Source: a bacterium | GTDB lineage: Bacteria; Bacillota; Clostridia; Christensenellales; CAG-138 | NCBI GenBank assembly: GCA_963608365.1 | Contig: CAVDFM010000003.1 | Span: forward strand, 1 to 35,330 | Direction: 5' to 3' | DNA length: 35,330 nucleotides | Shown here: positions 1 to 35,330 of the stretch, one piece after another | Layout of the letters: each line of letters opens with the position of its first letter | Position numbering within the stretch: position 1 is the stretch's first letter | Program-made: the position numbers and the translations under genes | Notes under the pieces: model-generated | Seen by the model: only the letters and a program-made list of their open reading frames with translations | The model's database searches: none | Told to the model about the DNA's origin: nothing

Positions 1-374
1 ATGCCATATTTTCTGGAAAAGTTATCACTATATGTAATGCTTTTAATGAGTTTGTCAAACAGTCTATTTTCATATTTGGGATTATGAATCTCTGCTTTCA
101 AGGCCTCGCACTCATTTACTTTATCTCTTATTAGAGGAATAACCCTTAACGCTTCAATTGGATTGTCGTCAACTTCAATATCTTCTTGCAGCTTTTTTAA
201 GCAGAATAACAGATTTGAATAATATGACTCGAATTCCCGTTCTTCCTTTTCGGCCCTTTCTCGTGCTTCTGCCGCTTCTTTTTCTCTTTCCTTTTGGGCG
301 CACTCACCGCACCGTCCTAACGCATCAACTTTTAAGAAAAGTCCATGCTTGCCGCAAATCATACACTTTCCCAT
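1..374 (-). CDS. Hypothetical protein, truncated by the left window edge. It has an N-terminal CxxC...CxxC zinc-ribbon-like motif followed by a charged helical segment.
   Basis: Absent from the supplied track because it runs off the edge. A reverse-strand ATG at 374-372 (GGAG about 10 nt upstream) opens a frame that I translated by hand through all 124 codons without a stop: MGKCMICGKHGLFLKVDALGRCGECAQKEREKEAAEARERAEKEEREFESYYSNLLF... The region is clearly more AT-rich than the rest of the window. Confidence 0.45.
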   Translation of the reverse strand, partial: MGKCMICGKHGLFLKVDALGRCGECAQKEREKEAAEARERAEKEEREFESYYSNLLFCLKKLQEDIEVDDNPIEALRVIPLIRDKVNECEALKAEIHNPKYENRLFDKLIKSITYSDNFSRKYG

Positions 375-606
375 TAGTTTACTCCATTCCACACTGATAA
401 ATATAGCCAGATTCGCAATTTCGAACCTTCAGTTTTACTTGAATAAAGTATATCAAAAAAGCATAAAACAATCTACTATTCATAGCACAAACGCTCAGCA
501 CTTTTAGCCGAGCGTTTATGACATCGATTATACTATTCTATACAATTTTTATCGCCAATTTATTAGCATTCTATCAGGCAGGATCTCACTGCTGGCCTAA
601 GCCCGC

Positions 607-1476
607 TTATATCGTTCCCGTTACAACTACGGTGGTCACGCCGGGGGTTACGCTGACAACGCCTGTGGTGGTGTTTTGCGTAAACGTAGCGGCGGGCACG
701 GTGAGCGTTGTTGTGGCACCGGTGGCGGGCAGGGTCAGCACGCCCGCAGTGTATGTATAGTCGCTCGAGGGCACGGTGGTGCCGTTTATGCTGACGGTAA
801 GGTTGCTGGGCGCGGGGTTGAACGCATCCCTGAGCACAACGTCCGTTGCGGCGGTGTTGCCGTAATTATACAAGGTGAAGGTGTAGGTTATGGTGCTGCC
901 GTCGGTGAGCGTGGAAGGCGACATGTCCTTCACTATGCTTACGTCCGCATAATCGGCCACGGTTATGGTGTGCGAAGCGGTGGAAGCATCGGCAATGCCG
1001 GTGGCGGTGGCGGTAACGGTGTTGGTTATGCCCGCTTCGGCGGTTATGGGCGCAGCGGTGTTTGCCGCGGCCTTATAAAGTATGGTGGCGGTGGCTCCCG
1101 CGGCAAGCGAGGGTATTGTGAAGGTCATGCTTGTGTCGGAGACGGTGGGCGTTATGCTGCCGGAAAGCACGCCGTTTATATAAAGCTGAGCGGGGCCGGC
1201 ATACGTAAGCGGATACACGGCAGCGGTGCCGCCGGTGGGCGTATATGCGCCAAGATTGTCGCTCAGCACAACATTGGTAAGAGCATTGGCGCTGGAGTTG
1301 GTGGCGGTGAGTATGTAGGTCAGCTCGCCGTTGCGGCGGTAGTTGGCGTCCAGTGTTGTCTTTGCTACGCTGAGCGCTTCCTGCAGCAGGGCGGTGGCTA
1401 TGTTTGAAGCCGCCTGTCCCGTTGTGCCGGCATACTGATAGGTCAGCGTGGCCTGGTTGGTTATTCGGGTTGCCAT
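607..1476 (-). CDS. DUF11 / conserved-repeat-domain protein (two repeats), Thr/Ala/Gly-rich, with no visible signal peptide.
   Basis: 289-aa ORF. Two stretches fit the DUF11 (TIGR01451-type) pattern: ...GELTYILTATNSSANALTNVVLSDNL... and ...GSTITYTFTLYNYGNTAATDVVLRDAF... The N-terminus MATRITNQATLTYQY has no hydrophobic leader. Confidence 0.65.
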   Translation of the reverse strand: MATRITNQATLTYQYAGTTGQAASNIATALLQEALSVAKTTLDANYRRNGELTYILTATNSSANALTNVVLSDNLGAYTPTGGTAAVYPLTYAGPAQLYINGVLSGSITPTVSDTSMTFTIPSLAAGATATILYKAAANTAAPITAEAGITNTVTATATGIADASTASHTITVADYADVSIVKDMSPSTLTDGSTITYTFTLYNYGNTAATDVVLRDAFNPAPSNLTVSINGTTVPSSDYTYTAGVLTLPATGATTTLTVPAATFTQNTTTGVVSVTPGVTTVVVTGTI

Positions 1477-1653
1477 AATTTATGTTCCTCTTTTCATTGT
1501 TGCTTTTTATGGGGGCAAAGGCTCCCTTGTTCACAATATGCCGCTGTCCCGTTTTTTGATAGAATATTCTGAATGACAGGTCTAAAATACCTCTTTTATC
1601 GATTTTTTTAGATGAAAAGTACATTCAAATTCACAAGAACTATGCAATGCCTC

Positions 1654-1682
1654 TTGCAATTTTTATCGATTTTTGCAATAAT
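1654..1682 (+). promoter_or_regulatory. Candidate sigma-A promoter for selD (TTGCAA-17-AATAAT, with TG one base upstream of the -10).
   Basis: TTGCAA at 1654-1659, a 17-nt spacer, and TGcAATAAT at 1674-1682, about 65 nt upstream of the selD ATG. Confidence 0.3.
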
Positions 1683-1746
1683 AATTTCGGACACATATCG
1701 CGTGTATAATTAGCGCGCCATAAAGCGCAAAAAGGAGAGATGAGAT

Positions 1747-2790
1747 ATGGCAGGCGAAGATATAAAACTGACTAAATTGGCAAAATGCGCGGGCTGCGGC
1801 GCAAAGGTAGGCGCGGGCGTGCTGGCGAAGCTGCTGGACGGCATAAAGGTGCATCACGACCCGAACCTTCTCGTGGGTTTCGATAAGAGCGACGACGCAT
1901 CCGTTTATAAAATAAGCGACGACCTTGCAATAGTGCAGACGGTGGACTTCTTCCCGCCGATAGCGGACGATCCGTACCTTTTCGGCCAGATAGCCGCCAC
2001 CAACGCCCTTTCGGACATTTATGCAATGGGCGGCGAGCCTAAGCTTTGCCTGAACATAATGGCCATACCCGAAAAGATGCCCATGGACGCGGTGCATGCG
2101 CTGCTCAAGGGCGGATACGACAAGGTGTATGAAGCGGGCGCGCTGATAACCGGCGGCCACAGCATACATGACGACGAGCCTAAATACGGCCTTGCGGTGA
2201 CGGGCTTTGTGCATCCGGACAAGATGCTTACTAATTCAGACGCCAAGCCGGGCGACGTGCTGCTGCTGACAAAGCCGATAGGCATAGGCGTGCTTTCCAC
2301 CGCGAACAAGGCGGACATGCTTTCAAAGGCCGGCCAGGACCTTCTATATTCCCTTATGACAACGCTAAACAAGGCCGCGCGCGACGCAATGGTGAAATAC
2401 GACGTGCATGCCTGCACGGACGTTACCGGCTTCGGCCTTATTGGGCACACATACGAGATGGCATCCGGCAGTGATACAGAAATTACGCTGAATGTGAACG
2501 ATATAGACCTTATCCCCGAAGCGCTTGAGCTTGCGCGCATGGGCATACTGCCCGCGGGCATGTACCGCAACCGCACCTATGCCGAGCATGCCGTTGACCC
2601 CGGCGATACTGAACTTGCCAAGCAGGATATGCTTTACGACCCGCAGACCTCCGGCGGCTTGCTGATAGCCGTTGCCGAAAAGGATGCGGACGCGCTGCTG
2701 AACGACCTTCGCGGCGCGGTGCCCAGCGCCCAGCGCGTAGGCTATGTGAGCGAGTATCAGGGTGGGGCGAGGATAAAGTTGGCGCACTAA
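1747..2790 (+). CDS. selD: Selenide, water dikinase (selenophosphate synthetase), Cys-type.
   Basis: 347 aa. The N-terminal LTKLAKCAGCGAKV aligns with the E. coli SelD loop GAGCGCK (catalytic Cys/Lys). PurM/AIR-synthase-like motifs are present (DDASVY, TGGHSI). The RBS is aaaggagagatgagatATG. Confidence 0.92.
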   Translation: MAGEDIKLTKLAKCAGCGAKVGAGVLAKLLDGIKVHHDPNLLVGFDKSDDASVYKISDDLAIVQTVDFFPPIADDPYLFGQIAATNALSDIYAMGGEPKLCLNIMAIPEKMPMDAVHALLKGGYDKVYEAGALITGGHSIHDDEPKYGLAVTGFVHPDKMLTNSDAKPGDVLLLTKPIGIGVLSTANKADMLSKAGQDLLYSLMTTLNKAARDAMVKYDVHACTDVTGFGLIGHTYEMASGSDTEITLNVNDIDLIPEALELARMGILPAGMYRNRTYAEHAVDPGDTELAKQDMLYDPQTSGGLLIAVAEKDADALLNDLRGAVPSAQRVGYVSEYQGGARIKLAH

Positions 2791-2798
2791 CGTGCGCA

Positions 2799-2890
2799 GT
2801 GAAATCCGCCTGAAGGCGGGTGAAATATTGCTTACGCAATGTGAAATATGGCTCCGCCATGTGAAATCCTGCCTTGCGGCAGGGTGAGCG
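2799..2890 (+). repeat. Tandem array of four GTGAAAT+hairpin units closed by GTGAGCG (copy 1).
   Basis: GTGAAAT at 2799, 2820, 2841 and 2861, and GTGAGCG at 2884 (spacing 21, 21, 20, 23). Each heptamer is followed directly by a 4-6 bp hairpin: ccgcc-tgaa-ggcgg, attgc-ttac-gcaat, atggc-tcc-gccat, cctgcc-ttgc-ggcagg. Confidence 0.85.
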
Positions 2891-3352
2891 TGAGAGTTTG
2901 TGGACTGCACCAAAAGGCTCCCCGGACGGGGAGCTGGCAATACGCCGTAAGGCGGATTGACTGAGGGGTTGTGATAAGCAAAGAGCTGCGAGCTAATTTA
3001 TAACCCCTCCGGCTTTCGCTTACGCGAAACCCACCTCCCCTTTCAGGGCAGGCTAACTCCTTCCGTCAATTCGCTATCGCTCATTGCCACCTCCCTCAAA
3101 GAGGGAGGCTTAACGCAGGAGTTTATGAGGTACGCCAAAAGGCGCCACCGCGTGCGGGGGAGCTGCTGAGCGTAAGCGAAGCTGAGGGGGAACATCTCAC
3201 GGCACTTGGCATCTTTGAGCCGTTCCCCTTTCGACTGCTCATTTCATTCGCAGCCACTTTCCCCGTAAACGGGGACAGCTTTTGGTTAGTACTATAACAA
3301 GCCTCCCTGTCGAGGGAGGTGGATGCGAGTGCAACGAGCAGCCGGAGGGAGT
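2891..3352. repeat. Mosaic hairpin-repeat cluster R1 (BIME/REP-like organisation).
   Basis: Contains core A copies at 2910-2971 and 3135-3191 and core B copies at 3002-3056, ~3063-3113 and 3298-3351 (inverted). Near-identical modules recur at 9.7-10.2, 14.1-14.6 and 30.9 kb. Confidence 0.85.
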
Positions 3353-3353
3353 T

Positions 3354-3383
3354 AAAAAAGACAACCCCTCGGCTGTCTTTTTT
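3354..3383. terminator. Bidirectional intrinsic terminator (serves jag on the minus strand and selD/R1 read-through on the plus strand).
   Basis: aaaaaagaca (3354-3363) pairs with tgtctttttt (3374-3383) around a 10-nt loop. There are A/T tracts on both sides, and it lies 14 nt beyond the jag stop. Confidence 0.7.
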
Positions 3384-3396
3384 CTTTCTTTATTCT

Positions 3397-4392
3397 TTAC
3401 TCTTCCCTGCCCTTGGGCGCTATCACCACGCGGCGGTTGGGTTCTTCGCCCTCGCTGTATGTGGTGACGTAGGGGTTATTTTGCAGCGTTGCATGCAGCA
3501 CGCGGCGCTCGTAGGGGTTCATCGGCTCCAGCGTCCTTGCGCGGCCGGTGCTCCTCACCTGGGACGCTACCTTGCGGGCAAGGCGGGCAAGCGTTTCTTC
3601 GCGCCTGTCGCGGTAGCCTTCGGTGTCCACGGTTATGCGGGTGAAGCCATGCTCCTTGCGGCTGCGGTTAACGTGCAGGCTGGTCAGGTACTGTATCGCG
3701 TCCAGCGTTTCGCCCCTGTGGCCTATCAGCACGCCCATGCCGGAGGAATCTATCCTCAGCCTTACGCCGTCTTCCTCGCTTACGTTGGCAAGCACCTGCG
3801 CGTCTATGTTCATAAGGCGGAGCATTTCCCTGAGGAACTGCGCGGCTTCGTTGTTCTCCGCGGCCTCAAGCGTGTATTCGATCTTGGGCTTTGCGTTCTG
3901 CTCTTCGCGTTCGCGGCGGTTGCTGCGCTCGCGGCGGTTATTACGCTCCCTGCGCGGCGGCCTTACTTCGCTCACTTCTTCAACTATCTCTTCGCGCACT
4001 TCGCCGTTTTCGCTTATTTCTTCGGCTACGGTAACGGTTTCTTCCTTCACCTCTGCCGCTTCCTCGCTGCGCTGGGGCTTATCCTCGCGGCGGGGGCGTT
4101 CGTCGCGGCGGTTACCGCGGTCGCGCCTAGGCCTGTCGTCGCGGCGTGGCCTGTCCTCACGGCGGCGGTTGGCGCGCCGTTCGGCTTCGTTCATATAGTC
4201 GGGTATGACTATCTTTTCAGGCTCGCGCTCGGTCAGCTTTACTATGGCGGGCTTCGCGCCTATGCCAAGTATGCCCTTGGTTTCGTGCTGAACTATGTCT
4301 ATCTCAACTTCGTCTATCGAAACTTCCAGCTCTTTAAGGCCGTTGAAAATTGCTTCGTCTATTGTTTTGCCTGATGCTTCGATTGTCCTCAT
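3397..4392 (-). CDS. khpB: RNA-binding protein KhpB/Jag/EloR (Jag_N, KH and R3H domains) with a long Arg/Asp/Glu-rich linker.
   Basis: 331 aa. N-terminal Jag_N-like sequence MRTIEASGKTIDEAI..; C-terminal KH/R3H-like sequence (..GHRGETLDAIQYL.., ..PMNPYERRVLH..). The start overlaps the yidC stop (ATGA), giving the classical yidC-jag pairing. Confidence 0.88.
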   Translation of the reverse strand: MRTIEASGKTIDEAIFNGLKELEVSIDEVEIDIVQHETKGILGIGAKPAIVKLTEREPEKIVIPDYMNEAERRANRRREDRPRRDDRPRRDRGNRRDERPRREDKPQRSEEAAEVKEETVTVAEEISENGEVREEIVEEVSEVRPPRRERNNRRERSNRREREEQNAKPKIEYTLEAAENNEAAQFLREMLRLMNIDAQVLANVSEEDGVRLRIDSSGMGVLIGHRGETLDAIQYLTSLHVNRSRKEHGFTRITVDTEGYRDRREETLARLARKVASQVRSTGRARTLEPMNPYERRVLHATLQNNPYVTTYSEGEEPNRRVVIAPKGREE

Positions 4393-5366
4393 TTATTAGC
4401 ATCCTCCTTTACCGGGGCCGTCCTCGGGAATTTCTTGTTCAGTATAAGGTTGACTATTATCATTATGATGCTGGTCAACGTCCAGTAAATTGCAAACGCC
4501 GCGTTGTAGTTAAGGCAGAATATAAAGCTCATTATGGGGAACAGATAGTTCATCCACTTGGTGGACTTGGCTGCTTCCTCATTGGCGGCGGGGGTATTCT
4601 TGGTCATGAGCCAGGCGGAAAGGAAGTTGGTGCCGCCGGCAAGTATGCTCATTATGAACCAGCCGTTGTTGTATCCCTTGTAAACGTCAAGGAAGGGCTG
4701 AATGGCCGCATCGTAAATGGCTATGGCCGCATCGTTTGAAAGGAGCTGATAGCTCACGCCGCCCTGATAAACCTTGGTAACGGCAAGGCCCATTTCAACC
4801 AGCTTTTCGCCAACGCCGGGCTCCTGCAGATACAGCAGGTTTGAAAGATTGGGCGTTGCAAGGAAGCTTGCGCCGTTGGCAAGCACGGGCGCAAGGCCGT
4901 TATCGGGCTGCCAAATATTGTTTATCCACAGGAACTTGAAGGATTTGAACAGCTCCATGGCGTTTTCATCCACAAGCAGCCTAAGGTTCATTTCATATCC
5001 CCAGTAACGGAAAGCCGCTATGAAGCAGAAGAAAAGCGGCATGGTTATGAGCATCGGCAAACAGCTGCCCCACATGCTCACGCCCTTTTCCTTCATAAGC
5101 TTTGTCTGCTCCGCCTGGAACTTTCTTGGATCGTTGGCATACTTTTTCTGCAGCCGCTGAATTTCGGGCTGCACCTCCGCCATCTTTGCGGAGGACTTGC
5201 GCGTCTTTATATCGGAAAATATGGTCAGCGCGCGCAGAAGTATGGTGCTTATCAATATGGTAAGGAATACGTTGCCGAAGCCGCTTGCGGATATGGCGCA
5301 GGTAAGGCTGTATATCCAGCGCATTGCTTCAAGGAACCAGTTTGTCAAAAAGAAATCACCGGTCAA
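4389..5366 (-). CDS. yidC: Membrane protein insertase YidC/SpoIIIJ (Oxa1 family).
   Basis: 325-aa polytopic ORF in the conserved rnpA-yidD-yidC-jag order, with the typical ..QPEIQRLQKKY..K..EQ..LMKEKGV.. segment. The start is a TTG with a GAGAGG-like RBS, so the exact start is uncertain. Confidence 0.88.
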   Translation of the reverse strand: MTGDFFLTNWFLEAMRWIYSLTCAISASGFGNVFLTILISTILLRALTIFSDIKTRKSSAKMAEVQPEIQRLQKKYANDPRKFQAEQTKLMKEKGVSMWGSCLPMLITMPLFFCFIAAFRYWGYEMNLRLLVDENAMELFKSFKFLWINNIWQPDNGLAPVLANGASFLATPNLSNLLYLQEPGVGEKLVEMGLAVTKVYQGGVSYQLLSNDAAIAIYDAAIQPFLDVYKGYNNGWFIMSILAGGTNFLSAWLMTKNTPAANEEAAKSTKWMNYLFPIMSFIFCLNYNAAFAIYWTLTSIIMIIVNLILNKKFPRTAPVKEDANK

Positions 5367-5436
5367 AGTTTATGTCCTCTCTTTCCCTCCGCGCAATAAA
5401 ACAACCCTTGCGCGGCATACGAATGATGAATATTTC

Positions 5437-5757
5437 TTATTCGTGTTCTTCGTGTTCTTTGTATTCTTTTTCTTTTTCGCTTTGTATTCTATCGGCCCCG
5501 TCTTTCTCCATGCCGGATGCATGGCGCCTTGGGCCAAAGCGGAACTCCTCCGGAACGGGATCGTACCCGCCCCGCGAAAACGGGTTGCAGCGCAGTATGC
5601 GCCACAGCGCAAGCAGGCCGCCCTTCAGCGCGCCGAAACGGCTTATGGCTTGCTTTGCATAAGCCGAGCACGAGGGGATATAGCGGCAGCAGGGAGGATG
5701 CAGCGGCGATATCCACCGCTGGTATCCTTCTATAAGCGTTAAAAACAAACGCTTCAC
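5437..5757 (-). CDS. yidD: Membrane protein insertion efficiency factor YidD.
   Basis: The YidD signature is present: [32 protein letters not shown]...[15 protein letters not shown]. The GTG start overlaps the rnpA stop (GTGA). There is an acidic/Lys-rich C-terminal tail. Confidence 0.9.
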
Positions 5758-6110
5758 GCTTTATTTTCTTCTTTCTTCAACAAATCGCCCCGGCGCAGAA
5801 GGCTGCGCGCCGCGGCGCATATATCGGAAAAGTCCGCACTGAGTATGGGCGCGCGCGCTATAACAATAATATTATAGCCCGCCTTTATTTCGCCGAGGAC
5901 CGTATCGAATGCGCTCCTCAGCCGCCTTTTTACCCGGTTGCGGCATACGCTGTTGCCCAGTTTTTTGCTTACGGAAAAGCCAATGTGTTTAAGCGCGGGC
6001 GTTCTGTTCTTTGTGAATATAACGACCATCAGCTCGTTCGCCTTGGAATTTCCTCTGCGGTATACATAGCGGAATTCCTTATTCCGCTTCAATGAATAAC
6101 AGCGTTTCAC
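5754..6110 (-). CDS. rnpA: Ribonuclease P protein component.
   Basis: 118 aa, basic, with ..[14 protein letters not shown].. and ..[19 protein letters not shown].. (RNR motif). It sits downstream of rpmH. Confidence 0.92.
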
Positions 6111-6234
6111 CTAATTGATATTTTTCCCCTTTGTGGGGCCGTGGACATAAAAGAAAAAGCTTCTTTATGCCGCGCGGCCCGTCTGCGCGCATATCGCAAT
6201 GCGCGCTTTTGTTTTGATTCTGTTTGCCTTTTTA

Positions 6235-6369
6235 TCAGGCGGAGAGGACCTTGCGGCCCTTGTTGCGGCGGCGGGCAAGCACGTTGCGGCCGTTGCGGGT
6301 CTTCATGCGCTGACGGAAACCGTGAACCTTTTTGCGCTGCCTTTTCTTCGGCTGGAATGTACCAAGCAT
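6235..6369 (-). CDS. rpmH: 50S ribosomal protein L34.
   Basis: Too short for the ORF track. The hand translation of the reverse strand gives [44 protein letters not shown] plus a stop (44 aa), the canonical L34 sequence. Confidence 0.95.
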
Positions 6370-6398
6370 TTCTTTTGCACCTCTTTCCCTAATGTGTT

Positions 6399-6427
6399 AT
6401 ATCATGCTGCATCTGCCCCGTTGCCAA
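6399..6427 (-). promoter_or_regulatory. Candidate promoter for rpmH-rnpA-yidD-yidC-jag (TTGGCA-17-TGATAT).
   Basis: On the reverse strand, TTGGCA (6427-6422), a 17-nt spacer, then TGATAT (6404-6399), about 30 nt upstream of the rpmH ATG. Confidence 0.35.
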
Positions 6428-6669
6428 AGCCGATTGGAAGTACGCCTTCTTTTAGATAAGCAATACCGGGCTGTTGCCGCCCGGCGCGGCCGGCTTTGCC
6501 CAAATGGGCATAGTGCAGCAGTTAAGCAGTATAATCCATCGGTATACGATTATATAAGAAAAGCAAGCCCTCTGTCAAGAAAATATGCTTAGTTTTACTT
6601 TATTTTTGGCAGCCTACAATATATTGTTGTGCATACGCCCGCAATTGTACAAGCCCAAAGCATTTTCCC

Positions 6670-6698
6670 TTGCAAGCCGGGCGGCGTTTTGCTATTAT
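6670..6698 (+). promoter_or_regulatory. Candidate dnaA promoter (TTGCAA-17-TATTAT, extended TG).
   Basis: TTGCAA at 6670-6675, a 17-nt spacer, then tgcTATTAT with the -10 at 6693-6698, 80 nt upstream of the dnaA ATG. Confidence 0.4.
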
Positions 6699-6777
6699 AA
6701 AGAAGGTATTTATTTTGGTACTTATTTTTTGCGACCCCTTAAAAAGGGGTTTTATACCGTGGGAGGTATTTACAGTA

Positions 6778-8100
6778 ATGTTGTCCGCTTTGTCCGTTTG
6801 GCAGAATTCCTTAGACGAGATCAAAAGATCCATGACCCCGCTCAGCTACAATACATGGGTAGCCACAATGACGCCCATATGCATAAAGGATAACACCCTT
6901 GTGCTGCAGGTGAAGGATCCTTCAACCAAGAACACGCTTAAAAGCATATATACCCAAACGCTTACGGACTGCATAAACCGCGCCAATTCCGGCACTTATC
7001 TTGTCCGCTTTATAGACGAATCCGAGCTTCCGCTCTATAATGCCTACCGCGAGGATAAGCCCGTTGCCGGCAGCGACTATTACCTTAACCCCAAGTATAC
7101 GTTCGAAAGCTTCGTTGTTGGCAACAGCAACATTTTTGCCCATGCCGCGGCGCAGGCCGTTGCGGAAGAACCGGGCAAGGCATATAACCCGCTTTTCATA
7201 TACGGCGGAGTGGGTCTTGGCAAAACGCACCTTATGCACGCCATAGGCCACAGGATACTGCAAAACAATCCTTCCGCGCGCATAGTATATATCACCACGG
7301 AAACATTTACCAACGACCTTATTCAGTCCATTCAGGAAAACAGCCGCGTGCAGTTCCGCAACAAGTACCGCACGGCGGACGTGCTTATAATAGACGATAT
7401 ACAGTTCCTCGTTGCCAAGGACAGAACGCAGGAGGAATTCTTCAATACGTTCAACGCGCTGCATACATACGGCAAGCAGATAATCATAAGCTCCGATAAA
7501 GCGCCCAAAGACCTCATAAACCTTGAGGACAGGCTCGTTTCCCGCTTTGAAGGCGGCCTGGTTGCGGACATTCAGCCGCCCGATCTTGAAACAAGGGTAG
7601 CTATACTCAAGCGCAAGGCGCAGAGCGAGCAGATAGACGTGAGCGAGGACGTGCTCACATTCATTGCCGAAAAGGTAAATTCAAACATTCGCCAGCTTGA
7701 AGGCTCCCTCATCCGCGTTATAGCCTTCGCAAGGCTTACAAAAAAGCCCATAGACCTTGCCCTTACGGCAACGGCGCTCAAGGACATAGTTGCAGGATAC
7801 GACAATACGCCCGTTACAATACCGCTCGTGCAGCAGGTTGTGAGCGATTATTATGATATCGATACGGATGCCCTGCTTTCGCAGCGCCGCTCCATGGACG
7901 TTACATACCCGCGGCAGATGGCGATGTACCTTTGCAAGGAGCTTACCAATAAGCCGCTCAAGGCCATAGGCGCAAGCTTCGGCGGAAGGGACCATTCAAC
8001 CGTTATAAACGCCTGCAAGCGCATAGAAACGGACATAAAGAACGACCCGCAGGTCGCAGACCTTGTGGAGGACCTTACCAAGCGGATAAAGAAGCAGTAA
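6778..8100 (+). CDS. dnaA: Chromosomal replication initiator protein DnaA.
   Basis: Walker A GGVGLGKTHL, Walker B LIIDDIQF, and a C-terminal DNA-binding signature (..GGRDHSTVINACKRI..). I prefer the ATG at 6778 (GGGAGG at 6761-6766) over the track start at 6670. Confidence 0.95.
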   Translation: MLSALSVWQNSLDEIKRSMTPLSYNTWVATMTPICIKDNTLVLQVKDPSTKNTLKSIYTQTLTDCINRANSGTYLVRFIDESELPLYNAYREDKPVAGSDYYLNPKYTFESFVVGNSNIFAHAAAQAVAEEPGKAYNPLFIYGGVGLGKTHLMHAIGHRILQNNPSARIVYITTETFTNDLIQSIQENSRVQFRNKYRTADVLIIDDIQFLVAKDRTQEEFFNTFNALHTYGKQIIISSDKAPKDLINLEDRLVSRFEGGLVADIQPPDLETRVAILKRKAQSEQIDVSEDVLTFIAEKVNSNIRQLEGSLIRVIAFARLTKKPIDLALTATALKDIVAGYDNTPVTIPLVQQVVSDYYDIDTDALLSQRRSMDVTYPRQMAMYLCKELTNKPLKAIGASFGGRDHSTVINACKRIETDIKNDPQVADLVEDLTKRIKKQ

Positions 8101-8385
8101 TATATCAACAGAGTTATCCACACAGTGTGGATAACTTATGTGGATTACACAATGCATGATTGTTGAAAACGTGGAAAATGTAAACAACGTGGACAAGTAC
8201 ATATTCCTTACCACACTTATCCACACGAGTTCTAACATCACTTTTTCAGCATTTTGGGACAAAACCAAACTTGTCCACACAACTTACAACGCTACTGCTA
8301 CGGCTGCTGTTAATATATATAGACACGCCGGCGCGAGTGTGTGGATAAGAGCTACCGTTGTTAATAAAAGAGGAGGTTCAGATAT
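8101..8385. other. oriC: oriC (dnaA-dnaN intergenic origin): a DnaA-box cluster, a DnaA-trio-like tract and an AT-rich stretch.
   Basis: Perfect TTATCCACA boxes at 8114-8122 (+), 8126-8134 (-), 8217-8225 (+) and 8340-8348 (-). One-mismatch boxes at 8139-8147 (-) and 8271-8279 (+), and weaker ones at 8170-8178 and 8188-8196. A period-3 tract CTACTGCTACGGCTGCTGTTAATA lies at about 8291-8316, followed by TATATATAG. Confidence 0.82.
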
Positions 8386-9498
8386 ATGCGCATAATAGTG
8401 GATACAAACGCGCTGAACGCGGCGCTTTCAACCGTAACAAAGGCCCTGCCGGTAAGGAGCACCATATCGGTACTTGAAGGAGTATATATGAAGGCGGAGC
8501 AGAGAAGGCTGCTGCTTCGCTGCACGGATCTTAATATTCAGATAGAAGCCAGCATAGACGCCCTAATTGAAAAGGAAGGCGCAACGGTGCTGCCTGGCAG
8601 GCTGTTTTCCGAAATGGCCAAAAGGCTGCCGGGCGAAAGCGTATCAATAGACGTAAATAAGAAGAACACCGCGGAAATAATCAGCGGCACATACCGCACC
8701 ACGCTCCAATGCGAGGATGCGGGCGACTACCACGCCATGAACGAAGTGGAAAGCGACACTTCGATTAAAATAGAACCCAACGATTTCAAGAGTATGGTCC
8801 GCGGCTGCATATTCGCCGCCGCTCAGGACGACACAAAGCCCATACTGACAGGCGCGCTGATGGAGCTTGGTTCAGACTCCCTCCGCCTTATAGCGCTGGA
8901 CGGGTACCGTCTTGCGCTGCGCACCGCGCCCATAGTGAACAACGGCGCGGAGGAAAAGGAAATAGTCGTTCCCGCGCGTTCGCTCATAGAAGTCGCGCGT
9001 ATACTGCCGGACGACGGCGAGAAGGCGACCATAACCTTCAGCCGCACCCACCTGAGCGCCACCGGCGGCGACGTGAAGATTATAGCCCGCCTTATGGAAG
9101 GCGACTTCATAAAATATAAGCAGATATTGCCCACCGAGCACATGACCCGCGTGCGCGTGAACCGCAAGGAGCTGCTCGACGGCATAGAGCGCGTTGCGCT
9201 GATGGCGCGCGAAAGCAAGAGCAACCTTATCAAGTTCTCAATTTCCCGGGAAATGATAGAGATATCCGCCAACAGCGAGATAGGTCGCAGCAACGAGGAG
9301 ATCCCCTGCGCCGCCATGGGCGAGGATATAGAGATCGCCTTCAACAACAAATATCTTACCGACGTTTTCAAGGTGCTTGAGGACGAGGAGATTTACATGG
9401 ACTTCAACAGCAACGTAAGCCCCTGCGTGGTGAAGCCCATAAACGGCGACGAATATTATTACCTGATACTGCCCGTAAGGCTGTTCACGGGAGCGTAA
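8386..9498 (+). CDS. dnaN: DNA polymerase III beta sliding clamp.
   Basis: 370 aa directly after dnaA/oriC, with a strong RBS (agaggaggttcagatatATG) and typical clamp length and N-terminus (MRIIVDTNALNAALSTV..). Confidence 0.95.
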   Translation: MRIIVDTNALNAALSTVTKALPVRSTISVLEGVYMKAEQRRLLLRCTDLNIQIEASIDALIEKEGATVLPGRLFSEMAKRLPGESVSIDVNKKNTAEIISGTYRTTLQCEDAGDYHAMNEVESDTSIKIEPNDFKSMVRGCIFAAAQDDTKPILTGALMELGSDSLRLIALDGYRLALRTAPIVNNGAEEKEIVVPARSLIEVARILPDDGEKATITFSRTHLSATGGDVKIIARLMEGDFIKYKQILPTEHMTRVRVNRKELLDGIERVALMARESKSNLIKFSISREMIEISANSEIGRSNEEIPCAAMGEDIEIAFNNKYLTDVFKVLEDEEIYMDFNSNVSPCVVKPINGDEYYYLILPVRLFTGA

Positions 9499-9515
9499 GC
9501 GGGCTGACAAGAGCG

Positions 9516-9607
9516 GTGAAATCCGTTCTTGCGAACGGGTGAAATATTGCTATCGCAATGTGAAATATGGCTCCGCCATGTGAAATCCGCCTTGCAGCGG
9601 GTGAGCG
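9516..9607 (+). repeat. Tandem array of four GTGAAAT+hairpin units closed by GTGAGCG (copy 2).
   Basis: GTGAAAT at 9516, 9539, 9560 and 9580, and GTGAGCG at 9601. The hairpins are ccgttc-ttgc-gaacgg, attgc-tatc-gcaat, atggc-tcc-gccat and ccgc-cttgca-gcgg. Units 2 and 3 nearly match copy 1. Units 1 and 4 differ in sequence but keep their pairing. Confidence 0.85.
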
Positions 9608-9626
9608 GGGGAGATTGTGAAGTTGT

Positions 9627-9654
9627 GGGGACGGGAAGCCGTCCCCTTATTTTT
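9627..9654 (+). terminator. Intrinsic terminator of dnaN.
   Basis: ggggacgg-gaag-ccgtcccc followed by ttattttt. Confidence 0.75.
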
Positions 9655-10195
9655 GCCCAAAGTTTATAGGAAGCGTTGTAGGGGCCGTCATTGGCAGCCC
9701 GTTGAGATTATGTAAGAGTTTGTAAAGCGCACCAAAAGGCTCCCCGGCCGGGGAGCTGGCAAACCGAAGGTTTGACTGAGGGGTTGAAGTAAAAAAGTGA
9801 AGCTACGGTGCAAACCCTCCGTCTGCTCGCTTCGCTCGCATCCACCTCCCCGTGCGGGGAGGCCTAATGTTAGAGTTTGGACAGCAGCCGTGACTGATGG
9901 AGTATTAGCCTGAATAGTTGAGAAAACCGCTTGACACTTAACTGATATTTGTGGCATATTATCTATAGAAGCATGGCTCTGTTGACCGTCTTGGACGTAC
10001 GTCTCGGGAACATCATTTGATGCCTTATAGGGATATTCGGAGGTGCTTCTTTTTCAACCCCTCCGTCTGCTCGTTGCACTCGCATCCACCTCCCTCGACA
10101 GGGAGGCTTAATATAAAAGTTTGTAATGTATTCCAAAAGGCTCCCTCTTAGAGGGAGCTGGAAATTCGCTGCAAGCGAATTTTCTGAGGGAGTAA
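9655..10195. repeat. Mosaic hairpin-repeat cluster R2, with a ~175-nt unique insert.
   Basis: Core A at 9732-9786 and 10133-10192; core B at 9811-9867 and 10055-10111. The unique segment at 9868-10054 replaces the core A half of one unit. Confidence 0.85.
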
Positions 10196-10221
10196 CCCAA
10201 AAGGGACGCAATGCGTCCCTT
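10196..10221 (-). terminator. Intrinsic terminator of glgA.
   Basis: On the reverse strand, aagggacgc-att-gcgtccctt is followed by TTGGG (with the paired TT this reads TTTTGGG). It lies 24 nt beyond the glgA stop. Confidence 0.7.
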
Positions 10222-10244
10222 CATCCGTTTTTCATTCTTCATTT

Positions 10245-11678
10245 TTAATTTTTCATTATCTCAAGGTACTCCCCTGCCGCCTTTTTCCAGGAGAAGTCCT
10301 TTGCCATGCCGCGGCTTACAAGGCCGTTCCACAGGGGCTTGTTCTGATAATCCTGCGCGGCGGTCTCGGCGGCGTAGAGCAGCTCGTGCGCATTGTAATT
10401 GGCAAAGGAGTAGCCGCAGCCGGTGTTGTCGTAGCGGTTGAAGGGAGTAACGGTGTCCTTCAGGCCGCCGGTTTCGCGCACTATGGGAACGGTGCCGTAG
10501 CGCATGGCTATCATCTGCGTCAGGCCGCAGGGCTCAAACAGGCTCGGCACAAGGAACATGTCCGCGCCGGCGTATATGCGGCGGGCAAGCGCTTCGTTGT
10601 ATTCTATGCGGGCGGCAAGTTTGCTTGGGTACATCTTCTGAGCGTATCTGAAAAGGTTTTCGTAGCGGCTTTCCCCCGTCCCCAACACAACGAGCTGAAT
10701 GGGGATATTTATCATTTCCTTCAGTACGCGCTCAACAAGGTCAAGCCCCTTCTGCCCCGTAAGGCGGGAAACTATCGTCGCAACGGGAATAGTTGGGTTA
10801 ACGTCAAGGTCAAGCTCGTTCTGAAGCGCGGCCTTGCATTCGGCCTTGCCGCTCATATTTTCCGGGCAATAATTGCGGCGCAGCGCTTCATCCGTAAACG
10901 GATCGTATGAAACGGTGTCTATGCCGTTAAGTATGCCAACAACGTCCCCCGCGCGCTCCGCAAGCACGCCCTCGAGCGATTCGCCGTAGAACTTGGTCAT
11001 TATCTCCTTTGCGTATGTGGGAGAAACGGTGGTCACCTTGTCCGCGTATACTATGCCGCCTTTAAGATAGTTCACGTTGCCGTAGAACTCCAGCTTGTGC
11101 ATATCGAACGCCGCCTCACCGAGGGAGAGCAGCTCATCGCAGAAGCCGCGGTCGAACACTCCCTGAAACCGCAGGTTGTGTATCGTAAGTATTGTTTTTA
11201 TGCGGGAGAAATACGGCATCTTGGCATAGTGTAGCTTCATAAGCGCGGCGGCCATTGCCGTTTGCCAGTCGTTCAGGTGCAGCGCATCGGGCATGAAGCC
11301 TATGTGCGGCAGCATCTCTATTATGGCCTTGGAGAAGAAGCCGAAGCGCTCCGCCTCGTCGCAATTGAATACGCCGTAAATATAATCCCGCCCGAAATAG
11401 TATTCGTTATCTATAAAGTAATATGTTACGCCGCGCTGAACAAGGCTTTCCACCCCGCAGTATTGATTGCGCCAGCCAAGCTTGATGTTAAAATCGCACT
11501 CGTGGCGCATATGCATGCCGTAGCGCGCCTTTACTTTGGCATAAAGCGGCAGCACAACCCTTATGTCCGCGCCCATTTCTTTAAGCTGAACGGGCAGCGC
11601 GGCGGCAACGTCCGCAAGGCCGCCTGTCTTTACGAAGGGAGCGCATTCGCTGGCGGCAAAAAGGATCTTTTTGCTCAT
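10245..11678 (-). CDS. glgA: Glycogen synthase (ADP-glucose type, GT5).
   Basis: 477 aa, with the N-terminal signature MSKKILFAASECAPFVKTGGLADV. Confidence 0.93.
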   Translation of the reverse strand: MSKKILFAASECAPFVKTGGLADVAAALPVQLKEMGADIRVVLPLYAKVKARYGMHMRHECDFNIKLGWRNQYCGVESLVQRGVTYYFIDNEYYFGRDYIYGVFNCDEAERFGFFSKAIIEMLPHIGFMPDALHLNDWQTAMAAALMKLHYAKMPYFSRIKTILTIHNLRFQGVFDRGFCDELLSLGEAAFDMHKLEFYGNVNYLKGGIVYADKVTTVSPTYAKEIMTKFYGESLEGVLAERAGDVVGILNGIDTVSYDPFTDEALRRNYCPENMSGKAECKAALQNELDLDVNPTIPVATIVSRLTGQKGLDLVERVLKEMINIPIQLVVLGTGESRYENLFRYAQKMYPSKLAARIEYNEALARRIYAGADMFLVPSLFEPCGLTQMIAMRYGTVPIVRETGGLKDTVTPFNRYDNTGCGYSFANYNAHELLYAAETAAQDYQNKPLWNGLVSRGMAKDFSWKKAAGEYLEIMKN

Positions 11679-12799
11679 ACCAGCGCCCCTTTTCTTATCG
11701 TCACGGGGAAGCCTTCGTATCCGGCAAGGTGCCTGCCCGGACGCACCTGCACGCCCTTATCGAGTATAACGTAATCCAGCGCACAGTTTTCGCGTATTTC
11801 GCTGGCCTGCATCACTATGCAGTTTTTAAGCTTCGTCCCCTGCCCAACGTGTACCCCGCGGAACAGTATGCAGTTTTCTACGCTGCCTTCAACTATGCAG
11901 CCGTCCGCAAGCAGGCTGTTTTTCACCTTTGCGTCTGCGCCGTAGCGGGTGGGGGCTTCGTCCTTCACCTTTGTGTAAATGGGATGCTCCGCATTGAAAA
12001 GGTCCGCGCGCACGGCCTCGTTGAAAAGGTCCATGTTGTGCTTAAAATAACTCGGCACGGAATCAAGCCGCGCAACGTAGCCATCGTAACGGTAGCCGTT
12101 GAGTTTAAGCTTTGCAACGTTCCTCACCAGCACGTCCCGCACAAAGTCCGTATAGGCATGGCTTGCCGCGTCCTCGATAAGGTATTCCAGCATGCTCTTT
12201 TCCATTATGTATGCATCGCAGCAGCGGTATGGCGTTTTGGGCCTGTACGGGTCTATTTCAAGATCGACTATTCTGTTCCCTTCGCCAAGGGTAAGCCTTA
12301 GATCATCGTAACGCACGGCGTCGCCCCAGTCCTTTTCTTCGCTGTACATAAGGGTAACGTCCGCGCCGCTTTCAATGTGGCTCTTGAGCATTGCGTCATA
12401 GGTGCAGTTATATATCGTGTGGCTGCCGGTAAGTATAACGTAGCGCTGGGCGCTGCGGCGCACGTAGCCCATTACGGAGCGTATTGCGTCGATAGTGCCG
12501 CGGTAAAGGCCGGTATTGTCCCGCGTTAAAAACGGCGGCAGTATGAAAAGCCCGTCGCGCTTCCTGTGAAGATCCCATTCCTTGCCGCTGCCAAGGTGAT
12601 CCATAAGCGAATGGTAGTTCCTTTGCGCAATAACGCCAACGTTGGTAACGCCCGTGTTCACAAGGTTGCTCAGAATAAAGTCTATGCAGCGGTATCTTCC
12701 GCCAAAGGGCACCGCGGCGATGGAGCGGCTGTATGTAATGTCCCTGAGCTGGTTGTTTGATTCGCCCGTGTAAATAAGTCCGAATGCTTTTTCGTTCAT
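11675..12799 (-). CDS. glgD: Glucose-1-phosphate adenylyltransferase, GlgD (regulatory) subunit.
   Basis: A GlgC paralogue (..AAVPFGGRYRCIDFILSNLVNTG..) that lacks the GGxGxRL loop. I prefer the ATG at 12799 (GGAGG 6 nt upstream). It follows glgC and overlaps the glgA start by 4 nt. Confidence 0.88.
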   Translation of the reverse strand: MNEKAFGLIYTGESNNQLRDITYSRSIAAVPFGGRYRCIDFILSNLVNTGVTNVGVIAQRNYHSLMDHLGSGKEWDLHRKRDGLFILPPFLTRDNTGLYRGTIDAIRSVMGYVRRSAQRYVILTGSHTIYNCTYDAMLKSHIESGADVTLMYSEEKDWGDAVRYDDLRLTLGEGNRIVDLEIDPYRPKTPYRCCDAYIMEKSMLEYLIEDAASHAYTDFVRDVLVRNVAKLKLNGYRYDGYVARLDSVPSYFKHNMDLFNEAVRADLFNAEHPIYTKVKDEAPTRYGADAKVKNSLLADGCIVEGSVENCILFRGVHVGQGTKLKNCIVMQASEIRENCALDYVILDKGVQVRPGRHLAGYEGFPVTIRKGALV

Positions 12800-12810
12800 G
12801 CCGCGCCTCC

Positions 12811-14019
12811 TTATTTGCTCACTACCATGCCCGCGGGTATCATGGCGCATTCGCCTATGTGCGCCCCGCTTGCAACAAGGGTTATGTCGCCGGTGAGCGT
12901 AGTGTCGTATGTGTTCGTGCCGTCCGGCTCAATGCCTATCTGCGCGCCCGCTGCGACGCATGCGTTTTCGCCGAGGATCGCTTTTCTTATCACCGCGCCC
13001 TCGCCTATGCGCGCGCCGGGCATAACAACGCTGTTTTCTATAACGGCGTTTTTGCCCACCTTTACGCCCGTGAAAAGCACGCTCCTGTTAACGCAGCCGT
13101 ATATTTCGCACCCTTCGCTCACTATGCTGTTTTCGGCGTGCGCATCCGCGCCTATGTAATGCGCGGGCATTATGGGGCTGCGGCTGTATATGCGCCATTC
13201 GCTGTCGTTAAGGTCAAGCGCTGAAGGATTGTCTATCAAATCCATGTTCGCTTCCCAAAGGCTCTTTACCGTGCCTACGTCCTTCCAATACCCGTTGAAG
13301 CCGTATGCCGCAAGGCGCTTGCCGTCGGCCAAAAGCTTGGGTATTATATCCTTGCCGAAGTCGTGGCTGGAAGAATCGTTCTTTTCGTCCTCGGTAAGGT
13401 ATTTTTCAAGCACGTCAAAGCTGAATATGTATATGCCCATTGATGCGTTGTTGCTCACGGGGTTTTTGGGCTTTTCCCAGAAGGCTGTTATCATGCCCTC
13501 CTCATTCGTTTCCATTATGCCGAAGCGGTGCGCTTCTTCCATGGGAACCTGCAAAACGGCTATGGTGGCATCCGCCTGCTTTTCAATATGGCAGCGGAGC
13601 ATTGCGGCGTAGTTCATTTTGTATATATGGTCACCGCTCAAAATGAGCACATATTTGGGCGAATACTGCCTGAGAAACGCAAGGTTTTGATATATTGCGT
13701 TCGCCGTGCCCGAATACCATTTGCCAAGGCTGCCGCTTACATACGGCGGCAGCACATATACGCCGCCGCTGTTGCGGTCAAGGTCCCACGCCGAGCCGTT
13801 GCCCAGATACGCGTTCAGCTCCAGCGGGGAATACTGCGTAAGCACGCCCACGGTATCAATGTCCGAATTTACGCAGTTTGAAAGCGGAAAGTCAATTATC
13901 CTGTACTTCCCGCCGAAAGGAACGGCGGGTTTCGCCGTGCGGTCCGTCAGCACGCCCAGGCGCGTGCCCTGCCCGCCGGCAAGCAGCATTGCAACCATCT
14001 TTTTTGTTACCATAGGCAT
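12811..14019 (-). CDS. glgC: Glucose-1-phosphate adenylyltransferase.
   Basis: 402 aa, with [10 protein letters not shown] and ..[19 protein letters not shown].. and a C-terminal left-handed beta-helix region. The RBS is aaaggagaacaATG. Confidence 0.93.
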
Positions 14020-14039
14020 TTGTTCTCCTTTTGTAGTAG

Positions 14040-14632
14040 TGATCTATTTTTGCCAAGGGGCCAGGGGAGATTTCGATTTCTCCCCTTAGGCCCCCTGGCG
14101 ACCCCCGTAACCCCTTTGAAACGATCGCTCCGCGAGGGGTACGGCACTGTACGCCGTGTTTGCACTGCGCCCAAAAGGCTCCCCGCACGGGGAGCTGGCA
14201 ATACGCCGTAAGGCGGATTGACTGAGGGGTTGACGTAAACAAGAGCAGCCCCGATGCAACCCCTCCGGCTTTCGCTTGCGCGAAACCCACCTCCCCGTTC
14301 GGGGAGGCTTAACGTAAGAGTTTATACTGTACCAAAAGGCGCCACCGCTTGCGGGGGAGCTGTCGAGCCGTAGGCGAGACTGAGGGGGAATAGTAAAATA
14401 GCTTGGCAACTCCGAGCCGTTCCCCTTTCGGCCACTCACTCCGTTCGTGTCCACTTTCCCCGCAAGCGGGGACAGCTTTTGGTTGGAATTATCGCCAGCC
14501 TGCCCTGAAAGGGGATGTGGCGAACGAAGTGAGCCGGAGGGGTTATAAACCGGCTCGCTGCTCTCCGTTTATCTCAACCCCTCAGTCGGCTTACGCCGAC
14601 AGCTCCCCGTTCGGGGAGCCTTTTTGATAGTC
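14040..14632. repeat. Mosaic hairpin-repeat cluster R3, filling the glgB-glgC spacer.
   Basis: Core A at 14171-14232, 14332-14389 and 14575-14626 (inverted). Core B at 14257-14312 and 14496-14544 (inverted). There is also a nested hairpin at 14054-14098. Confidence 0.85.
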
Positions 14633-16480
14633 CTACCTCCTCACCCTATAATACGCCGCCTCATACCCCTTCAGCTCCGTCAGCAGTACGCAGCCTTCCC
14701 CTTCGTCCTCGGCGGGGATAATGGGTTCGTCGCGCTCAATGCTGCTCATCACGCGCTCAAGCGTGCAGCGGTAGGGCATGTGTATGGGGTATGCGCCGTG
14801 GTCAACGGGGGTGAAGTTGAATACGCAGAGCAGCTCGTCTCCCTCCGCATCCATGCGGCTGAAGGCTATTATGCTGTGCGCCGCGTCGTCCGCCTGCCGC
14901 CACTCAAAGCCGTCCCACGAATCGTCAATTTCAAATAAGGGGGAATTGGCGCGGTATGTTATGTTCAGCGCCTTCACAAATTCCCTCAGCGCCGCGTGAT
15001 GCTCGTAATCAAGCAGCATCCAGTCTATCGATGTTTTGAAGTTCCATTCCGCAAACTGGCCGAACTCACCGCCCATGAAAAGCAGCTTTTTGCCGGGCAT
15101 GGCGTATTGCAGCATGTAAAGCTGCCTAAGCTGCATGAACATTTCCTCATAGCTGCCCTTCATGCGGCCTATGAGTGAGTTTTTAAGGTGAACCACCTCG
15201 TCGTGCGAAAGGGGCAGTATAAAATGCTCGCTGAAGGCATACATCATCGGGAACGTAAGCTTCTCGTGGGCATATTTTCTGTAAACGCTGTCCTGCTTCA
15301 TGTATGAAAGCACGTCGTTCATCCAGCCCATGTTCCATTTGAAATCGAACCCGAGGCCGCCGTTCTTCGCGTCCCGCGTTACGCCGTCAAACGCTGTGCT
15401 TTCCTCCGCGATAAGCAGCGCGCCGGGGGATTCCCGCTTCACGGCCGTGCTCAGCGTTTTGAAAAACTCTATCGCGGCCAAATTTTCCCGCCCGCCGAAT
15501 TTGTTCGGCAAAAACTGCTTGCCCTCCTTGCCGAAGTCAAGATAAAGCATGCAGCTTACCGCGTCCGTGCGCAGGCCGTCTATATGATATTCATTCAGCC
15601 AGAATATTGCGTTTGATACAAGAAAGCTTATTACTTCGCTGCGTTCAAAATTGAATTGCAACGTGCCCCATTGCGGCTGCTCGCTGCGGCGAGGGTCCGC
15701 GTGCTCATATAGCGCCGTCCCGTCAAAAAGCCTCAGCCCGTGGGCATCCTTTGTGAAATGCGCCGCTACCCAGTCCAGTATAACGCCTATGCCGCGGCTG
15801 TGGAATGCGTCGATAAGCGCTTTTAGCCCGTTCGGGTCGCCGTATCGGGAGGTGGCGCTGTAATACCCCGTGGTTTGGTATCCCCAGCTGTCGTCAAGGG
15901 GATATTCGCTCAGCGGCATAAGCTCAACGTGGGTATACCCCATCTCGTAAACATAATCCGCAAGCTGCTCGGCAAGGGCGGCGTAATCAAGCCCCTTCCG
16001 CCAGGAACCCAGATGCACCTCGTATATGCTCATGGGGCTTGTATGAATGGTGCTGCCGCGGTACGGCCTATGGCGCATATAGCTGCCGTCGTGCCATTCA
16101 TATGAATCGTTGTCCCATATTACGGATGCCGTGTCGGGCCGCATCTGGGAATAAAACGCGAACGGATCGGCCTTGAAAATAAGCTGCTCATCCGCGGTAT
16201 ATATTGCGAATTTGTATAAGTCCCCCTCGCAGGCGTTTCTTATATGCGCCTGCCAAACGCCCGTGGTGAAGCACGGCTCCATTATATCCGCATTTACGTC
16301 CCAGTTGTTGAAAGAACCCACCACGCTCACGCTCAGCGCGTTCGGCGCCCATACGGCAAAGCGATATGCCGCGCCGCCGTCCTCCATGGTTACGCGGTGG
16401 CAGCCAAGCGCCCTGTATGCATAGGCGCTTTTGCCTTCGTTAAAAAGATAAAGCTCCGTTTGATCCAAGTAAGTACCCAT
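14633..16480 (-). CDS. glgB: 1,4-alpha-glucan branching enzyme (GH13).
   Basis: GH13 catalytic motifs are present: ..IDGLRTDAV.., ..LIAEESTAF.., ..LPLSHDEVVH.. The start is uncertain: ATG at 16480 or GTG at 16492. Confidence 0.92.
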   Translation of the reverse strand: MGTYLDQTELYLFNEGKSAYAYRALGCHRVTMEDGGAAYRFAVWAPNALSVSVVGSFNNWDVNADIMEPCFTTGVWQAHIRNACEGDLYKFAIYTADEQLIFKADPFAFYSQMRPDTASVIWDNDSYEWHDGSYMRHRPYRGSTIHTSPMSIYEVHLGSWRKGLDYAALAEQLADYVYEMGYTHVELMPLSEYPLDDSWGYQTTGYYSATSRYGDPNGLKALIDAFHSRGIGVILDWVAAHFTKDAHGLRLFDGTALYEHADPRRSEQPQWGTLQFNFERSEVISFLVSNAIFWLNEYHIDGLRTDAVSCMLYLDFGKEGKQFLPNKFGGRENLAAIEFFKTLSTAVKRESPGALLIAEESTAFDGVTRDAKNGGLGFDFKWNMGWMNDVLSYMKQDSVYRKYAHEKLTFPMMYAFSEHFILPLSHDEVVHLKNSLIGRMKGSYEEMFMQLRQLYMLQYAMPGKKLLFMGGEFGQFAEWNFKTSIDWMLLDYEHHAALREFVKALNITYRANSPLFEIDDSWDGFEWRQADDAAHSIIAFSRMDAEGDELLCVFNFTPVDHGAYPIHMPYRCTLERVMSSIERDEPIIPAEDEGEGCVLLTELKGYEAAYYRVRR

Positions 16481-16622
16481 ATTGCAAAGCACCGCCTTAT
16501 TTCTTTTTTATATTTTACCGCATGGCGCGGCGTTTGTGTAGGGCGTTTTTTTGCCTTCACCACGCAGTTATTATAAACATATATTATTACATGTATATTT
16601 AGGCATGTTTACGGAGGCATAT

Positions 16623-16874
16623 ATGTGCAGTAATGATCTTTGGGGCTTGGGCGTTGGCCTTAGCGCCCGCATAGAAAACCATGATGATTCGCCCGAAAAC
16701 GCGGCAATGCTGAGGCGGCTTATGGATATAGGCTTTACCGAAGGGGCGGAGATTGAATGCGTGCTTGCGGCCCCGGGCGGCGGAATAAAGGCATACCTTG
16801 TGCGCGGCAGCGTCATAGCCCTGCGCGAAGGGGATGCGCGGCTTATAAAAACAGGTGAAGCGTATGCAAAATGA
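16623..16874 (+). CDS. feoA: Ferrous iron transport protein A (FeoA domain).
   Basis: 83 aa from the ATG at 16623 (GGAGG at 16613-16617). The sequence ..LMDIGFTEGAEIECV....G.IKAYLVRGSVIALREGDARLI.. matches the FeoA SH3-like fold pattern, and the gene overlaps the feoB start. Confidence 0.85.
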   Translation: MCSNDLWGLGVGLSARIENHDDSPENAAMLRRLMDIGFTEGAEIECVLAAPGGGIKAYLVRGSVIALREGDARLIKTGEAYAK

Positions 16875-17907
16875 GCCTGTTATAGCCCTTTGCGGCAACC
16901 CCAACGTTGGCAAAAGCACGCTGTTCAACGCCCTTACCGGCATGAAGCAGCACACGGGCAACTGGAGCGGCAAAACGGTGGGCCTGGCGCGGGGCGTATG
17001 CACGCGCGGCGGGAAGCGATACGGAATAGTTGACCTGCCGGGCACATATTCGCTCCTTGCCCATTCAAAGGAGGAGGAGATAGCAAGCGGCTTCATAGCA
17101 TCGGGCCATGCGGATGCGGCGGTGGTGGTGTGCGACGCAACGTGCCTTGTGCGCTCGCTTACGCTTGCCATGCAGGTTTCGCGCCTGCACGCGCGCACGG
17201 TATTATGCATAAACCTTATGGACGAGGCCGAACGCCGCGGCATAAGCATAGACACAGCAAAGCTTGAAGCATTAAGCGGCCTGCCCTGCGCCGCGGTGTC
17301 CGCGCGGAGCGAAAGGGGCATAGATGAGCTGTTTACTAAAATCAACGCCGCGCTTGAAGCGGAGCCTTCTCCCCCGCCCGCATTTGCGTGCGATTGCCCT
17401 AACGCGGCCTTCTGCCTTTCGGAAAGCATATGCGGCAAGTGCGTTGCCGTATCGAAAACCGCGGACGAGCGCCGCATGAAGATAGACAGAATACTTACCG
17501 GCAGATACACGGGCATACCGATAATGCTTATTCTGCTTGCGCTGGTGTTCTACATAACGCTTGAAGGGGCAAACTATCCTTCCGCGTGGCTGAGCAAGCT
17601 GCTGCTTTCGCTTGAGCCGCCGCTAAACTCCGCATTGCTCTCGCTCGGCCTGCCGCAGGGCGCGGCGCTCGCGCTCAGCGCGGGGGCGTACAGGGTGCTT
17701 GCGTGGGTGGTGAGCGTTATGCTGCCGCCGATGGCGATCTTCTTCCCGCTGTTCACCTTCCTTGAAGAGCTTGGCTATCTTCCCCGCGCGGCATTCAATA
17801 TGGACCATTACTTCAGCCGCTCAGGCTCCTGCGGCAAGCAGGCCCTGACCATGTGCATGGGCGTAAACCGAATGCGGGCTTGCGTATTTTATCCAGCTAA
17901 TGTATGA
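16864..17907 (+). pseudogene. feoB: feoB 5' fragment (G domain plus first membrane segments), disrupted by island insertion.
   Basis: G-domain motifs GNPNVGKST, DLPG and NLMD. The FeoB-like sequence stops at ...GKQALTMCMG (17862) and is followed by 14 unrelated codons and a stop. Confidence 0.9.
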
Positions 17908-18953
17908 TGTACAAGAAAGTGTGCAAGATAATGCGCAAGATAAACAATGGAGGAAGCACTTTGGACAGATATGACCCGCCGTATACCATCACGGACAGCA
18001 TGCTTGAGCGCGCGGCATCAATATCCGAAAAGCTCGGCAGAATAAGCACGGCGCACGGGCTTGAAAATAAACCGCATCTGCGCAGAAACAACCGAATAAA
18101 ATCCATCCATTCCTCGTTGCGCATAGAGGCCAATTCACTATCCCTGGGGCAGGTGCGCGACGTTATAGGCGGGCGGATGGTAATAGGCGCGCAAAGGGAA
18201 ATACAGGAAGTTAAAAACGCATACGAAGCATATGAAAGGCTTCCTCAAATAGACCCATACAGCATTGACGATTTGAAAACGCTGCACGGCATAATGACAA
18301 AATGCGTTGTGGAGGAATCCGGCTTTTTCCGCACGGGGGAAGAAGGCGTGTTCAACGGCGACAAATGCGTTTTCGTGGCCCCGCCGGCAAAGCTTGTGAA
18401 CGAGCTTATGGAAAACCTGTTTGAATGGATGAACCGCGCAAAGGAAAGCGTGCATCCGCTGATACTGTCTGCTGTGTTTCATTATGAATTTGTGTTTATC
18501 CATCCGTTTGCGGACGGCAACGGCAGGATGGCGCGGCTTTGGCACACGGCGCTGCTTTCAAAATGGAAGCCCATATTTGAATACATTCCGCTTGAGAGCC
18601 AAACGGAGAAGTTTCAGGACGAATATTATAAGGCCATTGCCGCCTGCCACGGCGAAGGCCGCGCGGATACATTTATAGAGTTCATGCTGAGGATGATAGA
18701 CAACGTGCTGGATGAAATTGCGGAGCAGATAGCGCGCACGGACGATCAGCTTCCGCTTTGCGTGAAAAAGCTTATGGACTGCATGGAGTACGATACTTCG
18801 TATACTGCGGCGGAGCTGATGCAAAGGCTTGAGCTCAAATCAAGGAACGCCCTGCGCAATAACTATATTTCCCCCGCCATGCGGCTCGGGTTGGTGGCAA
18901 TGACAATTCCCGATAAGCCCAACAGCCGCAATCAGCGCTACATAAAAAGATAA
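17904..18953 (+). CDS. Fic/DOC family protein (canonical Fic motif, C-terminal wHTH-like region).
   Basis: HPFADGNGRMARLWH matches HxFx(D/E)GNGRxxR. An upstream SSLRIEAN segment resembles the (S/T)xxxE(G/N) inhibitory helix. The start codon is uncertain (17904 or 17931). Confidence 0.85.
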   Translation: MMYKKVCKIMRKINNGGSTLDRYDPPYTITDSMLERAASISEKLGRISTAHGLENKPHLRRNNRIKSIHSSLRIEANSLSLGQVRDVIGGRMVIGAQREIQEVKNAYEAYERLPQIDPYSIDDLKTLHGIMTKCVVEESGFFRTGEEGVFNGDKCVFVAPPAKLVNELMENLFEWMNRAKESVHPLILSAVFHYEFVFIHPFADGNGRMARLWHTALLSKWKPIFEYIPLESQTEKFQDEYYKAIAACHGEGRADTFIEFMLRMIDNVLDEIAEQIARTDDQLPLCVKKLMDCMEYDTSYTAAELMQRLELKSRNALRNNYISPAMRLGLVAMTIPDKPNSRNQRYIKR

Positions 18954-18960
18954 AGTAAAA

Positions 18961-18982
18961 AGGCACGGTATTAGCCGTGCCT
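18961..18982. terminator. Hairpin terminator between the convergent Fic and P-loop genes.
   Basis: aggcacgg-tattag-ccgtgcct, preceded by AAAA (a T-tract on the minus strand). Confidence 0.6.
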
Positions 18983-19001
18983 TGGTTATCTGAATGAAAT
19001 T

Positions 19002-19976
19002 TTAGCCGTTATAGTGGCTGAACATATTGTCCGTTGCGGTGCGGATGGCGCGGGTGACGTCGGTAACCTTGTCCGCGGCCCAGGTTTCGGGCTCGCCGCG
19101 CAGGAAGGAGGTCTTGTCCACCCTGTTGTCGAATACGCCTATGGGCACATGGTATGTTTTGCCGTGCGCGTTTACGGTAACGGTGTTTTCAACATCGCTG
19201 GTTTTGATAAGGTACTCCATATCGTCGCAGCCGTAGTCGCCCAGCATTACCGCCATGGGCACGCCGTGGTGCAGATTGGAGCCGGGGTCGTTGGGATCCG
19301 CCCTGTCCGCATTCTTGCGGCGAGATTCTTCCGGCGTTACCCAAATATAGAGTATAACGGCCTGTTCAAGTATTTCCGGGCAGAACATGGGCAAAGAATA
19401 CTGATAGCCGAACGTCCCCGTGAGCGGCATGGCTGCGCCGTCCGGTCCGCCGCGCGCGCATTCGATTATTATGGTCTTGTTTTCAAAGCTTTCGGGGTAA
19501 CCGGCATGCTTTTCATTAAGCATTGCGCGGGCCTCTTTTTCAAGCCTTTCGGCAATTGTGTTCCGCGTGTTTTCATCCAGCACGCCAAGCCTGTTGGGTA
19601 TGCCCGCGCCCGCGGCAGCCCTGTCGAACCGGTCGAAAAGCAGCTTCGCCGCGGAGTCAGGCTTCGAAATATTGCGGTTCATCAGGTCGTGATAATCCTC
19701 GTTGAGCAAATTGCACAGCGTGCCCCAGTCGCGCCCGTCCAGGAAAGGCGCTTCGCCGGGATAGAACACGCGCGGCTTATTAAGCTTTGCAAGCTCCTCG
19801 TCAATGCGGCGCATCATATGCACATAGGGAAAATCGTCAAGCTGAAGGTTTTCGCCTATATGGAACTCGTTTTGCAGCCTTTCCGGCTCCACATGCGCCA
19901 TAAAATTCCTCACTTCGGACTTGCCGGACGCCGGCAGCGCCTGAAGCAGAACCACCTTAAATACGTTGTTTTTCAT
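19002..19976 (-). CDS. Uncharacterised P-loop (kinase-like) protein.
   Basis: 324 aa. Walker-A-like VVLLQALPASGKSE at the N-terminus, then ..IIIECARGGPDG.. and an Arg-rich ..TPEESRRKNADR.. segment reminiscent of a kinase lid. I do not recognise the family. It starts 20 nt downstream of the 5'-nucleotidase gene. Confidence 0.55.
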   Translation of the reverse strand: MKNNVFKVVLLQALPASGKSEVRNFMAHVEPERLQNEFHIGENLQLDDFPYVHMMRRIDEELAKLNKPRVFYPGEAPFLDGRDWGTLCNLLNEDYHDLMNRNISKPDSAAKLLFDRFDRAAAGAGIPNRLGVLDENTRNTIAERLEKEARAMLNEKHAGYPESFENKTIIIECARGGPDGAAMPLTGTFGYQYSLPMFCPEILEQAVILYIWVTPEESRRKNADRADPNDPGSNLHHGVPMAVMLGDYGCDDMEYLIKTSDVENTVTVNAHGKTYHVPIGVFDNRVDKTSFLRGEPETWAADKVTDVTRAIRTATDNMFSHYNG

Positions 19977-19996
19977 GCTGTCTCCTTCTTTCTGTA

Positions 19997-21505
19997 TCAG
20001 TAAATAAGTTTAAGCCATTTATGCTTGTCCACGGTTATATTGCGGTGCTTATCAACGTATGCGATTATCAGCTCCGCAATTTCCGTAGGCAGCTCGCGCA
20101 TGGTTTCGCATTGGCGGTAAACGTCGTAGCCGCCCGCGCCCGACGCGCGGTAGTTATTCATGCAAAGAGTAAGGCGCTTATCGCCGCTTAATTCCTCGCC
20201 TTTGTATTTTATCGAAACCACCCTGTCCCCCGCGCTTCGGCGTATATCGAACACGGCTTCTATGCCCGAAAAATAATCGTAATTGAAATGCTGCTCTATC
20301 GGCACAAGGAAGCTTTCGCTCACCATCAGCTTGCCGTCGGCGCCCATCGTGAAGTATTCCGCGCTCCGCTCCAATGCGCGTTTAAGCTGCTCCCGCGTGA
20401 CGCAAAGGGTTTTGAGCGTGTTGGGGTAAATATATGTGGATACGATGTCGCGTATGGTAACGTCCCTGTTCAGCCCCTTCACCGTGTTGCCAAGGCTTGT
20501 TGCGGAAATGTCCGCGCCTGTCGCCTCAAGCTGCACCTGATTGAAAAAGTTGGCTATCAGGCTGCCGTTTGCGGCCATGTCTATATGGTCGCGCGGCAGA
20601 AGCTCCGCGTCAAGATGCCCAACGGGCGTATCGAACCACACGGCGGCCTGCTCCTCATACGGGGCGAGCAGCTCATGCGCGGCTGCGCTTTCATTATCCC
20701 CCGCGGGGCAAATGCGGGACACGGCGCTTACGCCGTTTTCAACCGATATGTCAAGCTCAATGTACTCCTTCGCCTTGTCGGCAGGCTGGCAGGTGAACGT
20801 GCCGCACACGCGCTTATTCTCCGCCGCCATGTGCTGATGCCCCGCAAGCAGAATATCGTAATCAAGCTCAGAGCATATCCTGTACCCTTGGTTTTCATCC
20901 GTTGCGGAAAGGGGTGCGCCGGTTGCCAAATCGCGCTCGTACCCGCCGTGGTATATGCATATGTTTATGTCAGTATGCTGCGCCTTTAGCTCGCTTAAAG
21001 CCTCTTTGGCGGCGGTGAAGGCGTCCGTAACGGTTATGCCCTGCATGTTCTCGGGCTTTTCAAATATGTTCACATAATGCGTTGTAACGCCCGCAAGCCC
21101 CACGCGAAGGCCGTTTTGCAGCGTTACTACGGCGGTGCTTTCAACGCCCATTATGCCGCGCACGTTCGCGCAAAGGCATTTTGCGTTGAGCGCGGCAAGG
21201 TATTCCTCTATCGCCGCTTTGCCGTAATTGAAATCGTGATTGCCAAGGGTCACAAAGTCGTACCCGCCTATGTTCATAAGCGAAGCTATTGCTTTGCCGC
21301 CGTGCTCCGTTTGGCTGTAAAGATAATATGTGAACGGGCTGCCCTGCAGGATGTCCCCGCCGTCTATTATAAGCGTATCGCCGTCCTTTTTGAAATTGGC
21401 TATGCAGTTTGAAAGCCCCGCGGCTATGCGGCTTCCCGTTGCATAATCGGTTGGGGAAAACGCGCCGTGAACATCGCTTGTGTAGTATATCTTCAGCTTT
21501 TTCAT
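19997..21505 (-). CDS. Bifunctional metallophosphoesterase/5'-nucleotidase family protein (UshA/CpdB-like), apparently cytoplasmic.
   Basis: Motifs DVHG, GGDILQG, GNHDFN and AGHQH, plus a C-terminal 5'-nucleotidase-type domain. I prefer the ATG at 21505 (MKKLKIYYTSDVHG) over the track start at 21652. No signal peptide is visible. Confidence 0.85.
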   Translation of the reverse strand: MKKLKIYYTSDVHGAFSPTDYATGSRIAAGLSNCIANFKKDGDTLIIDGGDILQGSPFTYYLYSQTEHGGKAIASLMNIGGYDFVTLGNHDFNYGKAAIEEYLAALNAKCLCANVRGIMGVESTAVVTLQNGLRVGLAGVTTHYVNIFEKPENMQGITVTDAFTAAKEALSELKAQHTDINICIYHGGYERDLATGAPLSATDENQGYRICSELDYDILLAGHQHMAAENKRVCGTFTCQPADKAKEYIELDISVENGVSAVSRICPAGDNESAAAHELLAPYEEQAAVWFDTPVGHLDAELLPRDHIDMAANGSLIANFFNQVQLEATGADISATSLGNTVKGLNRDVTIRDIVSTYIYPNTLKTLCVTREQLKRALERSAEYFTMGADGKLMVSESFLVPIEQHFNYDYFSGIEAVFDIRRSAGDRVVSIKYKGEELSGDKRLTLCMNNYRASGAGGYDVYRQCETMRELPTEIAELIIAYVDKHRNITVDKHKWLKLIY

Positions 21506-21573
21506 GGTTATGCTATGCATAATGCCCCGTGCTTTTGGTGCGGCGGGGCATTGCGGAATCAAAATTTTGTGTT

Positions 21574-22437
21574 TTATGCGCCGTGCGCCAGCTTGCGGCG
21601 TATCCTTGTGGATACAAGCTCTATTATAAGCACCAGCACCATCAGCCCCCATACGAACGCGCCTACCATTGCCCAGCGGCGGCTGTTAAGGCACTGCACA
21701 AGCGATGCGCCTATGCCGCCCGCGCCCACTATACCAAGGGTGGTGGCGTCCTTCAGGTTTATGTCGAAGCGGTAAATGGTTGTTGAAATAAAGCTTGCGG
21801 TAAGCTGGGGTATAACGCCGTAGCGGATCTTTTGGAAAGGCGTGCAGCCCATCGCATCCAGGCTTTCGAGTATATGCGTATCAAGATCCTCTATTGCCGT
21901 TATGTACATTTTTGATATCATGCCGATAGAGCATATGGACTGCGTTATAACGCCGCAGGCTGCGCCCGGGCCGGTAACGCGTATCCACATCAGCGCCCAA
22001 ACAATGCTGGGTATGGTGCGTATCATAAGTATAAGCACCCTTACCGCGTAAGCCACGGGCTTAGGCATAATGTTGAACGAAGCGAGGAACGCAAACGGTA
22101 TCGCAAGCACCGCGCCTATAAGCGTGCCGAGCACCGCAATGGCGATGGTCTGCAGCAGAAGATACGGAACGTCCGTATCCGATGTGCCGAAAAGCAGGGC
22201 TTTATCCGGGCTGAATACGCCGTGCAGCACGCCCTTTGCAACCTCCGTACCCGTTACGGTAAGGCCGGTGAACTTTATGTCCGATGCGGACCAGCCCACC
22301 ATTACGACTATCAGCAGCACTATTGCAAGATACAGCACCCACTTGCGCGGGCGGTTGGCGTACATTTCCGCAACGGTCAGCTTTTTGTCCAGCGTCTGTT
22401 CAATTTCGTCTATTATGTTCTTCTTTTTCTTTTCCAT
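21574..22437 (-). CDS. phnE: PhnE-type ABC transporter permease (second copy).
   Basis: Polytopic, with the EAA-like loop ..IEDLDTHILESLDAMGCTPFQKIRYGVIPQ.. I prefer the start at 22437 (GGAGG upstream), 14 nt after the preceding permease gene. Confidence 0.85.
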   Translation of the reverse strand: MEKKKKNIIDEIEQTLDKKLTVAEMYANRPRKWVLYLAIVLLIVVMVGWSASDIKFTGLTVTGTEVAKGVLHGVFSPDKALLFGTSDTDVPYLLLQTIAIAVLGTLIGAVLAIPFAFLASFNIMPKPVAYAVRVLILMIRTIPSIVWALMWIRVTGPGAACGVITQSICSIGMISKMYITAIEDLDTHILESLDAMGCTPFQKIRYGVIPQLTASFISTTIYRFDINLKDATTLGIVGAGGIGASLVQCLNSRRWAMVGAFVWGLMVLVLIIELVSTRIRRKLAHGA

Positions 22438-22451
22438 GACGCCCCTCCTCA

Positions 22452-23306
22452 TCAGCTAAGCTTCTTGCGCAGATATTCGCTGAAGAAGTCTATCGCCACG
22501 ACCACGACAAACAGCGAAAGCAGCACCATGCCAAGGCTGTTGTAATCGCGCCAGCCTATGCGTTCGTTTATGGTTATGCCAAGGCCGCCTGCGCCAACGT
22601 AGCCAAGTATGGCCGAAGCGCGCACGTTCATTTCAAAGCAATAAAGGCTGTGGCTCAAATAAACGGGCAATATCTGCGGCACGCACGCGGACCAGAACGC
22701 CTGGAATTTGTTGGCGCCAAGCGCCTCCATGGCCTCAAACGGCCCCATGTCGATTGTCTCTATGCTTTCAAAAAGCATTTTGGCAACTATGCCGAACGTG
22801 AATATGGCAATAGCTACCGTGCCCGAGAATGTGCCAAGGGAGAATATAAGCGCGCACACAAGGGCTATTATAAGCGTGGGCAGCGTGCGGATAAGGGCCA
22901 GTATAAAGCGGCATATGCTCACAATAACAACGCTGTGGTTAATGTTGCTGGACGAAAGTATGGCGATGGGCAGCGCCAGCGCGCAGCCTATTACCGTGCC
23001 CAGTATGGACATCTTAATGGTGTCAAACAGCGGGGATATGACTTTCGGGAAAAAGCTCCAGTCCGGCTGGAATATCTTTTTAAGCAAATCCAGCATTTTG
23101 CTGAACTTGTTTATTACCGTGCCTATGTCAAAGCCCGTCATTTTAAGCGAAAGATATATCGCCGCCGCAAGCAGTATTATTATAAGCGGGGCGCGGCTCC
23201 TGCGGCGCAGCACGCTATGGCCGTTGGCAAGTGTTATGCGCTGCGGCTTAAATATTTTGTCGTATAGGGTTTCCTTTATTATTACGGGGCTGTTTTCGTT
23301 TTCCAT
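22452..23306 (-). CDS. phnE: PhnE-type ABC transporter permease (first copy).
   Basis: 284-aa polytopic protein, with ..IETIDMGPFEAMEALGANKFQAFWSACVPQILP.. Confidence 0.85.
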   Translation of the reverse strand: MENENSPVIIKETLYDKIFKPQRITLANGHSVLRRRSRAPLIIILLAAAIYLSLKMTGFDIGTVINKFSKMLDLLKKIFQPDWSFFPKVISPLFDTIKMSILGTVIGCALALPIAILSSSNINHSVVIVSICRFILALIRTLPTLIIALVCALIFSLGTFSGTVAIAIFTFGIVAKMLFESIETIDMGPFEAMEALGANKFQAFWSACVPQILPVYLSHSLYCFEMNVRASAILGYVGAGGLGITINERIGWRDYNSLGMVLLSLFVVVVAIDFFSEYLRKKLS

Positions 23307-23310
23307 ATCA

Positions 23311-24105
23311 TCAGCCCTCGGTTTTTATCTGGTGCAGCTCGCCCTCGCCTTCGCCCATTGTGGGGACCTTGGTGCCGTTGTACACCTCGTCTATCTGCTC
23401 CTGCGTTATGGTGCTTGCGGGCCCGTCGAAAACTATTTCGCCCGCGCGTATGCCTATTACCCTGTCGCAGTATTTGAGCGCCAGGTCAACATGGTGGATA
23501 TTGAGCAGTATGGATATTTTGTATTCCTTGTTTATGCGCACAAAGTCCTGCATGACCTGCTTTGCGGTTATCGGGTCAAGCGAGGCCACGGGTTCGTCCG
23601 CAAGAATTATCTTCGGGTTCTGGTTAAGCGTCCGCGCGAGCGCAACGCGCTGCTGCTGGCCGCCGCTCAATTGGTCGCAGCGGGTATAGGCCTTATCCAA
23701 AATGCCTACCTTGTCCAGACTTTCAAGCGCGCGCATCTTCTGCTCCTTGGAGAATATGCCGAACAAAACCTTGAAGAAGGGCATATCGGGCACGTCCGCC
23801 GTGAGTACGTTCTTTATGGCGGTGCTGCGGGAGACCAGATTGAAGCTCTGGAATATCATGCCCACCTTGCGGCGGTATTTGCGCAATGCCTTGCCGCGGA
23901 GCGTGTTTACGTCCACGCCGTCCACCGTGAGCTGACCCTTTGTAACGTCGTGCATACGGTTGATGCAGCGCAGTATTGTGGACTTGCCCGCGCCGGAAAG
24001 GCCGATTATGGCCACGAACTCGCCCTGCTCTATTTTCAGGTTTATGTCCTTTAGCGCCGTGAAGCCGTTTGGATAAGTCTTATACACATTTTTGAATTCT
24101 ATCAT
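23311..24105 (-). CDS. phnC: PhnC-type ABC transporter ATP-binding protein.
   Basis: Walker A GLSGAGKST, signature LSGGQQQRVALAR, Walker B ILADEPVASLD. The length and the ..LNIHHVDLA.. segment are typical of PhnC. Confidence 0.9.
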   Translation of the reverse strand: MIEFKNVYKTYPNGFTALKDINLKIEQGEFVAIIGLSGAGKSTILRCINRMHDVTKGQLTVDGVDVNTLRGKALRKYRRKVGMIFQSFNLVSRSTAIKNVLTADVPDMPFFKVLFGIFSKEQKMRALESLDKVGILDKAYTRCDQLSGGQQQRVALARTLNQNPKIILADEPVASLDPITAKQVMQDFVRINKEYKISILLNIHHVDLALKYCDRVIGIRAGEIVFDGPASTITQEQIDEVYNGTKVPTMGEGEGELHQIKTEG

Positions 24106-24137
24106 GCTGCGAACTCTTTCTTATATTATTATGGGAA

Positions 24138-24165
24138 AAAGCGCCCTGTATAGGCAGGGCGCTTT
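24138..24165 (-). terminator. Intra-operon hairpin with a T-tract after the binding-protein gene (attenuator or mRNA stabiliser).
   Basis: On the reverse strand, aaagcgccctg-cctata-cagggcgcttt is followed by TTCCC (with the paired TTT this reads TTTTTCCC). It begins 14 nt after the phnD stop. Confidence 0.6.
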
Positions 24166-24178
24166 GCGGTTCGAATTA

Positions 24179-25324
24179 TTATTCGGAAACGGCCTTAAGA
24201 GCAGCGCGGGCTCCGTCATAATCGGAATCCACAGCCTTGGCATAACCGGTGTGGCTGTACACATCGAATATGGCCTTGCCCTCTTCGGTATTGATTATGT
24301 TGATGAAGCAATCCTGAAGAGCCGCTACTATTTCGGGGGTGTAATACTGGCTGGCCTTGGAGATGGCAACGGTGTCGTTGTAGATACCCTCGGTCACGCC
24401 GATAACGTTGAGCTCGTTCCAGATGGAATCGGAGCGGCCCATGCCCTGCTTACCGGTTTCGTCCTTCTGGTCTACGGGCAGCGTCCAGCTGGCTTCGTAG
24501 TCGTTACGGCCGTCGGCATAGCAAACGATGATGTCTACCTGCTCGGCAGCGGCGTAGGAGAAGGCGGTGCCGTAGCCGGAGTCAAGAGGAATGACGTTGG
24601 TAAGATCGGAGATCTTCTTGCCGTCATAGTTGGCCATCAGCCACATGGAAGGATAGATGTAACCGGCGGAAGAGGAGGTCTTCTGCACCGCCCAGCGGGC
24701 GCCGTCAAGATCTTCCCAGGTGAGGGCTTCGCCGTTGTTGACCTTCTCGGCCAGCATCTTGCCGTACTCGGTGGGAGCGGCATAGATCAGGGAACGATAG
24801 TAGGTTACCTGGGGGCCGTTCTTCTGGGTGGCGTTAGCTTCGCCGTTCCAGTCCGCGGGGTTGGTGCTGTCGTTGGACAGGCCGTTGCGGGTGGCGGTCA
24901 GTATAACGTCGGTATCATCGGAATAGAGGGCATAGGTGCCGCCGGGCAGCCAGCCGAGGTCGATGGAACCGGCAGACATGGCCTCACCGGTGGCGTCGTA
25001 GCTGGTGCCTACGGTGATGTCAACTTCGTCTATGTCGTAGCCAAGGTTGGCCATTTCGGCCTTGACCAGCTCGGGCAGGTTCGCGGTACCGGCGATTATA
25101 ACGTCGGCATCCTTGGAAGGAACGAACTCAAGGGTCAGCTTGTCGAAATGCTGATTGGCGGGTTCGGCGGTGGGCTCCGCAGCGGCGGGGTCAGCGCTGG
25201 GTTCGGTCTGGGCGGGTTCAGTGTTGGCAGGCTCGTCGGTATTGGCGGGCTCGGCGTTCTGAGTGCAGGCGCAGACGGAGATCATCATAACAAGTGCTAT
25301 CAGCAGTGCTACGATCTTCTTCAT
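24179..25324 (-). CDS. phnD: PhnD-family substrate-binding lipoprotein.
   Basis: MKKIVALLIALVMMISVCAC lipobox, a Pro/Glu/Ala/Thr-rich tether, then a PhnD-like periplasmic-binding fold. I prefer the ATG at 25324 (GGAGG 8 nt upstream). Confidence 0.8.
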   Translation of the reverse strand: MKKIVALLIALVMMISVCACTQNAEPANTDEPANTEPAQTEPSADPAAAEPTAEPANQHFDKLTLEFVPSKDADVIIAGTANLPELVKAEMANLGYDIDEVDITVGTSYDATGEAMSAGSIDLGWLPGGTYALYSDDTDVILTATRNGLSNDSTNPADWNGEANATQKNGPQVTYYRSLIYAAPTEYGKMLAEKVNNGEALTWEDLDGARWAVQKTSSSAGYIYPSMWLMANYDGKKISDLTNVIPLDSGYGTAFSYAAAEQVDIIVCYADGRNDYEASWTLPVDQKDETGKQGMGRSDSIWNELNVIGVTEGIYNDTVAISKASQYYTPEIVAALQDCFINIINTEEGKAIFDVYSHTGYAKAVDSDYDGARAALKAVSE

Positions 25325-25407
25325 TTTGTAGATTTCCTCCATACTTTTTTATTCACGGCTAAACGCCTGTGAATTTCAAATTTTTTTGGCCTTATTTGCC
25401 GCAACAA

Positions 25408-25436
25408 AGTATATCACACAAACATTGCATTGACAA
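25408..25436 (-). promoter_or_regulatory. Candidate promoter of the phnD-C-E-E / phosphoesterase / P-loop operon (TTGTCA-17-TATACT).
   Basis: On the reverse strand, TTGTCA (25436-25431), a 17-nt spacer, then TATACT (25413-25408), about 85 nt upstream of phnD. Confidence 0.45.
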
Positions 25437-25470
25437 TGCCGATAGATATATTGTTTTCAGATTAGACAAA

Positions 25471-26199
25471 TTAACCGAGCAGCATGTTCTTCACGCGGCC
25501 TATGGCAATATATCCGTGCAGCACGGCCCAAAGATCGCTGCCTTTTTCTGTGCATTCGGGGTCAAGCAGCTCAGCGTACGGCGAAAGCGCGCAGCCGTTC
25601 TCGGCTTCAGCCTTATTATAGAAATTTTCGAAGAAACAATGCGGCTCTATCTTAACGTTCCTCAGTATGCCCTTGTATTCGTTAAGCGTGCAGTCGGGGA
25701 AATTTACGTTCCATATTTCGCCCGCAAGCGGCCTTTGAATAAGCTCCCGCGCTATTTCGTAAAGGAACATGTCCGTAACCTCGCGGCAGCCCACATGCGT
25801 TTCGGAAAAGGCTATTGCGGGTACGCCGTTCAAAAGCGCCTCCATTGCCGCGCCCACGGTGCCGGAATAGGCAATGTCAAAGCCGGTATTAAAGCCCGAA
25901 TTTATGCCGGAGAACACAACGTCCGGCTTTACGGGCAGAAGCGACTTTATCGCCGTCTTTACGCAGTCCGCAGGCGTGCCGCCTATTGCGTAAGCGGCCT
26001 TCACGTCCGCAGGAAGCTCGCGCTTCTCAACGCTTATCTCCCCCGCTATGGTTATCTTCTGGGACATGCCGCTGCACTGCCCCGCGGGCGCGGCCACCCA
26101 AACGTCGCCCAGTCGCGCGGCAGCGCTTGCCAGGCGCAAAAGCCCCGGCGAATCTATGCCGTCGTCGTTGGCAACAAGTATGTTAAGGCGTTTGTTCAT
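25471..26199 (-). CDS. surE: 5'/3'-nucleotidase SurE.
   Basis: The N-terminal LNILVANDDGIDSPG signature, at 242 aa. Confidence 0.9.
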   Translation of the reverse strand: MNKRLNILVANDDGIDSPGLLRLASAAARLGDVWVAAPAGQCSGMSQKITIAGEISVEKRELPADVKAAYAIGGTPADCVKTAIKSLLPVKPDVVFSGINSGFNTGFDIAYSGTVGAAMEALLNGVPAIAFSETHVGCREVTDMFLYEIARELIQRPLAGEIWNVNFPDCTLNEYKGILRNVKIEPHCFFENFYNKAEAENGCALSPYAELLDPECTEKGSDLWAVLHGYIAIGRVKNMLLG

Positions 26200-26335
26200 A
26201 TTTATATACTCCTTTGCCGGCGCTCCTTCATCATGCGCCCAACTTTAATATGATATCATTTGATGGGGACGGAGGCAAGGGGAATGGAACAACGGAAGCT
26301 ATAGTTGCTGCGCATTGCAAAAAATGTCTAAAAAT

Positions 26336-26367
26336 AAAAGTTTTTGCTATTGAGTGCAAAAACTTTT
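26336..26367 (-). terminator. Intrinsic terminator of the DinD-like gene.
   Basis: aaaagtttttgc / gcaaaaactttt stem with an 8-nt loop and a T-rich tail on the minus strand, 13 nt beyond the stop at 26380. Confidence 0.65.
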
Positions 26368-26379
26368 ACTTAGCTGCTC

Positions 26380-27246
26380 TTACTCCTTATCCGCCGCTGC
26401 TCCTTCCAGCAGGTTCGTTACCACTTGGTTGAGCTGCGCGGCGTTCTTTGACGATATGACGGGCACTCCGGTCTGGCTTTCTATGGCCTTGCGCGCATCG
26501 CCCGCGACCTTGCCGCCGGCGCGCGCCACGCTTATGTTTTCGGAAAGATTCGCGGGCGCTTTCTGCTTGGATATTTCCGTTGTGGTGGCTTCCGCCAGCA
26601 TGTTCAGCACCAGCTCGAGCGTTGTCATGTTGTCGCGCAAATTTTCCTTTTTCAGTCCCTTTAGGTTTTTGTATTGGCGGGTAGACATGCCCGACCATGT
26701 GCGGGATATTTCATCGGTAAGTATGGCGTACTCCACGCCCCTCTGTACGCCGCGTGCGTCCCATTCGTCGGTCAATTCCTTGCGTACCTGTATAGCCTGC
26801 AGCCGCTGGTTTATCCATTCGCGCGTGTAGCCTTTCCTGAGATAGGTTTCAAGCGCGCGCTCGATTGTCAACTCAGGGTCGATGGTTTCCTCTATGCGCT
26901 CCCGCCCTATCTGCGCCAGCCAAAGCTTAAACGGCTCCGCCTTGGGCGAAGGTATTGATTGTATTATGCGCAAAAGCTGTTTAGTATCGGCTACGTCGGT
27001 ATTATAGCGTTTGCCGTCAGCAGAACGCATTTTCAGCTGACTACAATTTGTAGTCAACTGACTGCCTTCTTTTTTTAGACGTGTTTTAAGAACGCTCCAA
27101 TACTTTGCGGCATGGCGCGTATCTGGCTGGTCTGTCAGCACGGCTACCACATCCACAATAGAAAAGTACCATTCCTCCTTCTCCTCGTCCCATGCCGTGC
27201 GTATGCGTTGGTTTTCAAAAAGCTGTATATTGTCGTTCGGCTCCAT
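26380..27246 (-). CDS. DinD-like / Bro-N-domain protein (DNA-damage-inducible protein D or phage antirepressor type).
   Basis: 288 aa. The N-terminus ..LFENQRIRTAWDEEKEEWYFSIVDVVAVL.. is Bro-N-like. The C-terminal half (..KNLKGLKKENLRDNMTTLELVLNMLAEATTTEI..) recalls E. coli DinD (..KGLKKNQKILDHMGSTELAANLF..). Confidence 0.7.
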   Translation of the reverse strand: MEPNDNIQLFENQRIRTAWDEEKEEWYFSIVDVVAVLTDQPDTRHAAKYWSVLKTRLKKEGSQLTTNCSQLKMRSADGKRYNTDVADTKQLLRIIQSIPSPKAEPFKLWLAQIGRERIEETIDPELTIERALETYLRKGYTREWINQRLQAIQVRKELTDEWDARGVQRGVEYAILTDEISRTWSGMSTRQYKNLKGLKKENLRDNMTTLELVLNMLAEATTTEISKQKAPANLSENISVARAGGKVAGDARKAIESQTGVPVISSKNAAQLNQVVTNLLEGAAADKE

Positions 27247-27461
27247 TGTGCATATCCCCCCCTGTATGTGTAGCTGCTTTTATTTTACCGCAAAAGCCTG
27301 CTTTACCGCAACCGCCACCCCCTCTCCGCATAGAAATAACCAAAGGGGGTGAGGCCGCATGGCGGGGCATGAGGTTTATTCAGTTGCGGCGGATGGGGCG
27401 GAAAGGCCGCTTGGCGAGATTTTAGAGGAGCTGCTGGAGGAGGTGGTAAAGGCGGAGGGGT

Positions 27462-29054
27462 ATGATGGCAAAGGCGGAATACAGGGCGGCGCTGTACATG
27501 CGCCTTTCAAAGGATGACGACGGCGCGGCGGAAAGCGCGAGCATAACCACGCAGCGGCAAATGCTGCGCAGCTACGCGGCGGAGCATGGATACGCCGTGC
27601 AGGATGAGTATAGTGATGACGGTTATTCGGGCGTAAGCTTCGAACGGCCGGAGTTTAAGCGGATGATAGCGGACATTGAGGCGAAGAAGGTCAACCTTGT
27701 TATAGTCAAGGACCTGTCCCGCCTGGGGCGCGACTATATCACGGCGGGGCAGTATACGGAGATATATTTCCCAAGCAAGGGCGTGCGCTGCATAGCCGTA
27801 AACGACGGCTACGATTCGGATGGGCCGTATACGGACATTGCGCCTTTCAAAAATGTTATAAACGAAATGTACGCCCGCGACATATCGAAAAAGATACGCT
27901 CCGCATTCGCCGCCAAAATGCGGGAAGGGGCTTACGTTGCCGCGTTTGCGCCGTATGGCTATCAAAAGGATGCGGCGGATAAGAACCGCCTTACAGCCGA
28001 TGCATGCTCGGGCGGGGTGGTAAAGCGCATATTCGCAATGGCTGCGGGCGGGGCGAAGCCCGCCGACATTGCGCGGACGCTGAACGCGGAAGGTATCCCC
28101 TCCCCCGCCGCGTACCGCTGCATAACGCACGGCGGACTTTGTACGGGGCGGCAGGAGTGGACGGGTTCAACGGTGGGCAAAATGCTGCGCAATATGGTTT
28201 ACATTGGGCATACGGCGCAGGGGAAAACCGAAAAGGTATCGTTCAAAAGCCGCGTGAGTGTGAGCAAGGCGCGGGAAGAATGGATAATTGTAAAAAACAC
28301 GCATGAGGCACTTATTGACGAAGAAACGTTCGATATTGTGCAGCGGCGCGCCCGCGCGCGGACGTGCGAAAAGAAGGGCGGGTTCTGCAACATTTTTTCC
28401 GGCATTGCAAAATGCGCCGGCTGCGGGCGCAATATGTCCTCAACAGGGACGCGGAAGAAAGGCTCGCAGGCCAATCTGTGCTGCGGAGGATATAAGCTTT
28501 ACGGCGCACAGGAGTGCGGCAACCACTTCATTGATTACGATGCGCTGTATAAAATAGTGCTGGCGGAACTGAGAGAGCGGCTGAATATAGGCGAAGCCGA
28601 GCGGGCGAAAATTGCGGATAACGTTTACGGGCGGCTTTGTGCGCAAAGGCGGGACGATGACAAGGAAAGCGGCGGCATACAAAGGCGGCTCGGTGAGATA
28701 GAAAGCATAATAGGCAGGCTGTATGAGGACAACGCCGCGGGCAGGCTGAGCGACGAGCGCACGGGCAGGCTTGCCGCAAAATATGAAAAGGAGGCCGAAG
28801 CGCTTGAAGAGCGCATGGGTGCGATTCAGGCCGGGAAGGAAGCGGCAGTTTCACGCGAAAAAATAGGCAGGCTGCTTGAGAGGATAACGGATATAACAGA
28901 GCTTACGCCGGATATGCTGTTCAGGCTGATAGACCGTATTGAGATAGCCCAGGGGCATTATGAGCAAACGGCGCAGGGGCGGGTGAAGCGCCAAAGCGTG
29001 AAGATATTCTATCGGTTCAAAACGGACTGCGCGGAACGGGAATACACTTTTTGA
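27462..29054 (+). CDS. Large serine recombinase (resolvase catalytic domain, recombinase domain, zinc ribbon, coiled coil and a DUF4368-like C-terminus).
   Basis: YMRLSKDDD...SITTQRQML and VKDLSRLGRD (catalytic domain). A Cys cluster CAGCGRNM..CCGG..ECGNH. C-terminal ..LTPDMLFRLIDRIEI....VKIFYRF.. The stop lies 23-35 nt from the right junction. Confidence 0.92.
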   Translation: MMAKAEYRAALYMRLSKDDDGAAESASITTQRQMLRSYAAEHGYAVQDEYSDDGYSGVSFERPEFKRMIADIEAKKVNLVIVKDLSRLGRDYITAGQYTEIYFPSKGVRCIAVNDGYDSDGPYTDIAPFKNVINEMYARDISKKIRSAFAAKMREGAYVAAFAPYGYQKDAADKNRLTADACSGGVVKRIFAMAAGGAKPADIARTLNAEGIPSPAAYRCITHGGLCTGRQEWTGSTVGKMLRNMVYIGHTAQGKTEKVSFKSRVSVSKAREEWIIVKNTHEALIDEETFDIVQRRARARTCEKKGGFCNIFSGIAKCAGCGRNMSSTGTRKKGSQANLCCGGYKLYGAQECGNHFIDYDALYKIVLAELRERLNIGEAERAKIADNVYGRLCAQRRDDDKESGGIQRRLGEIESIIGRLYEDNAAGRLSDERTGRLAAKYEKEAEALEERMGAIQAGKEAAVSREKIGRLLERITDITELTPDMLFRLIDRIEIAQGHYEQTAQGRVKRQSVKIFYRFKTDCAEREYTF

Positions 29055-29917
29055 CCGCATTCGGAAAACTCCCACGCATGCTGATGGGCCTTGGATGCAA
29101 CGCGGCGGCGGTGGTGGGCTGCCGCATAATAGACAGCCCGCGCGAAAGGCTCATTGCCATACTGACAAACGCATTCGTGCCCTGTAACGGGCGCTTCCCC
29201 GCGCTTATCGCCGTTATAAGCATGTTTTTCACCTATTCCGCATTTGCTTCGGGCGCGCTTGCGGGCGCGGTCATGCTTACGGCGCTGCTTATTGTGAGCG
29301 TTGCGGCAACGCTTTTGTGCGGGAAAATTTTGAGCCGCACTCTGTTGAATGGGGAGCAAAGCTCCTTCACGCTGGAGCTGCCGCCCTTCCGTATGCCGCG
29401 CATAGGCAGGCTTATTGTGCGCAGTGTTGCGGACAGGACGCTTTTCGTGCTGGGCCGTGCGGCGGCGGTGGCTGCGCCGGCGGGGCTGCTGCTTTACGCA
29501 TTATCAAACATAAGCATAGGTGGGCAGTCCGTACTGGCGGCGGCGGTGGGCTTCCTTGACCCGTTCGCGCGGGTGTTCGGGCTGGATGGGGCGATACTTA
29601 TAGCGTTCATGCTGGGCTTTCCCGCAAACGAGATAGTCCTGCCCATAGCCATAATGGCATACACAGCGTCCGGCTCGCTTGAGGAGCTGCCCGCGCTTTG
29701 CGATATGCGCGCACTGCTTATTGCAAACGGGTGGAGCATAAAAACGGCGGTATGCTTCGTGCTGTTCAGCGTAATGCATTGGCCGTGCTCCACAACGCTT
29801 TTAACAATAAAAAAGGAGACGGAAAGCCTTAAATGGACAATTCTGGCTTTCCTTCTCCCAACGTTATTCGGCCTTGCGGCGTGCTTTATTGTGAACGCGG
29901 TATTTACTCTTTTATGA
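29051..29917 (+). pseudogene. feoB: feoB 3' fragment (membrane domain). FeoB-derived sequence begins at about 29090; the first 13 codons come from the island end.
   Basis: LGCNAAAVVGCRIIDSPRERLIAILTNAFVPCNGRFPALIAV... continues the conserved FeoB G(F/L)GC...R(E/D)R...PF(M/V)(S/P)C region exactly where the 5' fragment stops. Confidence 0.9.
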
Positions 29918-30782
29918 TGCTCATAAGAAGCTTTCCGAGGGCGATGTACATATCGGCATAGCCCATGGCGAAGCGTTCGCGTATGGCGGAGCGGGTAAAG
30001 TTCATTGTGCCGCTGCCCTTTATCTGCTCCAGCGGCTTTGAAGGATAGATATGAACGAGCCGCGTTGAGCCGATGTGGTCAATGTCCAGCGTTTCCTGCT
30101 CCCTAAGATGGATGACGATTATCGCGTCGTAGCCTTCATCCTGCAGGGGAGAAAGGGGCGTAACGTCGCTGTTTTTTACGCCGTAGGAAGGGTCGTTTAT
30201 CCCTCCGTCGGCAAACTTATGGCCGTCTATCTCAACGGGGTCGTAAACGTGGGGTATGGCGGCGCTTGCAAGCACGGCGTCCGTCATTTCCTCGTCGCTC
30301 AGCTTTTTCAGCTCAAAATATTTAACGTGCCGTTCGTTTATGTCATACGCGCAGGCGAAAAGCTTTGCCCTGTGCGCGCGTATCTTTTCAAAATCGCAGC
30401 TTTTGTTTATCAGCTCCCGCAGCGAATTCTGCGTGAAAACGGCGGTGTCCCCGCTGCCCTGCATCTGCGCGGTAATGTGCAGCTTGCCGACTATGTCCTT
30501 TATGGCGCGGCTGTCGCCGTCCGCAACCTTGGGCGCGGCAACGGTCATAAGCCCGATATTCTCCCAAAGGCTCTCCATAAGCGCAACGTCGTCCATCGCG
30601 AACACAAGCGTGTTCAGCGCGCCCACGCTCGTGCCGCTCACGCCGTACACCTTTTCCAGCGCATCCATCTCGCCCATGGCCTTTATCGCGCCCGCTTCAT
30701 ACGCGCCCTTCGCGCCCCCGCCGGACAATACCAGCCCGAACTTCATATCGTTCCATTTATCTATGTTTTTGCCGTTTAACAT
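29904..30782 (-). CDS. Patatin-like phospholipase.
   Basis: GGGAKG oxyanion loop, GTSVG nucleophile elbow and a DGG catalytic Asp motif (FADGGINDP). Confidence 0.88.
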   Translation of the reverse strand: MLNGKNIDKWNDMKFGLVLSGGGAKGAYEAGAIKAMGEMDALEKVYGVSGTSVGALNTLVFAMDDVALMESLWENIGLMTVAAPKVADGDSRAIKDIVGKLHITAQMQGSGDTAVFTQNSLRELINKSCDFEKIRAHRAKLFACAYDINERHVKYFELKKLSDEEMTDAVLASAAIPHVYDPVEIDGHKFADGGINDPSYGVKNSDVTPLSPLQDEGYDAIIVIHLREQETLDIDHIGSTRLVHIYPSKPLEQIKGSGTMNFTRSAIRERFAMGYADMYIALGKLLMSIIKE

Positions 30783-30882
30783 GCGTGCTCCTTTGTGCGT
30801 TTATATGCCGCTTTTGCTGCTTTTATTATAAAGGCAGGGAAGGTTAAATTGCAATATATATCGGGGCTGTACTTGTTTACGC

Positions 30883-30944
30883 CAACCCCTCAGTCAATCC
30901 GCCTTACGGCGTATTGCCAGCTCCCCGGCCGGGGAGCCGTTTGG
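30883..30944 (-). repeat. Solo inverted copy of repeat core A.
   Basis: caacccctcagtcaatccgccttacggcgtattgccagctccccggccggggagccgtttgg is the reverse complement of 2910-2971 and 14171-14232, apart from the tetraloop and one base in the A-tract. Confidence 0.9.
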
Positions 30945-30965
30945 ACAAAATATAGCGTATTTCTC

Positions 30966-30995
30966 TTGCACTTCGACACTATTCTACATTATAAT
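30966..30995 (+). promoter_or_regulatory. Sigma-A-type promoter of the small-peptide gene (TTGCAC-18-TATAAT).
   Basis: TTGCAC at 30966-30971 and TATAAT at 30990-30995. The predicted start near 31002-31004 coincides with the first paired segment of the transcript. Confidence 0.55.
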
Positions 30996-31076
30996 AAACG
31001 CAAGCGCCTGCCCCGACGTGAAAAGGGGACGGTTGGCCACAACCCAATCTTGTTTTCAAGAAGGGAGGTGGTTTCT

Positions 31077-31187
31077 ATGATGACATGGTCAGAATTCTTA
31101 GCATTTCTGATGTTCGTTATAGAGCTTTTCAAGATTTTCTTGAGAGTACTGCGCTTCGTAGTAAAGCTCATCAAAAAAGAAAAGTAA
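31077..31187 (+). CDS. 36-aa hydrophobic/cationic peptide, a candidate type I toxin (holin-like toxin style).
   Basis: MMTWSEFLAFLMFVIELFKIFLRVLRFVVKLIKKEK, with a strong RBS (aagggaggtggtttctATG), its own promoter and a structured transcript. Confidence 0.5.
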   Translation: MMTWSEFLAFLMFVIELFKIFLRVLRFVVKLIKKEK

Positions 31188-31344
31188 CCGTTCCGGCCTA
31201 AGGTAACGGTTACCCTTAATCAGTTAACTCTGGCCAACCGTCTCCGGCAGGCGCGGTTTTTATACTTATATTATACGCAAATCATAGTGAATATGCAAGT
31301 GAAAACTAAATAGTGCAGTAGTATAAGCTTTCCCTAACATGCCC

Positions 31345-32175
31345 TCACCGCGCAACCGCGCCCCTGTACAGCCTCACCAGCTCCTCTATGCTCAGCGCCT
31401 CGGCGCGGGCGGCTTGGGCTATGCCTGCGCGGGCAAGGGCCTCTGCCGCGGCGTCCGCCGTGGGCAGCAGGGGCTTTAGGTTATTGTATACGGTCTTTCG
31501 GCGCATGGCGAATATGCTTTCCGTAAAGCGGCAGAATGCCGCGGGGTCTATGTTCGCTGGCGCATCGGTGCGGCGCGTGAGCAGCACCACCTCCGAATCC
31601 ACGTCCGGCTGCGGATAATAGCTTGCCGGCGTGAGCGAAACAAGGCTTTCGCATTCGTAATAAAGCTGCGCCATTATGGCAAGCGGGCCGTAAAGCTTGT
31701 CCTTGGGCTTTGCGAAAAAGCGGCGCGCGGCCTCCTTTTGCACCATCAGCACCATACGCGGTATCCTTTTTGCGTTGCGAAGAAGCATAAGCACTATGGG
31801 CGTTGTTATATAATAGGGCAGATTGCCCGCCGCGGCAAATTCGCCTTCCATGCAGCTTATGTCAAATTTCAATATGTCGCTGTGTATAAGCGTTAGCTCC
31901 CCGCGCGCAATCTCCGCGGCAAACTCCGCATTGAGCGCGGCAAGCATGTTTTTGTCTATCTCAACCGCGGTAACGCGCGGCACGCGGCCCACAAGCGCGC
32001 CCGTCAGCGCGCCGAGACCCGGGCCTATTTCAAGTATGTCCGTTTTGCCGTCCCCCACGGCGGCGGAGGCTATTTTTTCTATCATTGCATCGTCGCAAAG
32101 AAAGTTCTGCCCCAGCGCCGCGTTTGCGCGTATGTTAAGCCGTTCAAACTTTTGTTTAATGTCCGCCGCGCTCAT
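31345..32175 (-). CDS. rsmA: 16S rRNA (adenine1518/1519-N6)-dimethyltransferase.
   Basis: ..ALGQNFL.., SAM motif ILEIGPGLGALT, ..GNLPYYITTPI.. I prefer the ATG at 32175, which overlaps the upstream stop (ATGA). Confidence 0.92.
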   Translation of the reverse strand: MSAADIKQKFERLNIRANAALGQNFLCDDAMIEKIASAAVGDGKTDILEIGPGLGALTGALVGRVPRVTAVEIDKNMLAALNAEFAAEIARGELTLIHSDILKFDISCMEGEFAAAGNLPYYITTPIVLMLLRNAKRIPRMVLMVQKEAARRFFAKPKDKLYGPLAIMAQLYYECESLVSLTPASYYPQPDVDSEVVLLTRRTDAPANIDPAAFCRFTESIFAMRRKTVYNNLKPLLPTADAAAEALARAGIAQAARAEALSIEELVRLYRGAVAR

Positions 32176-33299
32176 CCCAGCTTTACCAACACCGTCACGT
32201 TGCGCTTGCGCCCCCAGCGGCGGCCTTCCTTTTCGGTATTCATCCAAAGATCAAGCTGATTGATAGGCGTGCCGTCCGCGCGCTTGTAGTTGCGGAACGC
32301 GCCGGTGTCCTGCGCCGTGCCGTAGCCGTAGCCGGAAACGTATATCTGCGTGCCGTAGGGTATATAGTACGGGTTTACGGCTATCGTGCCGAGCTTGGGC
32401 TTTTTGCCGGTAGCGGTGCGGCTGCCCTGCCAGTATGCGGTAACGTAGTCCATCTTCATCTCTACCCAGCCGTCAACGCCCGCCTTGGGCGCTTTTTTAT
32501 AAATGCGGTATTCGCCCGTAAGCTTGGTTTGGTAATGTATCTTGTTGCCCTTTTTGATTATTTCATCCGTTGCGGGGGTTATAATTATCTGGTTCACTAT
32601 CTCGCGCGAAACCTCGACCCCGTCCTTTATGATTATCCTTTGGGTAACGTTCTTTGACCCGTCCTCGCCTTTTTGGATTATAACAGGCTCCGTGTCGTTA
32701 TACACGTTGTCGTCATAAACCACCTTCTCCTTGTGGTTTATGGTGCGCTTGGCGGTGGTGTATTCCGTTACCACGTCCGTATGCACTATTTTCATGCCCG
32801 GTACAAGGTCGGCGAATGAAAGGTGGCTCAGCTCGTCCGCCGCGTCGTAATCAACTCCGCTCAGCCTCAGCGCGTCGCCCACCGTTCCGCCCGTGGTGTT
32901 TACTATGCTCACCTTGCCCATCGAGCGCACGGCTACGGGGAAGCTCCTTGCTATCGATACGTTCGTGCCATCGGCAATAAGCCGGTTGCCGTCTGTCGAA
33001 AGCTCGTCGCCCTTGTTCACGCGCACGTTCTGCGCCCTAAGGAAAGCGGTTATGCTCATGCCCTCCTCAGGCTCGTTCACGACGTAGTTCGTGGTTCTGC
33101 CGTCCGCCGTGACGGATACGCTTATGCGCGGGTCGGGCGCATTCTTTGAAATTATAAAAAACACGCCCGCGGCTATCATAAGCGCGAGTATCGCCCCGTC
33201 AAGCAGATAAAAATACCATTTTACGCCCGAAAGGTGCGCCCTTACGCGGCCGGACAGCGCGGCGAGAGTGTCCTTCATTTTCTGTAATAACCTTTTCAT
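32172..33299 (-). CDS. YabE-like cell-wall protein (membrane anchor, DUF348 repeats, G5 domain, C-terminal 3D domain).
   Basis: Hydrophobic anchor ..YFYLLDGAILALMIAAGVFFII.. and a G5-like ..EPVIIQKGEDGSKNVTQRIIIKDGVEVSREIV.. The C-terminal 3D-domain motif reads ..TATGKKPKLGTIAVNP..IPYGTQIYVSGYG.GTAQDTG.. It sits next to ksgA, as yabE does in B. subtilis. Confidence 0.78.
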   Translation of the reverse strand: MKRLLQKMKDTLAALSGRVRAHLSGVKWYFYLLDGAILALMIAAGVFFIISKNAPDPRISVSVTADGRTTNYVVNEPEEGMSITAFLRAQNVRVNKGDELSTDGNRLIADGTNVSIARSFPVAVRSMGKVSIVNTTGGTVGDALRLSGVDYDAADELSHLSFADLVPGMKIVHTDVVTEYTTAKRTINHKEKVVYDDNVYNDTEPVIIQKGEDGSKNVTQRIIIKDGVEVSREIVNQIIITPATDEIIKKGNKIHYQTKLTGEYRIYKKAPKAGVDGWVEMKMDYVTAYWQGSRTATGKKPKLGTIAVNPYYIPYGTQIYVSGYGYGTAQDTGAFRNYKRADGTPINQLDLWMNTEKEGRRWGRKRNVTVLVKLG

Positions 33300-33371
33300 G
33301 CGCCTATTATAGCGTGATTTCCTTAATTGTGTCAAATAAACGAATTGTGTCACGGTACGTCACCTCCTGCG

Positions 33372-33400
33372 TTTACAGTAAAGCTTTGCCACGTTATAAT
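33372..33400 (+). promoter_or_regulatory. Candidate promoter of the PBP gene (TTTACA-17-TATAAT).
   Basis: TTTACA at 33372-33377 and TATAAT at 33395-33400, 35 nt upstream of the ATG. Confidence 0.45.
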
Positions 33401-33434
33401 AGATATATACTTATTAAAATGCGGAGGGGTCGGC

Positions 33435-35330
33435 ATGAAAAAAGCATTGGCCGTTATTCTTGCGGCGCTCAGCGCGCTGTGCCTTATGGGGTGCGAAAAA
33501 GGCGCGCCGCAGCAAAAGGCGGGCGGAAAGGCCATAGAGAAATTCATTACGCATATTGCCGCGGGCGAATATGCCGAAGCTTACGCCCTGCTTTCATCCT
33601 CCTGCCGTAACGATACGGAGGAGGAAAAGGCCAACCGCGTTACCGAAAAGCAGTTTACGGACAAGTATACCTCCATAATATCCGCGCTTGAAATAACCGC
33701 CATAGAATACGCGGACTTCATGGCGGACGGCGGGGACATACTTTACAGCGCAAGCTATACCGCAACCTATTACAGCGATTATATAGGCGACGTTACAAAT
33801 AACTTCACCGCCGTTGCCGTGCGCGAAGGCGGGGAATGGAAGGTTGAATGGTCGCCCGCGCTCATTTTCCCCGAAATGGAATGGGGCGACACGGTGCGCA
33901 TAGCGCGCCTTAGCGCGAAGCGCGGCGAAATACTTTCAAACGGCGAAGCCATTGCAAAGACCGCGGGCGGAATAAGCGTATACGCCTCCGTATCCAAAAT
34001 AGAGGATATGAGCCTTTTCCTCCAGCAGACATCAAGGCTGCTGAACATGACCGAGGCCGCCATAACCAAAAAGCTTGAAAAGGCGTATAACGACGTTGCC
34101 GTAATAAAGCAATATTACAGCGACGAAATAACCGATTCCGTGCGGGAGCAGCTTTTGCAGATAACGGGCATAGGCATAGACAACGGCAATTATTACACCG
34201 TGCGCGAATATCCTTACGGGGAATTGCTTGCGCACCTTGTGGGCTACATTGGCGCAATACCCAGCGAAACCAAGGAAAAGCTTCAGGCGGAGCTTGACAG
34301 GCTGAACGAGGGCCGTACCGAGCGGGACGGGCTATACAATGCGGACAGCCGCGTGGGCAGGCTGGGGCTTGAGCAGCAATATGAGCAGGAGCTGCGCGGC
34401 AGGGACGGCGAGCTTGTGTATATCTGCACGGCGGAAGGCACCAACCGAAAGACGCTTTATAAAATAGACGCGCAGGACGGTTACGACATTGAATTGACCA
34501 TAGACATGGACCTTCAGCGCAGGGTGCAGGAGGTCATGCAGCTTGCCCTGTTCGGGGAAACAACTGCGGGCGCGGTGGTGGTCATGAACCCCAAAACGGG
34601 CGCGGTGCAGGCCATGTATTCATATCCGAGTTACGACATAAACCTGTTCGCCCGCGGCATATCGGGCGCGGATTATTCGGAGCTTTTGAACAACAAGGCA
34701 AAGCCGCTCATCAATCGCGTGACCCAAGGTCTGTATCCGCCCGGTTCCACCATGAAGGCGTTCACGGCGGCATGCGCGCTGGATAATGAAATACTGGACG
34801 AAAACTATGCCTTTGACGAAAAGCAGATAAAGAACGATTACTGGACGCCCGATGAATACGGCGCGTGGATATGGACGCCAATCAAGCGCACGCATATAAA
34901 CTACCCCATAAGCGGGCCGCTGAACATGCGCAAGGCGCTCATACATTCGGACAATATATATTTTGCCAACGCCGCGCTTAAAACGGGCTGGGAGCTTTTT
35001 GAAAAGTACATGACTAACATAGGCTTCACCGAAAGCATACCGTTCGATATAGGCGTTGCCACGCCGCAGCTTAAAAACGAGGATACCGTTATGGACTATA
35101 AGCTGATTGCGGACAGCGGCTACGGCCAGGCGGAGATTCTGGTAACGCCCTTGCAGCTTGCCAGCATGTTTTCCGCGTTCGCAAACGGCGGCAACATAGC
35201 CACGCCGTACGTTGTGAAGGGATTATATAAAGAGGACGGCATACGCTATAAATGCCAGGTGTCCCATCCCGAAACCAACTGGAAGGAAGGCGTGCTGAGC
35301 GAACACGCGATAGAGGTCATAACCCCCTTC
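33435..35330 (+). CDS. Class B penicillin-binding protein with an N-terminal NTF2-like (MecA_N-type) domain, lipoprotein-anchored, truncated by the right window edge.
   Basis: Absent from the track because there is no stop before the edge. The ATG at 33435 (GGAGG 7 nt upstream) opens 632 codons. Features: MKKALAVILAALSALCLMGC lipobox, transpeptidase motifs PPGSTMKAF (SxxK) and HSDN (SxN), and a dimerisation-domain-like middle section. Confidence 0.85.
   Translation, partial: MKKALAVILAALSALCLMGCEKGAPQQKAGGKAIEKFITHIAAGEYAEAYALLSSSCRNDTEEEKANRVTEKQFTDKYTSIISALEITAIEYADFMADGGDILYSASYTATYYSDYIGDVTNNFTAVAVREGGEWKVEWSPALIFPEMEWGDTVRIARLSAKRGEILSNGEAIAKTAGGISVYASVSKIEDMSLFLQQTSRLLNMTEAAITKKLEKAYNDVAVIKQYYSDEITDSVREQLLQITGIGIDNGNYYTVREYPYGELLAHLVGYIGAIPSETKEKLQAELDRLNEGRTERDGLYNADSRVGRLGLEQQYEQELRGRDGELVYICTAEGTNRKTLYKIDAQDGYDIELTIDMDLQRRVQEVMQLALFGETTAGAVVVMNPKTGAVQAMYSYPSYDINLFARGISGADYSELLNNKAKPLINRVTQGLYPPGSTMKAFTAACALDNEILDENYAFDEKQIKNDYWTPDEYGAWIWTPIKRTHINYPISGPLNMRKALIHSDNIYFANAALKTGWELFEKYMTNIGFTESIPFDIGVATPQLKNEDTVMDYKLIADSGYGQAEILVTPLQLASMFSAFANGGNIATPYVVKGLYKEDGIRYKCQVSHPETNWKEGVLSEHAIEVITPF

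Follow-up and report, generated by a model that had tools for sequence, protein, structure and literature searches.

Two arrays of short hairpins lie in the window (the whole stretch of DNA analysed here, 35,330 nucleotides), one behind selD and the other behind dnaN, each on the same strand as the gene that it follows. In both arrays the heptamer GTGAAAT alternates with spacers of 13–16 nt, every one of which is a palindrome, and the array is closed by GTGAGCG. The features used in the text are listed here, followed by the stems of the hairpin modules named in it.

1747–2790, + strand: selD (selenide, water dikinase; TIGR00476 equivalog, 403 bits; Pfam AIRS/AIRS_C)
2797–2890, + strand: Gut-1 array 1 (heptamers read directly; RF01706 match; identical array in contigs L296 and L297)
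2806–2819, + strand: array 1 hairpin 1, module T, ccgcc/ggcgg
2827–2840, + strand: array 1 hairpin 2, module R, attgc/gcaat
2848–2860, + strand: array 1 hairpin 3, module S, atggc/gccat
2868–2883, + strand: array 1 hairpin 4, module P, cctgcc/ggcagg
2891–3380: mosaic of other dispersed repeat modules, containing a GGCTCCCC..GGGGAGC hairpin, GACTGAGGGGTT and CACCTCCCC..GGGGAGG
8386–9498, + strand: dnaN (DNA polymerase III beta clamp; Pfam DNA_pol3_beta domains 1–3)
9499–9515, + strand: decayed extra hairpin (hp0) from the dnaN stop to the first heptamer, seen by comparison with conspecific contigs
9514–9607, + strand: Gut-1 array 2 (heptamers read directly; RF01706 match)
9523–9538, + strand: array 2 hairpin 1, module U, ccgttc/gaacgg
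9546–9559, + strand: array 2 hairpin 2, module R
9567–9579, + strand: array 2 hairpin 3, module S
9587–9600, + strand: array 2 hairpin 4, T-like
9627–9655, + strand: intrinsic terminator, GGGGACGG-gaag-CCGTCCCC then TTATTTTTG, 20 nt past array 2
Module P: stem cctgc/gcagg
Module Q: stem tgcgc/gcgca
Module R: stem attgc/gcaat
Module S: stem atggc/gccat
Module T: stem ccgcc/ggcgg
Module U: stem ccgttc/gaacgg

Identity and probable transcription of the two arrays

The first-pass annotation of this DNA had reported an array of GTGAAAT units and hairpins after selD and a second one after dnaN. Both are real, with exact heptamers starting at 2799, 2820, 2841 and 2861 in the former and at 9516, 9539, 9560 and 9580 in the latter, and with GTGAGCG at 2884–2890 and 9601–9607, respectively. 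Eight of the ten GTGAAAT copies of the 35-kb window fall inside the two arrays, and shuffled versions of the window contain 4.0 ± 2.1 copies in total. The same annotation had recognized no known motif here, which has to be revised: both arrays match the Gut-1 RNA of Rfam (RF01706; PMC2864571) over model positions 1–77 of 77, array 1 with 72.7 bits at 2797–2872 and array 2 with 77.1 bits at 9514–9591 (gathering threshold 50; E about 1e-13 for both). An Rfam scan of the window returns exactly two matches above threshold, both to RF01706, and the copy number of Gut-1 in these 35 kb is two. The Gut-1 motif itself is therefore already known. It was described in 2010 by Weinberg et al. from 43 examples, all of them from human-gut metagenomes and with no cultivated carrier, and was judged by these authors to be a probable noncoding RNA that is not cis-regulatory, with no function assigned (PMC2864571). 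No later paper on Gut-1 was found in a literature search.

As in RF01706, both arrays have three hairpins separated and flanked by (G)UGAAAU. They have a fourth hairpin in addition, and this hairpin and GTGAGCG lie beyond the model, which stops after the fourth heptamer. Both are singlets, not convergent pairs (see following). The heptamer had been taken for a conserved single-stranded element. The conservation stands, as the heptamer is invariant in 198 distinct arrays, but the single-strandedness does not: in the Rfam structure only GAA is unpaired between hairpins, because the AU and the GU of adjacent heptamers pair and close each hairpin. The decayed hairpin hp0 ahead of array 2 is intact in most conspecific contigs, where it reads agagggc-taat-gccctca or agcgggc-ttac-gcccgca.

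Array 1 starts 7 nt past the selD stop codon and array 2 starts 16 nt past the dnaN stop codon. No promoter-like site was found ahead of either window array. The terminator after the dnaN array is also present in conspecific contigs, and the array–terminator layout recurs in Christensenella-like MAGs. From the stop-adjacent and co-directional arrays, and from the terminator after the dnaN array, we infer that the arrays are transcribed as 3′ UTRs; judging by position, they almost certainly belong to the selD and dnaN transcripts. Because they have no promoter-like site and start at the stop codon, they probably do not make a stand-alone small RNA gene in the window. The fold energies of both arrays on the + strand are better than those of shuffled sequences (z = −3.9 and −3.8), and the − strand of array 1 has z = −3.3 by the same comparison. 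As both strands fold significantly, folding energy picks neither of them.

Six DnaA boxes (TTATCCACA, at most one mismatch) at 8114–8348, in the dnaA–dnaN spacer, mark oriC, and since the boxes cluster there, both arrays lie within about 6 kb of oriC in the window. Two further DnaA boxes were seen at 4922–4974, inside yidC.

Module turnover and the adjoining mosaic

The stems of units 1 and 4 differ between the two arrays and still pair, and had been read as covarying. They are reshuffled hairpin modules and not the product of compensatory change. Unit 1 of the selD array (ccgcc/ggcgg) is the same module as unit 4 of the dnaN array, and other strains begin their dnaN array with the module that makes unit 4 of the selD array (cctgc/gcagg). 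The selD array thus has the order T-R-S-P, and the "covarying" units are the same modules at other positions. Among same-species contigs from human-gut metagenomes (DnaN 98–99% identical), the orders found after dnaN are P-Q-R-T, P-R-S-T, Q-R-S-T and, in the window, U-R-S-T. Within these dnaN arrays, loops vary between strains while stems hold. In one contig (L248), the dnaN array has been deleted, everything past the first heptamer being gone. These comparisons show that Gut-1 arrays grow, shrink, and reshuffle unit by unit, probably by recombination or slippage at the identical heptamers.

Relatives were reached by a metagenome scan and by homology search; the window DnaN and SelD have no exact record. 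The closest named relatives of SelD are those of Oscillibacter sp. MSJ-2 (83%) and of an "Eubacteriales" MAG (88%). In the species with 88% and 83% identical SelD, selD overlaps a convergent aminotransferase gene by 14 nt and is followed by no array. In L296 and L297 (SelD 98% identical, DNA about 92%), the selD array is identical to that of the window and comes with part of the repeat mosaic, after which one finds the aminotransferase gene and not jag. The overlap of selD without an array in the 88% and 83% relatives, together with the break of synteny in L296 and L297, thus indicates that the array block is a lineage-specific insertion and a recent gain. The synteny between the window and L296 stops inside the mosaic, at about 3067 in the window and about 2818 in L296; past the break, the window continues into jag-yidC-yidD-rnpA-dnaA, and L296 and L297 continue into the aminotransferase gene. 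The position of this break inside the mosaic suggests a repeat-mediated rearrangement.

The mosaic modules at 2891–3380 have no Rfam match at E ≤ 1. Clusters of the modules CCAAAAGGCTCCCCnnnnGGGGAGCTGGCAA, GACTGAGGGGTT...AACCCCTCCG, and CACCTCCCCnnnGGGGAGGC are found in the window at 2891–3380, 9700–10215, 14150–14620, and 30870–30940, and a Gut-1 array may accompany them or not. In the Christensenella-like MAGs L153, L178, L189, and L223, similar modules come after Gut-1 arrays.

A composite element in gut Clostridia and its neighbours

A strict three-heptamer pattern gave at least 120 matches in a collection of species-representative genomes, and the matches listed are almost all in MAGs of gut Clostridia (Oscillospiraceae, Acutalibacteraceae, Christensenellaceae, Ruminococcus, Coproplasma). 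Among these listed matches, many arrays lie at contig ends, as would be expected for multicopy repeats, several MAGs have more than one locus, and 19 of 199 arrays fall inside open reading frames called by a crude rule. Arrays hold four to five heptamer-like elements and three to five units, and the fourth hairpin with its degenerate closing heptamer (GTGAG, GTGGG) is also present in most relatives.

In the 119 Clostridia loci among the matches listed, 140 of the 199 arrays are arranged as 70 convergent pairs, at most 80 nt apart, and there are no divergent pairs. The convergent pairs define a conserved composite of about 190 nt. Its A half contains four GTGAAAT parted by 17–18-nt hairpins whose sequence depends on their position, its centre reads GAAAT-AAATCC-nCTCAC, and its B half, on the opposite strand, is what RF01706 models, the A halves being mostly below the Rfam threshold. 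Covariation links the centre to a segment at the far end (GAAATAAATCC/GGATTTATTTC, GAAATTCGCC/GGCGAATTTC, TAAATCCACCC/GGGTGGATTTA). The upstream gene is co-directional with the array in 9 of 10 true solo arrays and in 41 of 48 composites, when composites are oriented by their Gut-1 half. In three loci (L196 6821–7041, L160 7659–7872, and L194 812–1071), two solo arrays converge on a shared terminator hairpin, a layout that looks like an expanded version of the compact composite.

Along the B half, the order starts with a tRNA or tmRNA gene and an intrinsic terminator whose first bases are AAAAAAGCAC; the B half, the A half, in a subset a promoter, and then a gene follow. The promoter points outward. 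In L134, the locus scanned, its −35 box abuts the last heptamer, and an extended −10 (TGnTATAAT) is found at a fixed 27-nt offset in about 7 of 57 composites. Of these 57 composites, 23 have the end of a co-directional tRNA or tmRNA gene within 120 nt and none has that of an opposed one; given how dense tRNA genes are in these loci, we estimate that chance would produce about 0.4 such cases. The tRNA genes upstream of composites represent at least twelve identities. Near-identical composites are found twice within a single locus in L129, L136, and L175.

The DNA upstream of a retained ..CTCCACCA remnant in L282 and L287–L295, or of a CCAGAAAAG junction in L310 and L311, is swapped for other genes, including a large serine recombinase. 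These cases look like ordinary integration of mobile elements at the 3′ end of tRNA or tmRNA genes, with the composite left intact. A composite had no match among cultured phage genomes, and the few true arrays in viral contigs are host tRNA flanks at prophage borders. In viral contigs, the loose pattern TGAAAT-N11-18-GTGAAAT-N11-18-GTGAAAT was discarded, as it gave mostly chance matches in AT-rich DNA. A phage-like viral contig (L020, 1564–1659) contains an unrelated tandem repeat, (TTTCAC-cccccatgaagaaaa) x5, that is matched by the loose pattern only and whose arrangement suggests the iterons of an origin.

In about 16 of the 119 loci (DNA-pattern matches listed), a PF05635 gene lies 15–55 nt beyond the composite. 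The module was seen in L129, L134, L154, L277, L287, L309, L312, L314, and others. The linked protein has 115 aa, starts with MAESKLRELS, and belongs to PF05635/TIGR02436 ("four helix bundle protein" or 23S rRNA-intervening-sequence protein); the other genes flanking these loci are mostly unrelated between loci. When one starts from the protein, all five members sampled (P0116, P0061, P0079, P0070, P0021) have a tRNA or tmRNA gene, a terminator, and the composite upstream. Four of the five have a promoter directly ahead of the gene, and P0070 has about 170 nt extra between promoter and gene. In L287, a second, internally deleted composite (2849–3015) lies directly past the PF05635 gene, with its Gut-1 half fused to the last A-half heptamer (GTGAAATATTTCAC) and followed by the same promoter-like region and the next gene. 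The PF05635 gene of this locus is thus bracketed by direct copies of the element, in a cassette-like manner. No match was found between the protein and the PADLOC defence models, and the 35-kb window contains no PF05635 gene. The closest solved relative of the protein is 2RLD, an entry with five chains. We take Avd, of the diversity-generating retroelements (DGR), to be another member of the PF05635 family. Avd forms a pentameric, positively charged barrel and, with a reverse transcriptase as partner, acts on RNA (PMC6182149). The composite, its linkage to tRNA and tmRNA genes, its linkage to PF05635, and the shuffling within species appear to be new in the searchable literature.

Strand, possible function and significance

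A Gut-1 unit consists of GTGAAAT and a 4–8-bp palindrome closed by C:G, with a 3–4-nt loop. Pairing was judged by counting pairs directly in 339 distinct spacers, as MAFFT did not align stems of unequal length correctly. These spacers contain 1468 Watson–Crick pairs, 9 G.U and 27 A.C pairs (in the GTGAAAT sense), and 60 other mismatches. The 36 transition mismatches (G.U plus A.C) are singletons, and the comparison of the two classes was rejected as a test of the RNA strand: such rare singletons are uninformative, or speak weakly against selection on RNA of one strand. C:G closes 89% of the hairpins, and on the GTGAAAT strand 77% of them have T as the first base of the loop and 64% have C as the last. 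Seen from the ATTTCAC strand, these loops are C(GAA)G, C(GCA)G, C(GCAA)G, and C(GTAA)G and conform to C(GNA)G or C(GNNA)G. GNA and GNRA-like loops are unusually stable, notably GNA closed by C:G as a DNA mini-hairpin. A conserved TC/CT mismatch in the third hairpin of the A half corresponds to a tandem G.A on the opposite strand. The GUGAAAU sense, in turn, is favoured by gene orientation, and it is the only one that can form the A-U and U.G pairs with which the Rfam model closes its hairpins. These conflicting signals keep a single-stranded-DNA mechanism alive.

The arrays share with Gut-1 as defined in RF01706 a full-model score above the gathering threshold and three hairpins flanked by four UGAAAU; in addition, human-gut metagenomes, which in 2010 were its only known source, also supplied the conspecific contigs. 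They differ by the fourth hairpin and the degenerate closing heptamer, and the Rfam motif is half of a larger composite. The description of 2010 gave no organism or context, whereas Gut-1 is here placed in Oscillospiraceae-like bacteria, Christensenellaceae, Acutalibacteraceae, and other gut Clostridia. Like REP/BIME sequences and REPINs (Bertels and Rainey 2011; PMC3116915), Gut-1 arrays are made of short palindromes flanked by a conserved motif; they are extragenic, follow stop codons in 3′ intergenic space, mix with other repeat modules in mosaics, and vary between strains. In both families, the main unit seems to be an inverted doublet, and a particular gene is found beside one of the copies. 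However, Gut-1 is a tandem of different mini-hairpins with a 7-nt constant and REP a single imperfect palindrome of roughly 35 nt. The constant element is GTGAAAT here and not the GTAG tetranucleotide of REP, the linked gene codes for a 115-aa four-helix-bundle protein and not for a RAYT transposase (Y1 tyrosine), and the hosts are Firmicutes, those of REP being Proteobacteria.

The protein-titrating small RNAs CsrB and RsmZ also repeat a short motif several times among hairpins, but the window copies have no promoter, the heptamer separates hairpins and is mostly base-paired in the Rfam model, and there is no known partner protein. In type III toxin–antitoxin systems (ToxI/toxN), a small protein gene is likewise preceded directly by a tandem array, and AAAU occurs in the Gut-1 heptamer; ToxN of Pectobacterium cuts at AA/AU. 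Yet Gut-1 units have 18–25 nt and a variable sequence, compared with the 34–36 nt of ToxI, a promoter lies between repeats and gene, the arrays converge, and the protein is not ToxN-like. Type III toxin–antitoxin and CRISPR-like readings were rejected, the units being too short and variable and the protein of the wrong nature. Integron attC cores (GTTRRRY/RYYYAAC) were rejected as well: the heptamer matches 6 of 7 positions, but the pairs are all convergent, an order opposite to that of attC.

With moderate confidence, we consider the Gut-1 arrays to be a REP/BIME-like repeat, i.e., a dispersed and fast-evolving extragenic hairpin repeat of gut Clostridia, here transcribed in 3′ UTRs. The array would be transcribed as a 3′ UTR and fold into four or five tight hairpins joined by GAA, and it would behave as enterobacterial REP/BIME do, colonizing the space after genes. 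A stack of hairpins at the 3′ end of the mRNA would block 3′-to-5′ exonucleases and insulate neighbouring transcription units, and may hence be tolerated or kept. Protection or insulation of the mRNA 3′ end would be the most likely effect of the window arrays, a stabilizing or insulating role that is taken solely from the analogy with REP. Several observations sit badly with this explanation. A terminator lies upstream of the Gut-1 half in composites, so that this half would be transcribed only by read-through; G.U is not favoured (9 versus 27 A.C), uncommonly for a structure under selection as the RNA of a single strand; the asymmetry of the loops and the tandem G.A point to the ATTTCAC strand; and no transposase or other mobilizing enzyme was identified.

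Because the heptamer is invariant across bacterial families, it is probably read by some trans-acting factor. The best candidate for this reader is the PF05635 four-helix-bundle protein, as its gene lies beside the complete two-array form after tRNA and tmRNA genes. The first-pass annotation had proposed a binding platform for a multimeric protein, and such a platform is possible, though on the unlikely side: the four or five GUGAAAU between hairpins would bind one multimeric protein, PF05635 being the candidate, and would tag or regulate mRNAs or titrate the protein. In agreement with this, the heptamer holds in 198 distinct arrays of several Clostridia families (matches listed) while stems and loops change, each array offers 4–5 heptamer-like elements, and one PF05635 subfamily is preceded by the composite in five of five members sampled. 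In addition, the closest solved relative, 2RLD, has five chains in its entry, and the presumed relative Avd is pentameric and acts on RNA (PMC6182149). Yet the window contains no PF05635 gene, only about one composite in six adjoins the gene, only GAA is unpaired in the Rfam structure, and the number of units varies from 3 to 5. Moreover, we know of no report of sequence-specific binding by the PF05635 family. A REPIN-like mobile single-stranded DNA, in which the ATTTCAC-strand hairpins would be the substrate of a copying or moving enzyme and the RNA a mere by-product, seems decidedly improbable, even if it accounts well for near-perfect palindromes that do not tolerate G.U, for the C(GNA)G and C(GNNA)G loops, and for the gain of the selD array in one lineage. 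It also agrees with the two near-identical composites inside single loci (L129, L136, L175) and with doublets that are inverted only, as in REPINs (PMC3116915), with 70 convergent and 0 divergent pairs among the matches listed. However, the neighbours called and annotated include no Y1/HUH transposase, no target-site duplication or insertion boundary is definable, and so strong a co-orientation with the upstream gene would more typically go with a role at the transcript level.

The window arrays lie 7–16 nt after stop codons, with no promoter-like site, and composites leave no room for a promoter, because the upstream terminator directly abuts the array. This makes it very improbable that Gut-1 is an independent small RNA gene, the class given by Rfam (Gene; sRNA) and by Weinberg et al., who judged it not to be cis-regulatory (PMC2864571), although composites do have terminator hairpins on both sides. 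We find it scarcely credible that the arrays are double-stranded iterons or operators at which a protein of replication, partition, or transcription would bind near oriC, as in the 21-bp iteron array once proposed here. Both window copies are within 6 kb of the DnaA-box cluster, and in composites (scanned in L134) the outermost heptamer abuts the −35 box of the outward promoter. GTGAAATA also resembles the half-sites of parS (GTGAAACA) and of the Noc-binding site (GGGAAATA). But heptamer spacing in the 198 distinct arrays (matches listed) varies between 16 and 28 nt and is hardly phased with the helix (resultant length 0.18 at a period of 10.5 bp), the repeats are direct and not palindromic, and loops that differ between strands are meaningless for a duplex site. 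The proximity to oriC holds in the window and fails as a conserved link: the selD array of L296 and L297 lies beside a different gene, away from jag–dnaA and hence from any fixed position at the origin or the initiator gene, and most family members follow tRNA genes. The spacing, the lack of a parS-like palindrome, and the unconserved link to oriC therefore make a double-stranded iteron unlikely. As for parS and Noc sites themselves, the window has no match to TGTTNCACGTGNAACA at up to 2 mismatches, and the heptamers are direct repeats within an array.

A further reading, which we regard as doubtful, is that Gut-1 arrays and PF05635 make up an undescribed two-part system. The master copy would lie after a tRNA or tmRNA gene, with a terminator, the two convergent arrays, a promoter, and the protein gene in this order; a probably pentameric protein would read the repeated GTGAAAT as RNA or as single-stranded DNA, and dozens of orphan 3′-UTR arrays would be its dispersed targets or its offspring. 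If true, this would be a Firmicute counterpart of REPIN–RAYT built on a nontransposase protein, and it would provide a first function for the non-DGR members of the large PF05635 family.

For some 16 years, Rfam has listed Gut-1 as an orphan without organism, context, or function. It is here tied to abundant gut Clostridia, to the tails of core genes, and to turnover between strains of a single species; in its full form, it is enclosed by tRNA or tmRNA genes on one side and by the promoter of a single "four helix bundle" subfamily on the other. This opens the questions of whether the protein binds the array, whether the array stabilizes or insulates transcripts, and how the units move. The arrays explain assembly breaks in the genomes that carry them and, being hypervariable, they could serve as strain markers in gut metagenomes.

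Follow-up and report, generated by a model that had tools for sequence, protein, structure and literature searches.

A REP/BIME-like family of extragenic palindromes in Clostridia and Negativicutes, physically joined to the Gut-1 RNA motif

We show here that the intergenic repeats in a 35,330-nt stretch of DNA around the replication origin of a gut Christensenellaceae bacterium (hereafter the window) form a real, structure-conserving family. Further anaerobic Firmicutes have it too, and it is physically linked to the Gut-1 RNA motif. They are probably a REP/BIME-type palindromic DNA family, nearest to the CGTC-tagged REP dimers and served by a putative mobiliser. The kind of repeat is already known; new here is a REP/BIME-like family, with arms outside Rfam, in Clostridia and Negativicutes. 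A BIME/REP-like nature had been proposed in a first-pass annotation of the window, and it is borne out by short palindromes that lie outside genes and alternate in orientation, by spacers of two kinds, by mosaic arrays, and by module gain and loss among strains.

Arms, units and arrays in the window

The basic arm is 55-60 nt long. It has a GC hairpin that does not vary, a second, "cassette" hairpin that does, and unpaired anchors that are conserved, in the order anchor, CTCCCC-N4-GGGGAG hairpin, (C/G)TGG, cassette hairpin and (GA)CTGAGGGGTT. The 5' anchor is CCAAAAGG, or TTAAGC in the B form. About 17 arms are distributed over four spacers, and the family takes up ~1.3 kb (roughly 3.7%) of the window. 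Its motifs are strongly enriched: CTGAGGGG occurs 7 times against 0.66 expected, CCAAAAGGCNCC with at most one mismatch gives 10 matches against 1.25 expected (8 of them A copies), and CCACCTCCC-N6-GGGAGGC with at most three mismatches gives 12 against 0.2. A separate repeat search of the window also recovers the family. All 14 copies listed in the first-pass annotation, eight of core A and six of core B, were found by nhmmer at the positions given there, together with three arms that it had overlooked, among them the B arm at 3059-3112. The two A copies described there as variants are correctly placed, but are actually the left arms of full palindromic units. Repeat family D7 and a motif search identify core B as a diverged inverted copy of A, a relation that had previously escaped notice.

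Two arms, head-to-head over a 24-30-nt spacer, make an A-loop-B unit of ~150 nt, closed by pairing of GAGGGGTT with AACCCCTC, and a linker of ~21 nt chains such units tail-to-tail into arrays. The palindromic nature of the unit is evident from the covariance model, which matches both strands of each unit, and the unit ends are imperfect inverted repeats (CCAAAAGGCTCCCC versus TTAAGCCTCCCC). A-loop-B was chosen as the unit because the A anchor fits the downstream and not the upstream B: the downstream B is a perfect match to the 3' anchor of A in 66 of 92 cases and the upstream B in 14 of 68, with 28% for random pairs. A B-linker-A unit, closed by AACCCCTC...GAGGGGTT round four hairpins, was ruled out on this ground. 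The features of the window are as follows.

2797-2872, + strand: Gut-1 motif (RF01706), leader of cluster 1; 72.7 bits against a gathering score of 50
2893-2909, + strand: linker/leader AGAGTTTGT-N8 ahead of the A arm; repeat family D5
2910-3056, + strand: A-loop-B unit U1, with A arm 2910-2971, spacer 2972-3001 and B arm 3002-3056 (parts by nhmmer); covariance model 141.6 bits
3059-3112, + strand: extra B arm of the CTCCCTC/GAGGGAG subtype; nhmmer 38.0 bits
3135-3285, + strand: variant palindromic unit V1; covariance model 57 bits; repeat families D4 and D20
3298-3351, - strand: inverted B arm, end of cluster 1; nhmmer 46.4 bits; repeat family I3
9514-9591, + strand: Gut-1 motif (RF01706), heading cluster 2; 77.1 bits (gathering score 50)
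9732-9867, + strand: A-loop-B unit U2, with A arm 9732-9786 and B arm 9811-9867; covariance model 133.1 bits
10055-10192, + strand: B arm 10055-10111, 21-nt linker, A arm 10133-10192; nhmmer and covariance model
14171-14312, + strand: A-loop-B unit U3, with A arm 14171-14232 and B arm 14257-14312; covariance model 131.1 bits
14332-14482, + strand: variant palindromic unit V2, paralogue of V1; covariance model 76.7 bits; repeat families D4, D20 and I21
14496-14626, - strand: inverted A-loop-B unit U4, with A arm 14575-14626 and B arm 14496-14544; covariance model 122.8 bits on the - strand
30860-30944, - strand: solitary A arm (30883-30944) with partial spacer and no B arm; nhmmer

The predicted fold of U1 has z = -3.7. 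V1 is closed by CCAAAAG/CTTTTGG, has an inner helix GGGGGAAC/GTTCCCC and folds at -70.6 kcal/mol (z = -4.3); V2 shares its closure. The stretch at 10055-10192 is a tail-to-tail junction lacking its outer partners, and its A arm is of the CTCCCTC/GAGGGAG subtype. The solitary A arm lies upstream of a patatin-like gene (29904-30782, - strand), and the 85 nt from which it comes (30860-30944) are 93% identical to 14171-14255 (repeat family I1). At the other gene borders, the inverted B arm at 3298-3351 abuts the post-jag hairpin and T-run (about 3354-3385), a terminator-like hairpin at 9627-9646 precedes U2, and 6 nt separate the end of U4 from the glgB stop codon.

Read as its reverse complement, arm A presents a 7-bp GC hairpin with CTTTTGG behind it and is flagged by a terminator scan, which would suit a reading of the GC hairpins as plain intrinsic terminators or insulators that were locally duplicated. 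The terminator-like reading put forward in the first pass is weak, since only 4 T follow the hairpin and scan counts show no clear excess over shuffles (2 versus 0.8, 3 versus 1.2 and 1 versus 0.9). T-runs here have only 4-5 T, B arms and cassette hairpins have none, the genes beside clusters 1 and 2 own hairpin-plus-T-run sites outside the repeats, and units occur upstream of genes too. We therefore regard an origin as simple duplicated terminators as extremely improbable.

Conserved pairing and shuffled hairpin alleles

In the covariance-model test, 92.4% of cells were paired versus 78.0% after shuffling, both sides had changed in 30 of 34 pairs, and the covariation score was 0.333, as compared with 0.110 in shuffled and at most 0.059 in slid controls. 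Most cassette hairpins fold better than their shuffles and, when read on the strand of their own arm, show GNA/GNRA loops and tandem mismatches of the G.A type. Their stems are mostly of 4-8 pairs, with loops of 3 nt in 103/300 and 4 nt in 129/300; 14 of 300 minimum-free-energy folds begin the stem with two A/T bases, and variable-length insertions fall in loops. Cassette folds and covariance-model test thus agree with the earlier observation that the hairpins vary in sequence yet keep their pairing. Selection on structure, which had been deduced from this pattern, is upheld by pairing and covariation above the shuffled level, but what varies is a set of discrete hairpin alleles that recombination has shuffled, not the outcome of stepwise compensatory changes. 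Across 50 units, 19 hp2 alleles and 26 hp3 alleles form 41 combinations, and within a unit the alleles of the two cassette hairpins are unrelated and combine freely. Local and inter-arm (duplex) folding energies of the cassettes are similar, amounting to a tie.

Within a genome, identity between units peaks at 90% in the Phil1 MAG (median 81%) and at 85% in the window (median 74%), and this comparison revealed no identical copies within either genome. Since no two copies in a genome exceed 90% identity, recent duplication does not account for the pattern, as had been argued before. For the same reason there is no sign of recent transposition, which counts against the REP/BIME reading.

If the repeats are indeed of the REP/BIME type, the arms may persist through folding as single-stranded hairpins, each on its own strand, by analogy with REP head-to-head dimers, which are recognised on ssDNA. 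They might diversify when copies recombine or undergo gene conversion inside the conserved anchors, and might have been seeded by a putative trans-acting enzyme. In 3' UTRs, the transcribed hairpins could behave in a REP-like manner, shielding the 3' ends of mRNAs or damping read-through and translation close to termination.

Related genomes, strain dynamics and the search for a mobiliser

The comparison set comprised 1.31 Mb of flanks and related loci from Christensenellaceae, other Clostridia MAGs and Pectinatus, a member of the Negativicutes, and the repeats occur in all three groups of hosts. The 419 arms found there keep the same grammar. The 94 A>B> pairs have gaps of at least 24 nt (median 30) and the 71 B>A> pairs a median gap of 21 nt, in agreement with the spacing proposed earlier; other arrangements are rare, and clusters reach 7 arms. 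In some lineages (L099) both arms of a unit are of the same type. The unpaired anchors are kept across Firmicutes classes in hosts of 36% to 66% GC, including the AT-rich Pectinatus genome. This conservation exceeds the expectation for a neutral parasite and counts against the REP/BIME reading. Location is extragenic, with 25 convergent, 34 tandem and 12 divergent spacers versus a background of 103, 260 and 111, so that convergent spacers are over-represented among the repeat sites. Searches for a phage or plasmid origin yielded no evidence of one: plasmid collections gave no match, phage collections gave three short matches, all in unannotated faecal "Bacteriophage sp." contigs, and an arm lies at the end of one IMG/VR contig.

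Strain loci were reached through a DnaN homologue 98% identical to that of the window. Among strains with identical DnaN, the dnaN-glgA spacer ranges over 589-958 bp and the glgC-glgB spacer over 586-847 bp, with differing module maps, and module maps likewise differ in the comparison with the Phil1 MAG. Closely related strains thus gain and lose modules at orthologous sites. The comparison of orthologous intergenic regions advocated in the first-pass annotation accordingly uncovered presence/absence differences of whole modules. The strain alignments contained no clean insertion junction, filled/empty site or target-site duplication, and this too counts against the REP/BIME reading.

A phmmer search of all ORFs of at least 70 aa in the 1.31 Mb flanks, with E. 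coli RayT and the IS200 and IS608 TnpA proteins as queries, detected no Y1/RAYT/IS200 ORF; the sole match had E = 0.037 and no Pfam domain. Clustering of neighbour proteins (1.3 Mb) revealed no enriched family, no recurrent mobile gene and no transposase. Repeats that lack coding capacity and have no mobile gene beside them in these flanks agree with the REP/BIME reading. A cargo transposase between inverted arms was considered for L003 and L007, where the translations look like ordinary chromosomal genes and none is transposase-like. Integron attC sites, CRISPR, TIGR-like arrays, invertons, parS, and bridge or omega RNAs were set aside from the sequence, because there are no cassette ORFs or spacers and no adjacent recombinase or nuclease gene, the spacers are homologous between units, and the inverted repeats lie 24-30 nt apart.

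These data also bear on whether the units might be MITEs derived from a DDE-type insertion sequence with the same terminal inverted repeats. The imperfect inverted repeats at the unit ends, the unit size of ~150 nt and the many matches at contig ends, as high-copy repeats would give, are compatible with such an origin. However, no transposase of any kind is enriched beside the units and no parent element was found in the 1.3 Mb, the strain alignments lack target-site duplications and clean filled/empty sites, identical copies are absent within genomes, and the strict alternating grammar with conserved linkers is unlike independent insertions. A MITE origin is therefore very unlikely.

The Gut-1 leader, RNA-level readings and known repeat systems

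Gut-1 (RF01706) was described as a candidate stand-alone ncRNA, seen solely in gut metagenomes (Weinberg et al. 2010, PMC2864571). Its two copies in the window, both above the gathering score, lie directly 5' of clusters 1 and 2, a proximity missed in the first pass, and here the motif is a leader module of repeat arrays after stop codons as opposed to the stand-alone ncRNA of that description. The copy at 2797-2872 consists of four GTGAAAT-plus-hairpin modules and begins 7 nt past the stop of an AIR-synthase-like gene (1747-2790), while that at 9514-9591 begins 16 nt past the dnaN stop codon (9498). In most cases at other loci, as in both window copies, Gut-1 starts 7-17 nt past the stop of a long same-strand ORF, and in 20 of 23 cases at other loci a same-strand A arm follows the motif within 30-151 nt. 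About one in eight clusters is headed by Gut-1, and the number of GTGAAAT-hairpin modules varies, from four in the window to one in strain L025. In a search of 4227 Rfam models, arms A and B of cluster 1 had no match better than E = 2. The novelty claimed for the repeats thus stands insofar as no Rfam family covers cores A and B, though the adjoining Gut-1 module is already named. Across the whole window, Rfam returned nothing at E <= 0.05 save Gut-1 twice and one sub-threshold AsdA match, which is unrelated to the repeats.

The position of Gut-1 invites a reading of the units as modular cis-acting structured RNA elements of 3' UTRs, in which the Gut-1 leader and the A/B units are selected as RNA and might offer a platform of several hairpins to an RNA-binding protein, stabilise 3' ends or damp translation close to the stop codon. 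The start just past the stop of a same-strand ORF and the same-strand A arm that follows point this way, as do strong covariation, anchors kept from 36% to 66% GC and loop insertions, as in RNA families. The 5' neighbour gene is co-oriented in 62 versus 31 cases, and G.T mismatches exceed A.C (84 versus 33) on the A-to-B strand. Co-orientation, G.T excess and post-stop Gut-1 all suit an RNA-level role and count against the REP/BIME reading. On the other hand, since arms alternate in strand, the GNA/GNRA loops and G.A mismatches of half of each unit fall on the opposite strand. Both unit orientations occur within 13 clusters, 12 clusters lie in divergent spacers, and convergent terminator-like hairpins, one on each side, enclose most of cluster 2. 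With genes defined more loosely the orientation bias is weak (129 versus 100), copy number and module content differ between near-identical strains, and the arms have no Rfam match. Selection of the units as RNA is thus possible but rather unlikely. It is tempting to speculate further that, in anaerobic Firmicutes, the Gut-1 leader and A/B units constitute a hitherto unrecognised structural system of nucleic acids, widely conserved and served by a putative dedicated protein partner, possibly a new ssDNA-hairpin mobilisation machinery unrelated to RAYT, or a modular 3'-UTR RNA platform directly past stop codons. Such a system, which we consider unlikely, would account for anchors that stay constant from 36% to 66% GC while the hairpins are free to vary.

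The family, for which we favour the REP/BIME reading, resembles several known systems (for background see Di Nocera, De Gregorio and Rocco 2013, PMC3733652). Enterobacterial BIMEs, composed of RAYT-associated REP Y and Z arms with S and L linkers, share with the window family alternating-orientation extragenic palindromes, two alternating spacers, mosaic arrays, strain-variable module number, a bias towards convergent spacers and the 3' ends of genes, and probable evolution by gene conversion. They differ in having one hairpin per REP, whereas the window arms have two (invariant GC and cassette), and their hosts are Proteobacteria as opposed to Clostridia and Negativicutes. The likeness to REPs seen in the first pass holds for array organisation, but the GTAG tag by which RAYT-mobilised REPs are defined is absent here and no RAYT was found in the 1.31 Mb flanks, two points that count against the REP/BIME reading.

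The CGTC-tagged REPs, a superfamily that includes Neisseria dRS3 and Rickettsia RPE-4/6, carry a CGTC tag (also TGTC or CCTC) and a CCA tail, prefer head-to-head arrangement and have no dedicated transposase; the 2013 survey found CGTC repeats in five phyla, Firmicutes not among them (PMC3733652). In our set, B-arm heads are CGTC in 55 and CGGC in 32 of 104, and A-arm heads are AGTC (reverse complement of GACT) in 147 of 217; the tail behind the cassette hairpin reads CCAC in 96 of 104 B arms and CCAG (reverse complement of CTGG) in 171 of 217 A arms. An unpaired C(G/A)(T/G)C motif at the cassette head recalls the CGTC tag in part of the arms. Both groups have a CCA tail after the hairpin, a predominance of head-to-head dimers (here 94 versus 71 tail-to-tail), a conserved spacer with complementary ends, and no dedicated transposase (here none in the 1.3 Mb flanks). 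In contrast, CGTC-tagged REPs have stems of 8-9 bp that open with two A/T positions, and loops of 4-5 nt, while the cassettes described here have 4-8 pairs, rarely an A/T start, and loops of mostly 3-4 nt. Moreover, window A arms carry AGTC and not CGTC, and each tail bears an extra conserved GC hairpin.

REPINs, the REP doublets of Bertels and Rainey, likewise persist and replicate as two inverted arms round a short spacer. However, REPIN arms pair along their length into one hairpin, whereas the cassette hairpins are independent, locally folding alleles; there is also no master sequence or identical copy here, and a single-copy RAYT was not found in the 1.31 Mb flanks. Our literature search turned up no named repeat in Christensenellaceae and no REPIN/RAYT in Firmicutes.

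Among Firmicute intergenic repeats, the BOX elements of Streptococcus pneumoniae (boxA-boxB(n)-boxC) are similar by description, being modular and hairpin-forming with a variable module number. Their modules are directional (A, B, C), in contrast to the alternating inverted arms of the window family. To our knowledge, BOX elements have no mobiliser either.

REP/BIME-type repeats are well documented in Proteobacteria, and the family described here recurs across several gut Clostridia lineages and Pectinatus. A distant Firmicute family therefore provides a second system for asking how palindromes spread without an obvious transposase. The many contig-end matches imply that the repeats fragment Christensenellaceae metagenome assemblies, and module differences among near-identical strains are possible strain markers. 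The orphan Gut-1 "ncRNA" can be re-read as a module that belongs to a repeat array and sits just past stop codons.

Arms and units of the repeat family

The window spans the region around the replication origin in the genome of a member of the Christensenellaceae (jag, yidC, rnpA, dnaA, and dnaN), in which the glycogen genes glgA, glgD, glgC, and glgB come after dnaN, and it is ~94% identical to MSGS01000032.1 from the MAG "Christensenellaceae bacterium Phil1." About 1.3 kb of the 35.3 kb is made up of repeats, and the family that they form is real, abundant, structure conserving, and unnamed. All A and B arms listed in the first-pass annotation were found where it had placed them, together with a B arm at 3059-3112 absent from its list, and a de novo repeat search recovered the family without prior knowledge. 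In the window, the anchors occurred above chance (CTGAGGGG, 7 versus 0.66 expected; CCAAAAGGCNCC, 10 versus 1.25), as did the B hairpin pattern (12 versus 0.2). Two copies regarded as variants of the A arm are present, but each is in fact the left arm of an entire palindromic unit:

3135-3285: palindromic unit, closed by CCAAAAG/CTTTTGG
14332-14482: palindromic unit (V2), closed by CCAAAAG/CTTTTGG

The A arm reads CCAAAAGG-CTCCCC-N4-GGGGAG-CTGG-hairpin-CTGAGGGGTT, and the reverse complement of the B arm reads TTAAGC-CTCCCC-N4-GGGGAG-GTGG-hairpin-C(G)GAGGGGTT. The B arm is thus a diverged inverted copy of the A arm, and the family has a single kind of arm, composed of an invariant GC hairpin (hp1 or hp4) and a variable "cassette" hairpin (hp2 or hp3). 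Arms were counted in 150 related loci, drawn from one genome-collection, one metagenome, and one viral scan plus ten strains found via a DnaN homolog 98% identical to that of the window. Among the 419 arms in this 1.31 Mb, orientation alternates; A was followed by B at 94 junctions (A>B>; gap of at least 24 nt, median 30) and B by A at 71 (B>A>; median 21 nt), and other arrangements were rare. In 66 of 92 cases, the 3' anchor of A was identical to that of the downstream B when both were read in arm orientation, and was hence complementary to it; the upstream B matched in 14 of 68 cases and random pairs in 28%. This identifies A-loop-B, a head-to-head pair of arms spanning ~150 nt, as the unit, and the linker chaining such units carries AGAGTTTGT.

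Conserved pairing and exchange of hairpins

A covariance model of the A-loop-B unit, comprising five local helices, yielded 392 matches in 834 kb, with both strands of each unit matched (~130-145 versus 45-65 bits), as expected for a palindromic unit. The proposal that the hairpins change in sequence yet stay paired was borne out by the 150 best of these 392 matches: standard pairs occupied 92.4% of cells, compared with 78.0% after shuffling, both partners had changed in 30 of 34 pairs, and the covariation score was 0.333 versus 0.110 shuffled and at most 0.059 with partners slid, all these figures being upper bounds because the alignment is model fitted and its rows are in part related to one another and in some cases reverse strand. 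Even so, each of the four Watson-Crick pair types occurred at hp2/hp3 positions in comparable counts (e.g., GC 40, CG 33, UA 33, and AU 26), and the majority of distinct cassette hairpins fold better than their own shuffles. The helix pairing the A 3' anchor with B also covaries between hosts (GAGGGGTT/AACCCCTC, GAGAGGTG/CACCTCTC, and GATGAGGG/CCCTCATC).

Cassette hairpins form discrete alleles, not a continuum, and combine nearly freely. Nineteen hp2 and 26 hp3 alleles gave 41 combinations in 50 distinct units, and the most frequent hp2 allele had nine different hp3 partners. Such mixing is indicative of recombination or gene conversion in which crossovers fall inside the conserved anchors. 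When each arm is read on its own strand, cassette loops are GNA triloops or GNRA-like tetraloops, and many stems contain tandem G.A mismatches; since the arms alternate, A carries these features on one strand and B on the other. In DNA, d(C-GNA-G) mini-hairpins and sheared G.A pairs are unusually stable, and the loops and mismatches hint that the arms might fold as single-stranded DNA.

The B arm also contains a conserved CCACCTCC (e.g., 3031-3052, 9842-9863, and 14287-14308), which equals the anti-Shine-Dalgarno end of 16S rRNA (CACCUCC). Its hairpin partner, GGGGAGG, is Shine-Dalgarno-like, so that each unit sequesters such a tract. The resemblance may be a coincidence of GC-rich purine/pyrimidine runs.

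Relation to REP elements, distribution, and strain variation

The BIME/REP-like interpretation put forward from the first reading is supported, except for a terminator-like role of the hairpins, for which the case is weak. The family shares its grammar with BIMEs and lacks the GTAG tag of RAYT-mobilized REPs. CGTC-tagged REPs combine a CGTC-type head, a CCA tail, head-to-head dimers, and structured spacers, and have no dedicated transposase (Di Nocera et al. 2013, PMC3733652). The cassette hairpin and its flanks resemble these elements, B-arm heads being CGTC in 55 and CGGC in 32 of 104 cases, with a CCAC tail in 96 of 104. However, their stem length, loop length, and A/T rule are not found here, the A arms have AGTC, and each tail carries an additional conserved GC hairpin. 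The inter-arm pairing and master sequence of REPINs are likewise lacking. Given these partial likenesses, the family is best placed with the REP/BIME kind, though in no named family. No Y1/RAYT/IS200-like ORF was detected in the 1.31 Mb of flanks of the 150 sampled loci; with perhaps hundreds of units per genome, a single RAYT gene may lie outside this sample. No protein family was enriched beside units in the flanks of related loci, and genes between inverted arms included no transposase-like ORF, as judged from translations only.

A scan of 185,579 GTDB species representatives found the exact 24-base core in nine genome records, with 18 stretches in all. These records are the Phil1 MAG, the isolate Pectinatus brassicae, several MAGs of Christensenellaceae or Clostridia (some labeled Faecalibacterium), and a 1.35-kb contig that is probably mis-binned. 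A metagenome scan yielded at least 120 stretches. The GC content of host loci ranges from 36% to 66%, and Pectinatus has AT-rich loops within the same anchors. Two P. brassicae units (locus L019, 5290-5420, and locus L002, 7100-7200) carry nearly identical ~100-nt insertions with their own hairpins in the last B hairpin loop; thus, loops tolerate nested insertions.

The ten strains, which have one same DnaN protein, possess clusters at the same spacers with whole-module differences, the dnaN-glgA spacer measuring 589-958 bp and the glgC-glgB spacer 586-847 bp. An extra B-linker-A block and an insertion within V2 distinguish Phil1 from the window. The Phil1 and strain comparisons revealed no clean insertion accompanied by target duplication. 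Units inside one genome are at most 90% identical, so no recent burst has taken place.

Several other elements were observed. Adjoining cluster 3 in the glgC-glgB spacer, ~105 nt (14046-14150), found neither in Phil1 nor in other strains at that site, hold a long imperfect hairpin, GCCAAGGGGCCAGGGGAGATTTCGATTTCTCCCCTTAGGCCCCCTGGC, a different type of palindromic module. Inside cluster 2, in the dnaN-glgA spacer, a segment at 9931-10050 contains a near-consensus promoter-like site (TTGACA-18-CATATT with TG), and the ~85 nt downstream of that site terminate in a stem and T-run; the segment could be a gene for a small RNA or a remnant of the toxin-antitoxin insert that other strains carry at this position. 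A 36-aa hydrophobic, lysine-tailed ORF, MMTWSEFLAFLMFVIELFKIFLRVLRFVVKLIKKEK (31077-31187, +), with structured flanks (~31000-31240) and no Pfam match, looks like a type I toxin. Its homolog lies in opposite orientation amid repeat units within the dnaN-glgA spacer of other strains (L020, ~11600-11900). feoB appears split into an N-terminal part (FeoB_N and start of Gate, 350 aa, 16855-17907) and a C-terminal part on the same strand (FeoB_C and Gate, 288 aa, 29051-29917). The intervening ~11 kb (17904-29054) has the appearance of an integrated element that interrupts feoB; it encodes Fic, 5'-nucleotidase, a phosphonate-type ABC transporter, SurE, a Bro-N protein, and, at its far end, a large serine recombinase (27462-29054). 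A truncated 333-aa FeoB also occurs in related strains, and the Fic-domain gene (17904-18953) is present in most strains, absent from L026, and largely absent from L005 (Phil1 contig). Tandem 18-nt periodic repeats, TCGCGGCGGTT..., in jag/KhpB (3911-4164, + strand) probably encode a low-complexity linker from Jag_N to the KH domains.

Gut-1 and the level at which the repeats act

The only matches in an Rfam search of the window were two Gut-1 motifs:

2797-2872: Gut-1 (RF01706), starting 7 nt after the stop of the AIR-synthase-like gene; cluster 1 next
9514-9591: Gut-1 (RF01706), starting 16 nt after the dnaN stop; cluster 2 next

Gut-1 was originally described (PMC2864571) as a candidate ncRNA and was known from gut metagenomes alone. 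For 20 of 23 Gut-1 hits in nonredundant loci, a same-strand A arm lay within 30-151 nt 3' of Gut-1, and in at least 13 of 21 cases Gut-1 started 7-17 nt past the stop of a long same-strand ORF. Gut-1 is modular (GTGAAAT plus a variable hairpin), and module number varies between strains, with four in the window versus one in strain locus L025 (11114-11200). In these loci, its behavior is that of a leader module that a repeat array may or may not have. The upstream stop codon is located in or just before a small first hairpin (e.g., GCGCAC-TAAC-GTGCGC, 2781-2796).

A role of the units at the RNA level would fit the placement of Gut-1 directly past stop codons and the reported lowering of upstream-gene expression by REPs within ~15 nt of a stop codon (Liang, Rudd and Deutscher, 2015). 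Such a role would also fit a co-oriented gene upstream of arrays in 62 versus 31 cases, by crude gene calls, and the 84 G.T versus 33 A.C mismatches on the A-to-B strand. However, with a looser definition the orientation bias is weak (129 versus 100), 13 clusters have mixed orientations and 12 lie in divergent spacers, cluster 2 is mostly situated between two convergent terminator-like hairpins, and for half of each unit the characteristic loops and mismatches are on the opposite strand. We therefore favor a repeat family at the DNA level, with possible secondary effects of its transcripts. The main added value of these results lies in linking this family to Gut-1 and in showing that REP-type architecture extends to Clostridia and Negativicutes.

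Follow-up and report, generated by a model that had tools for sequence, protein, structure and literature searches.

In the window, as we call the whole 35,330-nucleotide stretch of DNA that was analysed, feoB is interrupted after codon 330 and its remainder picks up 11,227 bp downstream, which raises the question of what the intervening DNA is and why it sits there. An earlier note had read it as an island bounded by a large serine recombinase (LSR), exact excision of which would rebuild a FeoB of about 608 residues, and had suggested a reversible switch of Fe(II) uptake like skin/sigK or comK. The split is borne out, and the rebuilding by exact excision is supported by an in-frame join and by empty sites in relatives; the switch is unsupported. 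The explanation that we favour, with a probability of about 80%, is a site-specific integrative island without phage or conjugation genes, inserted into feoB as a landing pad by its own TndX/TnpX-like LSR, and excisable.

The split gene and the point of exchange

The upstream partner feoA (16623-16874, forward strand; Pfam FeoA E=2.4e-12) precedes the split gene, and the same 83-aa gene lies ahead of intact feoB at the empty-site loci L001-L004. The 5' part of feoB (16864-17853, forward strand; codons 1-330; Pfam FeoB_N E=1.4e-51) encodes the G domain and the first half of the membrane domain, ends ...GKQALTM and is followed by an island-encoded tail of 17 codons (CMGVNRMRACVFYPANV) plus a stop (17854-17907, forward strand); the 3' part (29081-29917, forward strand; 278 codons, LMGLGCN... 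to the stop; Pfam Gate and FeoB_C) supplies the second half of the membrane domain. Translation confirmed both readings as first described, namely ...SGSCGKQALTMCMG up to 17862, 14 further codons and a stop at 17905-17907, and LGCNAAAVVGCRIIDSPRERL from 29090. Joined in silico, as the earlier note had proposed, the parts form one frame from the ATG at 16864 that encodes 608 aa with FeoB_N, Gate and FeoB_C domains and is collinear with 51 intact 608-aa orthologues (96-97% identity), the 5' part being 97% identical to their residues 1-330 and the 3' part 97% identical to residues 331-608. No existing record of the window's own proteins was found.

Both junctions carry the same core (CATGTGCATGGGC at 17850-17862; CATGCTGATGGGC at 29077-29089) and a 10-bp inverted repeat (CCGAATGCGG at 17868-17877; CCGCATTCGG at 29055-29064), as had been noted; the window contains each of these motifs exactly twice, where 0.10-0.15 copies would be expected, and none of 100 shuffles held two or more. 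In attL (17829-17877, forward strand), the B arm runs to 17851 and is followed by the central TG (17852-17853) and the P' arm TGCATGGGCGTAAACCGAATGCGG (17854-17877), a layout that recurs across the recombinase clade described below; in attR (29055-29104, forward strand), the P arm CCGCATTCGGAAAACTCCCACGCA (29055-29078) is followed by the central TG (29079-29080) and the B' arm CTGATGGGCCTTGGATGCAACGCG (29081-29104). Compared with the reverse complement of the P arm, the P' arm agrees at 19 of 24 positions, and the reconstructed attP shows the inverted arms from which attL and attR had been predicted to derive. Because ...CTGACCATG|CTGATGGGCCTTGG, coding TMLMG, is found in the 51 intact orthologues and in four empty-site contigs, the exchange point is confined to the first CATG; the empty sites part from the window sequence exactly after 17853. 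The idea that recombination could fall anywhere in the 13-bp core does not hold, since only the TG at 17852-17853 and 29079-29080 fits the empty sites, the attP symmetry and the clade pattern. Judged from the empty-site alignment, the island fits best at 17854-29080, its length unchanged at 11,227 bp, and the downstream ATGGGC match is a similarity between attP and attB outside the crossover. Excision would yield ...TMLMGLGC, as in all empty alleles, and not ...TMCMG.

Genes of the island

The LSR (27462-29054, forward strand; 530 aa; Pfam Resolvase, Recombinase, Zn_ribbon_recom and DUF4368) is TndX/TnpX-like, matching the TnpX catalytic domain 2mhc at E=4.8e-31 and annotated TndX at 39% identity over 98% of the length. 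Its gene had been said to lie close to the right junction and indeed ends 24 nt ahead of the crossover. The YMRLS catalytic-serine motif and 200+ alignment columns are invariant among 10 relatives, dN/dS is 0.18-0.29, and the enzyme is intact and under purifying selection. Directly upstream, overlapping the LSR gene, lies an ORF of 52 aa (MAGHEVYSVAADGAERPLGEILEELLEE...; 27359-27517, forward strand), a candidate accessory factor with no Pfam family and a weak TnpW match (E=0.069); a 52-53-aa ORF is called at the equivalent position in L005, L007, L176, L177 and L179, and the motif Y.V...G..L.ELL.ELL is found upstream of the recombinase throughout the clade and in a TndX-like outgroup. A scan for iron-responsive operators found none near the recombinase; the same scan also found none upstream of feoA.

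The first cargo gene encodes a Fic-family protein (17961-18953, forward strand; Pfam Fic E=9.5e-21, Fic-like_C E=5.8e-20) on the strand of the truncated feoB, 54 nt past the feoB stop; its frame is open from 17904, and translation probably begins at the TTG at 17961, which is preceded by a GGAGGA ribosome-binding site and backed by a 330-aa homologue in L176. The reverse strand encodes (i) a conserved 324-aa protein of no known family (19002-19976), with an N-terminal Walker-A-like GKS motif (...LPASGKSEV...), no match in Pfam, NCBIfam or PHROGs and a dN/dS of 0.08 against L007; (ii) a metallophosphoesterase/5'-nucleotidase-family enzyme (19997-21520; Pfam Metallophos and 5_nucleotid_C), the ORF of which reaches 21652 while homologues begin at the Met at 21520 (507 aa in L007 and L176), with matches to NCBIfam 2',3'-cyclic-nucleotide phosphodiesterase/nucleotidase subfamilies that are all under their cut-offs and no signal peptide obvious in its sequence; (iii) an ABC importer core (21574-24105; dN/dS 0.01-0.08) of two PhnE-type permeases (21574-22452 and 22452-23306; 221.6 and 267.6 bits to NCBIfam PhnE, cut-off 216.7) and a PhnC-type ATPase (23311-24105; 351.5 bits to NCBIfam PhnC, cut-off 266.1); (iv) the distantly PhnD-like lipoprotein substrate-binding protein of this importer (24179-25342; Pfam Phosphonate-bd E=2.3e-24; NCBIfam TIGR01098 70 bits, under the cut-off of 112; lipobox ...ISVCAC); (v) a SurE 5'/3'-nucleotidase (25471-26199; Pfam SurE E=3.5e-50; NCBIfam TIGR00087 155 bits, cut-off 135); and (vi) a Bro-N domain protein with a DinD-like C-terminal part (26380-27246; Pfam Bro-N E=3.8e-11), a variable accessory in whose place L005 and L177 carry an AAA_14/DUF4143 gene. 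A PhnCDE-type importer together with two nucleotidase-type enzymes and a P-loop protein suggests that the cargo functions in scavenging phosphorus compounds.

Serine integrases are common in phages, and the LSR, Bro-N (phrog_15286, E=5e-129), Fic, nucleotidase and SurE proteins match PHROG families, as they might in a degenerate prophage or phage satellite with feoB as its attachment site. Such an origin is hardly credible, however, given that capsid, portal, terminase, tail, lysis, replication and repressor genes are absent from all six island variants, that no clade member (at least 43% identity to the LSR) was found in IMG/VR, INPHARED phages or PLSDB plasmids (best match at most 41%), and that elements of the clade are 2.3-13.9 kb long, with metabolic, redox and regulatory genes as cargo. 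As the earlier note had it, no capsid, tail or conjugation domain in the island was matched in Pfam, NCBIfam or PHROGs; nor was a relaxase, oriT-associated or packaging gene found in it.

Empty sites, selection and a clade that targets feoB

The empty site (attB), for which the earlier note had proposed a search, was found in relatives within the same glgB-feoA-feoB-patatin neighbourhood, reading ...ACCATG|CTGATGGGC. Filled sites from other samples (L005/6, L007-9, L176, L177 and L179) have identical junctions and cargo core and differ in accessory genes, and the same insertion site in L176 is occupied by a complete homologous island, 11,171 bp long. The FeoB halves of L176 and of L179, which represents an LSR cluster of 2,300 members, show 100% amino-acid identity to intact alleles, which points to recent gain or loss. 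Within its host species the island appears to be polymorphic for presence or absence, and still mobile, the empty and filled states being seen together in the sister lineage and not in the window's own. With a collinear join, empty sites and an intact recombinase, none of the outcomes by which the earlier note's reading would have failed was observed.

Values of dN/dS are 0.01-0.2 for the cargo, 0.07 for the 5' part of feoB, 0.10-0.15 for the 3' part (0.07-0.15 for the halves together) and 0.04-0.18 for the flanks. Across the clade, all N halves are open frames, and among the 40 C halves wholly within a contig 34 are full length, six end at a second insertion and none is decayed. Intact, selected halves and coexisting filled and empty alleles would fit an active, reversible integrative element. 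The contrary view, that the island is immobile, this feoB copy dead for good and the element inherited as chromosomal cargo, can draw on a GC content (0.536) equal to that of the flanks and the host, on element divergence that follows host divergence (host-flank versus LSR-region identity, r=0.92 over 10 pairs), on the finding of no intact allele from the window's own lineage (nearest intact match 97%) and on searches of JGI metagenomes and IMG/VR that found neither a circular attP junction nor a reconstituted attB of the island's own subfamily. We nevertheless consider it improbable: the LSR keeps every catalytic and zinc-ribbon motif and is under purifying selection, the TG and arms are kept at both att sites, the halves are free of stops and frameshifts at a dS of about 0.2, at which a rough estimate of neutral decay gives several nonsense changes per half, and in the sister lineage filled alleles encode the same FeoB protein as the empty ones with which they coexist.

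Relatives also provide attP forms. In L022/L178, which are 100% identical where they overlap and are counted as one observation, the LSR is followed by an intact P-TG-P' on a non-circular contig, beside a tRNA gene; it counts as an unintegrated form on some replicon, not as a proven excised circle. In L069, two identical 6,945-bp copies stand in tandem with an attP between them, which could be an assembly effect.

Every relative of at least 43% identity with a feoB match in its fetched flank targets the same feoB codon (62 loci). At 56 of these the LSR 3' end lies at most 220 nt from a feoB junction at exactly residue 330/331, and at six further loci the LSR sits inside feoB-splitting elements of other arrangements; relatives of 41% identity or less, including all IMG/VR viral hits, have no feoB nearby. 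The target motif GKQALTMCMGFGCN is recognisable across host FeoBs whose halves share 43-68% identity with those of the window. The order is P arm-TG-B' in forward elements (34/38) and P arm-CA-rc(B) in reverse elements (17/18), hosts carrying ACC instead of ATG show a CC or GG dinucleotide, and the two classes are intermingled on the LSR tree; insertion orientation is evidently set by the central dinucleotide (TG or CA). The smallest element, of 2.3 kb, consists of the small ORF and the LSR alone, and a NikA/MobC protein occurs in only 2 of 17 surveyed relatives. This is a large clade of gut Clostridia LSRs with one insertion codon, apparently undescribed. The earlier note's view of feoB as an unusual target stands within the searchable literature and fails in nature, where a whole clade uses the site.

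It is against this clade that a regulated switch, in which controlled excision and re-integration (iron, stress or sporulation) would turn Fe(II) uptake on and off, has to be weighed. Scarless excision would return wild-type FeoB, in three filled lineages about 0.2 apart in dS the halves have stayed open under purifying selection, element and host appear to diverge together with empty alleles still present, as they would with a maintained reversible insertion, and the conserved small ORF could be a control or directionality factor. Yet the clade inserts both ways with unrelated cargo, down to the 2.3-kb element, and it is the target DNA that is conserved, not an iron link; frequent unregulated gain and loss explains selection on the halves equally well; feoB is not a developmental gene, and sporulation-type regulation is not visible; and the two or three separate insertions in the feoB of some hosts suit a hotspot better. 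A switch is thus unlikely. Because the target motif is conserved and the clade brings unrelated cargo in either orientation, feoB as a landing pad is the simpler reading, the gene most likely being chosen as a conserved target sequence in a dispensable gene and not for iron regulation.

If feoB is such a landing pad, the circular form would carry an attP of about 50 bp (CCGCATTCGGAAAACTCCCACGCA-TG-TGCATGGGCGTAAACCGAATGCGG) that recombines with attB inside the codons for GKQALTM|LMGLGCN, strand exchange taking place at the TG of the Met-330 codon. Insertion would inactivate the FeoB copy by breaking it within its first Gate motif, and recombination of attL with attR at the same TG would restore wild-type 608-aa FeoB, so that excision, if it occurs, would leave no scar. 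The minimal mobile unit would comprise the att arms, the small conserved ORF and the LSR, with the cargo on top. We infer that this copy is active and that such islands move between cells.

Relation to known systems

The skin element in sigK, SPbeta in spsM and the Listeria comK prophage are, like the island, LSR-bounded elements in a coding gene that exact excision rebuilds. They are (defective) prophages, whereas the island has no phage genes. Their excision forms part of a set programme (mother cell, phagosome) and, where studied, needs a dedicated directionality factor (PMC5025042); the island differs in its non-developmental target, in having no known regulation and in belonging to a clade that inserts in either orientation.

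The nearest named sequences to the island LSR are TndX (Tn5397) and TnpX (Tn4451/Tn4453), large serine 'transposases' of Clostridia that share its domain architecture, including DUF4368, at an identity of only about 39% (TndX). Their elements likewise have the recombinase at one end of a small element and a 2-bp core between imperfect inverted arms, and Tn4451 is non-conjugative and similar in size to the island. The core is GA in TnpX and TndX and TG in the feoB clade; target choice is relaxed in the former, in contrast to the single target of the latter, and the island differs further in carrying neither a Mob gene nor a resistance gene. Since TnpX and TndX integrate and excise without accessory proteins (PMC2475636; PMC5704250), the island may, by analogy, excise without a separate directionality factor. 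LSRs with DUF4368 are typically 'multi-targeting', and the domain, which the feoB clade carries, is present in only 0.73% of site-specific LSRs (PMC10083194).

Serine-recombinase integrative (mobilizable) elements of Bacillota that insert site-specifically into dispensable genes, such as the streptococcal IMEs in rumA, combine a single LSR, very short direct repeats at the junctions, a disrupted conserved coding sequence and variable cargo (PMC5704250), all of which the island shares, but it lies in another gene (feoB) and its recombinase belongs to another clade, and most members of the feoB clade, the island included, have no recognisable relaxase or oriT protein, unlike IMEs. FeoB is not named in the text of Durrant et al. 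2022 or in the supplements searched (PMC10083194). That study describes LSR clusters sharing one in-gene target (a prolyl isomerase site; ComM/Mg-chelatase) (PMC10083194), and the convergence of diverged LSRs on one conserved coding site is common to those clusters and the feoB clade.

Junctions and point of exchange in feoB

Direct reading of both junctions found all the junction features that the earlier note had described. The 5' frame of feoB runs from 16864 to ...GKQALTMCMG at 17862, followed by 14 unrelated codons and a TGA at 17905-17907, while the 3' frame opens within the right end of the island, reads ...LMGLGCNAAAVVGCRIIDSPRERL and extends from 29081/29090 to 29917. The two cores, CATGTGCATGGGC (17850-17862) and CATGCTGATGGGC (29077-29089), and the 10-bp inverted repeat (17868-17877 and 29055-29064) lie in the positions reported, and each of these motifs occurs twice in the window, against 0.10-0.15 occurrences expected by chance. 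The open reading frame (ORF) obtained by joining the two parts from the ATG at 16864 encodes 608 amino acids (aa) with FeoB_N, two stretches of Gate and FeoB_C. As predicted, it is collinear with intact FeoB: a protein search returned 51 intact proteins, each exactly 608 aa long and matching 100% of the joined query at 96-97% identity. The expected empty sites also exist, on four contigs that encode one intact FeoB in the same neighborhood as in the window (glgB, feoA, feoB, patatin). The possibility that FeoB is naturally encoded by two genes was rejected on account of these intact orthologues and empty sites.

The empty sites place the exchange more narrowly than had been assumed. Across the site, the four contigs read ...CCCTGACCATG followed directly by CTGATGGGCCTTGG, so that attB consists of the left flank of the window through the first CATG and the right flank starting CTGATGGGC (reconstructed empty junction, ...GGCCCTGACCATGCTGATGGGCCTTGG...). 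Since the empty sites match the left flank up to the first CATG and the right flank after it, the exchange must fall inside this CATG, and not anywhere in the 13-bp core as the earlier note had held. With the crossover at the TG at 29079-29080/17852-17853, the island occupies 17854-29080 and its length is unchanged at 11,227 bp. The reconstructed circular junction, ...CCGCATTCGGAAAACTCCCACGCATGTGCATGGGCGTAAACCGAATGCGG..., gives an attP of the form CCGCATTCGGAAAACTCCCACGCA-TG-TGCATGGGCGTAAACCGAATGCGG, with 24-nt arms complementary at 19/24 positions around the TG. Empty sites and arm symmetry thus agree that attL (17829-17877) and attR (29055-29104) are hybrids of attB and an inverted-arm attP that share a 2-bp crossover. 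The downstream ATGGGC match is a similarity between the P' arm of attP and the B' arm of attB, outside the crossover. At the join, all 51 intact proteins read ...GKQALTMLMGLGCN, with Leu in place of the Cys in the join first proposed; the predicted restoration of an intact protein of 608 aa therefore stands, but the residue at the join does not, and excision would give back wild-type FeoB with TMLMG, not TMCMG. Just inside attR, the B' arm of the window (29081-29125) shows several differences from the 51 intact alleles and the four empty-site contigs: CTTGGATGC versus CTTGGGTGC, and GCGGTGGTG versus GCGATAGTG (Val for Ile).

From left to right, the island encodes a Fic protein; a protein of 324 aa that is conserved, has a GKS P-loop motif and belongs to no known family; a metallophosphoesterase/5'-nucleotidase-family enzyme; two PhnE-type permeases with a PhnC-type ATPase and a lipoprotein binding protein (a distant PhnD relative); SurE; a Bro-N protein; a 52-aa ORF (27359-27517); and the large serine recombinase (LSR; 27462-29054), a 530-aa protein with Resolvase, Recombinase, Zn-ribbon and DUF4368 domains. 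Its GC content is that of the flanks. Matches of the LSR to PF00239, PF07508 and PF13408 all exceed the profile cut-offs, that to PF14287 (DUF4368) has an E value of 1.1e-10, and the YMRLS motif with the nucleophilic serine is invariant in the LSR alignment. The closest solved structure is the TnpX catalytic domain (2mhc; E=4.8e-31) and the closest named gene is tndX of Tn5397 (39% identity over 98% of the length). Domain set, nucleophilic serine and hybrid att sites with a shared 2-bp crossover are those of an LSR element, and on its sequence the island can be classed as one. The earlier description of an island without capsid, tail or conjugation genes was borne out by domain and family profile searches, which found no capsid, tail, terminase, lysis, replication, relaxase or type IV secretion domains in it. 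A prophage was rejected as an explanation, as the island is devoid of phage structural, lysis and replication genes and no member of the LSR clade (relatives at least 43% identical) was found in the phage collections searched (IMG/VR and INPHARED). Nor is the island classed as an IME, which would have its own relaxase, mobilization protein or oriT: the profile search gave no Mob or relaxase match in the island, and an oriT is not recognizable by sequence alone. At the left end, the likely Fic start (TTG at 17961, after GGAGGA) lies 54 nt beyond the stop of the truncated feoB (17905-17907) on the same strand; a terminator scan found none on the + strand between 17736 and 19100, and Fic may be transcribed from the host feoAB promoter.

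LSRs 87-95% identical to that of the window occur on independent contigs (L005/6, L007-9, L176, L177 and L179), on which the feoB 3' half and patatin come after the LSR, or feoA and the feoB 5' half precede the island. The carrier samples are ERZ15610113 (L005), ERZ26858253 (L007), ERZ1690239 (L176) and ERR14021305 (L179). A cargo core is common to all of these islands, with variation around it: the L007 island has no Fic gene and a frameshifted SurE, an AAA_14/DUF4143 gene takes the place of Bro-N in L005 and L177, and L176 holds a complete copy of 11,171 bp, 94% identical to that of the window. Because the island is found at the same site in other samples, with identical junctions on six independent contigs, an assembly chimera is ruled out. 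The compared lineages are only ~94% identical in DNA and thus represent sister (sub)species rather than strains. Relative to L001-L005, synteny of the window (30783-35330) is lost ~1.8 kb to the right of the island; beyond patatin, the window carries ksgA (31345-32247) and a G5/3D-domain protein gene, whereas a cluster of the xanthine-dehydrogenase type occupies this region in all related contigs, both filled and empty. L177 has two AAA_14/DUF4143 ATPase genes (1368-2687 and 6348-7559), one within the island, replacing Bro-N, and the other in the host flank past patatin.

One feoB codon as the target of a recombinase clade

The LSR alignment was used to scan one genome per species, genome loci were retrieved for 80 of 572 matches, and the two FeoB halves were located by tblastn. 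The LSR gene has its 3' end at most 220 nt from a feoB junction at exactly residue 330/331 in 56 of the loci, and another six LSRs sit in other arrangements inside elements that split feoB at the same residue. All of these LSRs are at least 43% identical to that of the window. The 62/62 informative clade loci, those with a feoB match in the available flank, use one feoB codon. Among the other loci above 43%, seven end too near the LSR for a call, and six have no feoB match in the available DNA: L008 and L036 with almost no downstream flank, L022/L178 in the attP form, and L055 and L063 with flank. No feoB was found near relatives of at most 41% identity, including every viral match in IMG/VR, and no clade members were found in PLSDB plasmids or INPHARED phages. 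The hosts comprise Christensenella, Oscillospiraceae, Blautia producta DSM 2950, B. hominis, several Lacrimispora, Sporobacter termitidis, Anaerovorax odorimutans, Ligaoa and Hungatella.

Reading the junctions with the LSR gene from left to right revealed a simple rule of orientation. Elements facing the feoB 3' half have P arm...CCA-TG-B' in 34/38 cases, and those facing the 5' half have P arm...CCA-CA-rc(B), with rc denoting the reverse complement, in 17/18; the rule holds for 51/56 clade junctions, and where the host codon is ACC and not ATG, the dinucleotide is CC, or GG for reverse insertions. This is the pattern expected for a serine integrase whose orientation is set solely by an asymmetric central dinucleotide, and it gives an independent placement of the crossover, on bases two and three of codon 330. 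The orientation classes are intermixed on a neighbor-joining tree of the LSRs, indicating that the central dinucleotide has been flipped repeatedly.

Complete elements of the clade range from 2.3 to 13.9 kb. In the smallest, a 2,313-bp element in feoB of L043 (7644-9956), the att arms enclose only a small ORF and the LSR, and it acts like an insertion sequence with a serine integrase as its basis. The cargo of 17 surveyed elements is mixed (ABC transporters, redoxin/DsbD, VanW, regulators and metabolic enzymes), with NikA/MobC mobilization proteins in two of the 17; this cargo was called with a greedy ORF caller prone to wrong-strand shadow ORFs in the GC-rich window. Directly upstream of the LSR gene, most loci from L005 to L131 have an ORF of 45-60 aa with the motif Y.V...G..L.ELL.ELL, which is present in the feoB clade and in the TndX-like outgroup (~40% identity). 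It matches no Pfam family, with hints only of TnpW (E=0.069) and DUF6870 (E=0.15), and could encode a cofactor or regulator of DUF4368 recombinases.

Evidence bearing on activity

Indirect evidence favors continued activity of the island. On protein-guided codon alignments, dN/dS of the LSR is 0.18-0.29, indicative of purifying selection, and all of its conserved motifs are intact; the cargo genes give 0.01-0.2, and attL and attR of the window both retain the TG and the arms. Neither TnpX nor TndX, the closest characterized enzymes, needs accessory factors for integration and excision (PMC2475636).

The feoB halves are likewise constrained (dN/dS of 0.07-0.15, versus 0.04-0.18 for the flanking genes), even between two filled genomes at a dS of ~0.2. 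Every 5' half across the clade is an open frame, and 34/40 of the 3' halves wholly within a contig are full length, the remaining six ending at a second insertion and not through decay. In the filled loci L176 and L179, the latter standing for an LSR cluster of 2,300 member sequences, the FeoB halves are 100% identical in amino acids to intact alleles, so that filled and empty states coexist in one lineage. The identities of host flanks and LSR regions are correlated (r=0.92; 10 pairs), which suggests that the element has long been associated with its host lineages. By rough estimate, neutral decay at a dS of ~0.1 per lineage would be expected to bring several nonsense changes per feoB half. 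Their absence leaves three explanations: (i) the insertions are far younger than the lineages; (ii) the gene is periodically restored; or (iii) the split gene is useful.

Excised forms were sought through their junctions, and forms with an attP, which add to the indirect evidence for activity, were found only in relatives (L022/L178 and L069). The attP junction of the island's own subfamily had no matches in JGI metagenome contigs or IMG/VR, a weak negative as the species may be absent from these collections, and exact-protein look-ups of the LSR and the FeoB C fragment of the window returned no record. A generic attP pattern search for the subclade of 62-69% identity gave a single match, L178, which is 100% identical to part of the MAG contig L022 (474-2180), and the two are thus one observation. 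Downstream of a clade LSR (64% identical), this locus has an intact attP, GCATTCGGTTATTAACCATCCA-TG-TGGGTGGTTGATTACTAGATGCGG, and not feoB; the L022 contig is non-circular and begins with a tRNA gene, so that it stands as a single case of an unintegrated attP and does not prove a circle. Beyond this attP lies a surface-protein gene with an SLH-like C-terminal motif, recognized by eye. In L069 (1151-15040), a feoB element of 6,945 bp is present twice in tandem, the copies being 100% identical and linked through an intact attP, AGCATAGATTGCCGCTGTCA-TG-TGACAGAAGAAATCTATGCT; either the tandem is real, or circular and integrated forms were merged during assembly. Additional pairs of P'-like and P-like arms occur in the gap of 84-163 nt that separates the feoB junction from the LSR stop in L016-L021, and L027 (3400-3450) has a center-deleted attP palindrome between the LSR and the junction or cargo. 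These look like scars of tandem insertion, which may be a route of cargo capture.

Landing site or possible switch, and relation to known elements

What is conserved across the clade is 40-50 bp of target DNA, in which the Gate motif of FeoB (GKQALTMCMGFGCN) is encoded, and the core formed by small ORF and LSR, while orientation, cargo and size vary freely. A second break in feoB, ~41 codons past the first, was found in six genomes (L050, L052, L053, L061, L064 and L070; several Lacrimispora, Hungatella and others). In L052 (3650-8522), the second insert of 4 kb encodes YfhO and a serine recombinase that is unrelated to the LSR of the window (22% identity) and adjoins the resumed feoB. The region past the second break in L064 encodes a helicase, HTH_3, part of a relaxase and a WYL protein. 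The gene appears to be a hotspot with several sites for different recombinase families. In L064 and L070, there is a possible third break near residue 31, in the P-loop region of the G domain, with the pieces (2952-3029 and 5401-5898; 2933-3013 and 5427-5849) ~2.4 kb apart. The overall pattern fits feoB as a conserved, evidently dispensable integration hotspot, and matches both the disruption of non-essential genes by site-specific serine-recombinase elements described in a review (PMC5704250) and the convergence of LSR clusters on one site in a conserved gene (PMC10083194).

The earlier note had instead suggested a reversible on/off switch of Fe(II) uptake, which we consider unlikely, with a probability of about 0.1, for the island and by extension for the whole clade. 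Such a switch would involve excision by the LSR, possibly governed by the small ORF and induced under defined conditions to rebuild FeoB, and the purifying selection on the feoB halves would then reflect its use. If true, a switch of the "active lysogeny" type would act on a transporter gene, by means of a cargo island free of phage genes, in many gut Clostridia. This analysis found no link of excision to iron or to any cellular program. Scans for Fur, PerR and DtxR consensus sequences gave no convincing site near the recombinase, and none upstream of feoA either, so that the scans had no positive control and are uninformative. Promoter and terminator scans of both junctions and the LSR gave counts near the shuffled expectation; any excess was mild, promoter-like and at the left junction, and none of the sites accounts for the anatomy.

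In many Clostridia of the gut and other anaerobic settings, a TndX-like clade uses one feoB codon. Cultured carriers include Blautia producta DSM 2950 (NZ_CP039126.1, at about 1.52 Mb), Sporobacter termitidis DSM 10068, Lacrimispora xylanisolvens DSM 3808, Lacrimispora amygdalina DSM 12857, Anaerovorax odorimutans and Ligaoa zhengdingensis NSJ-31. Because of a mobile element, strains of these bacteria can differ in their capacity for Fe(II) uptake, and automated annotation will report two "FeoB fragments" and overlook the insertion. For recombinase biology and engineering, dozens of natural attP/attB pairs that share a single conserved target are available from the clade, and nature has in effect run a test of the central dinucleotide: when it flips, so does the orientation of insertion. 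The searchable full-text literature, including the supplements of the largest survey of LSR targets, yielded no description of feoB as a target to which a recombinase is dedicated.

To conclude, the mechanism is the standard one of serine integrases, with no new mechanism on present evidence, and the picture at the clade level is of one codon, two orientations and many natural att pairs. Compared with sporulation intervening elements and active-lysogeny switches, the island differs in that it is neither a prophage nor a defective prophage and feoB is not a developmental gene. It resembles TndX and TnpX in having an LSR with a DUF4368 C-terminal region and in sequence kinship, whereas those enzymes have low target specificity and use many sites, and the feoB clade uses a single codon. 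DUF4368 is found in 63% of the multi-targeting TndX-like clade, versus 0.73% of site-specific LSRs (PMC10083194); given this rarity, a large clade in which the usually promiscuous DUF4368 recombinases are strictly site specific is noteworthy.
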